Source of the DNA: a virus
Length of the DNA stretch: 52,653 nt
UHGV virus genome: UHGV-0083175
Reading direction: 5' to 3' (one strand)
Of this stretch, positions 1 to 52,653 are shown piece by piece. The notes under the pieces were generated by a model. That model was not told the origin of the DNA. It saw nothing but the letters and a program-made list of their open reading frames with translations, and searched no databases. A program made the translations under genes and the position numbers. Positions within the stretch are counted from its first letter, which is position 1; the number at the start of each line of letters is the position of its first letter.

Positions 1-49
1 TTTTGTTTACCTGCGGGTATTCTTTTGTTGTGTTTACTAAGGAGTAGTT

Positions 50-331
50 ATGGAAGAATTAAGAATATTTCTCAATTCTCTTTCGTCAGATGAACAGCGT
101 ATGTTTGCATGTGAGTGTGGTACTAGCATCGGTTATCTAAGAAAAGCATTGAGTAAAGGTCAAGTGTTAGGGGCATCGTTATGTGTCCTTATTGAGCGAG
201 CCAGTAATGGTGAAGTTACACGTCAGCAACTACGGCCTTTTGATTGGATGAACATTTGGCCTGAGCTGGAAGATACCCAAACGTTAACACAACCACTTTC
301 CAGGAGCTTGATTCATGAAAATCAAGCATGA
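50..331 (+). CDS. Cro/YdaS-family helix-turn-helix regulator
   Basis: 93-aa ORF; HTH-like segment GYLRKALSKGQVLGASLCVLIERASNGEVT resembles YdaS/Cro-type prophage regulators; first gene of the early rightward block. Confidence 0.55.
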   Translation: MEELRIFLNSLSSDEQRMFACECGTSIGYLRKALSKGQVLGASLCVLIERASNGEVTRQQLRPFDWMNIWPELEDTQTLTQPLSRSLIHENQA

Positions 332-752
332 ACATATCCGCATGGCAATGAATGCGTGGCTGCTTTATCCGAGGGTAGGGCGCAAAAAAATCGCTGATGA
401 TATAGCGACAGCATATTTTGAGCTTGAAATGACTTATCCACCAATGCATGACACCTCTACGACAGAGGGTATTGGATTGAACATACAAAATATTTTTCGC
501 TGGCTTGAAAAGGATACGCCTGATGCTGTTGAAAAAATTCAGGCACTAATTCCGGCTATCCTGACTGTTCTTCCGCGTGAACTGCGTTATCACCTCAGTA
601 TTTTTGACACTGTTGAGCGCCGTGCATTACTGGCGGCGCAGGAAGCGTTGAGCACGGCAATTGATGCACATGATGATGCAGTCCAGGCCGTTTACCGGAA
701 AGCGTATTTCAGCGACAGCGGGTCATCCGGCGAATCTGTTGTGGTGCATTGA
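315..752 (+). CDS. CII/YdaT-like prophage regulatory protein
   Basis: 145-aa ORF with AGGAG RBS; sits between Cro-like and replication genes as in Rac-type ydaS-ydaT-ydaU blocks. Confidence 0.4.
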   Translation: MKIKHEHIRMAMNAWLLYPRVGRKKIADDIATAYFELEMTYPPMHDTSTTEGIGLNIQNIFRWLEKDTPDAVEKIQALIPAILTVLPRELRYHLSIFDTVERRALLAAQEALSTAIDAHDDAVQAVYRKAYFSDSGSSGESVVVH

Positions 753-838
753 TATTTATGCCAGACCCCTGCTGATTCTGTTGATTGGGGAATCACAGAA
801 TATCACCAGAGGATGGTTCGTCACAAGATGAGGCAATT

Positions 839-1849
839 ATGGCCGCATTACCATACATGCAACTGTACATAGCTGATTACCTGGCTGACACCATGCATTT
901 GTCCGCAGAGGAGCACGGCGCGTATTTGTTGTTGATGTTCAATTACTGGCAAACAGGGAAACCAATACCTAAAAACAGGCTGGCAAAAATTTCCCGTCTG
1001 ACTAACGAGCGATGGGCTGATGTGGAACCATCCTTGCGGGAGTTTTTTTGCGATAACGGCGATGAATGGGTGCATCTTCGGATTGAGGAAGATCTGGCAT
1101 CAGTCAGGGAAAAATTAACCAAAAAATCAGCCGCCGGAAAAGCATCTGTTCAGGCCAGAAGAAGCAGAAAGGAAGCATATGTTCAAACAAAACAAGAGAG
1201 AGATTTAACAGGCGTTCAAACAAATGTTGGTGTTGTGTTTGAACATGACGCAAACACAAAAGCAACTAATAAAGATACAGATCTAAAAGAATTAAACCCC
1301 ACACATAACGTGCATGAACGCGAGAGTATTCCGACCAGTGAGTCGCATGGTGCGCCGTTGCAGACAGCCGAACCTGAATACCTGGACGGCCTGAGCGAAC
1401 CCATCGGGAAATTTTCGATGACTACTGTCTGGCAGCCGTCGCCGGATTTTCGACAACGGGCAGCAGTGTGGGGTATGGCTCTGCCTGAGCCGGAATTTAC
1501 ACCTGCTGAGCTTGCCGCATTCCGGGATTACTGGATGGCGGAGGGGAAGGTTTTCACGCAGGTTCAGTGGGAGCAGAAATTTGCCCGTCACGTGCAGCAC
1601 GTCAGGGCACAGGTAAAACCAGTCAGCAAGGGGGTAAGCCATGCAGCATCAGGTGGCACGGCATCACGGGCAGTTCAGGAAATCCGGGCAGCACGCGAAC
1701 AGTGGGAACGTGACAACGGATTTATCAGCAACGGAAACGGCCTGGAAGCTGTGGGAGCTTATGGGGGAGGTGTATTCGAACCGCTGGACTCAGAAGAACG
1801 GGGCCGCACCTTCGAAGCTCTGGATTGCCCAGATTGGTGCGATGACTGA
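839..1849 (+). CDS. replication initiation protein (DUF1376 N-domain, DnaT-like C-domain)
   Basis: ORF 785..1849; MAALPYMQLYIADYLADT motif typical of the DUF1376 N-terminus, so start placed at ATG 839; C-terminal FTPAELAAFRDYW resembles DnaT. Confidence 0.65.
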   Translation: MAALPYMQLYIADYLADTMHLSAEEHGAYLLLMFNYWQTGKPIPKNRLAKISRLTNERWADVEPSLREFFCDNGDEWVHLRIEEDLASVREKLTKKSAAGKASVQARRSRKEAYVQTKQERDLTGVQTNVGVVFEHDANTKATNKDTDLKELNPTHNVHERESIPTSESHGAPLQTAEPEYLDGLSEPIGKFSMTTVWQPSPDFRQRAAVWGMALPEPEFTPAELAAFRDYWMAEGKVFTQVQWEQKFARHVQHVRAQVKPVSKGVSHAASGGTASRAVQEIRAAREQWERDNGFISNGNGLEAVGAYGGGVFEPLDSEERGRTFEALDCPDWCDD

Positions 1850-2303
1850 ACAGCAAATCCGTCTGGTCTGCCGTCAGTGCATGGACCGCTGCCGGGCGGG
1901 TGAAACGTGGCCCCCGGACCTGGCTGAGTTTGTTGCGCTGATTTCGGAGAGTGGGGCAAATCCATTTGGTCTTACGGTGGATGCAGTGATGGAAGAGTAC
2001 CGGCGCTGGCGCAATGAATCCTGGCGATACGACGGGAGTGATAAATACCCGTGGCCACAGCCTGTGCTGTACCACATCTGCCTCGAAATGCGTACCAGAG
2101 GGATTGAGCGCCAGATGACGCAGGGTGAGTTAAAACGACTTGCGGAACGGCAACTGACGAAATGGGCAAAGCATGTTGGTAACGGGATGAGTGTTCCGCC
2201 AGTGCGACGACAACTGGAAGGGGCGAAACACCCGCAAGGGCCAACGCCAATTGAACGGCTGAAACAGGAATACGAACGCCGGAAGGCAGCTGGTTTTATT
2301 TGA
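1641..2303 (+). CDS. lambda P-like replication protein (helicase loader)
   Basis: 220 aa; C-terminal DKYPWPQPVLYHICLEMRTRG...GELKRLAERQL parallels lambda gpP; GGGGG RBS before ATG 1641; overlaps the upstream ORF by ~209 nt. Confidence 0.65.
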   Translation: MQHQVARHHGQFRKSGQHANSGNVTTDLSATETAWKLWELMGEVYSNRWTQKNGAAPSKLWIAQIGAMTEQQIRLVCRQCMDRCRAGETWPPDLAEFVALISESGANPFGLTVDAVMEEYRRWRNESWRYDGSDKYPWPQPVLYHICLEMRTRGIERQMTQGELKRLAERQLTKWAKHVGNGMSVPPVRRQLEGAKHPQGPTPIERLKQEYERRKAAGFI

Positions 2304-2336
2304 ATCTGAGAAACGATTTTGTCGGAGGAAATTTTA

Positions 2337-3053
2337 ATGGAAACCGTATTTGACGCACTGAAAGCACTGAAAAGAGCCTCTTCACAGGTAGTGGCGGCCC
2401 GCCTTGGAATCAGCCGTGAAGATGCGGTCAACGAACTGTGGAAACTGAAGCGCCGCGGTGAAGCGGATAACAAGGGTTCGATGTGGTGGCTGATTCAGGC
2501 TGGTGAAAGTGAACCGGTGTCACCGGTACCGAAAGTGACAGCGCAAATGCTGATTAAGGCGATTGAACAACATGGCCCACAAACGGCAGATGAGCTGGCA
2601 CTGATGTTCGGGATTACCTCCCGCCGGGCGAATTCATCGCTGGCCATGGCAATCAGCAAAGGGCGTCTGATTCGCGTGAATCAGGGCGGTAAATTTCGTT
2701 ACTGCATACCGGGCGCTGATTTACCGGCAGAGCCGGAAGCTGCATCCGTAGCGGAAACAGATGGTAAAGCCTTTCCTCAGCCAGCAGGTGTTGCGTTACC
2801 AGTCCGGGAAACGACGACACAGGAAGAAATGAAAACAGAAATCGTGGAAGACATTGTGAAGTTACAGCCATCGGTCACCGAAACGAAAGCAGATGACCTG
2901 ATTCTACCATCGCTGCATGTGGCTAACCGCGAGCTGCGCCGGGCAAAAGGTCAGGTTCAGAAGTGGGAGCGTGTCTGCGCCGCGCTGCGGGAACTGAACA
3001 AACACAGGGATATTCTCCGGGATATTACCGCCACCAGAGAGCTGCTGCGGTGA
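2337..3053 (+). CDS. hypothetical phage protein
   Basis: ORF 2319..3053; ATG 2337 has a GGAGGA RBS; no recognised catalytic motif. Confidence 0.45.
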
Positions 3054-3367
3054 GTGGCTGGAAGAAGTGGCGCTGGGCGGAAATTATGATACTCCGGCAG
3101 TGTGCGGGAACGATGACAGTCGAAAGCATCGGCAGTCTGATTGGCCGTAGTGGGGCTGCCGTCAGGACGAAAGCGCGGGAACTGGGTATCTGCATGATGT
3201 TACGGGGTGATTATCACCAGTCAGCCAAATGTTCACAGCGTGATATTGAGCTGGCGCGGCAACTGCATCAGCGTGGCGTACCCCGACGGGAAATTGCCGA
3301 AAAGTTTGGGATGAAGTTGGGCGCAGTGAATAACTACGTTTATTTCGACAGGAGGGTTCAGGCGTGA
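3050..3367 (+). CDS. putative HTH DNA-binding protein
   Basis: ORF in frame from GTG 3050 (alternative ATG 3086); C-terminal [21 protein letters not shown] resembles sigma-70 region 4 / LuxR-type HTH. Confidence 0.4.
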
Positions 3368-3705
3368 GGGTGAGAATTTATATCGCCGGTCCGATGACGG
3401 GATATGAAAATTTCAACCGTGAGGCGTTTCACAAGGCGGAAGAAGCACTGAAACAGGAAGGGCATACCGTATTAAATCCCGCAGTACTTCCGGACGGGCT
3501 GACTCAGCCACATTACATGGATATTTGCATGGCAATGATTCGTTGTGTGGATGCGGTTTATATGCTGAAAGGCTGGCAGCGGTCGGCAGGCGCTAAGGCA
3601 GAGCTGCACTGGCGGAGAAACTGGGGCATGCAGTTATTTTCCAGGAGGCAACCAGTGAGCGAAATTAATTACCAGGAACTACGGCAGGTGAAAGAGAAAG
3701 CATAA
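3364..3705 (+). CDS. DUF4406-family protein (nucleoside deoxyribosyltransferase-like fold)
   Basis: GTG start overlapping the upstream stop; N-terminal RIYIAGPMTGYENFNREAFHKAEE is characteristic of the phage DUF4406 family. Confidence 0.55.
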   Translation: MRVRIYIAGPMTGYENFNREAFHKAEEALKQEGHTVLNPAVLPDGLTQPHYMDICMAMIRCVDAVYMLKGWQRSAGAKAELHWRRNWGMQLFSRRQPVSEINYQELRQVKEKA

Positions 3706-3815
3706 TCCAGAACTGAATAATTAAAATCAGCACTGTAAATAAAATTTAATCCTTAACCGGAGGGATTCCTGCACCCTCAGAACATCAGGAGACCGCCCGG
3801 CAGGGCGGTAGTGAA

Positions 3816-3998
3816 ATGCGAAAGTTCAAAATAATTATTGAAACGGGAATCGCCGGTGGAGATTCCGAGGATGAATTCGAAGTGAATGATGATGCGACGC
3901 CTGATGAAATTCATAACGAAGCAAAAGAAATTTTCTTTAACTACTGCAATTACTCATATCACGAAATAAAAGACGAAGAGGAAGAACAAAATGGCTGA
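3816..3998 (+). CDS. hypothetical small acidic protein
   Basis: 60-aa ORF with GGCGGTAG-type RBS; highly acidic C-terminus. Confidence 0.35.
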   Translation: MRKFKIIIETGIAGGDSEDEFEVNDDATPDEIHNEAKEIFFNYCNYSYHEIKDEEEEQNG

Positions 3999-4167
3999 TT
4001 TTGGTTCAACTAAATACAACGTCAGTTTTGAAGAATGGCATGAACTGTTAATGGACTATGCAGAGTTACGTGGTGGAAGTGCCGCCGATGCTGAAGCATG
4101 GCGTGATGACTATGAAGCAGGAAAAACTCCGGTCGAAGCATATTGTGATGAGTGGGGCTATGAATGA
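3991..4167 (+). CDS. hypothetical small protein
   Basis: 58-codon ORF (MADFGSTKYNVSFEEWHELL...) not in the supplied track; ATGA overlaps with both neighbours suggest translational coupling. Confidence 0.35.
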   Translation: MADFGSTKYNVSFEEWHELLMDYAELRGGSAADAEAWRDDYEAGKTPVEAYCDEWGYE

Positions 4168-4679
4168 GCGAGATTAATTATCAGGAAGGGCATGAAACGG
4201 CAGGGCAGGCAAAACCAGTGGCATGGCGATATCGCTACGTGAAGAAAGACGTTACAGACTTTCAGGGGAAGCTGTGGGTTGGTGACTGGAAATATGTACC
4301 GACAAAAGAGGATTGCAACGACAGACCGAACTATGAAATTCAGGCCTTATTCATCGGCCCGCCAGTCCCGGTGACATCAGAAGGACTGGTTAAAGCTGTG
4401 CGCTTTTATGAACAGGTAAAGCGTGAGAATCCGCCAGTCGAAACAGGAGCATGGAAGGATGCTGTTGACTGGGTGCTCAGAGAGGCCTGCTGTGCTGCCA
4501 TTCTGGGTAAAGCCGACAATCCACCAGCATCCGGCAATCAGGTTAGCGAATTAGCAATGTGGGTTAAACGGCTGGTCAGCCAACTGAAAAAAGCGAAGCC
4601 GGACTGCAAATTACCGGATAAGGCGATGGACTACCTGAAGCGAAACGGACTGATAAACGAGGAGAATATTTTACGATGA
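4164..4679 (+). CDS. hypothetical phage protein
   Basis: 171-aa ORF, ATG overlapping the upstream stop; N-terminus MSEINYQE repeats the C-terminal motif of the DUF4406 gene. Confidence 0.45.
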   Translation: MSEINYQEGHETAGQAKPVAWRYRYVKKDVTDFQGKLWVGDWKYVPTKEDCNDRPNYEIQALFIGPPVPVTSEGLVKAVRFYEQVKRENPPVETGAWKDAVDWVLREACCAAILGKADNPPASGNQVSELAMWVKRLVSQLKKAKPDCKLPDKAMDYLKRNGLINEENILR

Positions 4680-4969
4680 CCTGGCCTGAAGCGTTCATAA
4701 CGGTAGGAATTGCAATGGCGGTGGCGCTGGTGGTGTATTCGATTTGCCGCTGGGGATAAAAACGGTTTGCGGGGAAAGAAGAGTTAAGTAGAATTGCTGC
4801 GGGTGCTTGAGGCTGTCTGCCTCGGGCATGCCGACGTAAGGCAGACAGAGAAAAGCCCCAGTTAACATTATGCGTCTTGCAGGACGCTTAACATTAATCT
4901 GAGGCCATATCTATGACTTGCACACTTAGATTAGCCTCTTATGCGCCGAAAGGCAAGGAGCAGCAGGCT

Positions 4970-5125
4970 ATGAAGCAGCAAAAGGCGATGCTAATCGCCC
5001 TGATCGTCATCTGTATTACCGTCGTTGTAACGGTACTGGTAACGAGGAAAGACCTCTGCGAGGTACGAATCCGAACCGGCCAGACGGAGGTCGCTGTCTT
5101 CACAGCTTACGAATCTGAGAAGTAA
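4970..5125 (+). CDS. hok: Hok/Gef-family membrane toxin (type I toxin)
   Basis: MKQQKAMLIALIVICITVVVTVLVTRKDLCEVRIRTGQTEVAVFTAYESEK is near-identical to HokD/RelF; internal Met of ORF 4913..5125. Confidence 0.85.
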   Translation: MKQQKAMLIALIVICITVVVTVLVTRKDLCEVRIRTGQTEVAVFTAYESEK

Positions 5126-5193
5126 GAGACCCGGCGAGGGAGAAATCCCTCGCCACCTCTGATGTGTCAGGCATCCTCAACGCACCCGCACTT

Positions 5194-5220
5194 AACCCGC
5201 TTCTGCGGGTTTTGTTTTTT
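5194..5220 (+). terminator. rho-independent terminator after hok
   Basis: AACCCGC-ttct-GCGGGTT stem-loop followed by TTGTTTTTT. Confidence 0.6.
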
Positions 5221-5273
5221 CCTGGCATTCTGGTTTACAATTCGCACGCCGGCCTGAACAACTGGCACCTGCT

Positions 5274-5564
5274 GTGTCACCGGAGAACCCGATGGCGCAA
5301 CGTATAAAATCCCACAATTCTGAAGCCGTCCCGGCCATTAAGCGGGGGCGGCATTCGCACGTATTTAAAACCGACTGGTACCAGCATCCCCCATGCACTG
5401 AAGAACAGGCCGAATGGCTGATTCAGTGTTACCGCAGGCGCGGATACGAGGTTAAGAAAGCCATCAGCCTCGATTATCGTCACTGGATAATCTCTGTCAG
5501 GCTCCCTTATTCCGAACATCCACCGCGTCCGTCCCGCACATTCCAGCAACGTATCTGGAGGTAA
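5274..5564 (+). CDS. hypothetical protein
   Basis: 96-aa ORF between hok and the DUF968 gene; start uncertain (ATG 5274 or 5292). Confidence 0.35.
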   Translation: MSPENPMAQRIKSHNSEAVPAIKRGRHSHVFKTDWYQHPPCTEEQAEWLIQCYRRRGYEVKKAISLDYRHWIISVRLPYSEHPPRPSRTFQQRIWR

Positions 5565-5565
5565 C

Positions 5566-6615
5566 GTGCGGGTATTACTTCGACCTGTTCTGGTGCCGGA
5601 ACTTGGCCTGGTGGTCCTTAAGCCTGGACGCGAATCACGGCCTGTTTTTCATTGCGGCAGGGTGCTGGTGGAGCCGGAACCGAAAAACATGCGCGGTCTG
5701 CCGTCCGGAGTCGTTCCTGCCGTTCGCCAGCCGCTGGCAGAGGATAAAACATTACTGCCATTTTTCAGCGATGAGCGGGTTATTCGTGCAGCAGGTGGTG
5801 CAGGTGCACTGTCTGACTGGTTATTACGTCACGTGAAATCCTGCCAGTGGCCACACGGCGATTATCATCACAGCGAAACCGTCATTCACCGTTATGGTAC
5901 CGGCGCGATGGTGTTGTGCTGGCACTGTGACAACCAGCTGCGCGACCAGACATCAGAATCACTCGATCAACTTGCTCAGCAGAATCTGGTTGCCTGGATG
6001 ATTGACGTCATCCGTCACGCAATAAGCGGTACGCAGGAGAGGGAGTTATCGCTGGCCGAATTATCCTGGTGGGCGGCCTGCAATCAGGTGGTGGATGCAC
6101 TACCTGAGGCAGTAGCGCGTTGTTCGCTGGGATTACCAGCGGAAAAAATCCGCTCCGTATACCGTGAGAGTGACATCGTACCGGGAGAACAGACAGCCAT
6201 CAGCATACTGAAGCAGCGCACAAAAAATATTGCGCTGCCACTTCACGTCCACCAGCAACAAAATCCACCACAGAAAAAAACGGTTGTCAGTATCGCCGTT
6301 GATCCGGAGTCTCCTGAATCGTTCATGAGGCGGCCTAAACGTCGCCGTTGGGTTAATGAGAAATACACGCGCTGGGTAAAGACACAGCCGTGTGCGTGTT
6401 GTGGTAAGCCAGCTGACGATCCGCATCACCTGATTGGTCATGGTCAGGGGGGAATGGGAACAAAGGCCCACGATATTTTCACGCTACCGTTGTGCCGGGA
6501 GCACCACAACGAACTTCATGCAGACCCGCAGGAGTTTGAGAAAAAGTACGGCTCTCAGATTGAGTTAATTTTTCGTTTTCTTGATCACGCCTTTGCGACT
6601 GGCGTGCTCGGGTAA
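5566..6615 (+). CDS. DUF968-family protein (YdfU-like, Cys/His-rich C-terminal domain)
   Basis: 349 aa, GTG start after GGAGGT; C-terminus CACCGKP...DPHHLIGHGQ...CREHHNELH; position upstream of rusA matches Qin-type nin regions. Confidence 0.65.
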   Translation: MRVLLRPVLVPELGLVVLKPGRESRPVFHCGRVLVEPEPKNMRGLPSGVVPAVRQPLAEDKTLLPFFSDERVIRAAGGAGALSDWLLRHVKSCQWPHGDYHHSETVIHRYGTGAMVLCWHCDNQLRDQTSESLDQLAQQNLVAWMIDVIRHAISGTQERELSLAELSWWAACNQVVDALPEAVARCSLGLPAEKIRSVYRESDIVPGEQTAISILKQRTKNIALPLHVHQQQNPPQKKTVVSIAVDPESPESFMRRPKRRRWVNEKYTRWVKTQPCACCGKPADDPHHLIGHGQGGMGTKAHDIFTLPLCREHHNELHADPQEFEKKYGSQIELIFRFLDHAFATGVLG

Positions 6616-6627
6616 AAGAGGTGACTG

Positions 6628-6990
6628 ATGCTCATAGATTTGGTTTTACCTTACCCGCCGACGGTGAACACTTACTGGCGACGCCGTGGCAGCACATATT
6701 TTGTATCAAAAGCCGGGGAGCGTTATCGCCGGGCAGTGGCGCTTATTGTTCGCCAGCAGCGGCTGAAATTAAGACTGTCCGGACGGCTGGCAATAAAAAT
6801 TATTGCAGAGCCACCGGATAAGCGTCGTCGTGACCTGGACAATTTTCTGAAAGCGCCGCTGGATGCGCTGACGCATGCAGGAATGTTAATGGACGATGAG
6901 CAGTTTGATGAAATCAATATTGTACGTGGCAAGCCAGTATCTGGTGGACGGCTGGAGATAAGAATTACAGAGGTGGGTGTGCATGAATAA
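6628..6990 (+). CDS. rusA: Holliday junction resolvase RusA
   Basis: 120 aa; RRRDLDNFLKAPLDALTHAGMLMDDEQ and GGRLEIRITE align with E. coli RusA. Confidence 0.9.
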   Translation: MLIDLVLPYPPTVNTYWRRRGSTYFVSKAGERYRRAVALIVRQQRLKLRLSGRLAIKIIAEPPDKRRRDLDNFLKAPLDALTHAGMLMDDEQFDEINIVRGKPVSGGRLEIRITEVGVHE

Positions 6991-7648
6991 CCAGTATTTA
7001 CAGTTTGTTCGTGAGCAACTCATGATTGCCACTGCGGATCTTAGTGGGTCGACAAAAGGCCAGCTGGAAGTCTGGCAGGAAAATGCCCTGTTCGATACAG
7101 GGCGTTACAGACGCAAAAAAATTCGTTACCGCGATGAGGTAACCGGAAAAATGATCACGCGGGATAATCCCCCGATCCCGGGTAAACAATCACTGGCGAA
7201 AGGCTCATCAATTGCCCTGGTCAGTCCGGTTGAGTTTTCGACATCATCATGGCGACGCGCCGTTCTGTCTCTTGAAGAACATCATAAAGCCTGGCTGCTG
7301 TGGTGTTACAGCGGTAGCATTTGCTGGGAGCATCAGATCGCGATAACGCAGTGGGCGTGGACTGAATTTAATGCTCAATCCGGTACCAGAAAAATTGCAG
7401 GAAAAACTCTGGTGCGCCTGAAGACGTTGATCTGGTTGGCGGCGCAGGCGGTAAAAGCTGAGCTTTTTGGTGGGGAAGGTTACGAATACCAGGAACTGGC
7501 GTTACTGGTGGGAGTAACAACCAAAAACTGGTCCAAGACATTTACTGGTCACTGGGTTGCAATGAAACACATTTTTCATCGGCTGGATAGTGAAGCTTTA
7601 TTGTTGGTGGAGGGAACTCGTTCAAAACAAAAGGCGGCATTTTCATAG
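6983..7648 (+). CDS. late-gene antiterminator Q-like protein
   Basis: ATG 6983 overlaps the rusA stop (ATGAATAA); ~220 aa; immediately upstream of a strong promoter and terminator, as expected for Q / PR' / tR'. Confidence 0.55.
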   Translation: MNNQYLQFVREQLMIATADLSGSTKGQLEVWQENALFDTGRYRRKKIRYRDEVTGKMITRDNPPIPGKQSLAKGSSIALVSPVEFSTSSWRRAVLSLEEHHKAWLLWCYSGSICWEHQIAITQWAWTEFNAQSGTRKIAGKTLVRLKTLIWLAAQAVKAELFGGEGYEYQELALLVGVTTKNWSKTFTGHWVAMKHIFHRLDSEALLLVEGTRSKQKAAFS

Positions 7649-7655
7649 CAAAGTA

Positions 7656-7684
7656 TTGCAAAAGTAGACAAAAAGGCATATATT
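7656..7684 (+). promoter_or_regulatory. candidate late promoter (PR'-like) sigma-70 promoter
   Basis: TTGCAA (7656-7661), 17-nt spacer, TATATT (7679-7684), directly downstream of the Q-like gene. Confidence 0.5.
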
Positions 7685-7735
7685 TCGTGTAAATCTGATA
7701 TTTTGCCGTTATTATACGTGATGGCAAAGCCACTA

Positions 7736-7760
7736 AAACCCGTGACCGAGCGGGTTTTTT
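7736..7760 (+). terminator. candidate tR'-like terminator
   Basis: AAACCCG-tgaccgag-CGGGTTT followed by a T-run, ~50 nt downstream of the candidate late promoter. Confidence 0.5.
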
Positions 7761-7901
7761 ACCCCCCAAAAAATGGCATAGACATTAAACGTGATGACGA
7801 TTGTGCCAATACTTTCTCCATCAATGACGCCCCTTGACTGCATGGAATCCAATTTGTTATGTAATGTGTGTTGATATTTTTGAGTTGTTAATGGTGTTAC
7901 T

Positions 7902-8615
7902 ATGGATGACAGTGCTCTGCTCAGAAACTCTTCACTTTTTGTCGCTTATATGGGCTGTCTCGGATGGGGGAGCGCTTATTTCTATGGATGGGGTACTTCA
8001 TTTTACTATGGCTTTCCATGGTGGGTTGTCGGGGCTGGTGTCGATGATGTAGCACGAAGTTTGTTTTATGCTGTGACAGTTATTGTTATATTCCTTATTG
8101 GATGGGGAGTTGGTATTGTTTTCTTTTTGGGCATAAAACAAAAGCGCAATATACAAAATTTGAGTTTTATCCGGCTTTTTCTCGCGATATTGCTGCTTTT
8201 TATTCCACCTGTTCTGGAGTTTTCTGTAATTCATCAGCATGTTGAGCCAGATGTACTGATTTTCTGCGTTCTTGCTGCCTTTGCAATCACGCTTTTTGTC
8301 AGGTCTGGAAGAAGACTTGTTTCAGTCAAATGTTTTTCGGAAATGTCTGTTATTCGCCATCACCGAATTGAGTTCATGATGGCTGGGTTTATGATTTATT
8401 TCTGGGCATTCTCTCTTATTGCCGGTTGGTACAAACCACAGTTTAAGAGGGAATATCAGGCGGTCCACTATGAGAATGTATGGTATTACATTATTGCGCG
8501 CTATGATGATCGTCTGGTGTTATCGAAATCATACAGGAGTGGGGGTAAGAAATTCGTTATATTTAATAGCGGAAATATTAATGATTTTGAAATTAATACT
8601 GTCAGAGTACGTTAA
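7902..8615 (+). CDS. AT-rich multi-pass membrane protein (moron)
   Basis: 237 aa with several hydrophobic Trp/Phe/Gly-rich segments; markedly AT-rich relative to flanking phage genes. Confidence 0.5.
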   Translation: MDDSALLRNSSLFVAYMGCLGWGSAYFYGWGTSFYYGFPWWVVGAGVDDVARSLFYAVTVIVIFLIGWGVGIVFFLGIKQKRNIQNLSFIRLFLAILLLFIPPVLEFSVIHQHVEPDVLIFCVLAAFAITLFVRSGRRLVSVKCFSEMSVIRHHRIEFMMAGFMIYFWAFSLIAGWYKPQFKREYQAVHYENVWYYIIARYDDRLVLSKSYRSGGKKFVIFNSGNINDFEINTVRVR

Positions 8616-8788
8616 AATTTCCTGAGTAATAAAGATTTTACTGCCCGGCATTGAGCGGTTTTTTTATGCCAGAAAAATGGTGCAGTACATAAAATGTGCA
8701 GGTGGTTATTAATACCGGTCTTTCAGCTTGCTGGCTTTTTTGACAAGAGTTACTGGTGTGTCACGTTAACCGGAAAAGGGAAAAAGAC

Positions 8789-8986
8789 ATGCTGAAACAG
8801 CAGGATATGACAGAAACCGCCAGAGTGGTGTTTAATGAATTAAGCGTCACCGAACCGGCGACAGTCGGGGAGATTGCACAGAATACGTACCTTTCACGCG
8901 AACGCTGTCAGTTAATACTGACCCAGCTTGTTATGGCGGGTCTGGCAGATTATCAGTTCGGTTGTTACAGACGCCTTCAGTCCTGA
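8789..8986 (+). CDS. small winged-helix regulator (FaeA/PapI-like)
   Basis: ORF 8756..8986, start taken at internal MLKQQ; TVGEIAQNTYLSRERCQLILTQLVMAGL resembles FaeA-like HTH proteins. Confidence 0.35.
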   Translation: MLKQQDMTETARVVFNELSVTEPATVGEIAQNTYLSRERCQLILTQLVMAGLADYQFGCYRRLQS

Positions 8987-8997
8987 AGGCTTTTTTA
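8973..8997 (+). terminator. rho-independent terminator
   Basis: GCCTTCAG-tcc-TGAAGGC stem followed by TTTTTT. Confidence 0.55.
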
Positions 8998-9136
8998 TTT
9001 GTGGTAAATGGGCGGCTGGTGGGTGTTAGGGGCACTCACCAGCCATCTGCTCATGCGTTGGGGTCACAAGCAAACCTCAGGCCCACTGCTTTGCGCAAAA
9101 GCAGAATGAGCCTATCAGAGACAGGCTTAATGATCC

Positions 9137-10195
9137 ATGCTTAATACTGTAAAAATATCCAGTTGTGAGTTAATCAACGCCGACTGCCTGGAATTTATCC
9201 GGTCGTTACCCGAAAATTCTGTTGACCTGATAGTCACGGACCCGCCGTACTTTAAAGTGAAGCCTGAGGGCTGGGATAACCAGTGGAAGGGCGACGATGA
9301 TTACCTGAAGTGGCTGGACCAGTGTCTGGCGCAGTTCTGGCGGGTGCTGAAACCTGCCGGAAGTCTTTACCTGTTCTGTGGCCATCGCCTGGCATCTGAT
9401 ATCGAAATCATGATGCGTGAACGCTTCAGTGTACTGAACCATATTATCTGGGCAAAGCCGTCCGGACGCTGGAACGGGTGCAACAAGGAAAGCCTGAGGG
9501 CGTATTTCCCCGCCACAGAGCGCATTCTGTTCGCGGAACATTATCAGGGGCCGTATCGTCCGAAAGATGCCGGGTATGAGGCGAAGGGCAGGGCACTGAA
9601 ACAGCATGTGATGGCTCCGCTGATTGCTTACTTTCGTGATGCGCGTGCTGCCCTGGGGATAACGGCAAAACAGATAGTGGATGCCACAGGAAAGAAAAAC
9701 ATGGTGTCGCACTGGTTCAGTGCCAGTCAGTGGCAGCTACCGAACGAAAGCGATTATCTGAAATTACAGGCGCTGTTTGCCCGGGTGGCAGAAGAGAAGC
9801 ATCAGCGCGGTGAACTGGAAAAGCCCCACCACCAGCTGCTGGAGACGTATACTTCACTGAACCGGCAGTATGCGGAACTGCAGAGTGAATATAAGCATCT
9901 GCGGCGGTATTTTGGCGTGACGGCGCAGGTGCCGTACACGGATGTGTGGACGCATAAACCGGTGCAGTACTATCCCGGGAAACATCCGTGCGAAAAACCG
10001 GCAGAAATGCTGCAGCAGATAATCAGCGCGAGCAGTCGTCCGGGGGACCTGGTTGCAGATTTTTTCATGGGGTCGGGTTCGACAGTCAAAGCCGCGATGG
10101 CGCTGGGGCGTCGTGCAACAGGCGTTGAGCTGGAGACTGAACGTTTTGAGCAGACGGTCAGGGAAGTTCAGGATTTAGCCAGTCAGAACGGATGA
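9137..10195 (+). CDS. DNA methyltransferase (N6-adenine/N4-cytosine class, DPPY motif)
   Basis: 352 aa; DLIVTDPPYF catalytic motif near the N-terminus and a C-terminal AdoMet-binding FFMGSGST segment. Confidence 0.8.
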   Translation: MLNTVKISSCELINADCLEFIRSLPENSVDLIVTDPPYFKVKPEGWDNQWKGDDDYLKWLDQCLAQFWRVLKPAGSLYLFCGHRLASDIEIMMRERFSVLNHIIWAKPSGRWNGCNKESLRAYFPATERILFAEHYQGPYRPKDAGYEAKGRALKQHVMAPLIAYFRDARAALGITAKQIVDATGKKNMVSHWFSASQWQLPNESDYLKLQALFARVAEEKHQRGELEKPHHQLLETYTSLNRQYAELQSEYKHLRRYFGVTAQVPYTDVWTHKPVQYYPGKHPCEKPAEMLQQIISASSRPGDLVADFFMGSGSTVKAAMALGRRATGVELETERFEQTVREVQDLASQNG

Positions 10196-10235
10196 TATTG
10201 CAGGATTAGTTACGTACCGTTATTATCCTGCGCCC

Positions 10236-10310
10236 GGCCCTTTAGCTCAGTGGTGAGAGCGAGCGACTCATAATCGCCAGGTCGCTGGTTCAAATCCAGC
10301 AAGGCCACCA
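10236..10310 (+). tRNA. tRNA with CAU anticodon (ileX-like tRNA-Ile2/Met), acceptor stem one nt short
   Basis: Hand-folded cloverleaf: D-arm GCTC/GAGC, anticodon loop CTCATAA, T-arm GCTGG-TTCAAAT-CCAGC, 3' ACCA; 3' acceptor strand AAGGCC versus expected AAGGGCC. Confidence 0.55.
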
Positions 10311-10319
10311 TATCACATA

Positions 10320-10396
10320 CCGCCATTAGCTCATCGGGATAGAGCGCCAGCCTTCGAAGCTGGCTGCGCGGGGTTCGAGTCCTCGATGGCGGTCCA
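10320..10396 (+). tRNA. tRNA-Arg (anticodon UCG)
   Basis: Complete 77-nt cloverleaf: acceptor CCGCCAT/ATGGCGG, anticodon loop CTTCGAA, T-arm CGGGG-TTCGAGT-CCTCG, 3' TCCA. Confidence 0.8.
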
Positions 10397-10674
10397 TTAT
10401 CTGCATTATGCGTTGTTGGTTCTGATGAGTGAATCATTGTCTTTTGAGCAACAGGCTATCATATAAGATAGCCTCAGACTTCCTTGTTTATTCTCGCCGG
10501 ATGCTTCGTAGATATTTGCAGGCATCTGTATGCAGGGGTATTATTGCGGCATATATCATCCGGAAAAATAAAAACTACATGCTGATCCGGAGATGATAGT
10601 TACAAGTCCTCCCGGATCCCGCATATTTACTATATTTTATAGATAATTGTTCTTGTTAATATGGAGATGGATAA

Positions 10675-11103
10675 ATGTATTGCCGTGCTGTACCGGTTCT
10701 TGTTTTGATATTAGCCAGTCTGACAACTGGCTGCACAAAAGATGTATCGACAAATAATTATGATGCTTCTCTGTATCACTCAGATAAATTAATAAAGTCG
10801 CAAAATTTGAGCTCATCGGAACGTACCCCTGATGCCAGTGAAGAAATCCGGCTGTATGCCATTCAGGTCAGGAAAGCCATAGAAGAACAGTTAAAGGATG
10901 CGAGTAAGTATTCAGGAAAAGAGTGTTCACTGAGAATGTATATGGCCCCGAATGGTCTTCTGCTACAGGTTAAAAGAGAAAGCGGTGATCCCGATTTATG
11001 TCGTGAAGCGATGAATGCAGTAAAGAATGCTGATATACCATCACCACCGTCTTCAGGAGTATATAAAGCATTTAGAAATGGCGTGCTGGATTTTAAACTC
11101 TGA
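10675..11103 (+). CDS. lipoprotein with TolA C-terminal domain (TolA-III) homology
   Basis: Signal peptide with lipobox LTTGC; C-terminal ~90 aa (GKECSLRMYMAPNGLLLQVKRESGDPDLCREAM...VYKAFRNGVLDFKL) align with E. coli TolA domain III. Confidence 0.7.
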   Translation: MYCRAVPVLVLILASLTTGCTKDVSTNNYDASLYHSDKLIKSQNLSSSERTPDASEEIRLYAIQVRKAIEEQLKDASKYSGKECSLRMYMAPNGLLLQVKRESGDPDLCREAMNAVKNADIPSPPSSGVYKAFRNGVLDFKL

Positions 11104-11168
11104 CAGGGGGAGAAGATTTTCTCCTGTCCTGATGATTTTGGGGCGCTGGAAAGATATTGTGCTGTGAA

Positions 11169-11560
11169 GTGTTAAATCCCTCACAATTCAGTAAGTTGAC
11201 AGTTGCCTGTCAGACTGAGCATTTGTTAAAAAAATTTCGCATGGTGAATCCCCCTGTGCGGAGGGGCGACTGGTGAACGGTATGATCTCTTTGATGATCG
11301 TAAGCGAGAATACGCGGGTTTGGTGTCACCGGGCTGAACTCACCGGGAGGCACCCGGCACCATGCTCATGGTGATACAGAAATGCGGCTTCAGCCCCTCT
11401 CCGGAGGGGCTTTCTTATGGACAAAAAAAGCCCGCGCTGGGAGACGCGGGCGGCAAGGAATAAACAATAAAACGTGAAGTAATACTTCAACTGGCGAATA
11501 ATACCCGACAGTAATCACTCTGCGCAATAGCGCGGCCTTTTTCGAATTGCGGGCTGTAGT
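11169..11560 (+). repeat. structured repeat unit A (with 3' extension shared with unit D)
   Basis: Shares with three downstream units the blocks GTGTTAAATYCCTCACAATTCA, TTGTTAAAAAA, GCATGGTGAATCCCCCTGTGCGGAGGGG, CACCGGGAGGCACCCGGCA and a terminator hairpin. Confidence 0.8.
11239..11416 (+). ncRNA. candidate small RNA, repeat copy A
   Basis: Runs from conserved GCATGGTG to terminator GCCCCTCTCCGGAGGGGC + T-run; 5' CATGGTG can pair with 3' CACCATG; two internal hairpins. Confidence 0.35.
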
Positions 11561-11575
11561 CTCCCTTCTGCCGGG

Positions 11576-11735
11576 TGGCCTGGTTGCAGATTTCTTCATG
11601 GGGTAGGGTTCGGCAGTTAAAGCAGCGATGGCGCTGGGGCGTCGTGCAACTGGCGTTGAGCTGGATACCGGGCGTTTTGAACAGACTGCGCAGGAAATCA
11701 GGGATGTATTTAGCGGGAGCGGTTTGCAGAAGTAA
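11576..11735 (+). pseudogene. duplicated 3' fragment of the DNA methyltransferase gene
   Basis: ~150 nt nearly identical to 10041..10195; translates as GLVADFFMG*GSAVKAAMALGRRATGVELDTGRFEQ with an in-frame stop. Confidence 0.6.
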
Positions 11736-11798
11736 TCTCCCAAAATGCCATTTTTGGAATATACTGGTATTAAGTCTTTTTGCTCAGGTTAATTCAAA

Positions 11799-12524
11799 AT
11801 GGATGTTGCCTGCTCTGTGGTCCTGATTCGCTATCCGATAGATATTTTTCTTGAAAAAGAAAAAGTTTCACTCGATGCCGGAAGTGTTATGCTTGTTGCC
11901 AGAAATATAAGAGGGCTTTTCTGTGCTTATGCCGACAGAGTGAAAATGGCAGATATAAGTAACAGCGTCGTCAATCAGTATCTGGAAAGGGAGTGTGAAC
12001 TGACGGAGTATACACCGACAAAAATGCCTCTTTATTTGATGTCTGATATTTACAATACGGAACTGGCGGAGGCTTTAATAACCCAGCATAGTGAATCCAG
12101 TGATACTTTGAAGGATTTCTCTGTTATAACCGCATTTTCATGTATCTCCTTATTTGCAACAGACAGGCGTCTGCCATTATTTTTGTCCGGTGCTGTAAAT
12201 AATATCAGCTGTAAAGTAAGGGCTATAATTCAGACCGACATATCGGCAGGCTGGATGCTAGGTGTGATTGCATTACAATTGCATATGAGCGAAAGCTTGT
12301 TGAAGCGAAAACTTAAGGATGAAGGTTATAGCTTTAGTCGGTTGTTGCTGGAGGAGCGAATGCGTGTTGCTGTTAATCTTGTATGTTTCCAGCGAGAGTG
12401 TGGACAAGCGATAGCGGAAAAATGTGGTTACTCAAGTAAGTCCTATTTCATTTCTGTATTTCACCAGTATTATGGTGCACCACCTGAGAGCTATGCATAT
12501 TTGCAGAAAGCAGACGTTATCTGA
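11799..12524 (+). CDS. AraC-family transcriptional regulator (moron)
   Basis: 241 aa; C-terminal double HTH (GWMLGVIALQLHMSESLLKRKLKDEGYSFSRLL...IAEKCGYSSKSYFISVFHQYYGAPPESY); AT-rich. Confidence 0.6.
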   Translation: MDVACSVVLIRYPIDIFLEKEKVSLDAGSVMLVARNIRGLFCAYADRVKMADISNSVVNQYLERECELTEYTPTKMPLYLMSDIYNTELAEALITQHSESSDTLKDFSVITAFSCISLFATDRRLPLFLSGAVNNISCKVRAIIQTDISAGWMLGVIALQLHMSESLLKRKLKDEGYSFSRLLLEERMRVAVNLVCFQRECGQAIAEKCGYSSKSYFISVFHQYYGAPPESYAYLQKADVI

Positions 12525-12613
12525 TGTTTTTTCATCAGGCATATATTGATTGACTGTATTAGATATAGTCTGAATGTGTTCAGCATAAAAAGTTATAATC
12601 ATTTGGTGTTTGC

Positions 12614-12892
12614 GTGAATATTGATGAGAAAATCAGATGTAGCCAACTGTTACAGCGTATTGAAGCCGTCAATGTGGAACGAACAAAGGTCTTCAGTCGT
12701 CTGACAGTTTTATTTTGTACCCCTGATCGACGTTCAGGTCAGGAGATGGTTCTTCTGGATGTAGATGCACTTCGGAACGTCTGTGAGGAGTTCACCGCGG
12801 CTAATTCGGAGTTACTGAGTCTTGTTCAGGAGTACAACAGAATTGCAGGTAGTAACGGTTTTGATGAAATCAAAATTATATCCCGTGGATAA
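12614..12892 (+). CDS. hypothetical protein
   Basis: 92-aa ORF with GTG start downstream of the AraC-like gene; no recognised motif. Confidence 0.3.
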   Translation: MNIDEKIRCSQLLQRIEAVNVERTKVFSRLTVLFCTPDRRSGQEMVLLDVDALRNVCEEFTAANSELLSLVQEYNRIAGSNGFDEIKIISRG

Positions 12893-13210
12893 AACATATC
12901 CTGTATATTTATGTTGTTACATACAGGCGCTTTTAGTATCTGCCGCACGGCAGTTGTACTTTAGAATAAGATGCTTTTGTGACTGGTGGTGTTGTATCTG
13001 GGGTTAGCCAGGAGGCAGGTTCAGAGAGTCCGGTGGTAATTATGTGTATGCAGTGGTTGTTGCTGTACCGTGGGCAAGTTCTGGAACTGGCTTCGTCCAT
13101 TGTAGATGATTGTTAGCTGGATATCAGTTACCTCATGGAAATGTTAAATGACTCACAATTCGGTTGATGGACTATTGTCTGATCGATGGAAGTCTTGTAA
13201 AAACGAGCCA

Positions 13211-13377
13211 GCATAGTGAATCCCCCTGTGCGGAGGGGCGTCTGACATGGTCTCCATAGCGATGGTCACAATACGCAGATTCAGTAGTCAGGCTGAATCT
13301 ACCGGGAGGCACCCGGCACTATGCTGCTTATGGTGTATACATAGCGATCGGCCCCTCTCCGGAGGGGCTTTTTTTGT
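13211..13377 (+). ncRNA. candidate small RNA, repeat copy B
   Basis: GCATAGTG...CACTATGC long-range pairing (compensatory versus copy A), conserved hairpins, terminator GCCCCTCTCCGGAGGGGC + TTTTTTT. Confidence 0.35.
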
Positions 13378-13469
13378 GCGGGAAAAGGCTGTGTTGTTAA
13401 GTGTTAAATTCCTCACAGTTCAGATGGTTGATGCTTGCCTGTCTGAGGGGGAGTTGTTAAAAAAGTTCT

Positions 13470-13637
13470 GCATGGTGAATCCCCCTGAGCGGAGGGGCAT
13501 ATCAGCGCAGGTGTTTCTACTCTATCCTTTCTGTGCGGGTTCAGGTGCTGATACTGAACTCACCGGGAGGCACCCGGCATCATGCATATGGTTAACAGAC
13601 ACGTAGCGAAGCCCCTCTCCGGAGGGGCTTTTTTATG
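13470..13637 (+). ncRNA. candidate small RNA, repeat copy C
   Basis: GCATGGTG...CATCATGC pairing with one G-U wobble, conserved hairpins, terminator + T-run. Confidence 0.35.
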
Positions 13638-13729
13638 CAGGGAAAAGGCTGTGTTGTGAAATGTTAAATTCCTCACAATTCATGAGGTTGATGATTGTCT
13701 GATTGATGAGGAGTTTGTTAAAAAAAACG

Positions 13730-13884
13730 GCATGGTGAATCCCCCTGTGCGGAGGGGTGATATCGTATCATTTCATGTGTGGCCGACTGATATCACGGAC
13801 ATTTGTTCACCGGGAGGCACCCGGCACCTGCAGTATACAGAGATTAGGCATACATCCAGGCTCCTCATCGCAGGAGCCTTTTTA
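13730..13884 (+). ncRNA. candidate small RNA, repeat copy D
   Basis: Conserved 5' blocks; terminator replaced by compensatory variant GCTCCTCATCGCAGGAGC + TTTTT. Confidence 0.3.
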
Positions 13885-14115
13885 CATGTAAAAAAAACCG
13901 CTCCCGGGAAGAGCGGTTGGCAAGGAAGCAAGGAATAAATAACAAAACGTGAAGTAATTTATTCAGCACCCTAATAATACCTTAGAGTAATCACCTTGCG
14001 CAACTGTAAGGGCGTATTTCTTTTTTGCGGGCTGTTTTTCTGTGTGACTTTTGTGTTTCCGGAGGTCAGTCCGTGCCTTCTCTGACTCAGAACATTATCC
14101 CGGCCGGGAGGATTC

Positions 14116-16053
14116 ATGGCATTTAAACACTACGATGTGGTCAGGGCGGCATCGCCGTCAGACCTTGCTGAACGACTGACACAAAAACTGAAGGAGGGCT
14201 GGCAGCCATTTGGCAGTCCGGTGGTCATCACGCCTTATACCCTGATGCAGGCCATTGCGGCGGAAGGTGATGTCACCACACCAGTGGCGGTGACCGGTAA
14301 TGAGGGTAAGGCGGTGGCTGTCAGTGCCACCAGCGACCCGGAGTATTACTTTGTTGTGGTTCTGGCAGGGCAGTCAAATGGCATGTCGTATGGTGAAGGT
14401 CTTCCGCTGCCGGAGACATATGACCGTCCGGACCCGCGTATTAAGCAGCTGGCGCGCCGCAGTACGGTGACACCGGGCGGTGTCGCCTGTAAATATAACG
14501 ACATCATTCCGGCGGACCATTGTCTGCATGATGTGCAGGACATGAGCCGTCTTAACCATCCGAAAGCGGACCTGTCAAAGGGGCAGTACGGAACCGTGGG
14601 GCAGGGGCTGCATATCGCCAAAAAACTGCTGCCGTTTATACCGGCGAATGCGGGTATTCTGCTGGTTCCGTGCTGTCGTGGTGGTTCAGCGTTCACCACC
14701 GGAGCTGATGGCACATACAGTGACGCGAGTGGTGCCTCGGAGAATTCAGCGCGCTGGGGTGTGGACAAGCCGCTGTATAAGGACCTTATCGGTCGAACAA
14801 AAGCAGCACTGAAGAAGAACCCGAAAAATGTGCTGTTTGCCGTGGTGTGGATGCAGGGGGAATTTGATTTTGACGGCACGCCCGGAAATCACGCAGCACA
14901 GTTTGGTGCGCTGGTTGATAAATTCCGTGCAGACCTGACGGATATGGCAGGTCAGTGCGTTGGTGGCTCTGCTGGCGGTGTTCCCTGGATATGCGGGGAC
15001 ACGACGTATTTCTGGAAGCAGAAGAACGAATCCACCTGCCAGATGGTGTACGGCAGCTATAAAAACAAAACGGAAAAGAATATCCATTTCGTACCGTTCA
15101 TGACGGATGAGAACGGGGTGAATGTGCCGACGAACAAACCGGAAGAAGACCCGGACATTCCGGGTATCGGGTATTACGGTTCGAAATGGCGTGACAGCTC
15201 AGCCACCTGGACGTCACAGGACAGGGCGAGCCATTTCAGCACCTGGGCACGCCGGGGGATTATTTCCGACCGTCTGGCAACGGCGATTCTGATTCATGCA
15301 GGACGAACCACAGTAAAAGTCGATGCTCCATCTTCTGAAACTGGCGCACCGACGCCATCACCGTCAGAAAATGAAGCGGTAAGCACAACAACACTGCTGT
15401 CTTACCGTGCCAGTGAGTCTGAAGGGAGGCTGACCGAACAGGGCTGGAGTGCTGGCGGAGGTAAAGCGGAAATTGTTGCTGATGAAGGTGCAACAGGTGG
15501 TACCGCGATGAAGCTGAGCAAGGAGACAGGAGTGGGGTCATGGTATCTGGAGCATGATGCCGGTACTGGCGCTGAACTGCTGAAAAATGGCGGTTTAATC
15601 AGCTGCCGCTTTAAGGCATCCGGTGAACTGGTAGCAAATCAGTATGTCATTGCACTTTACTGGCCGGTTTCCTCTCTGCCGCAGGGTGTCACCCTGACAG
15701 GGGATGCAGGGAATAATCTGCTGGCAGCGTTTTACATCCAGACAGATGCAAAAGACCTGAATGTGATGTACCACAATGCGAAGGTGGCGACAAATAACCT
15801 GAAACTGGGAAGCTTTGGCGCATTTGATAACGAATGGCATACGCTGGCTTTCCGCTTTGCCGGGAATAACAGCCTTCAGGTGACGCCGGTTATTGATGGT
15901 CAGGATGGCACACCGTTCACGCTGACGCAGTCACCGGTCAGTGCATTTTCGGCGGATAAGTTGCATGTGACAGACATTACCAAAAGTGCGACTTACCCGG
16001 TACTGATAGACAGCATTGCGGTGGTAGTGAATAACGCGGACGCCGCGGCATGA
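14116..16053 (+). CDS. nanS-p: NanS-p-like sialate O-acetylesterase (SGNH/SASA hydrolase)
   Basis: 645 aa; VVVLAGQSNGMSYGEG active-site region; size and position (upstream of the lysis cassette) match nanS-p of Stx phages. Confidence 0.75.
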   Translation: MAFKHYDVVRAASPSDLAERLTQKLKEGWQPFGSPVVITPYTLMQAIAAEGDVTTPVAVTGNEGKAVAVSATSDPEYYFVVVLAGQSNGMSYGEGLPLPETYDRPDPRIKQLARRSTVTPGGVACKYNDIIPADHCLHDVQDMSRLNHPKADLSKGQYGTVGQGLHIAKKLLPFIPANAGILLVPCCRGGSAFTTGADGTYSDASGASENSARWGVDKPLYKDLIGRTKAALKKNPKNVLFAVVWMQGEFDFDGTPGNHAAQFGALVDKFRADLTDMAGQCVGGSAGGVPWICGDTTYFWKQKNESTCQMVYGSYKNKTEKNIHFVPFMTDENGVNVPTNKPEEDPDIPGIGYYGSKWRDSSATWTSQDRASHFSTWARRGIISDRLATAILIHAGRTTVKVDAPSSETGAPTPSPSENEAVSTTTLLSYRASESEGRLTEQGWSAGGGKAEIVADEGATGGTAMKLSKETGVGSWYLEHDAGTGAELLKNGGLISCRFKASGELVANQYVIALYWPVSSLPQGVTLTGDAGNNLLAAFYIQTDAKDLNVMYHNAKVATNNLKLGSFGAFDNEWHTLAFRFAGNNSLQVTPVIDGQDGTPFTLTQSPVSAFSADKLHVTDITKSATYPVLIDSIAVVVNNADAAA

Positions 16054-16188
16054 TAAAAAAAGCCGCCAGTTACCGGAATGGACTGGCGGTGGTAATACCT
16101 ATGGAGAAAAAATAAAGGAACGATACTTTCGTACTCTGTTTTTTTAAATGAAAACAGTTCTTATTGTCAACAATAACGGTAAGAAATT

Positions 16189-16368
16189 ATGACTTTTATT
16201 CATCAGGTGATGCTGTACTTCTGTACGGCAGTCTGTGTGCTGTATCTCCTTTCGGGCGGATACCGGGCCATGCGTGACTTCTGGCGCAGACAGATTGACA
16301 AAAGGGCCGCTGAGAAAATCAGCGCCAGTCAGTCAGCCGGAAGCAAACCCGAAGAGCCGCTCATTTAG
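16189..16368 (+). CDS. small single-pass membrane protein
   Basis: 59-codon ORF (MTFIHQVMLYFCTAVCVLYLLSGGY...) not in the supplied track; hydrophobic N-terminus. Confidence 0.3.
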   Translation: MTFIHQVMLYFCTAVCVLYLLSGGYRAMRDFWRRQIDKRAAEKISASQSAGSKPEEPLI

Positions 16369-16408
16369 CGGCAACTTTCTTAATCACACCTTTCGACGAG
16401 AAAATCCC

Positions 16409-16654
16409 ATGTCAGAAATTACATCCCTGGTCACTGCTGAAGCAGTGAAGGACGTCCTGCGCTCTGAAGAAGTCCTGAGCGCACTGAAACAGAAACTTCG
16501 CCATAACCTGGAAGCGCGTCTTGATGCAGAAGTGGATGCCATTCTGGATGAACTGCTGGGCGCACCGGCAGTTCCGGAGCCGGAAGGTATCGCGGGTGAG
16601 GGGAGTGCTTCAGATGGCGGTGACCCCACACCTGACAGCGACATGATGATGTAA
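16409..16654 (+). CDS. hypothetical acidic protein
   Basis: Internal ATG of ORF 16235..16654 giving 81 aa ([21 protein letters not shown]...). Confidence 0.4.
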
Positions 16655-16730
16655 GCATGCGCAAGGGACCATCGGTGTGTGCCGGTGGTCTTTATATTGT
16701 TGTGAGCTTCCGGATTGCGGGAGACGGGGT

Positions 16731-16946
16731 ATGTACCAGATGGAAAAAATCACAACAGGTGTGTCATACACCACGTCAGCGGTGGGAACGGGCTACTGGT
16801 TCCTGCAGTTGCTGGACAGGGTTTCCCCGTCTCAGTGGGCGGCAATAGGCGTGCTGGGGAGTCTGCTGTTTGGGCTGCTGACATATCTGACGAACCTGTA
16901 TTTCAAAATTAAAGAAGACCGGCGTAAGGCGGCGCGGGGAGAGTAG
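16731..16946 (+). CDS. class II holin / pinholin (phage 21 S-like)
   Basis: [10 protein letters not shown] dual-start motif; [51 protein letters not shown] closely matches S21. Confidence 0.8.
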
Positions 16947-16949
16947 ACG

Positions 16950-17741
16950 ATGAATAAACAATACGAACTGGTTGTTAAAGGGATAAATATTTACCCGGAT
17001 AAGATTACTGTTACTGTGGCGCTGGAAACTGGTGGGTATACGTCACTGTTGTTGCCAAATGTGGTGATTGATCTTGATCGTGTTGAAGGTGCCCCGCTGG
17101 AGTTTTACGAAGCTGAGGCGAAAAAGAAGGCGAAGCAGTTTTTCATGGATATTGCTGCCGGGTTATGTGAAGGGAACGAACCGTTGCCGGAAAAGCGCCT
17201 CTGTTCAGAAGAGCGGTATACCATACAAATTAACAATGCATATAACACGATACAGTCAGAAAAAGATGATATCGAATCACGCATTGAAAAACTGGAGAAC
17301 AGCGTCGTTGAACTGAATAAAAAACTGTCGGTGCAGATCCCTTCCGAAGGTGAAAAAAAACGCCGTGATGAGCAGTTCGCGGCGTTTTACGATTATTGCC
17401 GGAAAGTGATGAGCAGAAATCTCGCAGAGTGTTTCCGTATTCAAAAAAACAGAGAGCGCTCTGCAAATAGTGAGATTCTGGATAATTTTTTAAAGGGGAC
17501 GCATCTCGCCAGTGATTGTTTCATTGCTCATTCTTTTGGTGGCTTTCATGAGGCCATCAAACATGATGTTGAGAGAAGTCCAGGTATCCTCTGTTCCATT
17601 CCCGTAAGCATCGAAATAGACACAAATACGATAACCGGTGAACTCGTTACCGCCGGAGTCGGTATATTCCGTCATGAGGGGAACGATGCCAAAGGTTCCT
17701 TTACAAAAATCGGGCCGTTCTTTCTGAAGGTAGAGCGATAG
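16950..17741 (+). CDS. hypothetical protein inserted between holin and endolysin
   Basis: 263-aa ORF starting 4 nt after the holin stop with GGGGAGAG RBS; its 3' 252 nt overlap the convergent gene. Confidence 0.5.
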   Translation: MNKQYELVVKGINIYPDKITVTVALETGGYTSLLLPNVVIDLDRVEGAPLEFYEAEAKKKAKQFFMDIAAGLCEGNEPLPEKRLCSEERYTIQINNAYNTIQSEKDDIESRIEKLENSVVELNKKLSVQIPSEGEKKRRDEQFAAFYDYCRKVMSRNLAECFRIQKNRERSANSEILDNFLKGTHLASDCFIAHSFGGFHEAIKHDVERSPGILCSIPVSIEIDTNTITGELVTAGVGIFRHEGNDAKGSFTKIGPFFLKVER

Positions 17742-18122
17742 TTTGTTAAGTACCCATCCGACAGCTCGCTCATTTTGGTTTATTTTCGTATCGCGAAACA
17801 AAAATTCGAAGCGGCCAGATGACGCATGGGTGCAACCAAATACCGGGGCGTATTCATCAACCTTTGGTGTTCCTGAAAACATGCAGTCCGTGCTCTCGAA
17901 TGCAGATGAATTGCTGTTGATCCACTTAACAAAAGAAAAAAAGGTCTGAATCGCTTGTCTGTCTGAATATTCAACAAAATCCTCAAGGTGTGTCTCGATC
18001 AGTTCCGGGTGTTTACGAAAGTCATAATATTGACCGGGACGATATTTATGAGTGGTTGTTTTATCCCATGGTTGTGCTCTGCGTCCCTGTAAACGGAGGT
18101 CTGCCGCTGGATAGATAAGCAT
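17490..18122 (-). CDS. hypothetical protein, antisense to the lysis operon
   Basis: Minus-strand ORF; start at internal Met (MLIYPAADL...) with strong AGGAGA RBS; 210 aa. Confidence 0.5.
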   Translation of the reverse strand: MLIYPAADLRLQGRRAQPWDKTTTHKYRPGQYYDFRKHPELIETHLEDFVEYSDRQAIQTFFSFVKWINSNSSAFESTDCMFSGTPKVDEYAPVFGCTHASSGRFEFLFRDTKINQNERAVGWVLNKLSLYLQKERPDFCKGTFGIVPLMTEYTDSGGNEFTGYRICVYFDAYGNGTEDTWTSLNIMFDGLMKATKRMSNETITGEMRPL

Positions 18123-18252
18123 AAGTAATCTCCTGGTGGAATGTAATCCACGATCATCCGGGGAAATTAAGAACCCGCCAGTGCCCACCACTGGTGGGGT
18201 GAAGGCTTAACATATCCAGGGATTCGGAACCGATAAATCCTGATAAATATCC

Positions 18253-18786
18253 ATGAACACCAAAATAAAATACGGCCTGTCGGCTGCCGTTCTGGCGCTG
18301 ATTGCCGCAGGGGCGCCTGCGCCTGATATTCTCGACCAGTTTCTGGATGAAAAAGAAGGTAACCACACCACGGCATACCGTGATGGTGCGGGTATCTGGA
18401 CCATTTGTCGTGGTGCCACCAGGGTGGATGGCAAACCTGTCGTCCCGGGCATGAAGTTGTCGAAGAAAAAATGCGACCAGGTTAACGCCATTGAGCGTGA
18501 TAAGGCGCTGGCATGGGTGGAGAAAAACATCCGGGTGCCACTGACCGAACCCCAGAAAGCGGGGATCGCGTCATTCTGCCCGTATAACATTGGCCCCGGT
18601 AAGTGTTTCCCGTCGACGTTTTATAAACGAATTAATGCAGGCGATCGCAGGGGAGCGTGTGAAGCGATTCGCTGGTGGATTAAGGACGGTGGCAGGGACT
18701 GCCGTATCCGCTCAAATAATTGTTATGGTCAGGTATCCCGTCGTGACCAGGAGAGCGCGCTGGCGTGCTGGGGTATCGACAGATAA
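18253..18786 (+). CDS. SAR endolysin (phage lysozyme with signal-anchor-release domain)
   Basis: N-terminal Gly/Ala-rich SAR helix GLSAAVLALIAAGA; E...D...T catalytic motif region EGNHTTAYRDGAGIWTICRG. Confidence 0.85.
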   Translation: MNTKIKYGLSAAVLALIAAGAPAPDILDQFLDEKEGNHTTAYRDGAGIWTICRGATRVDGKPVVPGMKLSKKKCDQVNAIERDKALAWVEKNIRVPLTEPQKAGIASFCPYNIGPGKCFPSTFYKRINAGDRRGACEAIRWWIKDGGRDCRIRSNNCYGQVSRRDQESALACWGIDR

Positions 18787-18875
18787 GCAGAATATTTTGC
18801 TGAAAAATGAGGTTTGCTTACATGGACGGATAACACGAAATCCTGCGAACTGGCAAAATGTAAGTGAATAAAAGT

Positions 18876-18912
18876 AAAAACCCCGTTTGTTGGCAGCAAG
18901 CGGGGTTTTGTG
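18876..18912 (+). terminator. candidate stem-loop terminator between endolysin and Rz
   Basis: AAAAACCCCG...CGGGGTTTTGTGTTT hairpin with T-rich tail. Confidence 0.4.
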
Positions 18913-19006
18913 TTTCTGACCTTGGATAAGGCAAGGGAGAAATTATGGGTAGGGAGGTGCTTTCCCTGTGAGGAAGTATAAAAGATTCTTTCTGAGGTTG
19001 TCCATT

Positions 19007-19120
19007 ATGAAAGGCATTGAAGTGGAGACGCCAGCCAGTCTGGATTTAACAAGAGCGGCAGCTTTTGCCATTCGTATTGTGGCCATTGCTGTTCTGGTCT
19101 GGGCAATCCGTTGGTGGTGA
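19007..19120 (+). CDS. possible 37-aa membrane peptide
   Basis: Short [40 protein letters not shown] ending 1 nt before the Rz start; weak RBS. Confidence 0.25.
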
Positions 19121-19121
19121 T

Positions 19122-19589
19122 ATGAACCGTGTTCTGTGTGTGGTGATTATTGTCCTGCTGGTAGCCTGTGGTGTGCTTAGTCTGGGGCTGAATCATTACT
19201 GCGATAACGCCATCACCTATAAAGCGCAGCGCGATAAAAAAGCCAGAGAGCTGGAGCTGGCAAACGCAACCATTACTGACATGCAGCAGCGCCAGCGTGA
19301 TGTTGCAGCGCTCGATGCCAGATACTCGAGGGAATTAGCCGATGCGAGAGCTGAAAATGAAACTCTGCGTGCTGACGTTGCCGCTGGTCACCGCAGCCTG
19401 CGGATCAACGCCACCTGTCCAGGTCCCGTGCGTGAAGCCACCGGCACCTCCGGTGTGGATAATGCAACCGGGCCCCGACTGGCAGACACCGCTGAACGGG
19501 ATTATTTCATCCTCAGAGAACGGTTGATGACAATGCAGAAGCAGCTGGAAGGGGCGCAGGAATATATCCGCACTCAGTGTATTAACTAG
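19122..19589 (+). CDS. Rz: Rz (i-spanin)
   Basis: ATG 19122 with GGTGGTGA RBS; N-terminal TM helix then coiled-coil-rich periplasmic domain; contains the embedded Rz1 frame. Confidence 0.7.
19357..19527 (+). CDS. Rz1: Rz1 (o-spanin lipoprotein), embedded in Rz
   Basis: +1-frame ORF inside Rz; lipobox LVTAAC followed by a proline-rich segment. Confidence 0.6.
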
Positions 19590-19612
19590 TATTTTTGTTA
19601 TCCGGAGGATGC

Positions 19613-19837
19613 ATGAAGAAATTACTGGTAACCGTAAAGCCTTTTCAGGGAACAATTCCGTTCCGTATTTTGCAGCGTGGTCGTGTTCTTGTTGAAGGTT
19701 CGTTCAGTGGTAAATGTACGCAATTACACTCCCGGACCTTTCAGGTGAATGCCACGAATGAAGAGCTAACCGTTGAGTGTACGATGAATGCCGCTAAATG
19801 CCGTATGGTATCGGCTGCATTACAGCCAGTGTGTTGA
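19613..19837 (+). CDS. hypothetical small Cys-containing protein
   Basis: ATG 19613 preceded by GGAGGA; 74 aa. Confidence 0.4.
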   Translation: MKKLLVTVKPFQGTIPFRILQRGRVLVEGSFSGKCTQLHSRTFQVNATNEELTVECTMNAAKCRMVSAALQPVC

Positions 19838-20175
19838 GCGACCTTATTATCCATGCGCGGTATTGTCGCCGTATTCCCGTATTAACAGAGACCGCAGCCC
19901 GACAGGGAGACTCCTCTGCGCGAGTGTGCGGGGATAATCAAAAACGATACACACCGGGGTTTACCGCGTTAACGGAGCGCGGCGTTGTCCTCTCATGGTC
20001 GCTGGTCCGGTGCGATGGTGGAAGAAACCTGACGATGTGTTACCTCACAAGACCTGTTATGTCATGTGTCTGATTTGTGATTTAAGTCGGATAATTGTCG
20101 TTGCCATTAAGCAGAGGATTGATGGCCGACAGGGTGGCATTGTTAGAATAAGACTTATTCTTATCTGTGCCGGGA

Positions 20176-20508
20176 ATGAAAATGAAAAGAAATCTTCCGT
20201 TAATTATTTTGTTGTCTTCTCTGGTTATGGGCTGTACGCAACATAAAACAGATATGCCCCGACAGTTGGTTAAGGCATTACCACAATATCCGGCCTATGC
20301 AGCGGCAAATTATATAAAGGGACGGGTTGATGTGAAGTTTGATATTGGTGCTGATGGTACTGTCACCCGAATTGAGTTTATCCGTTCAGAGCCGCACCAT
20401 CTGTTTGATGAGCAGGTTGTAAAGGCGATGGCAAAATGGCGATTTGAGAAGGACAGGCCGCGTAAAGGCGTGAAGAAAACGTTTATCTTTAGTCCTTCTG
20501 CACCCTGA
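20176..20508 (+). CDS. lipoprotein with TonB C-terminal domain homology
   Basis: Signal peptide with lipobox LVMGC; PQYPAYAAANYIKGRVDVKFDIGADGTVTRIEF...VVKAMAKWRFE parallels the TonB C-terminal domain. Confidence 0.65.
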   Translation: MKMKRNLPLIILLSSLVMGCTQHKTDMPRQLVKALPQYPAYAAANYIKGRVDVKFDIGADGTVTRIEFIRSEPHHLFDEQVVKAMAKWRFEKDRPRKGVKKTFIFSPSAP

Positions 20509-20639
20509 TTATTTCATCAGAAATTAATTATCACTCTGTTGTTATTCTGTACATCCCGGCTGGGTAAGTCTTGTTCCGCCGGGTATGAAGATGAAATATT
20601 GTTGGAGGACAGTGGGTACCTGCTCCTGTAACCGAACGT

Positions 20640-20840
20640 TCATTTCTCGTTATTTGTCATGCTGGCCGGACGCAGATGCGTTGCATCTGTTGCCAGCCTT
20701 CTCCTGCAGGCTTCAATAACCCACGCTGAAAAGTTACCGGACCCTTTATGCTCAAGGGCGATGTTGATCTGTTCAATCATGTGATTGGGGAAACGGATAT
20801 TGCGGGTTGTGGTTCTGCGGGTCCGGTTTTTCGATGACAT
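20640..20840 (-). CDS. ribbon-helix-helix (Arc/CopG-like) DNA-binding protein
   Basis: Internal start MSSKNR...; RNIRFPNHMIEQINIALEHKGSGNFSAWVIEACRRRL; homologous to the N-terminus of the satellite gene at 24057..24419. Confidence 0.5.
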   Translation of the reverse strand: MSSKNRTRRTTTRNIRFPNHMIEQINIALEHKGSGNFSAWVIEACRRRLATDATHLRPASMTNNEK

Positions 20841-20881
20841 ATTTATTTCCTTTACTGATTGCCATATGACGGGGATTTTAC

Positions 20882-21247
20882 ATGGCTGAGCTTCGTACAC
20901 TCCAGAGCAGAATCAAAACACTGAATACCCGACGGGTGAATATTCTGAAGGGTGAACAGCGTCGTGTCAGTGGCAGTGCACGTGTTTCCCTCAAGCGTCA
21001 TATCTGGCTCAGGGATGCCGGGCAGTGCTGTCTCTGTGGTCGTGTGGTTGACCTCTGTGACAGTGAACTCGATCACCGAATTGCACTTCAGTTCGGTGGT
21101 GGTAATGAGGAGACGAATCTCTGGACGCTCTGTACCGAATGCCATCGACAAAAGTCTGCTCGTGAAGCGGCGGGTGGTATGCCGGACCCGACGCTGCCGG
21201 AGGTGTCCGGAGGTAGTGGCAGAGCGGACGACATCATCGGACTGTAA
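20882..21247 (+). CDS. HNH endonuclease (packaging-associated)
   Basis: CLCGRVVD...ELDHRIALQFGG...NLWTLCTECH HNH motif; immediately upstream of a cos-like site and terS. Confidence 0.8.
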   Translation: MAELRTLQSRIKTLNTRRVNILKGEQRRVSGSARVSLKRHIWLRDAGQCCLCGRVVDLCDSELDHRIALQFGGGNEETNLWTLCTECHRQKSAREAAGGMPDPTLPEVSGGSGRADDIIGL

Positions 21248-21249
21248 CC

Positions 21250-21312
21250 CGACCGGGGGGGGGGAATCATTCGGGGTAAAAAACGATCGCTCCGGACACC
21301 CCCCCCCCTCTC
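21250..21312. other. candidate cos (cohesive-end packaging) site of the prophage
   Basis: G10 run and complementary C10 run flanking AACGATCGCTCCGGACACC, between HNH and terS; paralogous site at 30051..30112. Confidence 0.45.
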
Positions 21313-21538
21313 ACCCAGAGAAAAAATTCCCGTTTCAGGTCAGTTAACATGTTAACTGGCTTCACGGGCATTTTTGCAGTTTTTATCTTTATTATTCAGT
21401 TTGTTGCGCGGAAAAAATGTTAACAGGCTTTTTCAGCAAATGTTAACCAGGCAGCAGTTAACATTTGCGGCATGAGACGCCGGGAAAAATGGGCTGAACC
21501 ATACCCGGCTGAGTGCATTCTGGACCCGGGAGGAGGCT

Positions 21539-22102
21539 GTGCTGACAACGCAAAAACGAAAATTTGCGCTGGCGCTCATGTCCGGGAAAAACAAAACAGC
21601 GTCAGCCATTGCCGCCGGTTATTCGGCGAAGACAGCCAGGGTTAAAGGCTCGCAGCTGGCAAAAGATCCGGAGGTGCTCGCGTTTATAGCCCGTAAGCAG
21701 TGCGAGACGGTAGAGGTGGATGAGGTTCCTGTTTACCGGCAGAAAAAATCAGAGCAGGAGGATAAACCCCGTCGCCGTGAGGCGGCTGCAATACCACAGC
21801 CGGACGAAACAAATCCGGAGATGCCTCTGCCCGTGGTGATATCTCCTGGTATTGAGTATATGGATGACGGTCTTCCCGATCCGGTGAAAGCGATGGGGCG
21901 TCTTCTGGTGGAGAACATTAATACCGACCCCAGGCTGGCGCTGGATGTGGCTTATAAGCTGGCACAGTTCACGCACCACAAAAAAGGGGATGCCGGTAAA
22001 AAATCGGCAAAAGGTGACGCGGCGAAAAAAGCGGCTAACCGTTTTGCGGTGCCACCACCCCCCCGACTGGTGGTGAATAATGATAATGAGGGCAGCGGAT
22101 GA
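21539..22102 (+). CDS. terminase small subunit
   Basis: N-terminal HTH KRKFALALMSGKNKTASAIAAGYSAKTARVKGSQLAKDPEV; directly upstream of the terL N-terminal fragment. Confidence 0.8.
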   Translation: MLTTQKRKFALALMSGKNKTASAIAAGYSAKTARVKGSQLAKDPEVLAFIARKQCETVEVDEVPVYRQKKSEQEDKPRRREAAAIPQPDETNPEMPLPVVISPGIEYMDDGLPDPVKAMGRLLVENINTDPRLALDVAYKLAQFTHHKKGDAGKKSAKGDAAKKAANRFAVPPPPRLVVNNDNEGSG

Positions 22103-22380
22103 TACCTGTGTGGAGCACGGCCTGCCCGGACTGGGCAGAGCGCCTGAAAAAGGGGCTGTCGATTATTCCGGCTCCGATTTACCCGGACCAGGCCGCACAT
22201 GCCCTGGCGATTTTTAAACAACTGCGGATTGTGGATGCACCGGGCAGCCCGACGTTCGGGGAGTCCTGTGCACCGTGGGTGTTTGATCTGGTGGCTGCCC
22301 TGTTTGGCTCCTACGATGCGCAGACCGGTGTACGCCATATAAAGGAAGTGTTCATTCTGATACCGAAAAATAATAGATAA
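22099..22380 (+). CDS. terminase large subunit, N-terminal fragment (gene split by satellite insertion)
   Basis: 93 codons ending ...KEVFILIPKNNR*; the remaining terL sequence resumes in frame ~9.5 kb downstream (...IPKKNSKSTLAAG...). Confidence 0.7.
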   Translation: MIPVWSTACPDWAERLKKGLSIIPAPIYPDQAAHALAIFKQLRIVDAPGSPTFGESCAPWVFDLVAALFGSYDAQTGVRHIKEVFILIPKNNR

Positions 22381-22543
22381 TAAAAAAACAAATAAAGTGT
22401 TTATTTGTTTTTTTCTACGTTTTATCAAATAGTTATGGTTATCTTTGCTCTATGTTTTTATGTGTTGCTAACGGCAGATTTTAACGCTTTGTTGTTGACA
22501 TGGACTAACCGATGAACCATAAACTTTATCTGTAGGGGCATTT

Positions 22544-23779
22544 ATGCTAATCAAACCGTTAAGCCATGTTGAAGTAAAGAACGCAAAACCAAAGGATAAA
22601 GATTACTCGCTTCATGATGGATTTGGGTTGTTGTTATATGTTTCAAGAAAAGGCTGTAAAACATGGCGTTTCAGGTATCAGCACCCCGACACCAAAAAAA
22701 GACAAACGCTTACCATTGGTCGTTATCCAGATTATTCAATAGCTGAGGCAAGAGAGGAAAGGGATAAAGCAAGGAAATTACTTTCAAGAGGTGTGGATCC
22801 TAATGAGTCTAAGCGCAAGGCAAAATCTGAACGAATTATGCTGAGGTCACAGACCTTTGAAAAAATAACAAATAACTGGTTTGAATTGTATTTAAAGGGA
22901 AGCAGAAGGGAAAATACAGTAAAAACAGTTAGCAGAGTTATTAAAGTTTATATTATTCCTGATTTTGGGGGTTGGACGATTTATGATATACGTGCTGATA
23001 ATGTATTGTCAGTTATTAGAAAATATGACGAAACGCCTGCACAGCAACGAAAAATAGTACAGGTTATGCGTCTTGTTATGGATTATGCCGTGAATGCTGG
23101 AATTGTTCAGTTTAATCCGTTGTCTCGTATTCATAAAGCGCTTCCACCTATGGAAGAGAAAAGCTTTAAGGCGCTGCCCATAGAAAGATTACCCGCTTTT
23201 CTTAATTGGCTTGAGTCAGAAAGTTGTCATCCATCAATAACATATGGTCTTCTTTTTATGATGCTGACAATGACCAGACCTAACGAGGCATTAGGTGCCA
23301 AATGGTCAGAACTGGACGTTGACAGAAAACTATGGACCATTCCAGCAGAGAGGATGAAGGGGAAAAGAGAACACATTATTCCTTTATCTTTACAGGCTGT
23401 TGAAGTGATAATGCGAATGAGAAAAATAAAACAAAGTGAGTATGTTTTTTTTGGTGCTCATTCAGTTGCAAAGGCAATAACGAGAGATGCTATTGTCAGT
23501 AGGGTTAATAAAAGCGAGTTTGCAAAGGAAATGACAGTACACGGATTCAGGTCAATGTGGAGCACATTACTCAATGAAGAGGGATTTAACCCCGATGTTA
23601 TAGAGGCTGCACTTGCACATAAGAGCGGAAATACTGTAAGGGATATTTATAACAGGACGTCATATATTGAACAGCGGGTAATAATGATGCAATGGATAGG
23701 TGATTTTGTCGATTCTGCAAGACGTGGGGTTATTGTTAGGACGCATGGTAAACGCGGTTTAAAATTGGTAAATGAATAA
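22544..23779 (+). CDS. int: tyrosine integrase (P4-type)
   Basis: 411 aa; P4-integrase-type N-terminus and C-terminal catalytic domain (HGFRS...LAH...Y); adjacent to the left junction. Confidence 0.85.
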   Translation: MLIKPLSHVEVKNAKPKDKDYSLHDGFGLLLYVSRKGCKTWRFRYQHPDTKKRQTLTIGRYPDYSIAEAREERDKARKLLSRGVDPNESKRKAKSERIMLRSQTFEKITNNWFELYLKGSRRENTVKTVSRVIKVYIIPDFGGWTIYDIRADNVLSVIRKYDETPAQQRKIVQVMRLVMDYAVNAGIVQFNPLSRIHKALPPMEEKSFKALPIERLPAFLNWLESESCHPSITYGLLFMMLTMTRPNEALGAKWSELDVDRKLWTIPAERMKGKREHIIPLSLQAVEVIMRMRKIKQSEYVFFGAHSVAKAITRDAIVSRVNKSEFAKEMTVHGFRSMWSTLLNEEGFNPDVIEAALAHKSGNTVRDIYNRTSYIEQRVIMMQWIGDFVDSARRGVIVRTHGKRGLKLVNE

Positions 23780-23791
23780 GGTGTACAATAT

Positions 23792-23998
23792 ATGAATGAT
23801 ATAAATAATAGTCAGATTTTGTTGCGTGATGATGTGATGAAAAAATTGCGATACAACAACGCGGCTGCTTTTCATATGTTTTTTAACAGAACGCCGGACT
23901 TTCCAAAGCCCTTCAAGATAGGCCGTCGCAATGCCTGGTATGAAGAGGATGTGCAAAATTGGCTTGATGAACAGCGAAGAAAAGCCCTTGAGGAGTGA
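23792..23998 (+). CDS. alpA: AlpA-family excisionase / transcriptional regulator
   Basis: 68 aa; FPKPFKIGRRNAWYEEDVQNWL matches the AlpA/Xis HTH signature; immediately downstream of int. Confidence 0.7.
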   Translation: MNDINNSQILLRDDVMKKLRYNNAAAFHMFFNRTPDFPKPFKIGRRNAWYEEDVQNWLDEQRRKALEE

Positions 23999-24056
23999 AC
24001 GTAAAAGAACAGGCGTCCTTAAAGGTCGCCTGTTATGTAGTAGTGGAATATTACAA

Positions 24057-24419
24057 TCATGTTTTTTTTGATGCTATGTAAGCAAGAATGCACGGTTCCT
24101 TTGCCAGTTGTGACCCTTTCGATCTGGCTGTTTTCGCACTGTATCCAGCAAGAATAGCGCACTGTGTCTGATTCAGCCCTTTCATCATGTAATCAGCAAA
24201 TTTCTTTTTTTGCTTCGTCAGCTTGTTTGTTTGGTCGTTTTTATCATCGTTTGCGGTAAAAACATTAGATGTGGTCTTAAGCTGATGTTTACAGGCTTCA
24301 ATTACCCACGATGAGAAGTTGGAGTGCGCTTTATCTCTTTCTATGCGTTTTTCAATATCAGCTAATAAGTCAGGCGGGAAGCGGATCCCCTTAAGTATCG
24401 CTTTGCGTGTTTTGTCCAT
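24057..24419 (-). CDS. RHH domain fused to a terS-like HTH domain (putative satellite regulator)
   Basis: N-terminal GIRFPPDLLADIEKRI...NFSSWVIEACKHQL (RHH); C-terminal KKKFADYMMKGLNQTQCAILAGYSAKTARSKGSQLAKEP near-identical to the helper TerS N-terminus. Confidence 0.55.
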   Translation of the reverse strand: MDKTRKAILKGIRFPPDLLADIEKRIERDKAHSNFSSWVIEACKHQLKTTSNVFTANDDKNDQTNKLTKQKKKFADYMMKGLNQTQCAILAGYSAKTARSKGSQLAKEPCILAYIASKKT

Positions 24420-24692
24420 TCATGGCCCCAAAATAAGTAGTGTTAACTTGTTACTATTTAACAGTTTTTGAGGGTGTGTTAAACAAAAAACTGGTTTGTG
24501 TTTAACGAAAATCGCTTCGTGTTAAACACGTTGCCTAGTTAGTGGGGACAGATGACGAGTTGATCAAACCTGCCGGATAACAGGCAAAGAAAAGGCCACC
24601 TGTCACGGTGGCCCTTCGACACAAATTTCGCGTTATCCCCAACGCATGAGCATCGCCGACAATGCCACATTTACGGCTGGTGGACAAGGCTA

Positions 24693-24920
24693 TCAGCCAG
24701 GCGGTCGGTTTTTAGTGGCTTTTAACCGCCGTGGGTATTTCTCGACAAAATCTTCAAGGGCAAATTTTTCTGGTGGCATTAAGCGCGGCGCTGGTGGTGG
24801 TATTTTTGTTCTGGTTAGTTCTTCCTCAACTCTGGCGCAGGCTTCTGACTGCCTTTGCCGGATGATTTCATCATCTTGCGTTTGCGTGTCTTGTATTGGT
24901 GATAGTGTGTTGTTGGTCAT
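24693..24920 (-). CDS. hypothetical protein
   Basis: 75-aa minus-strand ORF downstream of the small RHH gene; weak RBS. Confidence 0.3.
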   Translation of the reverse strand: MTNNTLSPIQDTQTQDDEIIRQRQSEACARVEEELTRTKIPPPAPRLMPPEKFALEDFVEKYPRRLKATKNRPPG

Positions 24921-24977
24921 GATACTGCCCTGTAAAGCAATGCGCCGTAGTACCTCACACCACGGCGCTGATAGTGA

Positions 24978-25157
24978 TTATTCTGATTCTTTGGCCTTGC
25001 GGCGCTGGCGGCGTTTGATCTCGCCTTTTGCTGCCGTAACTAGAAATCCGGCGGTACTTTCGCCAGGTTCTTTAAGTTGCTCAATATCGGTCATTACCTC
25101 ATGCGGGATTCTGACCGTTGTCATTTGTGATTTTGCGTTCTTTGCACCTGTTGCCAT
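24978..25157 (-). CDS. small DNA-binding protein (possible satellite repressor)
   Basis: 59-aa ORF with AGGAGA RBS (MATGAKNAKSQMTTVRIPHEVMTDIEQL...); faces a divergent promoter region containing inverted repeats. Confidence 0.45.
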   Translation of the reverse strand: MATGAKNAKSQMTTVRIPHEVMTDIEQLKEPGESTAGFLVTAAKGEIKRRQRRKAKESE

Positions 25158-25177
25158 TTCTGGTTCTCCTGATAATC

Positions 25178-25270
25178 GGTGTATTTCAGTATACGCAAAA
25201 AAAAAGATAAAAAAAGTCTTGCGGTGTATTTCACCTGAATGTAGATTTAAAAATGAAGGTGAAATACACC
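25178..25270. promoter_or_regulatory. operator-like inverted repeats in the satellite divergent control region
   Basis: GGTGTATTTCACC (25223-25235) and its exact reverse complement GGTGAAATACACC (25258-25270), plus a third half-site GGTGTATTTCAG at 25178. Confidence 0.45.
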
Positions 25271-25343
25271 TAAAACAACAACGCCCCGCAGTGATGGGAA
25301 CACATACGGGGCGTCTAACCAACAACGTAAACGAGGAGCCGTT

Positions 25344-25541
25344 ATGGTTGCCGTAAATCATATACCACACCTTGTACACACACAAACGGCCTTTGTGTGG
25401 CGTTTTCTGGCACTGAGTGCCGGAGAATCTCAAATCATCCACGTAACCGCCTGGACGGAACGCGAAGCGCGTAACCGTTGCCCGTCCGGTTGTGTTGCTG
25501 TATTTGCCGCCCGTATTCGTCAGGAGGTGCGCCATGATTAA
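25344..25541 (+). CDS. hypothetical protein (first gene of the satellite rightward operon)
   Basis: 65-aa ORF with GAGGAG RBS. Confidence 0.35.
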   Translation: MVAVNHIPHLVHTQTAFVWRFLALSAGESQIIHVTAWTEREARNRCPSGCVAVFAARIRQEVRHD

Positions 25542-25746
25542 TCTGTCACTTACTGACCTTAACCGCATTCAGTTTCGTGAGAAATTCACAGGGCAGCTAC
25601 TGGTCAATGTGGATAAAGGTCGCGTGGTGTGTAATTACCACTTACCAGATGAAGCAATTGTCGCCACAAGGGAATCATTACAGGAAATCACAAAACGTGC
25701 CGGAATGATTAACACGAATATTCAGGGGATGCTTTATGCACAATAA
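25534..25746 (+). CDS. hypothetical protein
   Basis: Internal ATG with CAGGAGGTG RBS; 70 aa. Confidence 0.4.
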   Translation: MINLSLTDLNRIQFREKFTGQLLVNVDKGRVVCNYHLPDEAIVATRESLQEITKRAGMINTNIQGMLYAQ

Positions 25747-25975
25747 AACCACACCGGACGCAGCCGCCGAAGCCATCAAAACGCTGATGCACGCGCTGAT
25801 TGATATTTCTGTTATCGCGGACAGGGCACATAAGCACGCCACCAGCGAAACAGAATATGCCGGTGCTTTCGTTCCTCACTCACTGGCTGTCATGCAATTT
25901 AGTGCTGATACGGCGCTGAATGAGGCCAAAGCTATCCTGATTGCTGATTGTGAAAATGGGGGGGGTTATGCGTGA
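25736..25975 (+). CDS. hypothetical protein
   Basis: 79-aa ORF, translationally coupled to neighbours. Confidence 0.35.
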   Translation: MHNKTTPDAAAEAIKTLMHALIDISVIADRAHKHATSETEYAGAFVPHSLAVMQFSADTALNEAKAILIADCENGGGYA

Positions 25976-26201
25976 TGATCGTTTTAATTCCCTGAAACAG
26001 GAATTTTCCGGCGTTCCTGATGATGCGGCTGATGCGCTTTCGTCAATGCCAGAACTTATTAGAGCGGCTTTTTTCTTACTTTCCACGAGAGAATATAAAT
26101 CAACGGGGCTTGATGTACTGAATATCGCCGCCGATTATGCGGAATATGTGGCAGAGGCGCGTTATAGAAGAAAATTTCCTGAGGATGTAAGCCATGCGTG
26201 A
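25968..26201 (+). CDS. hypothetical protein
   Basis: Internal start MRDDRF... of ORF 25941..26201. Confidence 0.35.
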   Translation: MRDDRFNSLKQEFSGVPDDAADALSSMPELIRAAFFLLSTREYKSTGLDVLNIAADYAEYVAEARYRRKFPEDVSHA

Positions 26202-26427
26202 TATTTACCACCAAACAATAGACCGCGCATTTCTTGCACTTTCTCACAGTGAAAACATGATGGAAATATTGCGCATATGGCTTGAAACACTTGGCGACAA
26301 TGAACGCGACAAACAAAAATCAAGAATTGCCACGGCATTAATAACGCTTCTTGAGCCTGTAATAATGGAACTGCAAGAAATAGATCTATTGCACGACAGA
26401 TATAAAGAACAGCACATCGGAGAATAA
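26194..26427 (+). CDS. hypothetical protein
   Basis: 77-aa ORF overlapping the upstream stop. Confidence 0.35.
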   Translation: MRDIYHQTIDRAFLALSHSENMMEILRIWLETLGDNERDKQKSRIATALITLLEPVIMELQEIDLLHDRYKEQHIGE

Positions 26428-26432
26428 AAATA

Positions 26433-26732
26433 ATGAAACTTAAATATTCTGGCTTAACTGCCAGTGGCAACACTCACCCTAAATTTACGCGCGGTGATAT
26501 TTACCGCGACCAGTACGGCGGCACGGTAATGATTAAGGGCGTGGCGGGACGGTGCGTAACTTACCGCCGTGAAGGTTACGAATATGATTGCGTGATGCCT
26601 GTTTATCAGTTCCGGCGTGATTTTTCTCTGGTACAGACCGCGCCGCATAACGTGCCCACCAGCAACGCCAGGGCACGGGCAAACATCCAGAAGCTGAAAA
26701 CCATGATTAACGGATTCAGGGGTAAAAAATGA
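26433..26732 (+). CDS. hypothetical protein
   Basis: 99-aa ORF immediately upstream of the primase-helicase gene. Confidence 0.4.
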   Translation: MKLKYSGLTASGNTHPKFTRGDIYRDQYGGTVMIKGVAGRCVTYRREGYEYDCVMPVYQFRRDFSLVQTAPHNVPTSNARARANIQKLKTMINGFRGKK

Positions 26733-28126
26733 AACTGGCACCGAATGTAAAACTGTTACCGAAAGATAAACACACCGAAGCGGTTATTTTTGCGGGTGAT
26801 AATGCTCACTCATTTGCAGAGCACTACATCATTGCACAGGCCAAAAAAGCAGGCGATCCAGTCCCTCCCGTTTACCTGGGGCGTTATCAGTTAAGCGAAC
26901 TGGATAACTTGCAGATTGTTGATAAAGGTCGGTTCAGGGCGAAAGTGATACGTGCCGGAAATATTGACGAAGTGCAGTTGTTAACCATCGCCACGAAACT
27001 GGCAATCGCAGGAGTCCAGGAAGCGCGCCTGTTTTCTGAAAATTTCGAATTGCTGGAGGAATGGAGCGACCAGCTTACACGGCTTAGGGAGACATGGGAA
27101 CGCGGGGAAAGCCTGAGCCACCAGCGAAAAACAAAGCTACCGATGAGCGTTGGATCTGCCGGATACGACACGCAATTAGATTACGTGGTAAAGGGGATTA
27201 TTCCGGCATCGTCGCTATGCAGCATATACGGGGCGAGCGGTTCATATAAATCGTTCCTTGCGGGTTCGTGGGCGTGTCACGTTTCCACGGGCCGCCAGTG
27301 GGGAGGCCGCAGGGTTGCACATGGTGCAGTTCTCTATGTGGTTGGTGAAGGCGGTATTGGTGTTCCGCGTCGTGTAAAAGCCTGGGAGGTTGTGCACGGT
27401 GAGCAGGTGAAAAATCTGTATCTGGTAAACCGTCCCATCTTTCCGGCTGTCCCGCTTGATGTTGATGAAATGGTTATCGCTGCCCGCCAGGTGGAACGGG
27501 AAACCGGTAAACCTGTACGCATGATTATTCTGGATACGCTGGCGCGTTGCTTTGGCGGCAATGATGAAAATGACTCCCGCGACATGGGGGCATTTATCCG
27601 TGGTTGTGACGAGCTTAAACGGCGCACAGGGGCCACTGTGCTGGTGGTTCACCATTCCGGCAAGGATGAAACAAAGGGGGCGCGTGGTTCCAGTGCATTT
27701 CGTGCTTCGCTGGATGCTGAATACCGGATACGCAGGGAGGACGCAGGAAGCGAAGCGCTGGTTATCTCATGCACCAAAATGAAGGACGCGGAGGAACTCA
27801 AAGAGGCTGCCTATGATTTGCGGGTGGTGGAGCTTTTTACCGACGCTGACGGGGAGTTAATCACGTCGCTGGTGGTGGTGGATAAGTCGCGCCCTCCCGT
27901 TGAACTGGAGCGCATCGAAGAGGCAGGCAACAAGACGGAAAACCATACCGCGCTATGGGGGTGTATCCGTTCACGCACACAGAACGGCGACAAGTGCACG
28001 ATCCCGCTGTTACGTGATGACATGAAAAAACTGGGGTACGAAATAAAGCACTTCCGGCGCTGGCTGGGCAAGCTGGAAAAAGACGGCGTTATCTATGTTG
28101 ACGGCGATGATGTAGGGCCACTGTAA
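26729..28126 (+). CDS. satellite replication protein (RecA-fold primase/helicase-type ATPase)
   Basis: 465 aa; Walker A-like GASGSYKSFLAG, Walker B region MIILDTLARCFGGNDEND and VLVVHHSGKD. Confidence 0.75.
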   Translation: MKLAPNVKLLPKDKHTEAVIFAGDNAHSFAEHYIIAQAKKAGDPVPPVYLGRYQLSELDNLQIVDKGRFRAKVIRAGNIDEVQLLTIATKLAIAGVQEARLFSENFELLEEWSDQLTRLRETWERGESLSHQRKTKLPMSVGSAGYDTQLDYVVKGIIPASSLCSIYGASGSYKSFLAGSWACHVSTGRQWGGRRVAHGAVLYVVGEGGIGVPRRVKAWEVVHGEQVKNLYLVNRPIFPAVPLDVDEMVIAARQVERETGKPVRMIILDTLARCFGGNDENDSRDMGAFIRGCDELKRRTGATVLVVHHSGKDETKGARGSSAFRASLDAEYRIRREDAGSEALVISCTKMKDAEELKEAAYDLRVVELFTDADGELITSLVVVDKSRPPVELERIEEAGNKTENHTALWGCIRSRTQNGDKCTIPLLRDDMKKLGYEIKHFRRWLGKLEKDGVIYVDGDDVGPL

Positions 28127-28328
28127 AAAGTGGGGGGCAAAAGTGGTGGGCATGGGGAATTTAACAAAATTTAAACACGACCCCCCACTTTTTGACCTGT
28201 ATACATCCCAAAAAGTGGGGAGCAAAAAAATACTTATGAAACAGCATGATAAAAATTACAAATCCCACGCCTTTAACGAGATGGGGAATTGTGAAAAGTG
28301 GGGAGTAAAAGTGGGTATAGGTGGGGAG
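28127..28328. repeat. iteron cluster (candidate satellite replication origin)
   Basis: Repeated AAAGTGGGG(A/G) motifs at 28127, 28140, 28210, 28294, 28307, 28320 plus inverted copy CCCCCCACTTTTTG at 28181, directly after the replication gene. Confidence 0.5.
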
Positions 28329-28580
28329 ATGACACAAAAACGCAGAGACAGAACACAGCCAAAATATAAAGCGTTAGACATGACAGAGCACGCTTTAAAG
28401 GTGGCAATCAGAACGATAGACCGCCACGCGGGGGAAGGATACGCGAAGGAACATCCCGACCTGATAAGCGCATTCATGACCACAGCGGCGGCAAACTTTG
28501 CCACGCTGACAGAACGGGAGATTGCCGAAGCGGAACAGGTAACAACCATCAACGTTAAAACCGGAGAGTTGGAATCATGA
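28329..28580 (+). CDS. hypothetical protein
   Basis: Internal start MTQKRRD... chosen because upstream codons lie in the iteron region. Confidence 0.35.
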   Translation: MTQKRRDRTQPKYKALDMTEHALKVAIRTIDRHAGEGYAKEHPDLISAFMTTAAANFATLTEREIAEAEQVTTINVKTGELES

Positions 28581-28882
28581 GCGAACCAAAATTTGGTGAA
28601 AAACTTTACAAGCACAACGGACGGATCACGATTCTGCAAATAAGCGCAGCTACACCAGGCTGGTGGGTTGAAACAGACGAAGGATCCTCACCCGTGGCAT
28701 CATGGGCGCTTTGTGCGCTTAGTTACCCTGACCGCGATGTGTATCAGGATATTCTGCCTGTGATATCCACTGACAAAGGCATGAAACCCGTAGACATCAA
28801 AAACATGGGTTTTCAGTGCGTAATGCTCACTGAAAAAATGATGGAAGAGATGAAAAAGAACAACGCCGGATCGCTTCACTGA
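28577..28882 (+). CDS. hypothetical protein
   Basis: 101-aa ORF overlapping the upstream stop. Confidence 0.4.
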   Translation: MSEPKFGEKLYKHNGRITILQISAATPGWWVETDEGSSPVASWALCALSYPDRDVYQDILPVISTDKGMKPVDIKNMGFQCVMLTEKMMEEMKKNNAGSLH

Positions 28883-28891
28883 GGTGGCAAT

Positions 28892-29290
28892 ATGACAGCA
28901 CAAATTGCAGCTTACGGGCGGCTGGTGGACGACCCGCAGGTAAAACAGACCAGCAAGGGCACACCGATGACGCTGGCGCGTATGGCGGTATCTTTGCCAT
29001 GCAGCCAGGCACAGGACGGACAGGCGACGTTATGGTTATCGGTCATCGCATTTGGCAAACAGGCCGACTTCCTGGCTAAACATCAAAAAGGAGATGTTGC
29101 CAGCGTATCCGGCACGATGCAGGTAAGCCAGTGGACAGGCCAGAACGGCGAAACGCGGCAGGGCTGGCAGGTTATCGCAGACAGCGTAATCAGTGCCCGA
29201 GGCGGGAACAGACGCAAAACCACAGGCACACAGGGTAATCAGCCACCAGCGGGAGGCGATGACCCTTACGGTGATGGTATTCCGTTCTGA
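28892..29290 (+). CDS. ssb: single-stranded DNA-binding protein
   Basis: OB-fold-like core (LARMAVS...LWLSVIAFGKQAD...) and acidic C-terminal tail ending DDPYGDGIPF. Confidence 0.7.
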   Translation: MTAQIAAYGRLVDDPQVKQTSKGTPMTLARMAVSLPCSQAQDGQATLWLSVIAFGKQADFLAKHQKGDVASVSGTMQVSQWTGQNGETRQGWQVIADSVISARGGNRRKTTGTQGNQPPAGGDDPYGDGIPF

Positions 29291-29300
29291 GGGGGTGAGG

Positions 29301-29573
29301 ATGGTACATGACCGCATAGCGGAGGAACTCGAGGCGAAAGGATTTTACCGGAGGGCGGCGGCGCGATGGGGTGAAGTCATGCAGCTGGTGGAGACAGACA
29401 AGGAACGGTATCAGGTTACGATGCGACGGCTGGAATGTTCCAGGAAGGCACAGAAGCCACCGGAGCCGCCGGATAACTTCGGAGACCTGAGAAAGGCAGT
29501 CGATCGCACTTATGCTGAAATGGGTATAGATGGTGCAGGCGATGAAGTATGGCGTAATTACCCAGACAGCTAA
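29301..29573 (+). CDS. PerC-family transcriptional regulator-like protein
   Basis: Internal ATG 29301; AEELEAKGFYRRAAARWGEVM resembles the PerC/Pch N-terminal motif. Confidence 0.45.
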   Translation: MVHDRIAEELEAKGFYRRAAARWGEVMQLVETDKERYQVTMRRLECSRKAQKPPEPPDNFGDLRKAVDRTYAEMGIDGAGDEVWRNYPDS

Positions 29574-29579
29574 GCACAT

Positions 29580-29603
29580 AGCCGGAGCAATCCGGCTTTT
29601 TTT
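29580..29603 (+). terminator. rho-independent terminator
   Basis: AGCCGGA-gcaa-TCCGGCT stem followed by TTTTTTT. Confidence 0.6.
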
Positions 29604-29691
29604 CGATCTCACATATCTTTAAAAATGGTTGATTGATTATAATCTATCGAAAATAATGATTATGAGATGATAAGCATCAGGAGGAAACAAA

Positions 29692-29886
29692 GTGGAACAG
29701 ATAAAGCAAAGCGCTACCGTGATGATTGATCACGAGATCCTAAACGAGCTTAAAAAACTTCAATTCGATGTTATTCGCCGGATGAATGAAGCTGGTATAT
29801 ACGGCAGAGCCGCCACGCCAACAGTAGGCCATCTTGCTCGCGTGCTGTTACGCGAACGCCTGGGCATTGCAACAGGTGAGGAATAA
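29692..29886 (+). CDS. hypothetical protein
   Basis: GTG start after AGGAGGA RBS; 64 aa. Confidence 0.35.
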   Translation: MEQIKQSATVMIDHEILNELKKLQFDVIRRMNEAGIYGRAATPTVGHLARVLLRERLGIATGEE

Positions 29887-29888
29887 CA

Positions 29889-30050
29889 ATGGTTATCACA
29901 GAACGCGAGGCAAGCATCATTAAAGCCATTGGCGAGGAAACAAGAGACACGATAGCGCCATTAATGGAAAAGATCGCAGAGCTTGAGACACGAATAAACA
30001 AGCTGAGTGATGAAGTTGAAGGCCTGATCTCGTTACTCGGTGAGCAATGA
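29889..30050 (+). CDS. small protein resembling the N-terminus of the helper head-associated repeat protein
   Basis: 53 aa, MVITEREASIIKAIGEE... versus MNERELSIIRALGEEF... at 36907; ends at the satellite cos-like site. Confidence 0.35.
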   Translation: MVITEREASIIKAIGEETRDTIAPLMEKIAELETRINKLSDEVEGLISLLGEQ

Positions 30051-30112
30051 CAGGGGGGGGGGAGTGTTCCGGCCGGAAAGTCGATCGCCCTGGACACCGC
30101 CCCCCGTCTCAT
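30051..30112. other. candidate cos site of the satellite
   Basis: G-run, GTCGATCGCCCTGGACACC core and C-run, paralogous to 21250..21312. Confidence 0.45.
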
Positions 30113-30180
30113 TCGTAGAAAATTTTGCTTTTCAAAAAAGTTACACGAAAAGTTACACCCCCTCAAAACGAGGTTTTTGC

Positions 30181-30669
30181 ATGGCATTAACGACCAAAAA
30201 AAAGCGGTTTGCTGATGCGTTATCAAGGGGCGCAAATCCCACGGAAGCCGCTATACATGCGGGATACAGCGAAAAGACCGCAAGGGTTAAAGGCTGGCAG
30301 CTATCCAACGATCCTGAGGTGAAAAAGTATCTTAAGGTTGTCACTCCTGATGTAACTTTTCAGGTTACAAAACCGAAAAAAGTTACAAAGAAAGTTACCG
30401 AAAAAGTTACACCGGAACGGGCATCAATCAGCACCATAGAACGGATGGACAACGGCTTGCCCGACCCTATCAAAGCTATGGGCAGGATACTGGCTGACAA
30501 CATAGACACAGATCCAAAACTGGCTTTAGATGCCGCGTTTAAGCTGGCCCAGTTCACCCACCGCAAGATCGGCAGCATTGGGAAAAAAGAGGTTAAAAAA
30601 CTCAATGCCGCGAATGTCTCCTCAAATCGGTTCCCCATCCCTAAGCCACCAACAGGCTTAAAACACTGA
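30181..30669 (+). CDS. terminase small subunit (satellite copy)
   Basis: Internal ATG 30181; N-terminal HTH KKRFADALSRGANPTEAAIHAGYSEKTARVKGWQLSNDPEV and C-terminal LALDAAFKLAQFTH homologous to the helper TerS. Confidence 0.75.
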   Translation: MALTTKKKRFADALSRGANPTEAAIHAGYSEKTARVKGWQLSNDPEVKKYLKVVTPDVTFQVTKPKKVTKKVTEKVTPERASISTIERMDNGLPDPIKAMGRILADNIDTDPKLALDAAFKLAQFTHRKIGSIGKKEVKKLNAANVSSNRFPIPKPPTGLKH

Positions 30670-30680
30670 GGTAGCGAACT

Positions 30681-30842
30681 ATGAACGAATACATCACAGA
30701 CCCTATTGATGTACTCACGGAAATCATGAACGACAAGCAGCAGCCAACCGAAATACGGTTACAGGCTGCCGCTGTTCTGATGCCATATTTTCACGAAACT
30801 CTAACCCCATGTTACCAGGAGGAAGAAGATGATGATTTCTAA
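30681..30842 (+). CDS. hypothetical small acidic protein
   Basis: 53-codon ORF between satellite terS and the MCP-like gene; not in the supplied track. Confidence 0.3.
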   Translation: MNEYITDPIDVLTEIMNDKQQPTEIRLQAAAVLMPYFHETLTPCYQEEEDDDF

Positions 30843-31755
30843 AAACATGAAAGGCGTGTCGGCAGTTCGCGCCGCCAGCGTGCTTACATCGTGTAAATTC
30901 AGCCATGCAGACGCAATTGAAATGACGAAAAAAAATGATCCGGCAGTATCGAAATTTCTTGAAAAATCCATTGTTGCCGGAATGACTACGGATAATATGC
31001 CGTCGCTGGTGGCAGAGCCGATAGTAAGAGAGCTTGGCGAGTATATTTTTTCGCAGTCTGTACCAGGCAAGCTAATCAGCAGCGCGCTGAATCTTCCGTT
31101 TGGCGCAAAATTGCAGTCAATATCAGGCAAGGGTAGTAAATGGCTTAAAGAAGCCGAAGAAATCCCTGTCAAAGAGGGAGAAGTAAACGAAAGTGCGCTA
31201 AAACTGTGCAAACTTGGCGCTATTGTGATGCTGAATAACGAGCTAATCAAATTTAGCACCCCTGGTACCAATTCAGCGATCAGAGACTTGATCACATCGG
31301 AATCGGTGAAAGAAATAGATAAAAAATTTCTTTCCAGTGACCAGGAGTTGGCGGGCGTATCCCCTGAGGGCGTGCTTAATGGTGCTGATGAGGCCGAAAA
31401 CTTCATAGAGCTTTTCAAAAAGCACATAGCGAACGGTAACACGCTTGCCACGTCGTCGCTAATCTTGCCCGTAGAAAACGCCTTACAGCTTACTGATGCT
31501 GAGTTCTGGCAGATAGAGCTTTTGAGAATACCGGTAATTGTGAGCGAACAGGCGGATCGCATGATGCTGATAGACGCTCAAAAGCTGATTATTAACGTTG
31601 AAGCCACGGTTATAACCCCAACTGATGAGGCGGTAATAAAAACCGAATCAGGGACGGTTAGCCTTTTCCAGAATGACGCTACAGCGTTCAGGGCAATCAC
31701 CTATTGCGGATGGCAAAAACTCGATAAGGCCGTCACCGTTCTGGCGCAATCTTGA
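30829..31755 (+). CDS. major capsid protein homolog (HK97-fold MCP domain only)
   Basis: 308 aa with AGGAGGA RBS; aligns along its length with the MCP portion of the helper protease-MCP fusion (AGMTTD/AGTTTD, LGAIVMLNNELIKFSTPG / VSAIAVLTEELIRFSSPA, IPVIVSEQ / LPVIVSQY). Confidence 0.65.
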   Translation: MMISKNMKGVSAVRAASVLTSCKFSHADAIEMTKKNDPAVSKFLEKSIVAGMTTDNMPSLVAEPIVRELGEYIFSQSVPGKLISSALNLPFGAKLQSISGKGSKWLKEAEEIPVKEGEVNESALKLCKLGAIVMLNNELIKFSTPGTNSAIRDLITSESVKEIDKKFLSSDQELAGVSPEGVLNGADEAENFIELFKKHIANGNTLATSSLILPVENALQLTDAEFWQIELLRIPVIVSEQADRMMLIDAQKLIINVEATVITPTDEAVIKTESGTVSLFQNDATAFRAITYCGWQKLDKAVTVLAQS

Positions 31756-31974
31756 TGTAGTGCGCCGCATTACTGGTTATGTGAATGCGGCGCATAGGGC
31801 CTACGAAAAACAAAATTAGTTTACGTTATCTTATGTAACCATATTTAACGGAGAAGACTAAAACGCGGACTATTTAGTGTCAGTGCGTGAGCCTAACAGC
31901 ATAATAAACAAGATATTAAGATAGCTTTACGCATACCCAAAAAAAACAGCAAGTCCACGCTGGCTGCCGGGATC

Positions 31975-33333
31975 ATGATGACGGCGCTGTTACTGAACTG
32001 GCGGCAGGCGGCGGGCTACACCATTCTGGCCCCGACCGTGGAGGTGGCGGCTAATGCCTTCAATCCTGCCAGGGATATGGTACGACGGGACGATGATCTG
32101 GATGACCTCTGTCAGGTGCAGACACATATCCGGACCATCACCCATCGGGTGACGGACACCACCCTGAAGGTGGTGGCAGCCGATCCGAATACGGTGTCCG
32201 GTATCAAGTCCGTGGGGACACTGATTGATGAACTGTGGCTGTTTGGCAAGCAGTACAAAGCGGAGGACATGTTACGTGAAGCCATAGGTGGCCTTGCCTC
32301 CCGCCCGGAAGGGTTTGTGGTGTATACGACCACCCAGTCGAATGAACCGCCCGCCGGGGTGTTCAGACAGAAACTGCAGTACGCCCGGGATGTGCGCGAC
32401 GGCAAAATTCATGATCCGCACTTTCTGCCGGTGATATTTGAGCATCCGCCGGAGATGGTGGAGCGCGGTGAGCACCTGCTGATGGAAAACCTCGCCATGG
32501 TCAATCCGAATCTCGGTTATTCGGTGGATGAGGCCTTTCTGTACCGGGAGTATCGTAAAGCCCGGGAAGCCGGTGAAGATACATTCCGGGGGTTCATGTC
32601 AAAACACGCCAATGTGGAAATTGGTCTTGCCCTGCGTTCTGACCGCTGGGCGGGTGCGGATTTCTGGGAGCAGCAGGGCAGGCGCGTCAGCCTGGACGAT
32701 ATTCTGCAGCGCGCTGATGTGGTGACGGTGGGGATTGACGGCGGGGGCCTGGATGATCTGCTGGGAATGTACGTGATTGGCCGTGACAGGGAAACCCGCG
32801 AATGGCTGGGCTGGGGCCATGCCTGGGCGCATGAAACCGCGGTGGTCAGACGGAAGAGTGAGGCATCCCGTTTTCAGGATTTTGTGGCCTGTGGAGACAT
32901 GACGATTGTCCGTCGGGTCGGGGATGACACGGCGGAAGTGGCGGAGTATGTGCGTCGTATTCATGAGGCTGAGTTACTGGATCATATCGGTATTGACCCG
33001 TCAGGTGTGGGGCAGATTCTGGATTCACTGGCGGAAGCCGGGATCCCCGACGGAATTGTTGTGGGGATAAGCCAGGGCTGGAAGCTGGGCGGGGCCATCA
33101 AAACCACCGAGCGCAAACTGGCTGAGGGAGTGCTGGTGCATGGTGGTCAGCCACTGATGGCCTGGTGCGTTGGCAATGCCCGGGTGGAGCCTAAAGGTAA
33201 CGCCATCCTTATTACCAAACAGGCCAGCGGACGGGGGAAAATTGACCCGCTGATGGCGCTGTTCAATGCGGTATCCCTGATATCCCTGAATCCGGAGCCC
33301 AAAAAGAAAGAATATGCGGTTTTTTTCATATAA
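31975..33333 (+). CDS. terminase large subunit, C-terminal portion (split gene)
   Basis: Frame open upstream to 31897 with no start codon, encoding ...IPKKNSKSTLAAGIMM (Walker A-like); LIDELW Walker B, nuclease motifs VTVGIDGGG and IGIDPSG. Confidence 0.7.
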   Translation: MMTALLLNWRQAAGYTILAPTVEVAANAFNPARDMVRRDDDLDDLCQVQTHIRTITHRVTDTTLKVVAADPNTVSGIKSVGTLIDELWLFGKQYKAEDMLREAIGGLASRPEGFVVYTTTQSNEPPAGVFRQKLQYARDVRDGKIHDPHFLPVIFEHPPEMVERGEHLLMENLAMVNPNLGYSVDEAFLYREYRKAREAGEDTFRGFMSKHANVEIGLALRSDRWAGADFWEQQGRRVSLDDILQRADVVTVGIDGGGLDDLLGMYVIGRDRETREWLGWGHAWAHETAVVRRKSEASRFQDFVACGDMTIVRRVGDDTAEVAEYVRRIHEAELLDHIGIDPSGVGQILDSLAEAGIPDGIVVGISQGWKLGGAIKTTERKLAEGVLVHGGQPLMAWCVGNARVEPKGNAILITKQASGRGKIDPLMALFNAVSLISLNPEPKKKEYAVFFI

Positions 33334-33396
33334 CCCTGTTCACCCTGTAACCATCATGGACCGCTGCGGCGGTTTTTTTATTTTCAGGAGGCTGAT

Positions 33397-35334
33397 GTGA
33401 CTCTTAAACGGGCCTGCTCCCTGCTGACGGTGAAATCCTTCAGTGAGGATGAGCGGGTGATCACCGGGATTGCGTCAACGCCTTCTCCGGATCGGGATGG
33501 TGACATCCTGGAGCCGGAGGGCGCGGAGTTTGGCAGTGCGATCCCGTTTCTCTGGCAGCATGACCATTCCCGCCCGGTGGGGCAGTGTACGGTGCGCCGG
33601 GTCAGCGAAGGGCTGGAAATCACGGCAACACTGGTGAAGCCCGTGCCGGATATGCCGTCGCAACTGGCTGCCCGGCTGGATGAGGTCTGGGCGGCCATTA
33701 AGACCGGGCTGGTCAGGGGGCTGTCCGTGGGCTTCCGTCCCCATGAATACACCTTTCTGGACGGAGGTGGACTGCATTTTCTGCGCTGGGAGCTGATGGA
33801 GGTGTCTGCCGTTACCGTGCCCGCGAATGCGGAATGCACCATCCGGACCATTAAATCTTACGACCGCCCGTTTTCTGCCGCGTCCGGCAACCGGAAACCG
33901 GTGGTGAAAATCGCATCTTCTGCCGGCGCTGCGGCACAGTCAACAACCGTTTTTCATAAGGAAAAGACCATAATGAATATTGGCGAACAGATTAAAAGTT
34001 TTGAAAACAAGCGTGCAGCGCTGGCAGCCTCCCTTGAGGAGGTCATGACCAAAGCCGCAGAGGAAGGGCGCACGCTGGATGTGGAGGAGGAGGAGCATTA
34101 CGACAACACCGCAGCGGAAATCCGTCAGGTGGATGCGCACCTGAAGCGCCTGCGTGAACTGGAAGCCGGTAAGGCCGCCACGGCGCAGCCAGTGAAACAG
34201 GCCGGTAACGGGAATGTGGCCGCGGTGGCTTCTGCGCCGGTGATCCGTGTGGAGCAGAAACTGGATAAGGGGATTGGTTTCGCACGTTTTGCCAAATCGC
34301 TGGCTGCGGCTAAAGGTGTCCGCTCTGAAGCCCTGGAAGTGGCCCGTCGTCAGTATCCGGATGACAGTCGTCTGCATCATGTCCTGAAATCGGCAGTGGG
34401 CGCGGGGACCACCACGGATCCGCAGTGGGCAGGCAGCCTGTCTGAATATCAGGAATACGCACAGGACTTTATTGATTACCTGCGTCCTCAGACCATTATC
34501 GGGCGATTTGGTCAGGGCGGGATCCCTGCACTTCGTCAGGTGCCGTTCAATATCCGTGTGCACGCCCAGGTGTCCGGCGGTGCTGCCGGCTGGGTGGGTG
34601 AGGGTAAGGCAAAACCCCTGACGAAGTTTGATTTTGAATCCATCACCTTCAGTCATGCGAAGGTGTCGGCCATTGCGGTACTGACGGAAGAATTGATCCG
34701 TTTTTCCAGTCCGGCTGCTGATGCACTGGTCCGTAATGCGCTGGCGGAAGCGGTGGTGGCGCGTCTGGATACAGACTTTGTGGACCCGAAAAAAGCGGCG
34801 GTGGCAGATGTCTCCCCGGCGTCCATCACCCATGATGTGAAGGGCACGGCATCAAGCGGTAACCCGGATGCGGATGCAGAGGCTGCGTTTGGACAGTTTG
34901 TGGCAGCAAACCTGCAGCCCACCGGTGCGGTCTGGCTGATGTCCAGCACAAATGCCCTGGCACTGTCCATGCGTAAAAATGCGCTGGGTCAGAAAGAATA
35001 CCCGGACATGACCCTGCTGGGTGGCTCCTTCCAGGGGCTGCCGGTGATTGTCTCTCAGTACGTGGGTGACCAGCTGGTGCTGGTGAATGCCCCGGATATT
35101 TATCTGGCGGATGACGGCGGCGTGGCAGTGGATATGTCCCGCGAGGCATCACTGGAAATGCAGTCTGAGCCGACCGGCGACAGTACCACGCCGTCGCCGG
35201 TGGAGCTGGTTTCCATGTTCCAGACAGGCAGCGTGGCCATCCGTGCGGAGCGCTGGATCAACTGGCGTCGTCGCCGTACCGCGGCGGTGGCGGTGATCAC
35301 CGGAGTGAACTATGGCAGTGCGTCCGGCGGCTGA
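33397..35334 (+). CDS. prohead protease fused to major capsid protein (HK97 type)
   Basis: N-terminal S78-protease-like region (GIASTPSPDRDGDILEP...LWQHD...SAVTVPAN), then scaffold-like coiled coil and HK97-fold MCP domain. Confidence 0.8.
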   Translation: MTLKRACSLLTVKSFSEDERVITGIASTPSPDRDGDILEPEGAEFGSAIPFLWQHDHSRPVGQCTVRRVSEGLEITATLVKPVPDMPSQLAARLDEVWAAIKTGLVRGLSVGFRPHEYTFLDGGGLHFLRWELMEVSAVTVPANAECTIRTIKSYDRPFSAASGNRKPVVKIASSAGAAAQSTTVFHKEKTIMNIGEQIKSFENKRAALAASLEEVMTKAAEEGRTLDVEEEEHYDNTAAEIRQVDAHLKRLRELEAGKAATAQPVKQAGNGNVAAVASAPVIRVEQKLDKGIGFARFAKSLAAAKGVRSEALEVARRQYPDDSRLHHVLKSAVGAGTTTDPQWAGSLSEYQEYAQDFIDYLRPQTIIGRFGQGGIPALRQVPFNIRVHAQVSGGAAGWVGEGKAKPLTKFDFESITFSHAKVSAIAVLTEELIRFSSPAADALVRNALAEAVVARLDTDFVDPKKAAVADVSPASITHDVKGTASSGNPDADAEAAFGQFVAANLQPTGAVWLMSSTNALALSMRKNALGQKEYPDMTLLGGSFQGLPVIVSQYVGDQLVLVNAPDIYLADDGGVAVDMSREASLEMQSEPTGDSTTPSPVELVSMFQTGSVAIRAERWINWRRRRTAAVAVITGVNYGSASGG

Positions 35335-35545
35335 GTCTGATAAGGAGGACGGGAGGCGTGTGCCTCCCGTAACAGGTTATGGCAAAGATCCGATATCTGC
35401 AGGGCACGCATGATGCCCGGGCCGGGGATATCCGTGATGTGGCACAGCCGTGTGCGGAGGTGCTGGTTCGCCTGGGAAAGGCGGAGTACATCACGGTGCG
35501 ACGTCCGGCAGGTCAGAAAAAGAAACGTGATGCGGAGCATGGCGA

Positions 35546-52653: not shown

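Follow-up and report, generated by a model that had tools for sequence, protein, structure and literature searches.

What does a lipoprotein that carries the C-terminal domain (CTD) of TonB do in the bacterial envelope when it is encoded by a prophage? The question is raised by a short gene in the window (the whole stretch of 52,653 nucleotides of viral DNA, UHGV-0083175, that was analysed), which holds a prophage of lambdoid, Stx-phage-like type. An earlier note, made from the sequence alone, had read the product as a periplasmic mimic of TonB and had coupled it with a second lipoprotein of the same prophage, carrying domain III of TolA, as decoys for both energy-transducing systems of the envelope. 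The decoy idea follows readily from the domain content, and the architecture is widespread and directly testable.

Gene, start codon and selection

The TonB_C lipoprotein gene (Table 1) encodes a product of 108 amino acids. The earlier note had placed the open reading frame at 20176-20508; its frame and 3' end were retained, and its start was moved two codons downstream. Three in-frame start codons are present, GTG 20167, ATG 20176 and ATG 20182, and the last of these is the likely start, because a GGGA lies 6 nt upstream of it, the aligned phage 21 allele has ATA where the window has ATG 20176, and the PGAP annotation gives the 108-aa form. The GGGA leaves no spacing to ATG 20176, and the AGGA aligned to it is the annotated ribosome-binding site in phage 21.

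Judged by its coding sequence, the gene is real and under purifying selection. Comparison with the phage 21 allele (71% amino-acid identity) gave a dN/dS of 0.12 at a dS of approximately 1.5, where synonymous sites are near saturation. The GC content of the gene was 44%, compared to 54-55% in the flanking genes, and this difference of ten points from the surrounding phage genes fits an accessory insert. With respect to the other features of such inserts ('morons'), a consensus promoter and terminator were not found and a weak extended -10 element was present.

Table 1. Positions of the TonB_C lipoprotein gene, its parts and other features of the prophage in the window.
Feature	Position	Strand	Evidence or context
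TolA-domain-III lipoprotein, 142 aa, lipobox LTTGC	10675-11103	+	Pfam TolA, E = 4.6e-22
STnc100 copies	11210-11422, 13182-13377, 13441-13640, 13702-13889	+	Rfam RF02076
Lysozyme	18253-18786	+	Late-region gene order
i-spanin Rz	19122-19589	+	Pfam Phage_lysis PF03245, E = 5e-50; upstream of the TonB_C lipoprotein gene
o-spanin Rz1 lipoprotein, embedded in Rz	19357-19527	+	Lipobox ORF
Hypothetical ORF, 80 aa	19595-19837	+	Followed by a 340-nt spacer and the TonB_C lipoprotein gene
Weak extended -10-like sequence TGTTAGAAT	20141-20149	+	Spotted by eye; good -35 absent; missed by consensus scan
Candidate ribosome-binding site GGGA	20172-20175	+	Read from sequence
TonB_C lipoprotein gene	20182-20508	+	
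Lipoprotein signal peptide (predicted), residues 1-18	20182-20235	+	Ends in lipobox LVMGC
Lipobox LVMGC	20221-20235	+	PROSITE PS51257 pattern, fitted by inspection
Tether TQHKTDM, 7 residues, disordered	20236-20256	+	Low AF2 pLDDT
TonB C-terminal domain, about E. coli TonB 153-235	20257-20505	+	Pfam, TIGRFAM, phmmer, AF2/Foldseek
YlcI/YnfO (DUF3950) gene	20640-20900	opposite	Downstream of the TonB_C lipoprotein gene
HNH endonuclease	20882-21247		Late-region gene order
Small terminase	21539-22102		Late-region gene order
Large terminase, N-terminal piece	22099-22380		Split by integrative element
Integrase of terL-inserted element	22544-23779		
AAA_25 protein of terL-inserted element	26729-28126		
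Small-terminase-like gene of terL-inserted element	30040-30669		
Capsid-like gene of terL-inserted element	30829-31755		
Large terminase, C-terminal TerL_nuclease piece	31975-33333		Split by integrative element

Lipoprotein signal peptide and tether

The N-terminus showed the layout of a lipoprotein signal peptide, MKRN-LPLIILLSS-LVMG-C, with K2 and R3 in the n-region and an h-region of 10 residues. The lipobox read in the earlier note is present, and the window protein agreed with the criterion of [LVI][ASTVI][GAS]C preceded by a hydrophobic h-region and an n-region with basic residues. Lipidation is predicted at Cys18 (20233-20235), which would become the N-terminus. The lipobox was kept in 14/14 aligned relatives from six genera. 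At the +2 position, the window protein has Thr and lacks the Asp of Lol avoidance; the aligned relatives have Thr, Ser or Ala, with Asp in 0/14. In E. coli, lipoproteins without Asp at +2 are sorted to the outer membrane by the Lol system. Since the window protein has Thr there, outer-membrane sorting is predicted by this rule, with the protein residing in the inner leaflet of the outer membrane.

In the AF2 model, per-10-residue means of pLDDT were 68 for residues 21-30 (numbering of the 110-aa form) and at least 93 from residue 31 onward. Counted on the alignment, from 7 to about 15-16 residues separate the Cys of the lipid anchor from the conserved Pro that corresponds to TonB P153 in the members of the family.

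TonB C-terminal domain

By sequence profiles and structural model alike, the remainder of the protein is a complete TonB C-terminal domain, with matches far beyond chance. It matched Pfam PF03544 (TonB_C) with E = 5.5e-15 (56 bits, cut-off 24.6) and TIGR01352 with E = 2.6e-15 (56.5 bits, cut-off 27.1). A phmmer search against TonB chains in the PDB gave E = 3e-16 and an alignment without gaps to E. coli TonB 153-231, with 31 of 79 residues identical (39%). The AF2 model, built from seven family sequences, had a pLDDT above 90 for 77 residues from about residue 31. Foldseek superimposed it on three structures of the E. coli TonB CTD, at 0.8 A for the free domain (1u07), at 1.1 A for the one bound to BtuB (2gsk_B) and at 1.0 A for the one bound to FhuA (2grx_C); the probability was 1.00 for the 1u07 and 2gsk_B matches, and every significant PDB fold match was a TonB CTD. 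The TonB signature claimed in the earlier note was thereby confirmed, and the comparison with profiles and structures that it had proposed as a check returned the TonB-CTD fold.

Among the residues of E. coli TonB, P161, Q162, Y163, P164, G174, F180, G186, P198, F202, W213, E216, P220 and F230 are kept in the window protein; the YP motif and the aromatic core (Y163, P164, F180, F202, W213 and F230, E. coli numbering) are thus all present. Y36, W86 and F75 of the window protein were invariant in the 14-member family alignment. The substitutions include Q160 to Leu, R166 to Tyr, R158 to Lys and Y215 to Phe. The equivalent of R166, a residue that forms a salt bridge to FhuA, is Tyr in most relatives as well, and positions 158 and 160 are variable across the family. 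Both the PQYP motif and the final strand VKKTFIFS are present. The latter aligned with TonB beta3, the strand that pairs with the Ton box (2gsk, 2grx), and the window protein ends just past it.

The match to the TonB equivalogs of PRK10819 reached at best 73 bits against a cut-off of 315 and was confined to model residues 152-240. The inner-membrane anchor of TonB is absent, its place being taken by a signal peptide with predicted cleavage at Cys18, and so is the proline-rich spacer that spans the periplasm, leaving a tether of 7 residues only. Because anchor and spacer are both absent, the protein would not be energised by ExbB-ExbD. On its sequence, it contains a TonB_C domain but is no TonB energy transducer.

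Distribution and previous annotation

The family was found in 1616 of 5426 complete E. coli genomes (30%), with the window allele (at least 90% nucleotide identity) in 415 and the phage 21 allele (about 74%) in 1201. Carriers included STEC of serotypes O157:H7, O111:H8, O104:H21 and O91:H21, APEC O18 and O78, and strain Nissle 1917. In the sequenced-phage collection, the gene was carried by Stx1a-converting phages, JLK-2012, Lys8385Vzw, phage 21, ev017, Perceval, three PhiR phages and one Klebsiella phage; one phage from an O103:H11 host carries it as well. An exhaustive profile search yielded short relatives of 107-133 aa which, on inspection, all opened with a lipobox and in no case had Asp at +2. 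Their hosts were E. coli, Salmonella enterica, the Klebsiella pneumoniae complex, Gibbsiella, Rahnella and Erwinia/Pantoea, and one member of the Salmonella cluster alone was present in at least 1000 contigs. The relative in Klebsiella sp. R445 adjoins the lac operon, with no phage genes nearby. An identity of 39% to host TonB points to an old, separate lineage rather than to recent capture.

The gene has been named "partial tonB-like membrane protein" (prophage CP-933N), "TonB fragment", "TonB C-terminal domain protein" (phage 21) and "TonB family protein", the last being the sole name given to relatives outside E. coli. As an object the gene is not novel: besides nearly a third of the E. coli genomes, both phage 21 and Stx1a phages carry it, and it was already annotated. 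It has long been known in this sense, with its function uncharacterised; no functional study was found in the full-text literature. In PADLOC-DB 2.0, no family matched the TonB_C or the TolA lipoprotein at E<=1, and among the BFVD viral structures no significant match to the AF2 model was found.

The family corresponds to PHROG 1267 (E = 1.9e-42), which is labelled "Rz-like spanin" and filed under lysis. This spanin reading was rejected, since TonB_C was the only domain found, with neither an Rz/Rz1 domain nor a C-terminal hydrophobic segment, and since the prophage has a genuine Rz with an embedded Rz1 (Table 1).

Genomic position and expression signals

The same slot and the same late-operon orientation were observed in three diverged clades, namely after Rz/Rz1 (and bor/iss, if present) and before cos/terminase. 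In phage 21 and in the Nissle 1917 prophage, bor/iss is the immediate neighbour of the gene. By this position, the Q-antiterminated late transcript, which also covers the lysis and head genes, would at least include the gene. A consensus scan of 19500-21000 gave neither a plus-strand promoter upstream nor a terminator after the gene, so that TGTTAGAAT was the sole candidate for a promoter of its own. No Fur box was found in the whole window with a 19-nt consensus and up to 3 mismatches.

A perfect palindrome of 17 nt, AGAATAAGaCTTATTCT, was observed at 20145-20161, beside the weak -10-like site and upstream of the ribosome-binding site. It arises from a 13-nt insertion relative to phage 21 and could be an operator or a small hairpin. 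Further upstream, a non-coding stretch of 190 nt (19850-20040) was 85-90% identical between the window and phage 21, despite the saturation of synonymous sites in the gene. It had no match in Rfam and an ordinary folding energy (z = 0.65). The stretch was found in 4147 of 5426 E. coli genomes, with up to 11 copies per genome and 691 places on plasmids. It was rejected as a gene-specific regulator or sRNA on the strength of its missing Rfam match, its unremarkable fold and its occurrence in those 4147 genomes, being far more widespread than the TonB gene; lambdoid phages may use it as a common joint for recombination.

In the window, the large terminase gene is split by an integrative element of about 9.6 kb within 22099-33333. 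From its gene content, the element looks like a capsid-forming, PICI-like phage satellite; because it is inserted in terL, the prophage would be defective. The Nissle 1917 prophage, in which iss adjoins a TonB gene of the phage 21 type, has a porin gene with the annotation ompC (L086 5360-6442) between the Q antiterminator and the holin, another late-region insert for an envelope protein.

The TolA-domain lipoprotein and the question of a pair

The TolA-domain-III lipoprotein that the earlier note had placed in the same prophage is real (Table 1). It aligned without gaps to E. coli TolA 333-420, and its gene (GC 41%) occupies the stx position, after a methylase and two tRNAs and before nanS-p. 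The family was found in 897 of 5426 E. coli genomes (17%). Its commoner subtype (67% identity) lies directly upstream of the holin gene essD. Against PRK09510 the TolA lipoprotein scored 100 bits where the cut-off is 213, and for this reason the name "tolA: cell envelope integrity protein TolA", which PGAP gives to the 142-aa protein in many genomes, was regarded as an over-annotation. In strain 2017.03.02CC, the 2.3 kb just upstream of essD hold, as annotated by PGAP, a CDS for a TolA C-terminal domain preceded by a 5'-truncated tolA pseudogene.

At the stx position, the TolA lipoprotein gene adjoins a gene for an AraC-family regulator (11799-12524; HTH_18/HTH_AraC, GC 41%), which may belong to the same low-GC insert. 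The sRNA family STnc100 was also detected, in four copies (119-172 bits); one follows the TolA lipoprotein gene and three follow the AraC-family gene, one of these three overlapping an ORF of 119 aa at 13247-13606.

The co-occurrence of the two lipoprotein genes was gauged on IMG/VR loci as a sample. TolA was present in 6 of 30 related contigs that carried the TonB gene with at least 8.5 kb of upstream sequence, and the TonB gene in 7 of 11 contigs with TolA of the window type and enough downstream sequence; none of the contigs with the commoner TolA subtype carried the TonB gene. The survey suggested in the earlier note bore out joint presence in some loci, and did not extend it to the commoner subtype. 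The insertion sites differ, with TolA at the stx position and TonB after Rz/Rz1, and both genes together occurred in no sequenced phage of the collection. In the closest E. coli relative of the region, stx2A/stx2c-B stands in place of the TolA gene of the window, and at least 80% of the whole TolA-to-TonB segment was shared by only 10 complete genomes. The enrichment among close relatives is the outcome expected from shared ancestry of one phage lineage. The paired arrangement is thus not a fixed module: on these sequence comparisons, prophages with both putative decoys are genuine, but they are a minority, mosaics in which the two inserts have assorted independently.

Proposed mechanism and alternative explanations

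That the gene exists, is under selection and keeps its position, and that its product has a lipobox and the TonB fold, was observed as described above. What we infer from here on is that the lipoprotein sits in the outer membrane, what it binds, which phenotype it causes and when it is expressed. Our favoured reading joins two propositions, namely that the gene is a low-GC accessory insert ('moron') of lambdoid prophages, and that its product, a TonB head of roughly 10 kDa anchored in the outer membrane, jams TonB-dependent import by competition; on sequence, model and analogy, the two taken jointly fall a little short of probable. Cys18 would anchor the protein in the inner leaflet of the outer membrane, and the 7-residue tether would hold a monomeric TonB C-terminal domain just under this membrane, so that the lipid anchor would raise the local concentration of the domain at the level at which Ton boxes emerge. 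The domain would offer the edge strand and PQYP region with which TonB captures the Ton box; as these are the same as in TonB, Ton boxes would be occupied, those of TonB-dependent transporters without any pulling and possibly also those of incoming group B colicins. Entry of TonB-dependent phages such as T1 and phi80, of colicins and of microcins would be blocked, at the cost of siderophore and B12 uptake.

Published work supports this mechanism on three points. Overproduced periplasmic TonB domain inhibits iron import by TonB-dependent transporters (Howard et al., 2001, as cited in PMC9841981), and the premise from which the earlier note had argued is, to the extent of that citation, found in the literature. 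Both the transporter and colicin M need a Ton box presented to TonB (PMC11658791). In TonB, Q160L is the allele with which FhuA and colicin M regain activity when their Ton boxes are defective (PMC11658791). The window protein likewise has Leu at position 160; little weight was given to this because the position varies in the family. The phage lipoproteins Llp and Cor set a precedent for an acylated outer-membrane protein that disables a TonB-dependent transporter from within the periplasm; their target is the periplasmic face of FhuA, where they overlap the TonB site, and acylation is required for an active Llp complex (bioRxiv 10.64898/2026.03.26.714494).

Other points weigh against a decoy. 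If TonB were blocked in general, the host would be starved of iron and B12. The gene is oriented with the late operon and has no convincing sigma-70 promoter, Fur box or terminator in the regions scanned, and expression in the lysogen, which exclusion or colicin tolerance would need, is unsupported. In the window protein and most of its relatives, R166 of TonB is replaced by Tyr, and positions 158 and 160 vary across the family. The Klebsiella sp. R445 relative without phage genes nearby and the missing PADLOC match point the same way.

Given that lysogen expression left no sign, that the gene has a late-operon position and that the host would pay in iron and B12, a role late in the lytic cycle was kept as the main rival, although we consider it unlikely. 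The lipoprotein would then be an envelope factor transcribed with the lysis genes and acting in the final minutes of infection. It might tie up the CTD of host TonB in a heterodimer or bind the cell wall, and might thereby disable TonB-dependent entry in the lytic phase or assist envelope breakdown; the TolA-III lipoprotein would act likewise on Tol-Pal. The location directly after Rz/Rz1 in late-operon orientation, with no convincing promoter or terminator of its own found, is consistent with such a role, as is the location of the commoner TolA lipoprotein subtype directly upstream of holin essD. The aromatic residues of TonB, which are implicated in CTD-CTD contacts, are all kept in the window protein, in line with a heterodimer. 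The filing of PHROG 1267 under lysis can also be cited, but this label has no domain support, as TonB_C is the only domain matched. The phage, moreover, already has a complete set of holin, endolysin and Rz/Rz1, loss of TonB is without known effect on envelope integrity, and a block of uptake minutes before lysis has no clear benefit.

It is distinctly unlikely that the protein is a receptor-specific mask in the manner of Cor and Llp, inactivating a single TonB-dependent transporter that serves as a phage receptor. In its favour, the small outer-membrane lipoproteins Llp and Cor dock on the periplasmic surface of FhuA and overlap the TonB site. In addition, the window protein departs from TonB at positions 158, 160 and 166, which point towards the transporter in TonB complexes; residues there change from clade to clade, and this variation could tune specificity. 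The fold, however, is that of the TonB CTD and not that of Llp/Cor, and the gene is unlinked to tail or receptor-binding genes and was found alongside various tail modules. In this prophage, J has a receptor-binding end of the lambda/phage 21 type, with 53% identity to lambda J and 67% to phage 21 J. A transporter-specific variant of the competitor was ranked lower because of this type of J and because the gene is linked to the lysis cassette rather than to tail genes. Masking of the phage's own receptor was rejected in addition, J being lambda/21-like and phi80, N15 and T1 being absent among 60 records sampled evenly down the ranking of 279 J matches.

We regard as very unlikely a lysogenic-conversion or fitness factor unrelated to exclusion, for instance one in iron-uptake signalling or in a host interaction like that of Bor/Iss. 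The neighbouring bor/iss in phage 21, Nissle 1917 and many extraintestinal strains would suit it, as would the high prevalence of the gene in pathogenic lineages and the one chromosomal relative outside a recognisable prophage, but nothing points to such an activity, and the only known role of the domain is the binding of Ton-box partners. Finally, a non-functional remnant of a captured tonB, as the older names 'partial tonB-like membrane protein' and 'TonB fragment' imply, is effectively refuted by sequence conservation and selection: dN/dS was 0.12 at a dS of about 1.5, members from six genera have an intact frame, signal peptide and lipobox, the 39% identity to host TonB excludes a recent pick-up, and the AF2 model is compact and of high confidence.

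The competition with TonB may also be viewed more broadly. Natural, outer-membrane-tethered, dominant-negative C-terminal domains of TonB and TolA, carried by lambdoid prophages of Enterobacterales, would then constitute an unrecognised and widespread class of exclusion or tolerance factors that block import, a generalisation that we put forward as possible but rather doubtful. Members of this class would occupy the Ton-box and TolA-box partners that are used by group B and group A colicins and microcins, and T1/phi80-like and filamentous phages would likewise be blocked through these partners.

Implications

If the decoy reading is true, roughly one in three E. coli strains has a prophage gene able to switch off TonB-dependent entry, among them Shiga-toxin producers, extraintestinal pathogens with an iss prophage and the probiotic Nissle 1917. 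Susceptibility to TonB-dependent therapy phages would be affected, as would susceptibility to colicins and microcins in gut competition and to siderophore-conjugated antibiotics, which use the same transporters. A natural lipid-anchored competitor of TonB would also be a tool for studies of how TonB engages its transporters. If, on the other hand, the gene is expressed only late in the lytic cycle, it would point to an unexplored link between phage lysis programmes and the energy-transducing envelope systems of the host.

Comparison with known systems

The closest likeness is to the CTD of E. coli TonB itself (approximately residues 150-239; 1u07, 2gsk, 2grx), with the same fold at 0.8-1.1 A and 39% identity without gaps. 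Both have PQYP, the aromatic core, the conserved glycines and prolines and, at the end, the strand for pairing with the Ton box. The window protein differs in lacking the transmembrane anchor, the proline-rich spacer and the last 4-8 residues of TonB, and since a lipoprotein signal peptide replaces the TonB N-terminus, the domain would be anchored to the opposite membrane. Engineered periplasmic TonB fragments likewise comprise a portion of TonB detached from ExbBD (Howard, Herrmann, Stratilo and Braun, 2001, as cited in PMC9841981). Those fragments were artificial, soluble and overproduced, whereas the window protein is natural and is predicted to be lipid-anchored at the outer membrane. Periplasmic TonB fragments reportedly also affected phi80 and colicin M.

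The TolA-III lipoprotein follows the same design of a lipobox, a tether and the C-terminal domain of an energy transducer that spans the periplasm; it differs from the TonB_C lipoprotein in its longer tether, its insertion site and its occurrence, which is mostly in other prophages. Bor/Iss of lambda-like prophages is likewise an insert for an outer-membrane lipoprotein between Rz/Rz1 and cos, but the protein is unrelated and its gene lies on the opposite strand; bor has a lysogenic promoter of its own. Llp of T5 and Cor of phi80, N15, HK022 and mEp167 are, like the window protein as predicted, small phage lipoproteins of the inner leaflet of the outer membrane. They act on the periplasmic face of a TonB-dependent transporter, specifically FhuA, and do so allosterically. 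No relationship in sequence or fold connects them with the window protein, for which TonB_C and PHROG 1267 were the only matches. The cor gene lies by the tail genes, whereas the TonB_C lipoprotein gene adjoins the lysis cassette. The window protein would thus belong to a known kind, the phage outer-membrane lipoproteins that target TonB-dependent uptake, and what would hypothetically be new is the mimicry of a host domain in place of the Llp/Cor fold.

Follow-up and report, generated by a model that had tools for sequence, protein, structure and literature searches.

A satellite inside a prophage terL gene looks to carry a private packaging address on a helper-type cos cleavage core

Results

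The viral genome UHGV-0083175 (52,653 nt; the whole stretch is called the window here) contains two cos-type packaging sites of one family. To judge from its sequence, site A is the HK97-type cos site of a helper prophage. Site B looks like the cos site of a satellite embedded in that prophage, pairing a cleavage core of the shared type with a packaging address of its own. This reading is based on the limited extent of the mimicry: the satellite copies the helper-like core from about -45 to +20 relative to the nick, but from +33 it has AAAGTTACAC repeats where the helper has a GTTAAC palindrome, and it brings a TerS of its own. The original prediction, that the satellite mimics the helper packaging site, thus holds for the cleavage core and fails beyond it. 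We consider it likely that site B combines a helper-type core with a TerS/motif address of its own and that the helper nucleases cut both sites.

Table 1 Features of the two sites and their surroundings in the window
Feature	Position	Strand	Basis or remark
Helper HNH endonuclease gene	20882..21247	+	Pfam HNH PF01844, E 7.5e-07; directly upstream of helper cos
Helper G-run (G10), candidate cosQ-like signal	21255..21264	+	Conserved upstream cos element
Helper 29-nt spacer with CGATCGC (21284-21290)	21265..21293	+	Family: length conserved, sequence variable
Helper GGACAC, abuts cohesive end on 5' side	21294..21299	+	Invariant in all family members
Predicted helper 10-nt 3' cohesive end CCCCCCCCCT	21300..21309	+	Mapped terminus of relative
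Helper CTCAC and A-tract AGAAAAAATT (21319-21328)	21310..21328	+	Downstream half of cleavage core; conserved in all lineages
Perfect 18-bp palindrome CAGTTAACATGTTAACTG, proposed helper TerS binding site	21341..21358	+	Begins +32 to +34
Distal cluster, three further GTTAAC (21419, 21442, 21457)	21415..21468	+	Includes inverted repeat GCAAATGTTAAC/GTTAACATTTGC
Helper terS, 187 aa, GTG start following GGAGGAGG	21539..22102	+	Pfam Terminase_2
Helper terL 5' fragment, ends at attL (core about 22360-22376)	22099..22376	+	Collinear with intact Lys8385Vzw terL up to 22376
Satellite, 9,573 bp, PICI-type, inside helper terL	22377..31949	+	terL collinearity with Lys8385Vzw; rejoined TerL intact
Satellite int	22544..23779
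Satellite AlpA-like gene	23792..23998
Satellite DUF4222 gene	26433..26732
Satellite RepA-like helicase gene	26729..28126
Satellite SSB gene	28892..29290
Satellite G-run (G10)	30053..30062	+	29 nt to GGACAC, as in helper copy
Satellite 29-nt spacer (CGATCGC 30082-30088) and GGACAC (30092-30097)	30063..30097	+
Predicted satellite 10-nt 3' cohesive end CGCCCCCCGT	30098..30107	+	Positional homology to mapped helper-type end
Satellite CTCAT and A/T-tract AGAAAATTTT (30117-30126)	30108..30126	+
Two direct repeats AAAAGTTACAC, period 12, proposed satellite TerS binding site	30134..30158	+	First GTTACAC at +33
Satellite terS, 162 aa	30181..30669	+	Pfam Terminase_2
Motif array inside satellite terS, proposed distal TerS-binding array	30351..30411	+	Encodes VT/KVT repeats of disordered linker
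Satellite capsid-family protein, 308 aa	30829..31755	+	Pfam Phage_capsid
Helper terL 3' part, after attR (core about 31933-31949)	31950..33333	+	TerL_nuclease PF20441

The gene order around site A is HNH-cos-terS-terL, the layout of HK97-type phages. The predicted HNH endonuclease gene beside the prophage copy was borne out by its Pfam domain, and in a near-identical locus (L001) the equivalent gene is annotated as an HNH endonuclease and the terS equivalent carries a RefSeq annotation. Joining the two terL parts restores an intact TerL of 553 aa with the Walker A motif IPKNNSKST. The position of the helper end is predicted from a virion-derived genome, Lys8385Vzw (MT225100.1), which is 96% identical across the region and was described, per PhageTerm, as a 'cos phage with 3' cohesive ends, cos site CGCCCCCCCT' (PMC7946995). 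Its record starts at the equivalent of window position 21310 and ends in GGACAC CGCCCCCCCT, the 10-mer being equivalent to 21300-21309. This puts the predicted helper nicks between 21299 and 21300 (bottom strand) and between 21309 and 21310 (top strand), with the reservation that PhageTerm calls may err by a few bases. The mapped end at the equivalent of site A, together with the homology of site B, supports the proposal of two packaging sites of one family. The helper prophage itself may be defective, because the helper of the related strain 90-3040 has an internal stop in terS and a frameshifted portal gene.

A G-run, a core and a C-run upstream of terS had been predicted twice, at 21250-21312 and 30051-30112, and both copies were found there, although the functional sites reach further, to about 21468 (helper) and about 30411 (satellite). 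Both share GGACACC (21294-21300 and 30092-30098); the C10 run of site A spans 21299-21308, and its counterpart in site B is CCGCCCCCC at 30097-30105. Site A (21255-21358) lies between the HNH gene and the helper terS, and site B (30053-30158) between a 53-aa ORF (29889-30050) and the satellite terS. G or C homopolymer runs of at least 7 nt are rare across the window (two C-runs, four G-runs), and all three 10-nt G/C homopolymers lie at site A or B. The composite pattern G7-N25-33-GGACACCNCCCCCC and the 31-nt core GGACACC..TCTCA..AGAAAA each match the window at these two sites only, against an expectation of 0.00 in 100 dinucleotide-preserving shuffles each. When the sites were aligned from G-run to A-tract they were 73% identical, compared with a mean of 48% and a maximum of 59% for random 75-mers of the window. 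The 100 nt upstream of the sites are 49% identical and the first 55 codons of the two terS genes 60%.

We compared about 50 loci of the family, from E. coli through Acinetobacter. The elements follow one order. First comes a G-run 6-11 nt long and then, after a spacer of some 29 nt, GGACAC; a C-rich overhang of 10 nt is next, followed by CTCAY and the A-tract, and from +33/+34 there is a motif specific to the TerS clade. The distance from G-run to GGACAC is 27-30 nt in these loci (mode 29, in 44 of 56 pattern matches), although the spacer sequence diverges, and the G-run is located some 35 bp in from the right end of the genome. The same spacing with a divergent spacer recurs in Kosakonia, Enterobacter, Citrobacter, Atlantibacter and Buttiauxella, as well as in Acinetobacter, whose TerL is only about 46% identical. 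Every lineage, be it phage, satellite or plasmid, keeps the CTCAY and A-tract half of the core, and independent satellite lineages retain the core, as does a ColE1-like plasmid with unrelated flanks.

In the related sites the overhang is CGCGCCCCCT, CGCCCCCCGT or CGCCCCCCCT, and the pure C-run is peculiar to the helper prophage of the window. CGATCGC, common to sites A and B, is absent from the Hafnia phage, the Salmonella satellite and the plasmid versions of the site. Of the core and C-run named by the original prediction, the heptamer is confirmed for these two sites, but neither element is universal in the family. The idea that the sites are made of complementary G- and C-runs was not sustained: the C-rich 10-mer corresponds to the 3' cohesive end, with the G-run as an element apart, and complementarity between the two is not preserved across the family.

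The scanned ORFs of the satellite yielded no homologue of HNH or TerL. In tblastn, the capsid-family protein shares 22-25% identity with the MCP portion of related helper-type protease-MCP fusions; it is a possible size-redirection factor. The module that holds site B occurs at ≥95% identity in 220 of 5,426 complete E. coli genomes. A degenerate copy of the satellite (L137), with IS elements and without the capsid gene, still keeps the cos core and the 29-nt spacing. The satellite stretch also encodes, on the minus strand (24057-24419), a third TerS-type HTH fused to a DUF3950 domain; TGTTAAC/GTGTTAAAC motifs adjoin this gene, in what appears to be its own promoter region.

The predicted overhangs of the two sites differ at two positions. 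That of the satellite is also found in helper-type phages with about 97%-identical TerL (the L001 helper, L041, L043 and L059) and in phi330, which lies outside the TerL comparison. The proximal spacer of the satellite is 70% identical to E. coli helper-type phages and only 39% to the Hafnia phage, while the closest phage TerS is that of the Hafnia phage (58%), which suggests a mosaic origin of the satellite site.

The two TerS proteins of the window share 47% identity and are best conserved in the C-terminal third, which fits a shared TerL partner. In an AF2 model of the satellite TerS, the recognition helix comprises residues 31-42 (pLDDT 85-90) and a disordered linker residues 57-84. Every phage with a TerS HTH of the type ..KGSQL/QGSRL.. 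has GTTAAC or GTAAAC at +34 and +42, and in all five lineages of the type ..KGWQL/KGCQL.., a true Hafnia phage included, the motif at +33/+34 is GTTACAC. This link has zero exceptions among roughly 25 distinct sequences, but amounts to essentially one evolutionary switch (S vs W/C) and could be explained by phylogenetic inertia. The residue that differs between the clades falls in the predicted recognition helix. As far as sequence comparison can tell, the satellite TerS is of a different specificity clade than the helper TerS.

Five of the 14 GTTAAC motifs of the window lie within 21343-21462. The array inside the satellite terS consists of one inverted TGTAACT, one forward GTTACA (codons CAG-GTT-ACA) and three forward AAAGTTAC(A/C). 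KVT is written AAA-GTT-AC(A/C) every time in five diverged lineages, and the GTA-ACT copies match the inverted motif. Because the KVT codons are fixed within a linker predicted to be disordered, a constraint at the DNA level probably acts inside the satellite terS.

Discussion

We propose that the helper TerL, assisted by HNH, would nick 10 nt apart on either side of the C-rich 10-mer to yield 3' cohesive ends, and that the helper TerS would read the GTTAAC palindromes in an array starting at +33. The satellite would rely on its retained G-run and cleavage core to let the helper nucleases cut. Its own TerS, partnering the helper TerL and HNH, would bind AAAGTTACAC at +33 and the copies inside terS and thereby bring TerL to satellite concatemers with no part for the helper TerS. 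By analogy with lambda cosQ, the G-run may act in termination. Besides the two-position difference between the overhangs and the possible defect of the helper, both noted above, two observations sit uneasily with this scheme. The HK97 TerS site (+15 to +29) corresponds to the position of the A-tract here, which is common to helper and satellite; should TerS in fact bind the A-tract, the +33 motifs may have another role, e.g. as regulatory operators. In addition, the satellite unit measures 9.6 kb against a capsid content of about 51 kb; either pentamers or small capsids would be required for packaging.

The shared stretch from -45 to +20, including an A-tract at the position of the HK97 TerS site, could also mean that the complete helper terminase, helper TerS included, cuts site B on the model of P4 or SaPIbov5. 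In that case the satellite TerS would be either superfluous or chiefly a means of interfering with helper packaging, e.g. through mixed oligomers, which the 47% identity and similar C-terminal parts make conceivable. We regard this as unlikely, given that the GTTAAC palindrome (+34/+42) is present in every helper-clade site and in no satellite-clade site, and that an intact, conserved terS accompanies the site in E. coli and Salmonella satellites and in the Hafnia phage; the plasmid site is likewise accompanied by a related, C-terminally divergent terS. Capture of helper late genes is known for PICIs (PMC10111431) and degenerate copies such as L137 exist, as would be expected if site B were a non-functional leftover of a captured HNH-cos-terS segment in a satellite that moves otherwise or not at all. 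That reading is very unlikely in our view: core and 29-nt spacing are kept in diverged satellites, in the plasmid with unrelated flanks and even in the degenerate copy, the core is better conserved than the adjoining coding DNA, and the module is found in many complete E. coli genomes, as counted above.

It is highly improbable that the GTTAAC/GTTACAC arrays serve as transcriptional operators for HTH regulators instead of as TerS sites, with helper/satellite specificity residing elsewhere or nonexistent. The DUF3950-fused HTH beside like motifs does indicate that this HTH class is also used outside terminase, and one weak promoter-like match on the minus strand overlies the helper distal GTTAAC cluster. 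Yet the first motif lies at a fixed +33/+34 from the nick in all lineages, as expected of a packaging signal and not of an operator, and the motif type tracks the HTH of the TerS encoded directly downstream. Scarcely credible is a G-/C-run hairpin or cruciform, in DNA or late transcript, that acts as a terminator, attenuator or recombination signal. The G10 and C10 of site A do form a perfect 10-nt inverted repeat, and the arms of site B (20 nt) are 80% complementary, but fold energies are no better than those of shuffles (z = -0.83 and -0.80). The C-run is broken in nearly all relatives and the G-run length ranges from 6 to 11 nt, so the relatives do not maintain the pairing; a search for a terminator-like or relevant promoter-like site found none, and the mapped virion end falls inside the supposed arm.

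HK97 has 10-nt 3' overhangs and cos cleavage stimulated by HNH (PMC9410871, PMC11331095). Its gene order (gp74 HNH, cos, gp1 TerS, gp2 TerL) is that of the helper, and its TerL is homologous to that of Lys8385Vzw, an uninterrupted family member (23% over 490 aa, E 2e-11). HK97 and the system here both have G/C-rich 10-nt 3' overhangs beginning CGCC, a G-run 32-35 nt inside the right end (in the HK97 record, G9 lies 32 nt ahead of the terminal 10 nt, CGCCGCCAAA) and, a few bases past the cut, an A/T-tract. In contrast, gp1 has no similarity to the Terminase_2-type TerS here, the HNH proteins show no significant pairwise similarity, and the candidate TerS motifs lie here at +33 to +50, beyond the HK97 TerS site.

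Among satellites, the Gram-negative EcCICFT073-type cos PICIs (PMC6092414, PMC6739421) likewise join a helper-like cosQ/cosN equivalent to a different cosB equivalent, which redirects packaging to the satellite. Their helpers are however of the lambda/phi80 type, with Nu1-type TerS, 5' overhangs and no HNH, whereas the system here is HNH-dependent with 3' overhangs. They have no TerS; the small adaptor Rpp, which does not act on HK97 (Fillol-Salom 2018, 2019; PMC6092414, PMC6739421), re-programmes the helper TerS, and the satellite here has a complete TerS homologue. The cos SaPIs (SaPIbov4 and SaPIbov5; helpers phi12 and phiSLT) carry the helper-type cos of an HNH-dependent cos phage, and their distant capsid homologue Ccm makes small capsids (PMC5052747); here a capsid-family gene adjoins cos and terS. 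Unlike the present satellite, these Gram-positive elements are not embedded in the helper, have a near-exact copy of the helper cos, and have lost terS except for a 3' remnant, relying on the helper TerS. The pac SaPIs pair their own TerS homologue with the helper TerL for satellite-specific packaging, much as proposed here, but package by headful without defined ends; the TerL family and the mapped ends of the relative indicate cos packaging in our case, and a shared cleavage core would therefore be needed.

HE-PICIs (Tommasini, Mageeney and Williams 2023, PMC10111431) sit inside a helper late gene and in the same orientation as that gene, which here is terL. They resemble our satellite in int, AlpA and replication modules, in a 'late zone' with a capsid gene and in the restoration of the host gene by excision. 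The model 11capE, however, has no terS, and its lambda-type cos region matches that of its helper over 258 bp at 90% identity (PMC10111431). The cf-PICIs (EcCIEDL933 type) are associated with HNH-dependent cos-type packaging modules and bring their own HNH, TerS, TerL, portal, protease, capsid and connectors, of which the satellite here has TerS and a capsid homologue only.

Taken as core mimicry with a private address, site B would follow the logic of EcCICFT073/Rpp and of the SaPI TerS, now in an HNH-dependent cos system. The satellite is a parasite that probably borrows the cutting enzymes of the phage and yet is packaged separately.

Two related sites in the helper and its satellite

The window holds a lambdoid prophage of E. 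coli, one of the BP-4795 / 2851 / 1717 type. The original prediction placed two paralogous cos-like sites in it, one in the prophage itself (the helper) and one in a satellite, each immediately upstream of a terS gene. This satellite is a PICI-type element embedded in the helper terL. Both sites, hereafter site A (helper) and site B (satellite), are present at these places, with site A beside the HNH gene and a terS near each. The whole window contains just three 10-nt G or C homopolymers, all within the two sites, and the patterns common to A and B occur nowhere else in it (expectation from shuffles, zero). The cores are 73% identical, compared with a mean of 48% and a maximum of 59% for random 75-mers of the window; outside the core, identity is 49% for the upstream flanks and 60% for the 5' ends of terS.

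Features of the helper and satellite packaging regions, with positions in the window
Feature	Position	Details
HNH gene	20882-21247	next to site A
Site A, G-run	21255-21264	G10, then 29-nt spacer with CGATCGC
Site A, GGACACC	21294-21300	
Site A, C-run	21299-21308	C10
Helper motif	21341-21358	perfect palindrome CAGTTAACATGTTAACTG
Further helper motifs	21419-21462	three GTTAAC
Helper terS	21539-22102	Terminase_2
Helper terL	from 22099	
Satellite	22377-31949	9,573 bp; att core ~17 bp
attL	~22360-22376	
attR	~31933-31949	
DUF3950-TerS-HTH fusion	24057-24419 (-)	120 aa
Site B, G-run	30053-30062	G10, then 29-nt spacer with CGATCGC; 53-aa ORF on this side of the site
Site B, GGACACC	30092-30098	
Site B, C-rich run	30097-30105	CCGCCCCCC
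Satellite motif	30134-30158	AAAAGTTACAC, twice
Satellite terS	30181-30669	second Terminase_2 gene; 162 aa
Array inside satellite terS	30351-30411	inverted TGTAACT x1; forward GTTACA x1 (codons CAG-GTT-ACA); AAAGTTAC(A/C) x3
ORF after satellite terS	30681-30842	53 aa
Capsid-family protein	30829-31755	308 aa
Rfam features, listed with AraC-family gene	4801-4975, 10236-10393, 11210-11422, 13182-13889, 11799-12524	
SASA/NanS-p-type esterase gene	14116-16053	

Several other readings of these sequences were rejected. A hairpin, cruciform or terminator built from the G-run and the C-run found no support, as the DNA folds no better than shuffles, the complementarity is not kept in relatives, and terminator and promoter scans gave no match; an Rfam search of both sites gave no match either. 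CGATCGC does not define the core: the sites of the Hafnia phage, the Salmonella satellite and the plasmid lack it. The HNH coding region is linked to the block before the cut by an 11-nt perfect inverted repeat (21202-21212 / 21290-21300; GGTGTCCGGAG / CTCCGGACACC). Only E. coli-type phages have it, HNH coding sequence makes up its left arm and it shows no compensatory changes, so it is probably incidental.

Predicted position of the helper cut

Matches to the region of site A were found in 94 phage records, the majority of them Stx1a or Stx2c converting phages. One relative, Lys8385Vzw (MT225100.1), was sequenced from induced particles, and PhageTerm assigned it to the cos phages, with 3' cohesive ends and CGCCCCCCCT as the cos sequence (PMC7946995). 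Its record, which is 96% identical to the window here, starts at the equivalent of 21310 and ends in GGACAC-CGCCCCCCCT. The "C-run", at 21300-21309, is therefore the cohesive end itself. By projection from this 96%-identical genome, the bottom strand of the helper would be nicked after 21299 and the top strand after 21309. Site A is thus very probably the helper cos, cut at the C-rich 10-mer.

In phage HK97, an HNH gene adjoins cos, the overhangs are 10-nt 3' extensions, and cleavage by TerL is stimulated by the HNH protein (PMC9410871, PMC11331095). The helper has the same gene order, with site A between the HNH gene and terS-terL, and its TerL belongs to the HK97/Terminase_1 lineage (23% identity to HK97 gp2 over 490 aa, E 2e-11; PF20441 in the 3' part of the window terL, PF03354 and PF20441 in the Hafnia homologue). 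Fixed ends with ~10-nt 3' overhangs are seen by proxy only, in Lys8385Vzw at the equivalent of 21300-21309. The helper itself may not be fully functional.

No stx gene was found when we searched the window prophage for one. At the stx position of Stx phages, it carries a gene for an AraC-family regulator (241 aa) followed by the esterase gene, and Rfam assigned a sok-like RNA, two tRNAs and four STnc100 sRNA copies to the late-regulatory region.

A single cos architecture across phages and satellites

We searched for core patterns in IMG/VR and in a set holding a single genome for each species, and then filtered and aligned the matches. A single architecture was common to ~50 independent sites: a G-run of 6-11 nt; a spacer of 27-30 nt with variable sequence (29 nt in 44 of 56 pattern matches); an invariant GGACAC; a C-rich 10-mer, most often CGCCCCCCGT or CGCGCCCCCT, that of the window helper (CCCCCCCCCT) being unique; and CTCA(C/T), 4 variable bases and AGAAAA(AA/TT)TT. 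All non-satellite members whose flanks were recovered are phages with the gene order HNH-terS-terL-protease/MCP-portal, from Escherichia, Kosakonia, Enterobacter, Citrobacter, Atlantibacter, Buttiauxella, Hafnia and Acinetobacter johnsonii. The prophage of A. johnsonii CIP 64.6 (L154, ~6840-6950) keeps the layout (G7, 29-nt spacer, GGACAC, CACCCCCCAT, CTCAC, A-tract, then GTTAAC-like motifs) with a TerL that is just ~46% identical, indicating that the layout is old. Overhang variants differ even among phages with 97%-identical TerL and HNH. This suggests that the overhang itself is not read and that the cut position is probably measured from the flanking blocks.

The G-run extends to HK97, whose genome ends (NC_002167; loci L146 483-491 and L145 1-60) carry a G9 run 32 nt before the terminal 10 nt CGCCGCCAAA; it is therefore a feature common to HK97-type cos sites. 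The HK97 packaging literature that we searched contained no discussion of this run or of a role for sequence upstream of the cut. According to the HK97 termination structure, cutting takes place at the TerL-portal interface, and a genetic link between lambda cosQ and the portal is cited in the same work (PMC10359639). By analogy, a G-run 33-45 bp upstream of the cut would sit in the portal channel, which, together with the lambda link, makes a cosQ-like role plausible. That the run is a cosQ-like termination element is nevertheless a speculative proposal, which we regard as somewhat less likely than not.

The satellite site joins a helper-like core to its own TerS and motifs

Similarity of site B to phages is restricted to 30053-30134 (78-83% identity), and the site is conserved beyond neutral expectation and across independent lineages. 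The satellite spacer is 70% identical to E. coli helper-type phages versus 39% to the Hafnia phage, although the latter has the phage TerS closest to the satellite's. The module accordingly looks, from such comparisons, like a mosaic of an E. coli helper-like core and a foreign TerS/motif pair. The proposal that the satellite mimics the helper packaging site holds for the G-run, spacer, cleavage core and A/T-tract, and fails for the motif array downstream. Site B is likely to function as the cos of the satellite and to be cut by the helper enzymes, with predicted ends at 30097/30107.

Downstream of the cut, from which positions are numbered here, the motif follows the TerS clade. Where the HTH of the adjacent TerS reads ..KGSQL.. 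or ..QGSRL.., the site always carries GT(T/A)AAC at +34 and +42; where it reads ..KGWQL.. or ..KGCQL.., the site always carries GTTACAC at +33/+34. The GTTACAC group comprises E. coli satellites, a degenerate satellite, a Salmonella satellite, a ColE1-like colicin plasmid and a Hafnia alvei phage; since the last is a genuine phage, the motif tracks the TerS clade and not phage or satellite status. The correlation between clade and motif is effectively one evolutionary change. The variable S/W/C residue lies within the HTH recognition helix (residues 31-42, pLDDT 85-90 in an AlphaFold2 model). At +15 to +29, the position of the HK97 TerS site, helper and satellite are alike.

A further array of the satellite motif lies inside the satellite terS, and other terS genes of the satellite clade contain one as well. 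It encodes VT/KVT repeats in a linker that is modelled as disordered. Across five lineages, with TerS 51-63% identical to that of the window satellite, the KVT codons are always AAA-GTT-AC(A/C), and GTA-ACT copies match the inverted motif. Fixed codons in a linker predicted to be disordered argue for a constraint at the DNA level, and the coding sequence of the satellite terS seems to contain a packaging signal. On balance, we favor the satellite TerS and the GTTACAC motifs, to which this TerS would bind, as the source of packaging specificity.

The satellite element and its occurrence

The satellite splits the helper terL at its Walker-A codons; the helper cos lies only 1.07 kb upstream and has the same orientation. 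Joining 22099-22376 to 31950-33333 upon excision yields an intact TerL of 553 aa; because terL is split, there is no functional helper terminase before the satellite excises. The element encodes an integrase, an AlpA-like HTH protein (below the Pfam cutoff), DUF4222, a RepA-like helicase, SSB, TerS and the capsid-family protein, and the satellite ORFs scanned include no HNH, TerL, portal, protease or connector gene. With ~10 kb, a unidirectional int, an AlpA-like gene and a replication module, and without lysis or tail genes, it corresponds to a PICI. Its location inside a helper late gene, in the same orientation and with precise att sites, is the helper-embedded configuration of Tommasini, Mageeney and Williams (PMC10111431). 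The late module of cos and terS is also found in ordinary chromosomal PICIs (at tRNA-Pro/yejO and in the O157:H7 cspD-clpS interval) and in 220 of 5,426 complete genomes of E. coli; many of these 220 belong to STEC serogroups (O157, O111, O121).

A PDB sequence search with the satellite TerS gave no match. Two 53-aa ORFs were set aside as candidates: the one upstream of site B as an Rpp-like adaptor (weak coiled-coil-like PDB matches, no family match), and the one after terS as a TerS (a weak PHROG "TerS" match, but unlike both TerS of the window). Against the MCP portion of related protease-MCP fusions of the helper type, the capsid-family protein reaches just 22-25% identity; no homologue was found in species-representative genomes, and IMG/VR held relatives at 94-99% identity only. 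Its situation resembles that of the SaPIbov5 capsid-size redirector Ccm.

Another satellite product is a fusion that joins a DUF3950/YlcI-type domain to a TerS-type HTH, the latter 66% identical to the N-terminus of the helper TerS and 53% to that of the satellite. Upstream of it (24440-24530) lie TGTTAAC, GTGTTAAAC, GTGTTTAAC and GTGTTAAACAC, in the motif class of the helper GTTAAC palindromes. The fusion could be a satellite regulator or a decoy for helper TerS sites; its counterpart gene in strain 90-3040 consists of pseudogene fragments.

A satellite in Salmonella enterica (L141 1-7993, GCA_007645875.1) contains SSB, small ORFs, cos (G9, 29-nt spacer, overhang CGCCCCCCCT), terS and the capsid homologue, and is followed by genes for a helper-type protease-MCP fusion and a portal. 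This satellite is probably embedded in a helper too, and would be the second such case, in a different genus.

Two further loci, L143 and L144 (GCA_018047205.1, GCA_902849365.1; ~5719-6510), lie on contigs of 11.7 and 13.5 kb, L143 being the longer locus. L143 carries Rop, a colicin/cloacin-type toxin, immunity and lysis genes and a PvuII-type restriction-modification system, of which L144 has Rop and the restriction-modification part in common. Both have a complete cos core (G7, 29 nt, GGACAC, CGCGCCCCCT, CTCAC, A-tract), GTTACAC repeats and a satellite-clade terS. This looks like a natural cosmid-like plasmid that these phages could package. In PLSDB, a search for the cos/terS plasmid returned only 35-bp core matches and not the plasmid itself.

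Comparison with known hijacking strategies

Satellites of cos phages are known to hijack their helpers in two ways, either by copying the whole cos site, as in P4 and SaPIbov5, or through the adaptor Rpp, which re-programmes the helper TerS (PMC6092414, PMC6739421). The present satellite departs from a plain cos mimic of the P4/SaPIbov5 type by its intact TerS and by a downstream array unlike the helper's. EcCICFT073 resembles it in having helper-like cosQ and cosN and a different cosB (PMC6092414, PMC6739421), but the switch there is Rpp acting on a lambda-type TerS. Rpp is without effect on HK97 (PMC6092414, PMC6739421), and the present helper TerS is a Terminase_2 protein with an HNH partner and not lambda-type (Nu1), which speaks against an Rpp-type cos PICI. 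No winged-helix or Rpp-like family matched the satellite ORFs, a result that is provisional as the search used general families with no dedicated Rpp profile.

Like the present satellite, pac SaPIs have their own TerS, but they use headful packaging. The TerL lineage and the mapped ends of Lys8385Vzw indicate cos rather than pac packaging, and redirection of the pac type does not describe this satellite. With cos SaPIs it has in common a copied HNH-type cos and a capsid homologue, whereas a functional TerS is missing in those elements. The cf-PICIs carry a whole packaging and capsid module, unlike this satellite. The present element is thus intermediate between the EcCICFT073, pac SaPI, cos SaPI and cf-PICI cases. 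Our literature search found no description of its cos/TerS pair, which is not proof of novelty.

Proposed mechanism and implications

Following induction, excision of the satellite would restore terL, and the helper would provide TerL, HNH and the remaining capsid and tail machinery. The satellite TerS would bind the GTTACAC arrays on satellite concatemers and recruit the helper TerL, with HNH, to the helper-like core of site B, which would be nicked on both sides of 30098-30107. The helper TerS would read the GTTAAC palindromes, and neither TerS would be expected to recognise the DNA of the other element. The two proteins are 47% identical and most alike in their C-terminal thirds, which is compatible with one common TerL partner. 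Five satellite units (47.9 kb) come near the 50.95 kb of the Lys8385Vzw genome and might be the packaged length; alternatively, the capsid homologue might redirect capsid size, as Ccm does for SaPIbov5 (PMC5052747).

More broadly, we tentatively suggest, at somewhat less than even confidence, that a widespread Gram-negative satellite family, together with one or more plasmids of the ColE1 type, uses a split signal to exploit HK97-type cos phages that depend on HNH, which would include Stx-phage relatives in STEC. The helper cleavage core (G-tract, 29 nt, GGACAC, overhang, A-tract) would be kept for the helper TerL and HNH, while an orthogonal TerS/motif pair (GTTACAC, W/C in the recognition helix) would go unread by the helper TerS. 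The DNA signal would be partly written in the codons of the TerS linker, and the conserved G-tract, common with HK97, would be a cosQ-analogous termination element located in the portal channel at motor stall.

The locus suggests a third way of hijacking HNH-dependent cos phages, in which a common cleavage core is combined with TerS and motifs owned by the satellite. The G-tract at its fixed distance, the invariant flanks GGACAC and CTCAY and the +33 motif are concrete targets for work on HK97 as a model system. As the module is common in E. coli and the helper-type phages include many Stx1a/Stx2c converting phages, it could affect the yield of Stx phages, and could also affect the movement of satellite-borne genes.

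Follow-up and report, generated by a model that had tools for sequence, protein, structure and literature searches.

Satellites embedded in the prophage of their helper have been described as HE-PICIs, with Eco567.11capE as founder (Tommasini, Mageeney and Williams, 2023; PMC10111431). The element analysed here, found in a window of 52,653 nucleotides (the whole stretch of DNA that was studied), resembles them in being a PICI-type satellite of ~10 kb within a late gene of a lambdoid prophage, in the same orientation and with no replacement sequence in attP, so that the late gene stays broken until excision. Both have int-alpA and DUF4222 genes, genes for replication and SSB, and a 'late zone' in which captured head and packaging genes resemble those of helpers; occasional off-target chromosomal copies and host prophages that are sometimes degraded are further points of likeness. 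The sequence-only reading did not recognise a satellite inside its helper's packaging gene as a described arrangement; it is already known, and the HE-PICIs published in 2023 include two other terL sites (PMC10111431). These sites, A:Terminase_1:132 (Klebsiella) and A:Terminase_1:245/246 (E. coli, E. albertii and Arsenophonus), lie at profile positions of about 132 and 246 of the large-terminase gene, versus about 30 here; their att cores (aatatcacga; ttaccaa/tcacgaa) are unlike the present one and their integrases are of the other clade. The TerL Walker-A site is not among the 14 sites of the HE-PICI survey (PMC10111431), and the present att core is absent from the attL and attR files of that survey. 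With 25% identity and 88 bits to 11capE Int, the present integrase falls far below the 400-bit inclusion cutoff of the survey (PMC10111431). HE-PICIs are said to be unique in having a doubled tgTGTATTGCantgTGTATTGCa motif, located at about -81 and +132 from the centre of attP (PMC10111431). The HE-PICI motif TGTATTGC has no exact match and no doubled copy in the present island, where the search returned only two single half-sites with one mismatch, at -177 and +101. Finally, 11capE has no terS and is presumed to use helper cos packaging, whereas the present element has a TerS homolog.

Chromosomal PICIs of Gram-negative bacteria (EcCICFT073 type), and a sibling of the present element at tRNA-Pro, share with it a common backbone of Icd-like, DUF4222 and RepA helicase genes with TerS and capsid homologs, but they occupy tRNA or housekeeping-gene sites, use other integrases and interact with helpers in trans only. 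The P4 and P4-like elements (in tRNA-Leu or ssrA) have the nearest characterised integrase type (34% identity); P4, however, depends on a P2-type helper and targets tRNA or tmRNA genes, whereas the present element sits in a gene of a lambdoid phage with an HK97-type head. No homologs of P4 Psu, Sid, Delta, epsilon or alpha-primase were found among the island ORFs in Pfam and PHROGs scans. In contrast to cf-PICIs, which carry a full head set (capsid, protease, portal, head-tail connectors and TerS), only capsid and TerS homologs are present. Elements of regulated gene integrity, such as the skin element in sigK and the comK prophage of Listeria, likewise split an ORF that precise excision restores. 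This class was raised in the discussion of the HE-PICI paper (PMC10111431). In the present case, by contrast, it is a gene of a second mobile element that is interrupted, and the regulation would be in the interest of the satellite.

Taken together, we consider it likely that a PICI-type satellite with its own P4-type integrase has settled in the Walker-A codons of an HK97-type terL, reproducing the HE-PICI arrangement through a separate lineage and at a new site. What appears to be new, from sequence comparison, is the separate integrase lineage, closer to P4 Int than to the founder, the TerL Walker-A site, the lack of the HE-PICI attP motif and the embedding of relatives of this integrase in prophage late genes.

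The split terL gene and its att sites

The two parts of terL and the junctions between them comprise the following features.

22099..22380, plus strand: terL N-terminal fragment, 93 codons, its start overlapping the terS stop
22360..22376, plus strand: attL, core identity block 22360-22370 (ATACCGAAAAA); the 17-bp imperfect repeat runs to 22376
22382..22414, plus strand: perfect 15-bp inverted repeat, AT-only, followed by a T-run, just inside attL
31933..31949, plus strand: attR, core identity block 31933-31943 (ATACCCAAAAA)
31933..33333, plus strand: terL C-terminal fragment, frame open from 31897, without a start codon

The N-terminal fragment ends in KEVFILIPKNNR and a stop codon (IPKNNR*), four codons past the core, because the frame enters satellite DNA. 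The C-terminal frame reads RIPKKNSKSTLAAGIMM and continues to 33333, with its first ATG at 31975. The proposed split of terL is borne out, with breaks at 22360-22376 and 31933-31949. Identity of the N-terminal fragment to intact terL (98.7-99.5%) extends as far as 22370-22376, and both halves in the window are 99-100% identical to intact alleles. When joined in silico at the repeat, they form an in-frame ORF of 1662 nt and 553 aa with zero codons missing, which matches intact terL, so that the two fragments abut as supposed. The first 612 nt of the joined gene, junction included, are 100% identical in nine complete E. coli genomes, in which the matching intact gene is annotated as 'terminase large subunit'. 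In strain 2013C-3181, intact terL is likewise exactly 1662 nt long, and the alignments of its empty prophage to both window flanks overlap by the exact 11-bp core (L011 9262-9272). On the attR side, alignments with empty sites begin at 31933. The in-silico join equals the ORF of such empty-site relatives, in line with the earlier suggestion that precise excision rebuilds terL; a crossover within the core would yield the intact 553-aa gene. The insertion destroys terL, and the window prophage retains no intact copy in its integrated state, as had also been stated.

A natural stop or gene boundary at the position of the split was rejected, since intact homologs consist of one continuous 553-aa ORF. 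An assembly chimera of a satellite contig and a prophage contig can be excluded because one complete RefSeq chromosome and numerous independent NCBI/Logan assemblies have the same attL/attR junctions.

The imperfect direct repeat reported at the junctions (22360 ATACCGAAAAATAATAG / 31933 ATACCCAAAAAAAACAG) was recovered, and its core motif ATACCSAAAAA has just two occurrences in the window, one per junction, with 0.05 expected by chance. The core falls on the terL codons ATA CCS AAA AA, and the G in the attL core makes a synonymous CCG Pro codon. In an alignment with HK97 TerL (6z6d), ILIPKKNSKST stands opposite LSIARKNGKTG, which we take to be the P-loop/Walker-A signature, a motif on which the alignment tool itself is silent. 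The reconstructed attP carries no replacement terL sequence; an exact search for its junction found it absent from IMG/VR and JGI metagenome contigs. The inverted repeat at 22382..22414 (dG -9.8 kcal/mol, z -3.1) is kept in all related attL sequences and could either form a terminator-like hairpin or, as part of the attP arm, bind a protein.

Gene content of the insert

The insert of 9.57 kb is co-oriented with the Q-dependent late operon of the prophage and encodes the following features.

22544..23779, plus strand: tyrosine integrase of P4 type, 411 aa (Arm-DNA-bind_3, Phage_int_M and Phage_integrase)
23792..23998, plus strand: AlpA-like small HTH protein, putative excisionase/activator
24057..24419, minus strand: fusion of DUF3950 (YlcI/YnfO) with a TerS N-terminal HTH, variable zone
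24693..25157, minus strand: divergent regulatory region with two small leftward ORFs
24693-24920, minus strand: 75-aa ORF
24978-25157, minus strand: 59-aa ORF, phrog_949
25344-25541, plus strand: Icd-like protein, first gene of the 25344..26427 block
after the Icd-like gene, to 26427, plus strand: four small ORFs (phrog_340, 2512, 2512 and 2196)
26433..28126, plus strand: replication module
26433-26732, plus strand: DUF4222 protein
26729-28126, plus strand: RepA-type helicase with an AAA_25 domain
28143..28882, plus strand: two ORFs without assigned function (phrog_1231, phrog_27268)
28892-29290, plus strand: SSB
29301 (probable start) to 29573, plus strand: PerC-family regulator
29692..30050, plus strand: two small ORFs of 64 and 53 aa without assigned function
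30178..30669, plus strand: satellite TerS homolog (Terminase_2)
30681..30842, plus strand: 53-aa ORF with weak similarity to the TerS family phrog_641
30829..31755, plus strand: satellite HK97-type capsid homolog, 308 aa

Judging by this content, the insert is a PICI-type phage satellite. Its length is close to the norm of about 10-15 kb, int and the AlpA-like gene lie at one end, it has its own replication module, and its TerS and HK97-type capsid homologs are candidate packaging and capsid-hijack genes. The four zones of Gram-negative PICIs can be followed from integration (int and the AlpA-like gene) through a variable/Bro zone (the DUF3950-TerS-N fusion and the Icd-like gene) and replication (DUF4222, RepA and SSB) to the late zone (TerS and capsid homologs). 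As in HE-PICIs, the key genes share the orientation of the interrupted late gene: int and the AlpA-like gene, RepA and SSB, and the homologs of TerS and capsid lie on the plus strand, as do Q, terS, terL and the head and tail genes of the prophage. A PICI would be expected in the chromosome, apart from its helper, and in this respect the element departs from the type: only 3 of 16 copies are chromosomal.

The sequence-only reading had placed a P4-type integrase and alpA just inside the left junction and satellite-type genes in the intervening DNA, all of which was confirmed by the domain scans, with one qualification: the Phage_AlpA score (20.1 bits) is just below the Pfam cutoff of 21 bits, in a gene that occupies the position of clear AlpA genes in relatives. 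The lower GC content claimed for the insert holds against the downstream prophage (~0.47 versus ~0.57) but hardly against the upstream part, which itself has only ~0.49. Between the TerS proteins of satellite and host prophage, identity is 46%, the N- and C-terminal parts being conserved and the middle divergent; for the capsid homolog, it is 22% against the capsid portion of the protease-capsid fusion in the prophage. In several relatives the DUF3950-TerS-N fusion is shortened to 43 aa. Scans of the satellite ORFs against Pfam and PHROGs detected no lysis, tail, portal or TerL genes, and domain scans found no Bro-N domain in this copy, whereas relatives do have one. No P4-type immunity RNA was matched in the island by Rfam at E up to 0.1, and comparison with the GenBank phage collection gave no match to the island. 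Sensitive blastn revealed no cos or pac sequence shared by satellite and prophage; what the two have in common is the homology of the terS coding regions and a 29-bp stretch in the YlcI genes. Promoter and terminator consensus scans gave numbers near those of shuffled controls (terminator-like sites, 18 versus 11.6 +/- 3.1) and were left out of the interpretation.

One could also imagine an integrative island of another kind, or a domesticated switch of gene integrity that serves the late expression of the phage itself, since precise excision would restore a gene as in the skin and comK cases. We find this quite improbable. At least 80% of the first 612 nt of the joined terL is covered in 1251 of 5426 E. 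coli genomes; with the same gene uninterrupted in at least 1251 genomes and the insert in only one of the 5426 complete ones, the phage evidently does not need the insert. Moreover, an own replication module with TerS and capsid homologs is typical of PICIs, and the cargo differs between copies, as in a mobile element.

The host prophage and the proposed order of excision

Around the satellite, the window contains these prophage genes.

6977..7648, plus strand: Q antiterminator
20882-21247, plus strand: HNH endonuclease, upstream of the split
21539-22102, plus strand: host TerS, upstream of the split
33397-35334, plus strand: protease-capsid fusion, downstream of the split
35546-38292, plus strand: portal, in two ORFs because a G-run at 36890 has lost 1 bp

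The host is a lambdoid prophage from E. coli that falls into the Stx-phage family and carries no stx. Its nearest phage relatives are Stx2 phages; a search for stx genes found their position held instead by a TolA-C-like lipoprotein gene and an AraC-family gene. From Q through the satellite int and replication genes and the late genes on to the tail genes, the plus strand is used throughout, for every gene in this description; small satellite ORFs are nevertheless listed on the minus strand at 24057..24419 and 24693..25157.

By analogy with the HE-PICI founder, we infer from the sequence that the prophage is the helper and that satellite excision is coupled to helper packaging. On induction, the prophage-satellite composite would excise and replicate, amplifying the satellite passively. 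Antiterminated late transcription would run through terS and the terL N-terminal fragment into int and alpA, and Int and AlpA would then excise the satellite, restoring terL late. Experiments with 11capE support such an order of excision (PMC10111431). Once free, the satellite would rely on its own RepA-type module for replication. Its TerS homolog may steer the helper TerL/HNH machinery onto satellite DNA, and its capsid homolog may join in or remodel head assembly, with helper packaging held back until the satellite has left. With attB in the motif of the packaging ATPase that is most conserved, the satellite would have a target able to survive sequence divergence of the helper. Copies related to terL are often multiple, in up to seven places per genome, and TerL could thus come in trans, which would weaken the proposed coupling.

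Alternatively, the site-specific insertion could be real but stranded, the prophage being cryptic and the satellite trapped, without any coupling in this strain. This is less likely, though far from negligible. Relative to an intact 915-aa portal, the window has G5 instead of G6 at 36890, and with this 1-bp frameshift the prophage may not be a competent helper. Among complete RefSeq E. coli genomes, strain 90-3040 alone shows these junctions, and its host prophage is plainly decayed (internal stop in terS, portal frameshift, IS insertions); many HE-PICI helpers look truncated as well (PMC10111431). However, the integrase is intact along its 411 aa and 99% identical to many copies, the AlpA-like gene and both att cores are intact, and so are terS, both terL halves, the protease-capsid fusion and the tail genes, as judged on the genes inside the window, which excludes the prophage ends and the immunity region. 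The lone frameshift lies in a G-homopolymer and could be either a real defect or a sequencing error.

Lineage and site preference of the integrase

Among 16 loci with a 99-100% identical integrase, 13 have the insertion at the same terL position; these involve at least two diverged alleles of terL and differ in cargo (RepA helicase or D5 primase). The remaining three represent two chromosomal secondary sites, one in an MFS-transporter gene that shares only AAAAA with the core, and one proximal to yobH, where attL shares CCGAAAAA, a short A-rich core, and attR was not recovered. Related integrases with 69% (Salmonella) or 58% identity interrupt TerL at these I-P/S-K-K-N codons too, so that three integrase subclades in different hosts target the same Walker-A codons. 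Judged from these junctions, integration at the Walker-A codons is site-specific and recurrent.

The chromosomal copies, together with the sibling backbone at tRNA-Pro, could be read as signs of an ordinary chromosomal PICI that landed in terL by accident, without an evolved preference. This is highly improbable given the 13 identical positions and the three subclades. Identity with attP is best at terL (11 bp) among the sites compared, the chromosomal sites having a short A-rich core, as expected of secondary sites, and the tRNA-Pro sibling has a different integrase. The backbone of this sibling (E. coli JNEC-KY171) has 54% of the island in common, with 95.8% identity over that part; near-identity with another integrase points to a swap of the integration module.

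The integrase is nearer to P4 Int (34% identity, 224 bits) than to the HE-PICI founder, and all of its 120 nearest relatives score at most 113 bits against 11capE Int. In a crude neighbour-joining tree of 15 taxa, the HE-PICI clade and the present clade grouped to the exclusion of P4/ssrA integrases in 0 of 300 bootstraps. All nine integrase relatives of 40-69% identity are embedded in prophage late genes, as are 48 of 52 IMG/VR loci, while a 37%-identical relative adjoins smpB in an element with Psu. On balance, we favour the view that integrases at least ~40% identical form a second clade with an evolved tropism for late genes, phylogenetically apart from the published one. We lean equally towards placing this clade nearer to the P4/ssrA integrases than to the HE-PICI clade, and without the HE-PICI attP motif.

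If so, helper embedding would have arisen convergently, or through repeated swaps of integration modules onto ordinary PICI backbones, and would be commoner than the 2023 survey could detect. Residence in helper late genes would not be a quirk of one integrase clade and looks independently reached, which would strengthen the adaptive case for the cis arrangement (passive co-replication, late read-through expression and delayed helper packaging). Two unrelated integrase clades of the same tropism offer a natural comparison for what sets the choice of late-gene targets, and the Walker-A codons suggest how a satellite can choose a target unable to drift in the helper. In practice, prophages of the Stx-phage family with such elements would look terL-defective to annotation pipelines, and satellite finders would miss the elements.

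Members of the putative second clade occupy about nine late-gene contexts, mostly judged by flanking genes rather than mapped att junctions. Besides the TerL Walker-A codons, these include the protease-capsid gene, a gpA-type TerL between its ATPase and nuclease domains, the portal/protease junction, positions beside head-decoration, cement and scaffold genes, a tail assembly chaperone and lambda-like tail genes. One prophage carries two satellites in adjacent late genes.

The interrupted terL gene and its predicted restoration

The sequence-only reading described a prophage terL gene split by a phage satellite, and the anatomy that it proposed holds in every part. The N-terminal fragment is an ORF opening at 22099, where it overlaps the terS stop, and comprises 93 codons that end in ...KEVFILIPKNNR and a stop at 22380. 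About 9.5 kb downstream the frame is open again from 31897, without a start codon, reads ...RIPKKNSKSTLAAGIMM... and ends at 33333. The announced imperfect repeat is found at both junctions (22360, ATACCGAAAAATAATAG; 31933, ATACCCAAAAAAAACAG), and the two fragments do abut, as their joining at this repeat produces an ORF of 1662 nt and 553 aa with the ATPase and nuclease domains of TerL. The junction lies within the first 612 nt of the joined gene, and nine complete E. coli genomes contain an annotated, intact terL that matches this stretch at 100% identity; 1251 of 5426 E. coli genomes carry at least 80% of it. In E. coli strain 2013C-3181, which carries the empty site, terL is exactly 1662 nt long. 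Alignment of its flanks to the window gives 96.6% identity on the upstream side and 99.2% on the downstream side, and what the two alignments share is precisely the 11-bp core. ATACCSAAAAA occurs twice in the window, both times at a junction, where 0.05 occurrences are expected.

In an alignment to the solved HK97 TerL structure (6z6d), ILIPKKNSKST faces LSIARKNGKTG, which we take to be the P-loop/Walker-A signature; terL is thus split within its Walker-A motif. Judged from the sequence, attP brings no replacement for the broken motif, and crossover at the core would give back ATA CCS AAA AAA AAC AGC and with it an intact gene. The restored terL junction reads …ATTCTGATACCSAAAAAAAACAGCAAG… and the satellite attP junction …TTTACGCATACCCAAAAATAATAGATAAT…, with CGCATACCCAAAAATAATAG as the reconstructed attP core. 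At position 6 of the core, attL of the window has G instead of C (CCG versus CCC, proline either way), most simply explained as a variant that the original attB allele carried to the left of the crossover. A search for the attP junction of the excised form had no match in IMG/VR or in JGI metagenome contigs. The original observation is confirmed and its interpretation is correct, except that the lower GC attributed to the insert is seen only relative to the downstream structural genes.

Recurrent use of the terL site

Among the 5426 complete RefSeq genomes of E. coli, that of strain 90-3040 alone shows both junctions, with 96.5% identity at the locus, a 99% identical integrase and a primase replacing the RepA helicase. 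In a wider collection, 69 sample blocks contain the exact integrase and 45 contain a 99% variant. We read 16 integrase loci, including the window; 13 of them are at the terL position and cover two diverged terL alleles (...CTGATACCCAAAAA and ...CTTATCCCCAARAA). The other three (L004, L010 and L030) represent two secondary sites in the chromosome that have only a short A-rich core in common with attP. One lies inside an MFS-transporter gene beside deoR/pfkB-type genes and shares only AAAAA with attP; for the other, close to yobH, attL is CCGAAAAA and attR was not recovered. Two more distant integrases, one 69% identical from Salmonella and one 58% identical from an ENA metagenome assembly, split TerL at the same I-P/S-K-K-N codons. 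This recurrence, across loci and among integrase relatives, excludes both an assembly artefact and an accidental insertion.

At one locus (GCA_051562845.1 contig, 1-13719), the usual terL attL junction is present and no terL C-fragment was recovered. On the right side, a ClpP-protease/capsid fusion gene is followed by chromosomal clpS-clpA; the remainder of the host prophage may have been lost by deletion or rearrangement.

The satellite and its host prophage

The satellite measures 9.57 kb, counting one core copy, and its organization is that of a Gram-negative PICI. Its main genes, int included, are on the same strand as the Q-dependent late operon.

Gene content of the satellite, in order
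tyrosine integrase of the P4 type, 411 aa; first gene
AlpA-like protein, next to the integrase; just under the Pfam threshold
DUF3950/YlcI-TerS-N fusion and two small ORFs; leftward
Icd-like protein and several small ORFs with PHROG matches only
DUF4222, RepA-type AAA_25 helicase, two unknown ORFs, SSB and PerC, in that order
TerS homolog and HK97-type capsid homolog; last genes

The scanned satellite ORFs included no gene for lysis, tail, portal or TerL. The satellite TerS shares 46% identity with that of the host prophage, being conserved at both ends and divergent in between, and the capsid homolog shares 22% with the capsid portion of the prophage protease-capsid fusion. Of 5426 E. coli genomes, 1846 contain related backbones. 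A sibling at tRNA-Pro has replication and late modules 95.8% identical to those of the satellite but a different integrase, which suggests a swap of the integration module. The fusion of YlcI/YnfO (DUF3950) with a TerS N-terminal HTH (24057-24419, minus strand) echoes the prophage's own YlcI gene (20640-20900, minus strand), which adjoins HNH and terS; many sibling satellites have a version shortened to 43 aa.

The host is a lambdoid prophage of the Stx-phage family, and the window is without its ends. On the plus strand it encodes a Q antiterminator, a methylase, two tRNAs, a NanS-type esterase, lysis proteins, HNH, TerS, TerL, a protease-capsid fusion, a portal and lambda-like tail proteins; stx is absent from the prophage in the window. 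At the position where related phages have stx2 (10235-12524, following Q, the methylase and a tRNA-Met/tRNA-Arg pair), the prophage instead encodes a TolA-C-like lipoprotein (10675-11103) and a regulator of the AraC family (11799-12524). The portal gene (35546-38292) is broken into ORFs of 454 and 461 aa by a 1-bp deletion in a G-run at about 36890 (GGGGG, versus GGGGGG and an intact 915-aa portal in strain 2013C-3181); either the mutation is real and inactivating, or the homopolymer was misread in sequencing. Tandem repeats of about 162 bp per unit lie in the 3' part of the gene (37071-37838) and were revealed by staggered self-matches in the alignment of the window to the empty-site prophage L011. 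A complete porin gene of the OmpC/OmpF type (45058-46212; Porin_1, E 6e-144) is located among the lambda-like tail genes; it follows the tape-measure gene (41283-44525) and an ORF of 113 aa (44518-44859) and has other tail genes downstream. In strain 90-3040 the helper prophage is degraded. Several copies of this terL type are often present per strain, and they could supply TerL in trans.

Helper-embedded PICIs and the integrase clade

The sequence-only reading did not recognise the arrangement as described, but it has already been named helper-embedded PICI (HE-PICI; Tommasini, Mageeney and Williams 2023, PMC10111431). Its founder, 11capE, sits in a lambda-like capsid gene, where excision of the composite was shown to be followed by replication and then satellite excision; two HE-PICI sites are in terL (A:Terminase_1:132 and A:Terminase_1:245/246). 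The same work treats co-orientation, read-through late transcription, regulated gene integrity, truncated helpers and off-target copies, the latter paralleled by the chromosomal secondary sites of the integrase studied here. As the configuration is published, our satellite is not categorically new.

If the system behaves like 11capE and PICIs in general, prophage induction would excise and amplify the composite. Antiterminated late transcripts would cross terS and the terL stub, pass an AT-only hairpin located between stub and int (22382-22414), and reach int and the AlpA-like gene. Satellite excision would then rebuild terL, and replication would be driven by the satellite's own helicase. The TerS homolog could bring helper TerL/HNH onto satellite DNA, and the capsid homolog could join or reshape the head. 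Using the Walker-A codons as a site provides a target conserved across diverged helpers.

The HE-PICI survey was explicitly confined to integrases with at least 400 bits to 11capE Int (PMC10111431). The window integrase scores 88 bits against it (25% identity), and its 120 nearest relatives all score 113 bits or less. It is nearer to P4 Int (34%, 224 bits), which itself scores 69 bits with 11capE Int. The doubled TGTATTGC motif, reported as unique to HE-PICI attPs (PMC10111431), was looked for in the satellite and is absent. Likewise, the att core and terL position of the satellite are absent from the HE-PICI attL and attR files, whose only terminase sites are 132 and 246; for the full survey this is an indication and not proof. 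A separate integrase lineage and a new Walker-A site, within the same helper-embedded arrangement, can defensibly be considered the new part.

In every integrase subclade sampled, covering identities of 69% to 40%, a phage late gene lies immediately upstream of the integrase and in the same orientation.

Contexts of integrase relatives, judged by flanking genes, with att sites mapped in the terL cases
TerL Walker-A codons; two subclades
protease-capsid gene; in the same prophage as one terL insertion
tail assembly chaperone
lambda-like tail region; 259 sample blocks
gpA-type TerL truncated after its ATPase domain
after a DUF2213 head gene
portal/protease junction
after a DUF6651 head gene

IMG/VR, a collection skewed to viral contigs, has 52 loci of at least 40% identity with enough upstream sequence; 48 of these come after a late gene, and the rest are three chromosomal loci and one unassigned locus. 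A 37% identical relative is found in a P4-like element beside smpB. In a crude NJ tree, the late-gene integrases form one group in 60% of bootstraps and join the P4 and ssrA integrases, with 11capE outside, in 75%; in no bootstrap do they group with 11capE alone. Late-gene tropism appears common to the whole clade, which is the other part that can defensibly be called new. One prophage (L015/L017; ENA ERZ15232907 NODE_13, 124494-153288) harbours two embedded satellites in adjacent late genes, with integrases 65% identical to each other, one at the terL Walker-A codons and the other in the prohead protease(-capsid) gene.

What the first reader, a model, noticed from the sequence alone, without database searches (positions are those of the whole stretch)
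25178..25313. Operator-like palindromes in the satellite divergent control region
A 13-bp perfect inverted repeat (GGTGTATTTCACC ... GGTGAAATACACC) plus a third half-site lies between the minus-strand small DNA-binding gene and the plus-strand early operon. This is the likely switch controlling satellite induction.
Basis: seen in the sequence. Interest (0 to 1): 0.4.

Follow-up and report, generated by a model that had tools for sequence, protein, structure and literature searches.

The report
Repressor binding sites in a phage satellite
The repeats are real and are most likely three binding sites for a small, previously uncharacterised repressor (YlcI/YnfO family) that sits on the two back-to-back promoters of an E. 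coli phage satellite, a class of elements for which no repressor has been identified so far.

Summary
Observation confirmed. GGTGTATTTCACC occurs at 25223-25235 and, inverted, at 25258-25270. A degenerate third copy lies at 25178-25190. This is far beyond chance.

The sites are three separate 13-bp dyad sites (GGTG-N5-CACC), not one hairpin-forming palindrome. They overlap two conserved back-to-back promoters:
- O1 lies in the -35/-10 spacer of the rightward early promoter.
- O2 lies just after its predicted start.
- O3 lies on the -10 of the leftward ylcI promoter.

The leftward 59-aa gene belongs to the YlcI/YnfO family. Its model has a ribbon-helix-helix fold.

In about 50 related loci from more than 15 enterobacterial genera the architecture is fixed. 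The central 5 bp of the sites changes in step with residues 12 and 14 of the protein's DNA-reading strand, giving 9 specificity classes. Three of three blind predictions were correct. AlpA, integrase, replication and Icd-like genes do not track the sites.

Best reading: an immunity-like repressor-operator switch for the satellite's early operon. Binding and repression are inferred, not shown.

The prototype island EcCICFT073 carries the same module, yet its authors call a global repressor 'unclear'.

It belongs to a probable ~78-nt antisense RNA over the icd-like start.

The parts
25178..25190 (.). O3: degenerate operator GGTGTATTTCAGT. The left half is conserved; the right half is replaced by the leftward -10.
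   Evidence: It is always 20 nt from the ylcI ATG, and it is always the third copy of the locus-specific repeat.
25223..25235 (.). O1: operator GGTGTATTTCACC. It overlaps the last 2 nt of the -35 hexamer and fills the spacer of the rightward promoter.
   Evidence: It lies at a fixed +65 from the ylcI ATG in all loci and is invariant across 11 genera in class A.
25258..25270 (.). O2: operator GGTGAAATACACC, the same site with its centre inverted. It lies at about +5 to +17 of the rightward transcript.
   Evidence: The site is conserved, but its distance from O1 (22-39 bp) and its orientation vary between classes.
25219..25247 (+). Rightward early promoter: -35 TTGCGG at 25219-25224, a 17-nt spacer, -10 TAGATT at 25242-25247. 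The predicted start is near 25254.
   Evidence: Read from the sequence. TTGnnn at the same offset, followed 17-18 nt later by TAnnnT, is found in 40 of 44 non-redundant relatives. The consensus scan tool did not call it because it matches only 8 of 12 positions.
25188..25193 (-). Leftward ylcI promoter -10 TATACT, overlapping the right half of O3. The predicted start is near 25181.
   Evidence: TATACT or TATAAT at the same offset is found in 41 of 44 relatives.
25197..25215 (.). A-rich tract between the two promoters. It is UP-element-like for the rightward promoter.
   Evidence: It stays A-rich while its sequence varies in relatives. The function is inferred.
24978..25157 (-). ylcI: a 59-aa YlcI/YnfO-family protein, the predicted ribbon-helix-helix repressor. 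Its RBS GGAG lies at 25167-25170.
25344..25541 (+). First gene of the early operon, an Icd-like protein of 65 aa.
   Evidence: NF033153 at E 5e-18. An Icd-like gene is first in nearly all relatives.
25281..25314 (-). Conserved GC-rich hairpin that functions on the minus-strand RNA. It is the probable 3' stem-loop or terminator of an antisense RNA.
   Evidence: I20. 96.7% of cells are paired and 8 of 13 pairs carry compensatory changes. There are 31 G.U pairs and 0 A.C pairs. Mean MFE is -24.2 on the minus strand against -17.5 on the plus strand, and the minus strand is more stable in 38 of 38 loci.
25272..25362 (-). Candidate ~78-nt cis-antisense RNA gene. Its -10 TATGAT is at 25362-25357 and its predicted start is near 25350. 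It runs across the icd ATG and SD and ends after the hairpin in the tract UUGUUGUUUU.
   Evidence: TAnnnT lies at a fixed 43-45 nt from the hairpin in 46 of 47 loci, against a 3% background, and across different N-terminal coding sequences. Consensus structure. No Rfam match.
24440..24529 (.). Second operator cluster: GTGTTAAACAC-type dyads at 24440-24447, 24476-24485, 24498-24506 and 24519-24529, upstream of the second YlcI_N gene.
24057..24419 (-). Paralogue of 120 aa: a YlcI_N (RHH-like) domain fused to the N-terminal HTH part of a small terminase subunit.
   Evidence: Pfam Terminase_2 and DUF3950. NF041551 at E 1.7e-9.

Best explanation
The three 13-bp dyads O3, O1 and O2 are most likely operators of the adjacent 59-aa YlcI/YnfO protein, a ribbon-helix-helix (RHH) DNA binder.

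Proposed mechanism:
- Bound at O1 (inside the -35/-10 spacer) and O2 (just after the predicted start), YlcI blocks RNA polymerase at the rightward early promoter. This keeps the icd-like/replication operon of the satellite silent.
- Bound at the weaker O3, which overlaps the -10 of its own leftward promoter, it limits its own synthesis.
- The invariant outer GGTG/CACC would be read by invariant parts of the protein (N-terminal arm NAKS, R16).
- The variable central 5 bp would be read by beta-strand residues 12 and 14. The module therefore exists in at least 9 non-cross-reacting specificity ('immunity') classes.

Shown here: the sites, their conservation, their position on conserved promoter hexamers, the RHH fold of the model, and the protein/site covariation.

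Inferred: binding itself, the sign of regulation, cooperativity, and how repression is lifted. One untested idea is that AlpA-driven or helper late (Q-modified) rightward read-through crosses the leftward ylcI cassette and bypasses the early promoter.
For: - Sites far beyond chance.
- In about 50 loci the most repeated 11-mer of the control region is always at +20, +65 and +88 to +104 from the ylcI ATG.
- In class A the three sites are invariant across 11 genera, while the spacer between O1 and O2 changes in sequence and length.
- There are nine protein classes, defined by residues 10-17, and each has its own site core.
- Classes that share residues 12 and 14 but differ at 13 and 15 share the site: SQSITVRVL and SQSVTARIA both go with GGTGTAAGACACC.
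- Three predictions made from residues 12/14 before looking were all correct.
- A near-minimal pair, M12 and T13 against L12 and F13, goes with TAT against TGT in the site on an otherwise class-A architecture (L051).
- Only YlcI tracks the sites. AlpA of the window has no homologue in any class-A locus, integrases are at most 34% identical, and replication genes differ. A 100% identical (L001b) or 94% identical (L003) Icd-like protein sits next to other operator classes.
- Promoter hexamers are conserved at fixed offsets and overlapped by the sites.
- In an O157:H7 satellite an unrelated Arc-like RHH gene with its own GGTAATTACC dyads occupies the same slot.
Against: - No binding or expression data exist.
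- Promoters are predicted by eye and by conservation only; the consensus scan found none.
- Protein and sites are adjacent, so part of the covariation is co-inheritance. The classes are only about 9 independent events.
- The O3-O1 (45 bp) and O1-O2 (35 bp) spacings are not whole helical turns, so the cooperative geometry is unclear.
- In EcCICFT073, AlpA expression alone induces the island (PMC6092414). YlcI therefore cannot be an absolute block, and it may not be the induction switch.
Confidence: 0.68

Rival explanations
1. YlcI binds the sites but mainly as an activator or architectural factor, for example activating its own promoter from O1 or helping AlpA or RNA polymerase, rather than as the repressor of the early operon.
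For: P22 Mnt both represses Pant and activates Pmnt from one operator (established knowledge). The centre of O1 lies about 48 bp upstream of the predicted ylcI start. AlpA, not loss of a repressor, is the known inducer in EcCICFT073 (PMC6092414).
Against: O1 sits inside the -35/-10 spacer of the early promoter. O2 sits on or just after its -10 or start in all classes. These are classic repression positions. O3 covers the gene's own -10.
Confidence: 0.12
2. The sites are read by another factor, such as AlpA, integrase arm-binding, the replication initiator or a helper-phage protein, and YlcI is only a linked passenger.
For: Adjacency alone can produce covariation. AlpA is a DNA-binding regulator of these islands (PMC6092414). 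Two one-mismatch copies of the site lie in helper tail genes.
Against: Loci with identical sites have unrelated AlpA, Int and Rep proteins. Recombinants separate the Icd-like gene from the sites but never separate YlcI from the sites. Variation in YlcI is concentrated in the predicted DNA-reading strand and predicts the site. The iterons of the origin are a different sequence elsewhere.
Confidence: 0.08
3. YlcI is the antitoxin of a type II toxin-antitoxin pair with the downstream 75-aa ORF (24693-24920), and the dyads serve only to autoregulate that pair.
For: The best structural matches include the RHH antitoxins CopA_SO, HicB and TacA. ylcI is followed by a small co-directional ORF.
Against: The 75-aa ORF is found in only 1 of 41 related loci and matches no family. 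Two of the three sites lie on the divergent early promoter, not on the ylcI promoter.
Confidence: 0.04
4. The inverted repeat acts as a nucleic-acid hairpin. On the minus strand the 14-bp stem is followed a few bases later by a T-run, like a terminator.
For: A perfect 14-bp stem. The minus strand reads stem - GCAAGA - CTTTTTTTATCTTTTTTTTT. A weak InvR-like Rfam hit at E 1.3.
Against: In classes C, F, H and I the two sites are direct repeats, so no stem can form. The spacer length and sequence vary. A third copy lies outside any stem. Each site is conserved as its own dyad.
Confidence: 0.03

Closest known systems
Phage P22 immI region (Mnt and Arc ribbon-helix-helix repressors, divergent Pant/Pmnt promoters, sar antisense RNA)
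   Same: A small RHH repressor is transcribed divergently from an operon it controls. Dyad operators overlap back-to-back promoters. A short antisense RNA covers a ribosome-binding site in the controlled operon; here that RNA is a candidate only.
   Different: No sequence relationship to Arc or Mnt (no Pfam hit). There are three sites of one kind instead of separate Omnt and Oarc. The controlled operon starts with an Icd-like gene and carries replication genes, not an antirepressor. The host element is a satellite, not a phage.
Plasmid pMV158 CopG (RHH) plus antisense RNAII copy-number control
   Same: An RHH protein binds a 13-bp pseudo-symmetric element at a promoter, combined with an antisense RNA that blocks translation of the first essential gene. 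This is dual control of a replication operon.
   Different: CopG is co-transcribed with repB and represses its own operon. Here the repressor is divergent and three sites span two promoters. There is no sequence homology.
Stl/Rpr master repressors of Gram-positive PICIs (SaPIs)
   Same: Position and presumed role: a divergently transcribed repressor between the integration module and the early/replication operon of a phage-inducible island.
   Different: Stl/Rpr are larger helix-turn-helix proteins relieved by binding a helper-phage protein. YlcI is a 59-aa RHH protein, and its inducer, if any, is unknown. For Gram-negative PICIs the literature names AlpA as activator and calls a global repressor 'unclear' (PMC6092414).
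Phage P1 immI (c4 RNA - icd - ant) and P4 CI immunity RNA
   Same: An Icd-like first gene is preceded by a structured leader involved in RNA-level immunity. Tommasini et al. (PMC10111431) report C4/isrK-type RNAs in some PICIs.
   Different: No C4 or isrK match here. The conserved structure is selected on the opposite strand (31 G.U against 0 A.C), so it is a cis-antisense RNA rather than a sense-strand processed RNA.

Membership tests
YlcI/YnfO family (NCBIfam NF041551) | Score above the curated cut-off of the family HMM | tested here: met
   62.1 bits against a cut-off of 30, E 3.8e-17. RefSeq names the identical protein WP_000190458.1 'YlcI/YnfO family protein'. PHROG 949, function unknown.
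Ribbon-helix-helix (Arc/MetJ/CopG) superfamily | N-terminal strand followed by two helices (beta-alpha-alpha fold) | tested here: met
Ribbon-helix-helix (Arc/MetJ/CopG) superfamily | Sequence match to a curated RHH family (Pfam Arc, RHH_1, CopG and others) | tested here: not met
   No significant Pfam hit; the best is E 0.03 to an unrelated family. No PDB sequence relative. Foldseek found nothing.
Ribbon-helix-helix (Arc/MetJ/CopG) superfamily | Dimer whose paired beta-strands insert in the major groove of repeated or dyad sites | not testable with these tools
   Indirect support only: variation is concentrated in residues 11-15 and covaries with the site centre.
Repressor-operator switch at divergent promoters (P22 immI type) | Repeated sites overlapping the core elements of both promoters | tested here: met
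   O1 lies in the -35/-10 spacer, O2 at the start and O3 on the leftward -10. The hexamers are conserved in 40 of 44 and 41 of 44 loci.
Repressor-operator switch at divergent promoters (P22 immI type) | Demonstrated binding and repression | not testable with these tools
   Needs EMSA or footprinting and reporter assays.
PICI master repressor (Stl/Rpr type) | Helix-turn-helix repressor relieved by a helper-phage protein | tested here: not met
   The fold is RHH, not HTH. Derepression could not be tested. Only the genomic position is analogous.
Type II antitoxin | Conserved partner toxin gene in the same operon | tested here: not met
   The downstream 75-aa ORF is present in 1 of 41 related loci and matches no family.
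Rfam C4 / isrK immunity RNAs (for the hairpin and leader) | Covariance-model match | tested here: not met
   No hit at gathering threshold in the window, nor at E up to 5 in 24400-26000, nor in L048.
Intrinsic terminator or hairpin formed by the O1/O2 inverted repeat | Complementarity of the two arms conserved in relatives | tested here: not met
   The arms are direct repeats in four classes.
Helper-embedded PICI (Tommasini, Mageeney and Williams 2023) | int-alpA, Bro/regulatory, replication and late zones, inserted co-oriented in a late gene of a lambdoid prophage | tested here: met
   The satellite carries int, an alpA-like gene, a RepA-like helicase, SSB, PerC, a terS-like gene and a capsid-like gene. 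The terL N-terminal part ends at 22380 and terL resumes near 31950. Lysis and terS genes lie upstream; portal and capsid genes lie downstream.

The most novel reading that the evidence does not exclude
YlcI/YnfO proteins are the missing master repressors of Gram-negative phage-inducible chromosomal islands, including the prototype EcCICFT073. They form a set of interchangeable 'immunity cassettes': at least 9 specificities, set largely by two beta-strand residues that read the central 5 bp of a GGTG-N5-CACC site. Each cassette is coupled to a previously undescribed ~80-nt cis-antisense RNA that silences the Icd-like first gene. Together they decide whether a satellite stays silent and which co-resident satellites cross-repress.
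Probability: 0.4. Interest if true: 0.7.

Novelty: new member of a known kind. Interest (0 to 1): 0.55.

Why it matters
For Gram-negative PICIs the regulatory picture rests on the activator AlpA. [quoted passage not shown]

This analysis gives a concrete, testable candidate:
- a named gene;
- three mapped sites on two mapped promoters;
- presence in the experimentally tractable island EcCICFT073;
- a two-residue specificity code that can be tested by swapping residues.

It also assigns a probable function to the YlcI/YnfO (DUF3950) family, which includes two E. coli K-12 y-genes. It suggests that satellites carry immunity classes, like temperate phages do. That would affect satellite-satellite and satellite-helper compatibility and the design of PICI-based delivery tools.

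The mechanism itself, an RHH repressor on divergent promoters, is textbook.

Tried and rejected
- Rfam scans of the whole window and, permissively, of 24400-26000 found nothing in the control region. The C4/isrK immunity-RNA idea was dropped.
- The phage database (blastn, distant mode) has no match to the region.
- The sigma-70 consensus scan called no promoter. Promoters were instead located through positional conservation.
- The O1/O2 inverted repeat as a hairpin or terminator was rejected, because the arms are direct repeats in other classes.
- The hairpin at 25281-25314 as a plus-strand leader structure or a nut-like boxB/boxA site was considered because of the following UCUAACCA. It was set aside because all 31 wobble pairs are G.U on the minus strand and none on the plus strand.
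- AlpA, Int, Rep or Icd as the specificity partner of the sites was rejected by tblastn.
- A toxin-antitoxin reading was rejected because the downstream ORF is not conserved.
- Literature searches for YlcI/YnfO/DUF3950 function, PICI plus ribbon-helix-helix, and EcCICFT073 plus repressor found no prior description. The library lacks most subscription journals, so prior work cannot be excluded.

Full report
**1. The observation**

The repeats are present as described.
- A 14-nt perfect inverted repeat has arms at 25223-25236 and 25257-25270 with 20 nt between them. A third copy, CGGTGTATTTCA, lies at 25177-25188, 45 bp to the left in direct orientation.
- In 200 first-order Markov simulations of the window, perfect inverted repeats with arms of at least 13 nt and a loop of at most 60 nt averaged 0.03 per sequence. 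An 11-mer occurring three times within 100 nt never appeared.
- Matches to the 13-mer with at most one mismatch: 4 observed, 0.04 expected.
- Each 13-mer is itself a small dyad, GGTG-TATTT-CACC. The region is therefore better described as three sites: O3 (25178-25190, right half degenerate), O1 (25223-25235) and O2 (25258-25270). Centre-to-centre distances are 45 and 35 bp.

**2. Surroundings**

- To the left, on the minus strand, lies a 59-aa ORF (24978-25157) with a GGAG ribosome-binding site. It matches the NCBIfam YlcI/YnfO model at 62 bits against a cut-off of 30.
- To the right, on the plus strand, an operon starts with an Icd-like gene (25344-25541). It continues through small ORFs, a DUF4222 gene, a RepA-like helicase, SSB, PerC, a small-terminase-like gene and a capsid-like gene.
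- Upstream lie an integrase (22544-23779) and a weak AlpA-like gene (23792-23998).
- The element spans about 9.6 kb and interrupts the large-terminase gene of a lambdoid prophage. The N-terminal 93 codons end at 22380 and the reading frame resumes near 31950.
- This is the helper-embedded PICI configuration of Tommasini, Mageeney and Williams (PMC10111431).

**3. Promoters**

- By eye, the rightward promoter is TTGCGG (25219-25224), a 17-nt spacer, then TAGATT (25242-25247), preceded by an A-tract.
- The leftward promoter has the -10 TATACT (25193-25188).
- The consensus scan tool called neither.
- Among 44 non-redundant related control regions, 40 have TTGnnn at the same offset with TAnnnT 17-18 nt later. 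In 41, TATACT or TATAAT sits at the leftward position.
- O1 therefore fills the -35/-10 spacer of the early promoter. O2 lies at about +5 to +17; in other classes it lies on the -10 or the start. O3 overlaps the -10 and start of the ylcI promoter.

**4. The protein**

- Pfam, a PDB sequence profile and Foldseek gave nothing.
- An AlphaFold model built on 29 family members has pLDDT 87.5. It shows an extended N-terminus followed by helices at 19-28 and 35-58.
- In the family alignment the variable positions cluster at residues 11-15, the predicted DNA-reading strand. N7, K9, S10 and R16 are invariant or nearly so.

**5. Comparative test**

A scan of one genome per species returned 38 loci from Escherichia, Yersinia, Pectobacterium, Xenorhabdus, Photorhabdus, Klebsiella and other genera. 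E. coli records and exact-protein look-ups added more.

- An unbiased search for the most repeated 11-mer in each control region always found three copies, at +20, +65 and +88 to +104 from the ylcI ATG.
- Within the window's class (residues 10-17 SQMTTVRI) the three sites are invariant over 11 genera. The stretch between O1 and O2 changes in both sequence and length.
- Across classes the outer GGTG/CAC(C) stays and the centre changes with the strand sequence:

| Class | Residues 10-17 | Site |
|---|---|---|
| A | SQMTTVRI | GGTGTATTTCACC |
| B | SQL(T/F)TVRV | GGTGTGTTTCAC |
| C | SKKLEARV | GGTGGCTGACACC |
| D | SQT(V/L/I)AARV | GGTGTT(C/T)AACACC |
| E | SQS(I/V)T(V/A)R(V/I) | GGTGTAAGACACC |
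| F | SKKMQARV / SQKLQARA | GTGGAG(C/T)(A/C)CACC |
| G | SAQKKIRF | GTG(T/C)ACCCCCAC |
| H (EcCICFT073) | SQALKARV | GTGGGCCACACC |
| I | SLQVSVRL | GGTGGTGTTCACC |

- Classes that share residues 12 and 14 share the site even when residues 13 and 15 differ.
- From this rule I predicted the sites for three proteins before fetching their DNA: T12/A14, S12/T14 and L12/T14. All three predictions were right.
- L051 is a near-minimal pair with class A. M12L and T13F in the protein go with TAT to TGT in the site.

**6.

- tblastn of the window's proteins against all loci shows that loci with the same sites have no detectable homologue of the window's AlpA. Their integrases are at most 34% identical, and their replication proteins are of different types.
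- L001b has a 100% identical Icd-like protein and L003 one that is 94% identical, yet each has a different YlcI class and a different site.
- In L001 two modules of different class sit in tandem, each with its own sites.
- An O157:H7 satellite has, in the same slot, an unannotated Arc-like RHH gene with its own GGTAATTACC dyads, in front of the same leader and icd gene.
- The unit that travels together is repressor plus sites.
- Adjacency still contributes to the correlation, and the nine classes are only about nine independent events.

**7. Rivals**

- Hairpin or terminator reading of the O1/O2 repeat. This fails because O1 and O2 are direct repeats in classes C, F, H and I.
- Toxin-antitoxin reading. 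This fails because the downstream 75-aa ORF is found in only one other locus.
- Activator or architectural role. This cannot be excluded, but the site positions are those of repression.

**8. How it probably works**

- YlcI dimers, or dimers of dimers, occupy O1 and O2 and exclude RNA polymerase from the early promoter. Occupation of the weaker O3 limits ylcI transcription.
- This would hold the island silent and give class-specific immunity.
- It must be reconciled with the finding that AlpA expression alone induces EcCICFT073 (PMC6092414), an island that carries the same module.
- One untested idea: rightward transcription from the alpA promoter, or Q-modified helper late transcription in the helper-embedded case, reads across the leftward ylcI cassette. 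It would interfere with P(ylcI) and enter the early operon from upstream. The terminators in between (24616-24591 and near 24011-24035) look oriented for leftward transcripts.

**9.

- The hairpin at 25281-25314 is conserved in all loci, and in 504 of 5426 complete E. coli genomes. The full control region is present in 110.
- On an alignment of 26 distinct sequences, 96.7% of cells pair and 8 of 13 pairs show compensatory changes. No shuffle reached these values, and slid registers fall to 36-49% paired.
- All 31 wobble pairs are G.U on the minus strand and none on the plus strand. The minus-strand fold is more stable in 38 of 38 loci. The structure is therefore selected in a leftward RNA.
- A TAnnnT hexamer, often with TGn in front, lies 43-45 nt to the right on the minus strand in 46 of 47 non-redundant loci, against a background of 3% per position. 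This holds although it lies inside different N-terminal coding sequences of the first gene.
- This predicts a ~78-nt antisense RNA from about 25350 to about 25272. It would cover the start codon and Shine-Dalgarno sequence of the icd-like gene.
- In most relatives a 5' stem-loop with covariation displays the anti-SD CCUC in its loop. That stem is weak in the window itself.
- The U-tract after the hairpin is good in the window (UUGUUGUUUU) but poor in some relatives. Termination there is uncertain.
- No Rfam family matches.

**10. Comparison with known systems**

- In function the region most resembles the P22 immI region (Mnt/Arc, Pant/Pmnt, sar RNA) and the CopG plus RNAII control of pMV158. 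By position it resembles the Stl/Rpr repressors of Gram-positive PICIs.
- Membership in the YlcI/YnfO family and, by fold, in the RHH superfamily is met. Membership in Arc/Mnt/CopG sequence families, in Stl-type repressors and in C4/isrK RNAs is not.

**11. Novelty and limits**

- I found no paper that assigns a function to YlcI/YnfO/DUF3950 or that describes a repressor or these operators in Gram-negative PICIs. The founding paper says a global repressor is unclear.
- The searched library omits most subscription journals.
- The mechanism is ordinary. What is new is the assignment, the specificity code and the candidate antisense RNA.
- Everything about binding, the sign of regulation and induction is inference from sequence.

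Noticed in passing
window 25272-25362 (minus strand): Candidate ~78-nt cis-antisense RNA over the icd-like start codon and SD. It has a conserved -10 (TATGAT at 25362-25357) and a covarying hairpin (25314-25281) with 31 G.U and 0 A.C pairs. No Rfam family matches.
   Followed up: partly
window 24057-24529: A second YlcI_N (RHH-like) domain is fused to a small-terminase-like HTH (120 aa, minus strand). Upstream it has its own cluster of four GTGTTAAACAC dyads at 24440-24529.
   Followed up: partly
window 28125-28220: AAAAAGTGGGG occurs three times (28125, 28183, 28210), with an inverted copy, directly after the RepA-like helicase gene. These are probably the iterons of the satellite origin.
   Followed up: no
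window 22099-22380 and 31950-33333: The satellite (about 22.37-31.96 kb) splits the helper prophage's large-terminase gene. This is the helper-embedded PICI configuration. The att core is short and A-rich and was not mapped exactly.
   Followed up: partly
L043 8474-8853 (E. coli CFT073, NC_004431.1 1380473-1380852): The prototype island EcCICFT073 carries a ylcI gene (strand SQALKARV), three GTGGGCCACACC-type sites, the hairpin and an Icd-like gene. These small genes carry new locus tags and are not discussed in the papers read.
   Followed up: partly
L048 2270-2500 (E. coli O157:H7 FRIK2455): An unannotated leftward ORF (MSTPLEKRSPPYQMRLPEDF..., Arc-like RHH by eye) with two GGTAATTACC dyads replaces ylcI in front of the same hairpin and icd gene.
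   Followed up: partly
window 47422-47434 and 50329-50341: Two one-mismatch copies of the operator lie inside helper tail genes, against 0.04 expected in the whole window. However, GGTG-N5-CACC as such is about 8-fold over-represented in the window, so chance is not excluded.
   Followed up: no
L001 4050-5163: Two ylcI-operator modules of different specificity class sit in tandem in one E. coli island. The first is followed by only a remnant of a first gene.
   Followed up: no
window 24591-24616: A GC-rich hairpin (AAAGGCCACC...GGTGGCCCTT) is followed by a T-run on the minus strand. It is the likely terminator of the ylcI-orf75 transcript. It gave weak partial Rfam hits (isrD, ctRNA) that reflect only the terminator shape.
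   Followed up: no
window 4801-4975, 10236-10393, 11210-13889: The helper prophage part carries a sok antitoxin RNA, two tRNAs and four STnc100 sRNA copies (Rfam gathering hits).
   Followed up: no
window 22382-22416: A perfect 15-nt inverted repeat (AAACAAATAAAGTGTTTATTTGTTT) lies at the left junction of the satellite, just after the truncated terL part.
   Followed up: no
window 25344-25541: PHROG families matching the Icd-like protein are labelled 'transcriptional repressor' (phrog_1743, phrog_6196), while NCBIfam calls it a cell-division inhibitor. The label may be inherited from the old protein reading of the P4 cI locus.
   Followed up: no

What the first reader, a model, noticed from the sequence alone, without database searches (positions are those of the whole stretch)
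28127..28328. Iteron cluster after the satellite replication gene
At least six direct copies of AAAGTGGGG(A/G) and one inverted copy lie directly downstream of the primase-helicase gene, a likely satellite origin of replication.
Basis: partly seen in the sequence, partly recalled or inferred. Interest (0 to 1): 0.4.

Follow-up and report, generated by a model that had tools for sequence, protein, structure and literature searches.

The report
Replication origin of a phage satellite
The repeat cluster is real and is almost certainly the replication origin of a small phage-parasitic island (PICI), where the island's own helicase binds through a C-terminal DNA-binding domain; this is an expected feature for such islands, though one amino acid appears to set which repeat sequence is recognised.

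Summary
The repeats are real. Four of the five exact AAAGTGGGG copies in the 52.6-kb window lie in 28127-28303, three direct and one inverted. Two 1-mismatch copies, one 2-mismatch copy and three half-sites sit beside them, around a 59-nt stretch of 32% GC. They begin one base after the stop codon of a 465-aa RepA-family helicase, which has no detectable primase domain. The gene belongs to a ~9.6-kb PICI inserted in the terL gene of a lambdoid prophage.

In about 80 related loci from Enterobacterales the same layout follows the rep stop: direct, direct, inverted, direct, AT-rich, inverted, direct array. The fourth base of the core GTG[N]G tracks one residue, H441 in the window, which sits just before the recognition helix of a predicted C-terminal winged-helix domain. 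H or K goes with G, N with A, and S with C. No locus in either set contradicts this (84 loci, then 59 distinct domain-plus-origin combinations).

So this is a RepA-bound iteron origin of the published PICI type. The one tested E. coli PICI origin (EcCICFT073) uses a different Rep family. I rate it a new member of a known kind. There is no experimental proof. Interest is moderate.

The parts
22360..31947 (+). The whole satellite (PICI, ~9.6 kb): integrase, HTH regulator, Icd-like, DUF4222, RepA, origin, two small ORFs, SSB, PerC-like, TerS, capsid-like protein. It is inserted in the prophage terL gene. Core repeat ATACC(G/C)AAAAA at 22360-22373 and 31933-31947.
   Evidence: Pfam/PHROG; annotated relatives; junctions; aligned to an intact terL
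26729..28126 (+). rep gene: 465-aa RepA-family (SF4, RecA-fold) helicase. N-terminal alpha/beta domain of unknown type, helicase core (residues 147-314), C-terminal winged helix. No primase domain detected.
27926..28123 (+). Coding region of the C-terminal winged-helix domain (residues 400-465: H404-418, H425-434, recognition helix H442-451, beta-hairpin wing 455-464)
28049..28051 (+). Codon CAC = His441, immediately before the recognition helix. This residue co-varies with the 4th base of the iteron core GTG[N]G.
28127..28135 (+). Iteron L1, AAAGTGGGG, exact
28140..28148 (+). Iteron L2, AAAGTGGTG (1 mismatch), 13 nt after L1
   Evidence: the position is conserved in relatives
28152..28161 (+). 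Half-site ATGGGGAATT (left copy)
   Evidence: D8; follows the G-to-A switch in the O157 relative
28161..28181 (.). Short AT-rich spacer (24% GC)
28183..28191 (-). Inverted iteron, exact (CCCCACTTT on the + strand)
   Evidence: an inverted site at offset 45-65 is seen across related loci
28212..28220 (+). Iteron M, AAAGTGGGG, exact; 85 nt after L1 and 83 nt before R1 (about 8 helical turns each)
28222..28280 (.). AT-rich block (32% GC), the proposed unwinding region between the two iteron sets
   Evidence: a GC trough of 0.27-0.31 lies at the same offset in 78 distinct related loci
28264..28268 (-). Second inverted half-site (CCCAC) at the right edge of the AT-rich block
   Evidence: inverted sites at offset 130-145 in relatives
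28281..28290 (+). Half-site ATGGGGAATT (right copy)
   Evidence: D8
28295..28303 (+). Iteron R1, AAAGTGGGG, exact
28308..28316 (+). Iteron R2, AAAGTGGGT (1 mismatch), 13 nt after R1
28318..28326 (+). Degenerate copy R3, TAGGTGGGG (2 mismatches). It overlaps the Shine-Dalgarno of the next ORF, so its status as an iteron is ambiguous.
28329..28580 (+). First ORF after the origin (83 aa, phrog_1231, unknown function). Marks the right limit of the non-coding origin region.
   Evidence: annotated from the same ATG in relatives
28892..29290 (+). Satellite-encoded single-strand DNA-binding protein, a likely accessory of replication
   Evidence: Pfam SSB E=1.6e-16; phrog_44

Best explanation
The 28127-28328 region is the vegetative replication origin of a phage-inducible chromosomal island (PICI). 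The upstream gene encodes a RepA-type hexameric helicase that carries its own C-terminal winged-helix DNA-binding domain.

Proposed mechanism:
1. The winged helix recognises the 9-10 bp iterons (core AAAGTG-G-GG). Residue His441, at the start of the recognition helix, reads the fourth base of GTG[G]G.
2. RepA molecules bind the left set (28127-28220, including one inverted copy) and the right set (28264-28326). The two sets flank a 59-nt AT-rich block.
3. RepA oligomerises, melts the AT-rich block and loads itself as the replicative helicase.
4. Priming would come from the host, because this protein has no primase domain. The island's own SSB would coat the unwound DNA.

Shown computationally: the repeats and their enrichment, their conserved positions, the winged-helix fold, and the residue-base covariation. 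Inferred by analogy with SaPI Rep and EcCICFT073: melting, self-loading and origin firing.
For: 1. Enrichment far beyond chance.

2. The element is a PICI, and the same rep + repeat module sits in typical capsid-forming PICIs.

3. In six E. coli relatives the cores are conserved while the spacers diverge. The O157 relative changes G to A in every copy.

4. In 78 distinct loci from Xenorhabdus, Pectobacterium, Serratia, Morganella, Kosakonia, Citrobacter and others, sites occupy the same offsets after the rep stop: forward at 0-30, 75-95 and 135-200; reverse at 45-65 and 130-145. A GC trough lies at 100-130 and there is nothing beyond 200.

5. Residue-base covariation, first set: H goes with G in 12/14, K with G in 33/35, N with A in 25/27, S with C in 7/7. 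The exceptions have fewer than 2 copies. Second set, IMG/VR plus a Klebsiella record: H-G 34/34, N-A 16/16 plus 8 'KNM' alleles carrying GTGAG, S-C 1/1. There is no contradiction. The residue changes about 9 times on a helicase-core tree.

6. Within E. coli, H441N is the only winged-helix change at an otherwise constant position that accompanies the GTGGG-to-GTGAG switch.

8. Published PICI origins lie immediately 3' of rep and consist of two iteron sets around an AT-rich region; the EcCICFT073 rep-ori was shown to drive plasmid replication (PMC6092414). SaPI Rep binds iterons through a C-terminal winged helix (PMC9371898).

9. The syntenic intergenic regions of PICIs with a different Rep family carry different iterons: CTGTCTACC in EcCICFT073 and CTGTTCACC in L003.

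10. A related element is deposited as a 16,971-bp circular molecule.
Against: - No experiment exists on this element or on this Rep family.
- The tested E. coli PICI origin belongs to a different (D5-like primase) Rep family.
- The AT-rich block is only moderately AT-rich (32% GC).
- The helicase core of the AF2 model has low confidence, with pLDDT below 50 in residues 148-171, 272-284 and 311-392.
- The covariation could reflect co-inheritance of the winged-helix domain and origin as one module rather than a direct contact by residue 441. That would still imply binding.
- No primase was found, so how priming occurs is open.
- The last 'copy' may simply be a ribosome-binding site.
Confidence: 0.8

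Rival explanations
1. The repeats are RepA-binding sites, but they mainly serve regulation (autorepression, copy-number control, or control of the downstream SSB/PerC/packaging genes) and the origin lies elsewhere.
For: The covariation with the RepA winged helix shows binding, not initiation. The last copy overlaps the ribosome-binding site of the next ORF. Iterons of plasmids are known to double as control sites (general knowledge).
Against: The layout of two sets around an AT-rich block, immediately 3' of rep, matches functionally tested PICI/SaPI origins and is conserved across genera. No promoter-like site is found in the region. No second repeat cluster of this motif exists in the island.
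Confidence: 0.08
2. The repeats are a packaging signal (pac or TerS-binding site) of the satellite.
For: Satellites need a specific packaging site. The region is non-coding and repeat-rich.
Against: The same repeats follow rep in islands with unrelated packaging modules: a Terminase_2 TerS here, but P27-family TerS/TerL/HNH in the capsid-forming relatives. The repeats co-vary with RepA, not with TerS. A separate repeat cluster (AAAAGTTACAC) lies in the terS gene itself and is a better pac candidate.
Confidence: 0.02
3. The repeats are operators for another island regulator (AlpA-like HTH, PerC-like) or for a host or helper protein.
For: Covariation with those proteins was not tested. The island is transcribed rightward through this region (PMC6092414).
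Against: Covariation with a RepA residue is perfect in two sets of loci. The RepA N-terminal allele and the rest of the island vary independently of the repeats. There is no promoter-like or terminator-like site on the + strand.
Confidence: 0.05
4. Chance, low-complexity sequence, or part of a coding sequence (the mechanical ORF 28143-28580 with a GTG start).
For: A GTG-started ORF formally spans most of the region.
Against: Poisson P is about 1e-11. Relatives are annotated from the ATG at the position of 28329. The alignment shows single-base indels and divergence confined to spacers, not a codon pattern. There is no Rfam match.
Confidence: 0.01

Closest known systems
PICI/SaPI replication origins (SaPI1, SaPIbov1; E. 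coli EcCICFT073)
   Same: Located immediately 3' of the rep gene. Short iterons in two sets flanking an AT-rich region, with copies in both orientations. The initiator is itself a helicase with a C-terminal winged helix that reads the iterons (PMC6092414; PMC9371898). The site is syntenic with the tested EcCICFT073 origin: DUF4222, rep, repeats, small ORF, SSB, PerC.
   Different: The helicase here is a RecA-fold RepA/DnaB-like (SF4) protein. It is not the AAA+ SF3/MCM-like Rep of SaPIs, nor the D5-like primase-family Rep of EcCICFT073. The iteron sequence differs: AAAGTGGGG against CTGTCTACC. There is no fused or adjacent primase.
Satellite phage P4: alpha protein with ori/crr
   Same: A satellite with a single protein combining helicase and origin binding, and short repeats read by a C-terminal DNA-binding domain. 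The P4 details are from my own knowledge; P4 alpha and its origin are also mentioned in PMC6092414. A sister island in the same terL site (L003) carries a D5-type primase Rep with CTGTTCACC repeats, which I recall as resembling the P4 type I repeat.
   Different: The window protein has neither a primase nor a D5/SF3 helicase domain. Its repeats are unrelated, and they form one cluster right after the gene rather than two separated sites.
IncQ plasmid RSF1010 replication (RepA helicase, RepB primase, RepC iteron-binding initiator)
   Different: In RSF1010 the iterons are bound by a separate protein, RepC, and priming is done by RepB (my own knowledge). Here the helicase carries the DNA-binding domain itself, and no RepB or RepC homologue is found next to it.
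Iteron plasmids with Rep_3-type initiators (pPS10, F, RK2, R6K)
   Same: Direct repeats bound by winged-helix domains next to an AT-rich unwinding element.
   Different: No Rep_3-type initiator is present. No DnaA box above chance lies in the region. The repeats are 9-10 bp at spacings of 13 nt and about 84 nt, rather than regular ~22-bp tandem units. The initiator is a helicase.

Membership tests
PICI-type replication origin | Lies immediately 3' of the island's replication initiator gene | tested here: met
   The first iteron starts at 28127, one base after the rep stop codon at 28124-28126. The same holds in about 80 relatives.
PICI-type replication origin | [quoted passage not shown] | tested here: met
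   Left set 28127-28220, AT-rich block 28222-28280 (32% GC), right set 28281-28326. A conserved GC trough lies between the site clusters in 78 loci.
PICI-type replication origin | Iterons in opposite orientations on either side of the AT-rich region (SaPI description, PMC9371898) | tested here: inconclusive
   One exact inverted copy (28183) lies left of the AT-rich block. On the right edge there is only an inverted half-site (28264). Relatives show reverse sites at offsets 45-65 and 130-145. Most copies on both sides point the same way.
PICI-type replication origin | The host element is a PICI: integrase, AlpA-type regulator, own replicon, packaging or interference genes, no tail or lysis genes, about 10-15 kb, own att site | tested here: met
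   int, HTH, Icd-like, DUF4222, RepA, SSB, PerC-like, TerS and a capsid-like protein within 22360-31947 (~9.6 kb), bounded by an ATACCSAAAAA repeat.
PICI-type replication origin | The cognate Rep binds the iterons specifically | tested here: inconclusive
   Only indirect evidence: perfect covariation of a winged-helix residue with an iteron base in two sets of loci.
PICI-type replication origin | rep + ori drives autonomous replication; deleting ori abolishes it | not testable with these tools
   Needs the plasmid-maintenance assay used for EcCICFT073 (PMC6092414). Weak hint: a related element is deposited as a 16,971-bp circular molecule.
   [not shown]
P4 alpha / ori-crr system | D5_N/SF3 primase-helicase and TGTTCACC-type repeats | tested here: not met
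   The window protein has no D5 domains and its repeats are AAAGTGGGG. Both features are present in the sister island L003.
IncQ (RSF1010) replicon | Separate RepC iteron-binding initiator and RepB primase alongside the RepA helicase | tested here: not met
   Only the helicase core is shared. Neighbouring ORFs give no RepB or RepC match.
Rep_3-type iteron plasmid origin | Rep_3 initiator, DnaA box(es), regular ~22-bp tandem iterons | tested here: not met
   No Rep_3 hit. The only DnaA-box-like match in the region has one mismatch and is at chance level. Iteron spacing is 13 nt and about 84 nt.

The most novel reading that the evidence does not exclude
This replicon family may be a distinct class of self-loading initiator-helicase: a RecA-fold (SF4, RepA/DnaB-like) helicase fused to a winged helix. 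Its origin specificity would be set by a one-residue/one-base rule, with His or Lys reading G, Asn reading A and Ser reading C at the fourth base of GTG[N]G. That would define mutually non-cross-reacting replicon 'specificity groups' among satellites sharing a cell, and it could be reprogrammed by a single substitution together with matching iteron changes. I found no description of this Rep family or of this rule in the searchable literature. The iteron sequences in Fig. 2a of PMC6092414 could not be read.
Probability: 0.5. Interest if true: 0.55.

Novelty: new member of a known kind. Interest (0 to 1): 0.38.

Why it matters
It places the origin of a widespread family of E. coli and Enterobacterales satellites, including the capsid-forming PICIs that share this rep-ori module, at a precise 200-bp site.

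It corrects the gene label: a helicase-initiator without a primase. It also gives a directly testable rule, residue 441 against iteron base 4, for how these replicons keep their specificity. That rule bears on three questions: whether satellites in the same cell can coexist or are incompatible, how rep-ori modules are exchanged between islands, and how mini-replicons might be built from them.

As a type of feature it is expected for a PICI, so it is confirmatory rather than surprising.

Tried and rejected
- **Promoter/terminator scan of 27900-28500:** no promoter-like site, and only one chance-level terminator-like site on the minus strand inside rep. An operator or terminator reading gains no support.
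- **Rfam at permissive threshold:** no match.
- **DnaA boxes:** none above chance.
- **Motif search in the literature:** searching for AAAGTGGGG returned only unrelated primer or sequence hits. The cf-PICI preprint does not describe an origin. The supplements of PMC6092414 hold no iteron sequences, so I could not tell whether this motif appears in its Fig. 2a.
- **N-terminal 146 residues:** Pfam and NCBIfam found no primase or other family. BLASTP against the primase-bearing relative matched only the linker.
- **First script for locating rep in the loci:** it used too strict a regular expression and missed 24 loci. I replaced it with tblastn.
- **'No motif' loci in the second set:** eight loci proved to be a KNM allele that fits the rule.
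- **Loci with fewer than two copies:** L027, L040, L071, L076 and L080. In L071 the rep frame runs on past the usual stop. I did not examine these further, and they were not counted for or against the rule.
- **att search with 12-nt seeds:** found nothing. The short core was found by reading the junctions and aligning them to an intact terL.

Full report
**1. The observation**

Reading 27700-28800 and searching for AAAGTGGGGR gives three exact direct copies (28127, 28212, 28295) and one exact inverted copy (28182-28191). Two direct copies carry one mismatch (28140, 28308). A sixth direct copy (28318, TAGGTGGGG) needs two mismatches and overlaps the Shine-Dalgarno of the ORF starting at 28329. 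There are also two copies of ATGGGGAATT (28152, 28281) and an inverted half-site CCCAC at 28264.

Four of the five exact AAAGTGGGG in the whole 52.6-kb window, counting both strands, lie here. The rest of the window predicts 0.004 (Poisson P about 1e-11). Six of eleven AAAGTGG also lie here.

The exact copies L1, M and R1 are 85 and 83 nt apart, and tandem neighbours are 13 nt apart. GC is 24% in 28161-28181 and 32% in 28222-28280, against 47-56% in the repeat blocks.

**2. Context**

The gene ending at 28126 encodes a 465-aa protein. Its only Pfam domain is AAA_25 (residues 147-314, E=1.7e-43). RefSeq names its relatives 'helicase RepA family protein'. Its nearest solved relative by sequence is the hexameric helicase RepA of RSF1010 (1g8y, E=0.004).

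The surrounding genes are:
- integrase (22544-23779)
- an HTH regulator
- an Icd-like protein
- DUF4222 (26433-26732)
- RepA
- two small ORFs
- SSB (28892-29290)
- a PerC-like protein
- TerS (30040-30669)
- a capsid-like protein (30829-31755)

This is the gene order of Gram-negative PICIs (PMC6092414). The same rep-plus-repeats module, at 94-99% identity, sits in typical capsid-forming PICIs between rcnR and thiM in other E. coli strains.

In the window the island is inserted inside the terL gene of a lambdoid prophage. The core ATACC(G/C)AAAAA occurs at both junctions (22360-22373 and 31933-31947). I checked the junctions against an intact terL. The same arrangement is annotated in strain 90-3040.

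**3. Comparative test of the repeats**

An alignment of the intergenic region from six E. coli islands shows the cores AAAAGTGGG invariant at each repeat position while the spacers diverge. In the O157 island every copy reads GTGAG instead of GTGGG, which is a concerted change.

A scan of one genome per species returned 80 loci encoding relatives of RepA at 52-71% identity. They include Xenorhabdus, Pectobacterium, Serratia, Morganella, Pantoea, Kosakonia, Citrobacter, Kluyvera and Erwinia. In nearly all of them, the 200 nt after the rep stop hold the same layout.

Over 78 distinct sequences:
- forward sites pile up at offsets 0-30, 75-95 and 135-200
- reverse sites pile up at 45-65 and 130-145
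- mean GC falls to 0.27-0.31 at offsets 100-130
- no sites occur beyond offset 200

**4. Link to the protein**

The RepA alignment shows a nearly invariant helicase core. The N-terminal 140 residues come in two alleles that do not track the repeats: L002 has the other allele but the window-type repeats. The C-terminal 70 residues carry a few substitutions.

The residue preceding the motif F-x-R-W-L, His441 in the window (codon 28049-28051), matches the fourth base of the core GTG[N]G in the repeats:

| Residue | Base | First set | Second set |
|---|---|---|---|
| His | G | 12 of 14 loci | 34/34 |
| Lys | G | 33 of 35 | not seen |
| Asn | A | 25 of 27 | 16/16, plus 8 KNM alleles carrying GTGAG |
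| Ser | C | 7 of 7 | 1/1 (Klebsiella record) |

The first-set exceptions simply have fewer than two copies. The second set is 80 IMG/VR contigs plus a Klebsiella plasmid record, and it was not used to find the rule. I found no contradiction in either set.

On a tree built from the helicase core alone, the residue changes about nine times. So the pairing is not one inherited event. It could arise either by co-evolution or by exchange of the winged-helix-plus-origin module.

Within E. coli, H441N is the only winged-helix substitution at an otherwise constant position that accompanies the GTGGG-to-GTGAG switch.

**5. Fold of the C-terminus**

AlphaFold2 on a 21-sequence alignment gives a mediocre full-length model (pLDDT 69, with the core partly below 50). 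The C-terminal domain is confident: helices 404-418, 425-434 and 442-451, followed by a beta-hairpin at 455-464. Modelled alone it reaches pLDDT 88.

Foldseek against the PDB returns only winged-helix proteins at the top: HrcA, Fur, DtxR/IdeR, LexA, MotA, MepR, BlaI, ORC and the MCM8 WH domain. Probabilities are 0.9-0.99 and E-values 0.03-0.15.

His441 sits directly before the third helix, the recognition helix of this fold. That it touches the base is my inference.

**6. The 'primase' label**

**7. What is known**

[quoted passage not shown] It shows that the EcCICFT073 rep-ori fragment maintains a plasmid only when both rep and ori are intact. PMC9371898 describes SaPI Rep proteins as self-loading helicases whose C-terminal winged helix reads 5-6 bp iterons placed just after rep on both sides of an AT-rich centre.

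I fetched EcCICFT073. Its Rep is a 'DNA primase family protein' (D5-like domains in its L003 homologue). Its syntenic intergenic region carries many CTGTCTACC repeats. The island L003, in the same terL site as ours, carries CTGTTCACC. So each Rep family brings its own repeats to the same place in the gene order. The window's family (RepA/SF4 plus winged helix) is not the one that was tested.

I found no paper describing this Rep family's origin or the residue-base rule. The iteron sequences of Fig. 2a in PMC6092414 are not in the held text or supplements.

No genuine phage in the phage collection has a full-length homologue. The best matches are about 40% identical over the helicase core only. 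A few plasmid records do. One is a 16,971-bp circular Klebsiella record that is a capsid-forming-PICI-like element with GTGCGG repeats after a 'RKSFPRWL' RepA.

**8. Mechanism and rivals**

The best reading is a RepA-bound iteron origin. Winged-helix domains of RepA occupy the left and right arrays. The protein oligomerises across the AT-rich block at 28222-28280, opens it and loads itself. The host supplies priming, and the island's SSB assists. The binding step rests on the covariation. Melting and loading rest on analogy.

The rivals fare worse:
- **Purely regulatory RepA sites:** this does not explain the conserved two-array, AT-rich layout, and no promoter is detected.
- **Packaging site:** excluded, because islands with unrelated packaging modules share the repeats, and a separate repeat cluster lies in terS.
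- **Another regulator's operator:** this does not explain the covariation with RepA.
- **Chance or coding sequence:** excluded by the statistics, by the annotation of relatives and by the indel pattern.

**9. Verdict**

The feature is an expected part of a PICI, so I rate it a new member of a known kind. It belongs to an initiator family whose origin has not, as far as I could find, been described or tested. The residue-base rule is the one result that goes beyond confirmation. It is computational and needs the swap experiment.

Noticed in passing
window 22099-22380 and 31933-33333 (junctions 22360-22373 and 31933-31947): The ~9.6-kb PICI is inserted inside the terminase large-subunit gene of the surrounding lambdoid prophage, at the codons of the Walker-A region (..FILIPKKNSKST..). 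A short core ATACC(G/C)AAAAA lies at both ends. Excision should restore terL. The same split terL with an island between the halves is annotated in E. coli 90-3040. [quoted passage not shown]
   Followed up: partly
window 30134-30159 and 30376-30413: A second repeat cluster, AAAAGTTACAC, lies inside the island's terS gene (30040-30669): two tandem copies and then three, with a 12-nt period, 242 nt apart. It is a candidate TerS-binding or pac site.
   Followed up: no
[not shown]
   Followed up: partly
L008-L033, L046-L072 (for example L032 1930-4035, L048 2008-4041): Relatives in Xenorhabdus, Serratia, Pectobacterium and Morganella are about 700 aa, with Zn-ribbon and Toprim primase domains fused ahead of the same helicase and winged helix. 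The E. coli form therefore looks like a primase-less version of a primase-helicase-initiator.
   Followed up: partly
L088 (CP018459.1, whole record, 16,971 bp): A record deposited as a circular Klebsiella pneumoniae plasmid is in fact a capsid-forming-PICI-like element (integrase, RepA, capsid, head-tail adaptor, TerS/TerL) that also carries a tape-measure-like gene. It may be an excised, replicating island or an assembly artefact.
   Followed up: partly
L003 12107-12350; L087 7005-7240: Islands with the alternative D5-like primase-family Rep carry dense arrays of other repeats in the syntenic intergenic region: CTGTTCACC in 90-3040 (I recall the P4 type I repeat as similar) and CTGTCTACC in EcCICFT073. 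This shows exchange of rep + origin modules within an otherwise conserved gene order.
   Followed up: partly
window 30829-31755: A 308-aa protein with weak similarity to HK97-type major capsid proteins sits next to the island's terS, in an island that lacks portal, protease and terL. It could be a capsid-size-redirecting homologue rather than a true capsid protein.
   Followed up: no
window 10235-10396: tRNA-Met (CAT) and tRNA-Arg (TCG) genes lie in the prophage part of the window.
   Followed up: no
L027, L040, L071, L076, L080 (region after rep): A few related loci have fewer than two recognisable iterons after rep. In L071 the rep reading frame runs on past the usual stop. These may be decayed or rearranged replicons.
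   Followed up: no

What the first reader, a model, noticed from the sequence alone, without database searches (positions are those of the whole stretch)
28892..29573. SSB and a PerC-like regulator carried by the satellite
The satellite encodes its own SSB (acidic DDPYGDGIPF tail) and, overlapping its 3' end, a small protein with a PerC/Pch-like motif (AEELEAKGFYRRAAARWGEVM). PerC-family proteins activate virulence loci in pathogenic E. coli, so the satellite may influence host regulation.
Basis: partly seen in the sequence, partly recalled or inferred. Interest (0 to 1): 0.4.

Follow-up and report, generated by a model that had tools for sequence, protein, structure and literature searches.

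The report
Satellite SSB plus PchE-type PerC regulator
A small phage satellite in this window carries its own single-strand DNA-binding protein and a PerC-family regulator, but the pair is a close copy of the SSB and pchE genes already named in E. coli O157:H7, and that PerC subgroup is reported not to switch on the LEE virulence island.

Summary
ORF 28892-29290 is an SSB (Pfam SSB, E=1.6e-16) with an acidic ...DDPYGDGIPF tail. ORF 29301-29573 is a full-length PerC-family protein (Pfam PerC, E=5e-43). The "overlap" is an artefact of the longest-ORF call. The conserved start is ATG 29301, 10 nt after the SSB stop.

Both genes are already known. The SSB is 99% identical to ECs_1587 and the PerC is 94% identical to PchE (ECs_1588). 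Those two genes are adjacent in E. coli O157:H7 Sakai prophage-like element Sp7. The PerC is only 38-41% identical to the LEE activators PchA and EPEC PerC and to PchD.

Published work reports that PchE does not activate LEE1. When over-expressed it represses curli and adhesion and raises flagellar expression. So "PerC family" is supported, but "activates virulence loci" is not supported for this subgroup.

The two genes close the satellite's replication operon: RepA helicase, ori iterons, two small ORFs, SSB, PerC, then an intrinsic terminator. They are facultative. Near-identical satellites carry neither gene, or SSB only. A contiguous SSB-PerC pair occurs in 718 of 5426 complete E. coli genomes. 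A primase-SSB-PerC arrangement recurs in other Enterobacterales genera.

Verdict: correct observation, ordinary and already described, low interest.

The parts
22371..31935 (+). Approximate extent of the satellite. It is a helper-embedded PICI inserted in, and co-oriented with, the terL gene of a lambdoid prophage.
   Evidence: The terL N-fragment ends ...EVFILIPKNN at about 22370 and the reading frame resumes as IPKKNSKST at about 31930. The 31975-33333 ORF matches the TerL_nuclease domain. E. coli 90-3040 has the same arrangement, annotated as a terminase fragment, integrase ... capsid, then a terminase large subunit missing its N-terminus. Boundaries are approximate; only an imperfect ~14-nt core (ATACCSAAAAAWAA) was seen.
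22544..23779 (+). Satellite tyrosine integrase
   Evidence: Pfam Arm-DNA-bind_3, Phage_int_M and Phage_integrase.
23792..23998 (+). AlpA-like small HTH regulator (68 aa)
   Evidence: ORF seen. The positional equivalent of the 'helix-turn-helix transcriptional regulator' that follows int in L003 and L004. Not scanned separately.
26729..28126 (+). RepA-type replicative helicase (465 aa)
   Evidence: Pfam AAA_25, E=1.7e-43. Relatives are annotated 'helicase RepA family protein'.
28125..28310 (.). Probable replication origin: three 18-nt iterons AAAAAGTGGGGRGCAAAA spaced 85 and 83 nt
   Evidence: the repeat finder family D2. The position just after the rep gene is typical of PICI origins (established knowledge; PMC10111431, notes that replication genes colocalise with mapped origins). 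Function is inferred.
28329..28580 (+). 83-aa protein of unknown function
   Evidence: phrog_1231, E=6e-53. Conserved after the rep gene in L001-L005 and L043.
28577..28882 (+). 101-aa protein of unknown function; first gene of the facultative block
   Evidence: phrog_27268, E=8.4e-69. Its ATGA start overlaps the previous stop. Present in L001 and L002, absent in Sakai Sp7, L004 and L043.
28892..29290 (+). Single-strand DNA-binding protein, 132 aa, with C-terminal tip DDPYGDGIPF
   Evidence: Pfam SSB E=1.6e-16. PDB SSB hits. 131 of 132 aligned residues identical to Sakai ECs_1587, with a 4-aa linker deletion. dN/dS 0.02-0.13 against orthologues.
29301..29573 (+). PerC-family protein, 90 aa, a PchE (group 3) allele
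   Evidence: Pfam PerC E=5e-43 over the full length. 85 of 90 residues identical to Sakai PchE/ECs_1588; 38-41% identical to PchD, PchA and EPEC PerC.
29580..29603 (+). Intrinsic terminator closing the replication operon
   Evidence: Stem of 7 pairs followed by TTTTTTT. RNA fold -12.5 kcal/mol, z=-3.0. Homology to cfPICIs ends here, and homology to cassette-less PICIs resumes at 29575.
29629..29657 (+). Sigma-70-like promoter candidate for the downstream packaging genes (weak evidence)
   Evidence: TTGATT-17-AATAAT, 9 of 12 matches. It was the only hit in the region, and shuffles gave a mean of 2.0, so this is not significant on its own.
30181..30669 (+). Satellite small terminase subunit
   Evidence: Pfam Terminase_2 E=2.4e-10. 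phrog_641 E=2.3e-43.
30829..31755 (+). Capsid-like protein (308 aa)
   Evidence: Pfam Phage_capsid E=1.1e-6. PHROG major head protein.

Best explanation
The region holds the last two genes of the rightward replication operon of a ~9.6-kb phage-inducible chromosomal island (PICI). The island is embedded in the terL gene of a lambdoid prophage.

Gene 1 is a short homotetramer-type OB-fold SSB. I infer that it coats the ssDNA exposed when the satellite's RepA helicase opens the adjacent iteron origin. I also infer that its acidic ...IPF tip recruits host SSB-interacting replication and repair proteins.

Gene 2 is an allele of PchE, the group-3 PerC homologue of E. coli O157:H7. It is a small all-helical protein without a recognisable DNA-binding domain. 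By analogy with PchA, it would act on H-NS-containing nucleoprotein complexes at AT-rich DNA. By analogy with PchE itself, the expected effect on the host is lower curli and adhesion and higher flagellar expression, not activation of ler/LEE.

Both genes are facultative cargo of a variable slot between the origin and the operon terminator.

Shown here: family membership, orthology, gene order, terminator, facultative presence and purifying selection. Inferred: co-transcription, the SSB's role in satellite replication, and the regulatory targets and anti-H-NS mechanism of the PerC protein.
For: Identity:
- Pfam SSB and PerC matches lie far above their cut-offs.
- The window SSB and PerC are 99% and 94% identical to Sakai ECs_1587 and pchE/ECs_1588. 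Those genes are adjacent in Sp7, which also holds integrase, primase, capsid, portal and terminase genes.
- PerC is only 38-41% identical to PchD, PchA and EPEC PerC.

Operon anatomy:
- RepA stop at 28126, iterons at 28125-28310, then four tightly packed ORFs.
- The junctions are an ATGA overlap, a 9-nt gap and a 10-nt gap. A strong terminator follows at 29580-29603.

Facultative cargo:
- Compared with L004, a PICI 95-98% identical on both sides, positions 28564-29574 are an insertion.
- L043 has SSB without PerC. L003 and L004 have neither gene.

Functional constraint:
- SSB dN/dS is 0.02-0.22. PerC dN/dS is 0.17-0.23 for the diverged pairs.
- The SSB keeps equivalents of E. coli W54, F60 and W88 and an acidic tail ending in IPF.

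Prevalence:
- 718 of 5426 complete E. coli genomes carry the contiguous pair.
- 10 of 34 PerC loci from other Enterobacterales species have an SSB homologue next to PerC and a primase nearby: 9 have primase-SSB-PerC, 8 of them with a 9-11 nt SSB-PerC gap, and in one (L033) the SSB lies downstream of PerC.

Literature:
- PICIs carry PerC alleles (PMC6092414; PMC11773190).
- SSB is counted among PICI replication genes (PMC10111431).
- PchE phenotypes are described in PMC6265319 and PMC7369912.
- Pch acts by relieving H-NS silencing and lacks homology to DNA-binding proteins (PMC4764244).

Structure: the AF2 model is all-helical with pLDDT 85.6.
Against: - No experiment exists on this allele. It differs from Sakai PchE at 5 of 90 residues.
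- The PchE phenotypes in the literature come mostly from plasmid over-expression. Deletion had little effect.
- The anti-H-NS mechanism was shown for PchA, which is only 41% identical, and not for PchE.
- pchE expression was reported to fall on SOS induction. That fits poorly with simple co-induction as part of the satellite replication operon.
- Satellites that lack the SSB (L003, L004) evidently persist without it, so its contribution to replication is dispensable or is supplied by the host SSB.
- The window SSB has a 4-aa linker deletion not seen in any relative.
Confidence: 0.8

Rival explanations
1. The satellite PerC is a virulence activator that switches on ler/LEE, or a similar H-NS-silenced virulence locus, in the host, as EPEC PerC and PchA/B/C do.
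For: It is a full-length PerC family member. The residues invariant across PerC, PchA, PchD and PchE (L10, E11, G14, R17, R18, A19, R22, W23 and others) are all present. Some PICI-encoded PerC homologues are said to activate LEE (PMC6092414).
Against: It is 94% identical to PchE and only 39-41% identical to the proven activators. It lacks the C-terminal extension of PchA. Groups 2 and 3 Pch are reported not to be required for ler/LEE expression. The EcCIEDL933 and EcCICFT073 PerC-like genes had no effect on LEE1 fusions, and EcCIMP1_025 represses LEE1. Whether the host of this window has a LEE is unknown.
Confidence: 0.08
2. PerC here serves the satellite itself and not host virulence. On this reading it is a small helical, TPR-like adaptor made from the early/replication operon. 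It would relieve H-NS silencing of AT-rich satellite or helper genes, for example the 43-48% GC packaging module just downstream.
Against: Satellites with the same packaging module at 97-98% identity lack PerC entirely (L003, L004, L043). The same PchE-type gene is joined to two unrelated downstream modules: the cfPICI capsid operon and the TerS/capsid-like module. pchE expression drops on SOS induction. There is no Pfam TPR match even at E<=10, and short helical models attract TPR hits easily.
Confidence: 0.2
3. The SSB is mainly an interference or counter-defence factor and not a replication factor. It could compete with the helper or host SSB for partner proteins, or mask ssDNA from host defence sensors.
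For: It is dispensable in close relatives. It has a short linker and a divergent tip (GDGIPF versus DDDIPF in E. coli SSB). It sits in a variable cargo slot beside another accessory gene.
Against: There is no direct evidence. It lies next to the origin and the helicase. PICI SSBs are classed with replication genes in the literature. It is under strong purifying selection like a housekeeping-type SSB.
Confidence: 0.1

Closest known systems
PchE (ECs_1588) and SSB (ECs_1587) of E. coli O157:H7 Sakai Sp7. I take Sp7 to be the Sakai counterpart of EDL933 O-island 51 / capsid-forming PICI EcCIEDL933; that equivalence is an inference, not something I checked.
   Same: Same two genes in the same order, with a comparable ~10-nt gap. 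They are 94% (PerC) and 99% (SSB) identical. Both follow the 83-aa ORF downstream of the replicase, and the same terminator follows.
   Different: Sp7 uses a 710-aa primase where the window has a RepA helicase. Sp7 lacks the 101-aa ORF. Sp7 carries a full capsid/portal/terminase module where the window has TerS plus a capsid-like gene. Sp7 sits between roxA and phoQ and not inside a prophage terL. The window SSB has a 4-aa linker deletion.
EPEC PerC (pMAR2/pEAF) and EHEC PchA/B/C (group 1), activators of the LEE1/ler promoter
   Same: Same Pfam family, similar size, and the same conserved N-terminal motif LExKGxYRRAxxRW. The mechanism is probably related, acting on H-NS nucleoprotein complexes.
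   Different: Only 39-41% identical. The genetic context differs: a plasmid per operon, or the lysis region of a lambdoid prophage. LEE activation is reported for these proteins but not for the PchE group.
EcCIMP1_025, the PerC-like protein of PICI EcCIMP1 (PMC11773190)
   Same: A PerC-family gene carried as cargo by an E. coli PICI.
   Different: Reported to be about 40% identical to the EcCIEDL933 and EcCICFT073 PerC-like proteins, and to repress LEE1-lux in C. rodentium. I did not compare it directly because its sequence was not fetched.
Helper-embedded PICIs (HE-PICIs; PMC10111431)
   Same: [quoted passage not shown] A terminase large-subunit site is among those listed in the paper. SSB is counted in the PICI replication module.
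   Different: I did not test whether the integrase belongs to the clade described in that paper. The paper does not discuss PerC.
E. coli chromosomal SSB (PDB 1eqq)
   Same: OB fold. Equivalents of W54, F60 and W88 are conserved. The acidic C-terminus ends in IPF.
   Different: 132 aa against 178 aa, with a much shorter Gly/Gln-rich linker. There is no equivalent of W40. The tip is DDPYGDGIPF where E. coli has MDFDDDIPF.

Membership tests
PerC family (Pfam PF06069) | Profile match above the curated gathering score over the whole model | tested here: met
   145.7 bits against a 22.6 cut-off, E=5e-43, residues 1-89 on model positions 1-89 of 90.
PerC family (Pfam PF06069) | A protein of about 90 aa with the conserved N-terminal motif shared by PerC, PchA, PchD and PchE | tested here: met
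   Invariant columns M1, A7, L10, E11, G14, R17, R18, A19, R22, W23, M27, R36, R43, C46, G75 and R85 are all present.
PerC family (Pfam PF06069) | Transcriptional activation of the LEE1/ler promoter, the function that gave the family its name | not testable with these tools
   For the 94%-identical PchE, the literature reports no requirement for ler/LEE expression and no effect on LEE1 fusions.
Group 3 Pch (PchE) | Close sequence identity to Sakai ECs_1588 | tested here: met
   85 of 90 residues identical.
Group 3 Pch (PchE) | Synteny: directly downstream of a satellite SSB, within a PICI-type element | tested here: met
   ECs_1587 (SSB) and pchE are adjacent in Sp7. The order and gap are the same in the window.
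Group 1 Pch (PchA/B/C) | High identity to PchA and the 104-aa form with a C-terminal extension | tested here: not met
   41% identity. The window protein ends about 14 residues before PchA does.
Bacterial SSB (Pfam PF00436) | OB-fold SSB domain above the gathering score | tested here: met
   60.7 bits against a 26 cut-off. 25 PDB SSB chains matched at E<=3e-4.
Bacterial SSB (Pfam PF00436) | Acidic C-terminal tip ending in (I/x)PF, which recruits partner proteins | tested here: met
   DDPYGDGIPF in the window against MDFDDDIPF in E. coli SSB. Partner binding itself was not tested.
Bacterial SSB (Pfam PF00436) | ssDNA-contacting aromatic residues (E. coli W40, W54, F60, W88; the residue roles are from established knowledge) | tested here: inconclusive
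   Equivalents of W54, F60 and W88 are present (W48, F54, W81). There is no Trp at the W40 position.
Gram-negative PICI / helper-embedded PICI | int, then an alpA-like regulator, then a replicase with an adjacent iteron origin, then packaging-redirection genes; about 10 kb; no lysis or tail genes | tested here: met
   PGAP annotation of relatives L003, L004 and L043 agrees.
Gram-negative PICI / helper-embedded PICI | [quoted passage not shown] | tested here: met
   terL is split into 22099-22374 and about 31930-33333, with all genes on the + strand.
Gram-negative PICI / helper-embedded PICI | Induction and packaging by a helper phage | not testable with these tools
   This requires an experiment.
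TPR-like helical repeat (a structural resemblance only) | TPR geometry and TPR sequence profile | tested here: inconclusive
   [not shown]

The most novel reading that the evidence does not exclude
Satellite-borne PerC proteins may not be primarily virulence regulators. They could be small TPR-like anti-silencing adaptors that belong to the replication/early operon of PICI-type satellites across Enterobacterales, including genera without a LEE. There they would free AT-rich satellite or helper DNA from H-NS. On this reading, LEE activation by PerC and PchA/B/C would be a later co-option of a mobile-element counter-silencer. The recurrent primase-SSB-PerC arrangement with a fixed 9-11 nt SSB-PerC gap in 8 loci from other species is compatible with this. 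The facultative presence of PerC in near-identical E. coli satellites argues against an essential role.
Probability: 0.2. Interest if true: 0.45.

Novelty: already known. Interest (0 to 1): 0.15.

Why it matters
It matters little beyond correct annotation. The pair is an allele of ECs_1587 and pchE, genes named in E. coli O157:H7 Sakai. PerC homologues in PICIs, and SSB in the PICI replication module, are both described in the literature.

The practical point is that a PerC-family hit should not be read as "LEE activator". Subgroup matters, and this subgroup (PchE) is reported to modulate curli, adhesion and flagella.

The modest added value here has three parts:
- SSB and PerC occupy a variable cargo slot between the satellite origin and a conserved terminator.
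- A primase-SSB-PerC arrangement recurs in other Enterobacterales genera.
- The predicted PerC fold is an all-helical, TPR-like bundle. That favours action through protein or nucleoprotein contacts over a classical DNA-binding domain.

Tried and rejected
- DNA search of the region against the phage collection found no match. A protein search there gave only one 1.6-kb fragment at 37% identity. So the cassette is not found in deposited phage genomes.
- A PDB sequence search with PerC gave only chance-level hits (E>=0.2). No solved homologue exists.
- An Rfam scan of the whole satellite on both strands at E<=0.1 found nothing.
- The antisense 140-aa ORF 29190-29612 has no PHROG hit. I treat it as spurious.
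- The longer PerC starts were rejected. GTG 29193 and ATG 29259 would overlap the SSB gene. All characterised family members and the Pfam model begin at the Met of ATG 29301. The Shine-Dalgarno spacing is good for 29301 and only 2 nt for 29259.
- Long exact att repeats flanking the satellite were not found. Only an imperfect ~14-nt core was seen.
- Porter et al. 2005 (PMC543544), the primary source for PerC1/2/3 activity, is not held. Its conclusions are cited second-hand.
- The first literature search, with word-start matching, returned only noise.
- A Pfam scan for TPR families at E<=10 found none.
- The idea that PerC is the dedicated activator of the downstream packaging operon was considered and downgraded. 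That operon occurs without PerC at 97-98% identity, and PchE-type genes are joined to unrelated downstream modules.

Full report
**1. What is in the sequence**

The + strand between 28892 and 29573 holds two intact ORFs.

- ORF 28892-29290 encodes a 132-aa protein ending in ...GGDDPYGDGIPF. It matches Pfam SSB (PF00436, E=1.6e-16, 60.7 bits against a cut-off of 26). It also matches PHROG phrog_44 'single strand DNA binding protein' (E=2.5e-40) and 25 solved SSB chains, including E. coli SSB.
- The second protein contains AEELEAKGFYRRAAARWGEVM. It matches Pfam PerC (PF06069) from model position 1 to 89 of 90 (E=5e-43, 145.7 bits against a cut-off of 22.6).

The one factual error is the overlap. 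Only the mechanical longest ORF (GTG 29193) overlaps the SSB gene.

- EPEC PerC, PchA, PchD, PchE and the Pfam model all start at the Met encoded by ATG 29301.
- That ATG follows GAGGGGGTGAGG and lies 10 nt after the SSB stop codon.
- The antisense 140-aa ORF has no family match.
- No Rfam family matches anywhere in the satellite.

**2. Context: the satellite**

The genes lie in a ~9.6-kb element at about 22371-31935. Its genes, in order, are:

- a tyrosine integrase (22544-23779);
- a small AlpA-like HTH gene (23792-23998);
- Icd-like and DUF4222-type small genes, named from PGAP annotation of relatives;
- a RepA-type helicase (26729-28126; AAA_25, E=1.7e-43);
- three 18-nt iterons spaced 85 and 83 nt immediately after the helicase stop (28125-28310), which I take to be the origin;
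- an 83-aa ORF and a 101-aa ORF of unknown function (phrog_1231 and phrog_27268);
- SSB, PerC and an intrinsic terminator (29580-29603);
- two small ORFs, a small terminase (Terminase_2) and a capsid-like protein.

The element splits the terL gene of a lambdoid prophage. The N-terminal fragment ends ...EVFILIPKNN at about 22370. The frame resumes as IPKKNSKST at about 31930 and continues into a TerL nuclease domain. E. coli 90-3040 has the same configuration. This is the 'helper-embedded PICI' arrangement described in PMC10111431.

**3. What the two genes are**

The closest named relatives are in E. coli O157:H7 Sakai prophage-like element Sp7. There ECs_1587 ('single stranded DNA-binding protein') is directly followed by pchE (ECs_1588).

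- The window SSB is identical at 131 of 132 aligned residues. It lacks four linker residues (AARP) that Sakai has.
- The window PerC is identical to PchE at 85 of 90 residues.
- In one alignment, the window PerC is 94% identical to PchE, 38% to PchD, 41% to PchA and 39% to EPEC PerC from pMAR2.

It is therefore a group-3 Pch (PchE) allele and not a PchA/B/C-type or PerC-type activator.

**4. Functional constraint**

Both genes look functional.

- SSB dN/dS against three orthologues is 0.02-0.13.
- PerC dN/dS is 0.17-0.23 for the pairs that have diverged enough to measure (dS about 0.23-0.31). The closer pairs give higher, noisy values.
- The SSB keeps the equivalents of E. coli W54, F60 and W88, but not W40. 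It keeps an acidic tip ending in IPF.
- The E. coli reference sequence I recalled from memory was checked and is identical to PDB 1eqq_A.

**5. The genes are facultative cargo of a defined slot**

A blastn comparison gives the boundaries.

- The window is 95-98% identical to PICI L004 (E. coli JNEC-KY171) on both sides.
- Positions 28564-29574 (orf101, SSB and PerC; about 1 kb) are absent from L004. There the 83-aa ORF runs almost straight into the same terminator.
- Homology to the capsid-forming PICIs that carry SSB-PerC (L001, L002, Sakai Sp7) stops at 29601-29603, the end of the terminator.
- L043 (E. coli CD45) has SSB but no PerC in the same slot. L003 has neither gene.

The block from about 27200 to 29600 is 54-57% GC. 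The rest of the satellite is 37-48% GC, which fits a mosaic origin.

**6. Prevalence**

- 1593 of 5426 complete E. coli genomes have a megablast match to 28892-29603. Of these, 718 cover at least 80% of it, meaning a contiguous SSB-PerC pair.
- No complete E. coli genome contains this exact mosaic. For 21500-35500, no record reached 80% coverage.
- A pattern scan of one genome per bacterial species found 34 PerC loci, nearly all titled as Enterobacterales.
- Ten of those loci have an SSB homologue (49-69% identical) next to PerC and a P4-alpha-like primase nearby. Nine have the order primase-SSB-PerC, and eight of them have a 9-11 nt SSB-PerC gap. In the tenth (L033) the SSB lies downstream of PerC.
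- Five more loci have the primase directly followed by PerC.
- The genera are Escherichia albertii, Atlantibacter, Enterobacter, Kluyvera, Shimwellia, Lelliottia, Pantoea, Chimaeribacter, Lonsdalea and Erwinia.

**7. How it most likely works**

SSB. From its position next to the helicase and iterons, and from the literature's placement of SSB in the PICI replication module, I infer that it supports satellite replication after induction. Its IPF tip would give access to host SSB partner proteins. It is dispensable in close relatives, so the host SSB can presumably substitute.

PerC. The family has no recognisable DNA-binding domain and no solved structure.

- An AF2 model built from 27 homologues is confident (mean pLDDT 85.6; above 92 for residues 1-50) and all-helical.
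- No Pfam TPR profile matches, so this is a resemblance and not a membership.
- For PchA, the published mechanism is relief of silencing by the H-NS/StpA/Hha complex (PMC4764244).
- For PchE, the published phenotypes are as follows. It is not required for ler/LEE expression. Over-expression represses csgD, curli, biofilm and HEp-2 adhesion. It increases flagellar expression. Its expression falls on SOS induction (PMC6265319, PMC7369912).
- PMC11773190 adds that the EcCIEDL933 and EcCICFT073 PerC-like genes do not affect LEE1 fusions. It also reports that another PICI PerC homologue represses LEE1.

My best explanation is therefore a PchE-type modulator of H-NS-bound, AT-rich promoters. It would affect adhesion and motility genes in the lysogen, and it is not a LEE activator. 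Only family, orthology and anatomy are shown here. Targets and mechanism are inferred.

**8. Rivals**

This is unlikely given the subgroup (confidence about 0.08).

(b) A satellite-intrinsic counter-silencer.

- It is suggested by the recurrent primase-(SSB)-PerC arrangement in genera that, by general knowledge, are not known to carry a LEE.
- It is also suggested by the terminator and AT-rich region downstream.
- It is weakened because PerC is absent from satellites with the same packaging module, and because PchE-type genes are joined to unrelated downstream modules.
- Confidence is about 0.2.

(c) SSB as an interference or counter-defence factor. No direct evidence supports this (confidence about 0.1).

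**9. Novelty and verdict**

PerC alleles in E. coli PICIs were pointed out in 2018 (PMC6092414) and again in 2025-2026. pchE and the adjacent SSB are annotated in the Sakai genome. Helper-embedded PICIs were described in 2023. The window adds a new allele and a new mosaic of known modules.

The feature is ordinary and I score its interest low.

Noticed in passing
window 22099-22374 and about 31930-33333 (satellite about 22371-31935): The satellite is inserted in, and co-oriented with, the terL gene of the surrounding lambdoid prophage. It splits the gene at the Walker-A-coding segment (EVFILIPKNN | IPKKNSKST). This matches the published 'helper-embedded PICI' configuration. E. coli 90-3040 shows the same split.
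   Followed up: partly
window 28125-28310: Three 18-nt direct repeats AAAAAGTGGGGRGCAAAA, spaced 85 and 83 nt, lie immediately after the RepA stop codon. This is probably the satellite replication origin. It also means the 5' part of the mechanical ORF 28143-28580 is not coding.
   Followed up: partly
window 28564-29574 compared with L004 10208-10231 and L043 8408-8818: The slot between the origin-proximal 83-aa ORF and the terminator is variable among otherwise 95-98% identical PICIs. It is empty in L003 and L004, holds SSB only in L043, holds SSB+PerC in Sakai Sp7, and holds orf101+SSB+PerC in the window, L001 and L002.
   Followed up: yes
window about 29200 (SSB residues 103/104): The window SSB lacks four linker residues (AARP, or TVRP in others) that are present in every relative examined. 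This is a 12-nt in-frame deletion. It also has W where relatives have Y at residue 92.
   Followed up: partly
window 27200-29600 against the rest of 22400-32000: GC content is 54-57% in the RepA 3' half, SSB and PerC. It is 37-48% elsewhere in the satellite and 37-40% in the integrase region. The high-GC stretch coincides with the block homologous to capsid-forming PICIs (27117-29603), which suggests recombinational mosaicism.
   Followed up: partly
window 30181-30669 and 30829-31755 against 21539-22102 and 33397-35334: The satellite's TerS belongs to the same Pfam family (Terminase_2) as the TerS of the interrupted prophage. The satellite's capsid-like protein matches the same Phage_capsid family as the capsid domain of the prophage's 645-aa protease-capsid fusion. 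This suggests packaging and capsid redirection using captured helper-type genes.
   Followed up: no
window 30134-30159 and 30376-30413: Direct repeats AAAAAAGTTACAC... lie upstream of and within the satellite terS gene. The internal copies encode the KKVTKKVTEKVT stretch. Their significance is unknown; a pac-type site or simply a coding repeat are both possible.
   Followed up: no
window 24057-24419 (- strand): A 120-aa minus-strand ORF contains a segment (KKKFADYMMKGLNQTQCAILAGYSAKTARSKGSQLAKEP) that resembles the N-terminal HTH of the satellite TerS. The positional equivalent in L003 is annotated as a partial terminase small subunit. It could be a divergently transcribed regulator derived from TerS.
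   Followed up: no
L011-L013, L015-L018, L032 (PerC at about 6001; 1806 in L017, 4673 in L032): In Atlantibacter, Enterobacter, Kluyvera, Shimwellia and an unnamed Enterobacterales genome, a P4-alpha-like primase is followed by an SSB (tails ...PPFDDExPF) and then, 9-11 nt later, a PerC-family gene. Five further loci (Enterobacter, Pantoea, Chimaeribacter, Lonsdalea, Erwinia) have the primase directly followed by PerC.
   Followed up: partly
[not shown]
   Followed up: partly

Follow-up and report, generated by a model that had tools for sequence, protein, structure and literature searches.

In an E. coli phage satellite, the late block pairs a cos site of its own with a small terminase and a shortened copy of a helper capsid protein

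The core parts of proteobacterial PICIs are an integrase, AlpA, replication genes, a capsid-morphogenesis gene and terS (PMC10085698), and major capsid protein (MCP) genes are present in 21 of the 29 reference Gram-negative PICIs (PMC10111431; PMC6092414). In SaPIbov5, the satellite MCP homolog Ccm has been proven experimentally and structurally to redirect the capsid of a cos/HNH helper; Ccm is 19.2% identical to the helper capsid protein, yet forms the pentamers of the small capsids (PMC5052747, PMC8569155). The sole E. coli PICI tested is EcCICFT073, in which interference persisted after deletion of a lambda gpE-type capsid gene and which is packaged as multimers into full-size capsids (PMC6092414). 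A later paper stated that PICI capsid-like genes are unneeded for transfer (PMC6092414, PMC10111431). Most proteobacterial PICIs carry such capsid-like genes; their sole test in E. coli, with a lambda-type gene, was negative, and the sole proven case, Ccm, comes from Staphylococcus.

We analyzed a 52,653-nt window (the whole stretch of DNA, virus genome UHGV-0083175) in which a ~9.57-kb satellite splits the terL gene of a helper prophage at the Walker A codons, residues ~88–91 of 553. The attL–attR span is 9,573 bp. Compared with the intact 553-aa terL of Stx1_499, which reads ...EVFILIPKKNSKSTLAAG, the break falls between IPK and KNSKST, and the block common to attL and attR is ATACC-N-AAAAA. 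The helper, a lambdoid prophage of the long-tailed type, is related to Stx1a-, Stx2c- and PPompW-type phages; it packages by an HNH/cos system and has a protease-MCP fusion. The satellite has features of Gram-negative PICIs, namely an integrase at one end followed by an AlpA-like regulator, its own replication module, and terS with a capsid gene. It also has features of helper-embedded PICIs, being inserted in, and co-oriented with, a helper late gene and flanked by an attL/attR identity block. Region 29600–31800 holds the late operon of this Gram-negative PICI-type satellite, with its packaging and capsid genes, and overall represents a usual E. coli phage-satellite late block with its own cos, a small terminase and a shortened copy of the helper capsid protein. 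Treating the whole 24–42 kb as one capsid-forming element was ruled out by a GC shift at ~32 kb and the visibly split terL.

Table 1 Features of the satellite and its helper in the 52,653-nt window.
Feature	Position	Strand	Remarks
Helper packaging start	20882–22102	+	HNH endonuclease, cos, GTTAAC repeats, TerS
Helper HNH endonuclease	20882–21247	+	
Helper cos	21255–21313	+	
Helper GTTAAC palindromes	21341–21466		counterpart of the satellite AAAAGTTACAC repeats
Helper TerS	21539–22102	+	
attL	22360–22373	+	within helper terL; N-terminal terL fragment 22099–22380 ends ...EVFILIPKNNR*
Satellite integrase	22544–23779	+	Pfam Arm-DNA-bind_3, Phage_int_M, Phage_integrase
AlpA-like regulator	23792–23998	+	Phage_AlpA 20.1 bits (cutoff 21), whole profile covered
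YlcI/YnfO (DUF3950) + TerS-type helix-turn-helix fusion, 120 aa	24057–24419	-	regulatory zone, opposite strand
Replication zone	26433–29290	+	DUF4222 protein, RepA-like helicase, two conserved unknown proteins, SSB; Pfam, PHROGs
RepA-like helicase (AAA_25)	26729–28126	+	Pfam/PHROGs
SSB	28892–29290	+	Pfam/PHROGs
PerC-family transcriptional activator	29301–29573	+	accessory gene; Pfam PerC E 5e-43
Terminator-like hairpin	29580–29597		3' of PerC gene; terminator scan
Promoter-like site	29629–29657	+	late-module start; consensus match only
orf64, conserved small protein	29692–29886	+	first late-module gene; intact in all relatives; pN/pS 0.19–0.32
orf53a, helical protein, 53 aa	29889–30050	+	N-terminus matches motif of helper portal-adjacent protein
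Satellite cos core, presumed cosN	30053–30111	+	paralog of helper site 21255–21313
Presumed satellite-specific cosB	30136–30158	+	two direct AAAAGTTACAC repeats
Satellite small terminase subunit, 162 aa	30181–30669	+	pN/pS 0.15–0.32
orf53b, 53 aa	30681–30842	+	acidic tail; resembles TerS central part; overlaps MCP start by 14 nt
Satellite HK97-fold MCP homolog, 308 aa	30829–31755	+	three-helix N-terminal segment, short linker, HK97 core; pN/pS 0.17–0.29
attR	31933–31949	+	helper terL picks up again (...RIPKKNSKSTLAAG...), continuing to 33333
Helper head genes missing from satellite	33397–38292	+	
Helper protease-scaffold-MCP fusion	33397–35334	+	
Helper portal	35546–36910	+	
Helper portal-adjacent repeat protein, 461 aa	36907–38292	+	

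Between attL and attR, the ORF lists and Pfam contained no tail, lysis, portal, protease, TerL or head-tail connector gene. The satellite must therefore take TerL, portal, protease and connectors from the helper. An Rfam scan of 22000–32500 detected no immunity RNA (C4 or isrK) and no other family, and orf64 had no family match in PHROGs or Pfam. The helix-turn-helix of the 120-aa fusion and its counterpart in helper TerS share 66% identity (E 7e-21). The annotation of L001, a related locus, calls the homolog of the AlpA-like regulator a helix-turn-helix regulator.

The 308-aa protein belongs to the HK97-fold capsid proteins: it matched Pfam Phage_capsid with 28.8 bits (cutoff 24.2), and residues 8–297 aligned with residues 291–625 of the helper fusion (BLASTP E 1e-20, 22% identity). 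Searched by sequence it matched no PDB chain, but the fold search gave matches: the AlphaFold2 model (pLDDT 82.6, pTM 0.80) had HK97-fold capsid proteins as its best Foldseek matches in the PDB, including a SaPIbov5 procapsid entry and HK97 itself, and encapsulin-like and small-T HK97 shells were also among the matches. Profile, pairwise alignment and structure prediction thus bear out the fold assigned in an earlier sequence-only reading of this DNA. The helper fusion consists of a protease (17–153), a coiled coil (195–262), three helices (293–332) and the core (351–641). The satellite protein has neither the protease nor the coiled-coil scaffold, as that reading had stated, but it does keep the ~45-residue three-helix N-terminal segment, which is homologous to helper residues 293–332. 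In the model, the three helices (residues 10–50) are followed by a low-confidence linker (51–56) and a core ~50 residues shorter than the helper MCP core.

An exhaustive HMMER search placed the closest relatives of the 308-aa protein in a family of ~305–335 aa without protease or scaffold, and its remoter relatives were protease-MCP fusions of 600–670 aa. A metagenome supplied one short relative, encoded in a minimal element made up of integrase, AlpA, helicase and MCP. A word-indexed protein search with the MCP returned only 3–8 relatives, and identity to any phage MCP was ≤27%. Purifying selection on the MCP was seen among relatives at 98% down to 51% amino-acid identity.

The satellite has its own cos. 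A 59-nt pattern built from both copies (G10, 34 nt including CGATCGC and GGACACC, a C run, and TCTCA) matched the window exactly twice, once in the helper and once in the satellite, with 0 matches expected from 100 shuffles. In both cases the stop codon of another gene comes immediately before the site, and terS lies just downstream of it. All related satellites retrieved keep the core, as do two more helper-type phage/prophage loci (L001 and L006), and the satellite core is near-identical to that of L001 along CGATCGCCC(C/T)GGACACCGCCCCCCGTCTCA. While the core is common to satellite and helper, the flanking repeats differ, with the satellite AAAAGTTACAC repeats replaced by GTTAAC palindromes in the helper. 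Satellite TerS matched Pfam Terminase_2 (41.6 bits) and phrog_641 (E 2e-43). It shares 46% identity with helper TerS (E 2e-42); conservation lies at the two ends, and the middle has diverged. The cos-like paralog and terS homolog proposed from the sequence are therefore both present. A 209-aa GTG ORF was rejected as terS, as the true start is ATG 30181. Rpp-type packaging, with no TerS and Rpp pairing with helper TerS, was also rejected because a full-length TerS is present.

Two 53-aa ORFs accompany these genes. In orf53a, 12 of 23 residues are identical to the helper 461-aa protein with the start codons aligned (pairwise E 5e-5). Against a six-frame translation of the window's whole helper part the match had E 0.005, compared with E 0.06 for the best chance-level match of other satellite ORFs. 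It matched positions 1–47 of phrog_1289 (E 0.0049), the family of the helper 461-aa protein, and, like a diverged Salmonella phage homolog, it keeps all invariant positions of M-x-ERE-x-S-x-I-x3-GEE. Its resemblance to the N-terminus of the helper protein, which had been noticed from the sequence alone, is thus above chance, if modest. orf53a was intact in all relatives (pN/pS 0.12–0.19); the word-indexed search found only two close relatives, both in E. coli, and tblastn against phage genomes returned nothing at E ≤ 1. The helper protein had been called a head protein. Some phages have it as an in-frame fusion with the portal, and portal-adjacent protein is the better term; a search against the PDB gave nothing informative. 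orf53b matched positions 88–126 of phrog_641 (E 7e-7), and this PHROG profile is the sole link to TerS, as BLASTP against satellite and helper TerS gave no match. It still adjoins terS and the MCP gene in related locus L017, at 80% amino-acid identity, and has a pN/pS of 0.10–0.29.

The 2.2-kb late block, starting at ~29600, recurs at 95–99% identity in 220 of 5,426 complete E. coli genomes, in PICIs that occupy ≥3 integration sites and differ in their integrases and replication modules. Purifying selection acts on each of the five late ORFs (pN/pS 0.1–0.3). Prophages of the Stx1a/Stx2c head type, the likely helpers, occurred in 1,255 of the same 5,426 genomes. Related-locus searches gave no match in one-genome-per-species contigs and, in viral contigs, only E. 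coli copies at 94–99% identity. Strain 90-3040 has the same terL-embedded satellite layout.

With moderate confidence, we propose that the block encodes a Ccm-like co-assembling capsid subunit together with a TerS that pairs with helper TerL, packaging from the satellite-specific cosB. We infer each functional step. Upon induction the satellite would excise, restoring helper terL, and then replicate. The C-terminal part of satellite TerS is conserved with helper TerS, and through this retained part it would recruit the TerL and HNH proteins of the helper. The DNA-binding domain, which has diverged, would read the satellite AAAAGTTACAC repeats and not the helper GTTAAC repeats, so that packaging would initiate at the satellite cos, whose core could be cut by the helper nuclease. 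The 308-aa protein would be unable to assemble alone because it lacks protease and coiled-coil scaffold; it may instead co-assemble with the helper protease-scaffold-MCP as SaPIbov5 Ccm does with the phi12 capsid protein. The mixed shell would have an altered geometry or composition that favors satellite over helper DNA. The two 53-aa proteins would be truncated copies of helper parts (the TerS core and the N-terminus of the portal-adjacent protein) and probably compete or serve as adaptors at terminase and portal. Against the proposal stand the EcCICFT073 deletion result, though obtained with a different, lambda gpE-type gene, and an N-terminal region of only ~50 residues ahead of the core, compared with the 87-residue delta domain of Ccm. 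At 22% identity and with a core ~50 residues shorter than that of the helper MCP, co-assembly is not guaranteed, and calling the module a capsid hijack presumes its function.

An unlikely alternative is that the capsid homolog serves mainly in interference or defense, as a poison subunit that spoils procapsids of the helper or of other HK97-type phages and is dispensable for satellite particles. Without its own scaffold or protease it could act only within another phage's assembly pathway, and it is far diverged from all phage MCPs. PICIs commonly interfere with helpers, and the statement that the capsid gene is unneeded for transfer would fit (PMC6092414, PMC10111431). However, lambda interference stayed in place after deletion of the EcCICFT073 capsid gene (PMC6092414), PADLOC gave no credible defense-family match, and the tight linkage of the MCP gene to cos and terS in a conserved operon fits packaging as well as defense.

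It is also improbable that the MCP gene is a captured late gene with a non-capsid or marginal role, with multimers entering ordinary helper heads and specificity coming from TerS and cosB only. PICI late zones have been proposed to arise via capture of helper late genes and subsequent loss (Tommasini et al., PMC10111431), and the full-size capsids of EcCICFT073 (PMC6092414) are in line with this. Five satellite copies approximate one helper genome length: assuming a helper genome of ~45–55 kb, as in related phages, 5 × 9.57 kb (~48 kb) would fill a helper-sized head, but two copies (~19 kb) would fit a T=4 head, and genome size does not discriminate between the readings. Against mere capture stand the purifying selection on the MCP across relatives, the conservation of a whole family of likewise truncated proteins, and the divergence from every phage MCP, which shows that any capture was not recent.

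Quite doubtful is the broader idea that the late operon forms a coordinated decoy kit, with three cut-down copies of helper proteins beside the full TerS: the capsid protein stripped of scaffold and protease, the 53-aa TerS core fragment and the 53-aa copy of the portal-adjacent N-terminus. If true, these pieces would enter the shell, the small-terminase ring and the portal vertex and retune each for the satellite, which, with its terL insertion, would govern both timing and specificity of packaging. To our knowledge, a multi-point strategy built from small protein mimics is undescribed for PICIs. Small shells made mostly of the satellite protein, with catalytic amounts of helper fusion supplying scaffold and protease as a partial step toward cf-PICIs, are very unlikely: the compact complete fold with its retained three-helix segment and the encapsulin-like and small-T structural matches would suit them, but the satellite has no portal, connector or scaffold genes and SaPIbov5 Ccm alone cannot form capsids.

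The consequences could extend beyond this locus. The HK97-type satellite capsid family is common in Shiga-toxin-producing E. coli and its likely helpers are of the Stx1a/Stx2c head type, so an effect on capsid assembly or packaging could influence Stx-type phage yield and also how PerC-carrying islands spread. With helper and satellite at one locus, the system lends itself to experiments, and the truncation boundaries found here offer clear constructs to test.

The sequence-only reading had treated this module as distinct from known systems. Its anatomy holds, with an own cos, TerS and a stand-alone HK97-fold MCP and dependence on the helper otherwise, as does the distinction from Sid- or CpmB-type redirection and from capsid-forming PICIs, since TerL, portal, protease and connector genes are absent. 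Its novelty does not: this kind of module is already described, as a capsid gene and terS belong to the PICI core, most reference Gram-negative PICIs carry an MCP gene, and Ccm is a precedent. Like the cf-PICIs (e.g., EcCIEDL933), the satellite has its own HK97-type capsid protein, TerS and cos site, but those elements encode TerL, portal, protease, HNH and head-tail connectors and the satellite has none, so we rejected a cf-PICI identity. It shares with helper-embedded PICIs (Tommasini, Mageeney and Williams 2023, PMC10111431) the short attL/attR identity block and a late gene restored by excision alone; the terL sites described for those elements are A_Terminase_1_132 and _246 (PMC10111431), as opposed to the Walker A codons here.

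With Gram-negative PICIs in general (Fillol-Salom et al. 2018, PMC6092414; SatelliteFinder PICI model, PMC10085698) it has in common the left-end integrase, AlpA-type regulator, replication module, rightward transcription, size of ~10 kb, absence of lysis and tail genes, late terS and MCP-like gene, and PerC accessory gene. EcCICFT073 differs in having no TerS, using Rpp, and carrying lambda gpE-type capsid and gpD-type decoration genes, whereas our satellite combines a full TerS and a presumed cosB of its own with an HK97/PF05065-type capsid gene and the two helper-like 53-aa ORFs. Rpp and Ppi are small satellite proteins that act on the helper small terminase, and orf53b, resembling the TerS core, could act likewise. 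A close parallel to the capsid protein is SaPIbov5 Ccm (Carpena 2016, PMC5052747; Hawkins 2021, PMC8569155), also from a cos-type satellite with an HNH/cos helper, also a distant HK97-fold homolog (19.2% there, 22% here) with an N-terminal region shorter than the helper's, and also reliant on helper portal, protease and terminase. Ccm has an 87-residue delta domain and a helper with a prolate capsid, while the satellite MCP has ~50 N-terminal residues before its core. SaPIbov5 lacks TerS and makes direct use of the cos of its helper; the satellite described here lives in a Gram-negative host with a helper MCP fused to protease and scaffold.

The stretch was a lambdoid E. coli prophage (the helper) with a small island, the satellite, in its late region. 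Helper TerL was in two pieces: the N-terminal fragment (22099-22380) ended ...EVFILIPKNNR* at 22380, and the frame picked up again at ~31930 as ...RIPKKNSKSTLAAG... and continued to 33333. TerL of the Stx1a phage Stx1_499 is intact (553 aa) and reads ...EVFILIPKKNSKSTLAAG, which places the 9,573-bp island in the Walker A codons of helper terL. As read from the sequence, this gene would be whole only after satellite excision. GC shifted from ~0.46 to 0.58 across the right junction. Strain 90-3040 carried the same helper and embedded satellite with the same terL layout. Elsewhere in the helper, tRNA-Met and tRNA-Arg genes and a 645-aa ORF formed an arrangement typical of Stx-type prophage late regions. 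This ORF corresponds in position to a SASA-family esterase annotated in 90-3040, and no ORF of Shiga toxin A subunit size lay between it and the tRNA genes in the window.

Coordinates of helper and satellite features in the window
Feature	Position	Strand	Remark
tRNA-Met and tRNA-Arg genes	10235-10396		
645-aa ORF	14116-16053		
Helper HNH endonuclease	20882-21247	+	first of the packaging genes
Helper cos	21255-21313	+	between HNH and TerS genes
Helper TerS	21539-22102	+	followed by split TerL
Satellite junctions in terL	22360-22373 and 31933-31949	+	common block ATACC-N-AAAAA
120-aa fusion	24057-24419	-	satellite regulatory zone
PerC-family activator	29301-29573	+	satellite
orf53a	29889-30050	+	satellite late block
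Satellite cos	30053-30111		satellite late block
Satellite TerS, 162 aa	30181-30669	+	46% identity to helper TerS
orf53b	30681-30842	+	14-nt overlap with MCP start
Satellite MCP homolog, 308 aa	30829-31755	+	HK97-fold
Helper protease-scaffold-MCP fusion, 645 aa	33397-35334	+	3' of TerL
Helper portal	35546-36910	+	3' of fusion gene
Helper 461-aa repeat protein	36907-38292	+	followed by connectors and tail

The satellite encoded an integrase, an AlpA-like regulator, a DUF4222 protein, a RepA-like helicase, an SSB, PerC, and the late block, and none of the genes for lysis, tail, portal, protease, or TerL. All PICI features testable by sequence were found, and the layout, which agrees with that published for Gram-negative PICIs, classifies the island as a PICI on gene content. 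A cf-PICI was rejected since TerL, portal, and protease genes were absent, and an Rpp-type PICI since the satellite has a TerS of its own. The PerC protein was assigned to its family of transcriptional activators at E 5e-43; published work has implicated members of this family in activating the LEE pathogenicity island. On the opposite strand, a 120-aa fusion combined a TerS-type helix-turn-helix, 66% identical to that of helper TerS, with a YlcI/YnfO (DUF3950) segment. The annotation of its homolog in 90-3040 is partial terminase pseudogene, and the fusion could act as a repressor or as a decoy that binds cosB.

The sequence-only reading had noted a cos-like site paralogous to that of the helper and a terS homolog in the satellite, and both held. 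A 59-nt pattern built from the two cos copies matched the window at exactly these two places, with 0 matches expected by chance. The core, CGATCGCCC(C/T)GGACACCGCCCCCCGTCTCA, was near-identical between satellites and helper-type phages, while the downstream repeats were unlike: the helper has GTTAAC palindromes, and the satellite two copies of AAAAGTTACAC. Between the two TerS proteins the helix-turn-helix and C-terminal part were conserved and the middle had diverged. At the core's left edge, the length of the G run (30053-30062; also related loci L001, L002, and L007-L016) ranged between 7 and 11 bases in satellites and helpers that were near-identical in other respects; this variation may be homopolymer slippage or assembly error.

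The proposed HK97-fold assignment of the 308-aa MCP homolog was borne out by both profile and structure. The protein cleared the Pfam Phage_capsid threshold and aligned to residues 291-625 of the helper fusion (E 1e-20). Its AlphaFold2 model (pLDDT 82.6) had its best PDB matches among HK97-fold capsid proteins and encapsulins, including a SaPIbov5 procapsid entry and HK97. In the modeled helper fusion, a disordered linker joined a protease (17-153) to a pair of long coiled-coil helices (195-262); after a second linker (266-285) came three short helices (293-332), then a further linker (334-349) and finally the HK97 core (351-641). The satellite model began with a three-helix segment (10-50) and a short low-confidence linker (51-56) ahead of the core, and the protein is therefore more than a mature capsid domain on its own. 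The earlier claim that protease and scaffold parts were lacking was thus correct for the protease and coiled-coil scaffold, while the models indicate that the last helical piece before the core is retained. The closest relatives were a family of ~305-335-aa proteins with the same truncation, with 600-670-aa fusions further off; one short member was in a metagenome element reading integrase-AlpA-helicase-MCP and another at an island edge adjoining chromosomal genes. The loop ahead of the conserved VSLFQ strand (window 31600-31700, MCP residues ~262-270) was ~16 residues shorter in the E. coli satellite protein than in its closest relatives from other sources.

Two 53-aa ORFs resembled parts of helper proteins. 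The likeness of orf53a to the N-terminus of the helper 461-aa repeat protein, suggested from sequence, was upheld over the first 23 residues. When all 19 satellite ORFs were searched against the helper, orf53a was the sole match of marginal strength (E 0.005), ranking below the strong matches of TerS, the MCP homolog, and the 120-aa fusion and above noise at E ≥ 0.06. It also matched positions 1-47 of the PHROG family of the 461-aa protein and had all the invariant residues of the N-terminal motif, a motif also conserved in Salmonella phage FSL SP-016. The 461-aa protein gene begins on the portal stop codon (ATGA overlap), its homolog is in frame with portal in phages YYZ-2008, vB_EcoS-783R2, and Stx2a_WGPS6, and one PHROG family spans portal (positions 1-451) and the 461-aa protein (positions 527-859). 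This arrangement suggests that the N-terminus of the 461-aa protein contacts the portal; orf53a as a competitor for that contact is speculative. The number of ~54-aa repeats in the 461-aa protein differed among phages, and its C-terminus had a weak CBM_5_12-like match. The second ORF, orf53b, ends in an acidic tail and matched the middle of the TerS family profile (phrog_641 positions 88-126, E 7e-7). BLASTP against helper and satellite TerS gave no match, so the TerS link is a profile-level one. Even at 80% amino acid identity, orf53b still lay beside terS and the MCP gene, and it could act as a small-terminase competitor.

The 2.2-kb late block was present in 220 of 5,426 complete E. coli genomes at 95-99% identity, mostly Shiga-toxin-producing serotypes among the matches listed; the helper-type head gene was in 1,255. 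All late ORFs were intact in relatives (pN/pS 0.1-0.3). The block occurred in PICIs with differing integrases and replication genes at no fewer than three integration sites: prophage terL, tRNA-Pro beside yejM, and between cspD and clpS. No phage-genome capsid protein was >27% identical to the 308-aa protein, and its E. coli phage matches were protease-MCP fusions of Stx1a, Stx2c, and PPompW phages.

We favor, with about even confidence, a model whose every step we infer: satellite TerS would pair with helper TerL and HNH, packaging would begin at a satellite-specific cosB adjoining the shared cosN, and the capsid homolog would co-assemble with the helper fusion in the fashion of SaPIbov5 Ccm. 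Ccm shares 19.2% identity with the capsid protein of its helper; it makes up the pentamers of T=4 shells, so that a small isometric head is built in place of a prolate one (PMC5052747, PMC8569155). Five satellite copies would fill a helper-sized head and two would fit a T=4 head, so genome size does not discriminate between models. That the homolog is instead a poison subunit seems unlikely; in EcCICFT073, deletion of the capsid and decoration genes did not relieve interference (Fillol-Salom et al. 2018, PMC6092414). We give the same low probability to packaging into normal heads with the homolog playing a marginal part or one outside assembly. Shells made largely of the satellite protein are improbable. 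For Gram-negative PICIs, Tommasini et al. 2023 (PMC10111431) state that 21/29 reference islands have an MCP gene and that transfer does not depend on it. The PmCI172 capsid homolog has been suggested as a possible maker of PmCI172 small capsids (Fillol-Salom et al. 2018, PMC6092414).

Overall, the observations of the sequence-only reading were confirmed and its interpretation was supported in part. Its contrast with known systems covered Sid, CpmB, and cf-PICIs only and overlooked PICI capsid genes and SaPIbov5 Ccm. New here are a parse of the truncated capsid protein into its domains, a pair of small ORFs that resemble helper protein parts, and a further integration site in terL for a helper-embedded satellite. 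In lying inside a helper late gene, the satellite matches the helper-embedded PICIs of Tommasini et al. 2023 (PMC10111431), whose supplements give A_Terminase_1_132 and _246 as the terL sites; the Walker A site differs from both and therefore appears to be an additional one.
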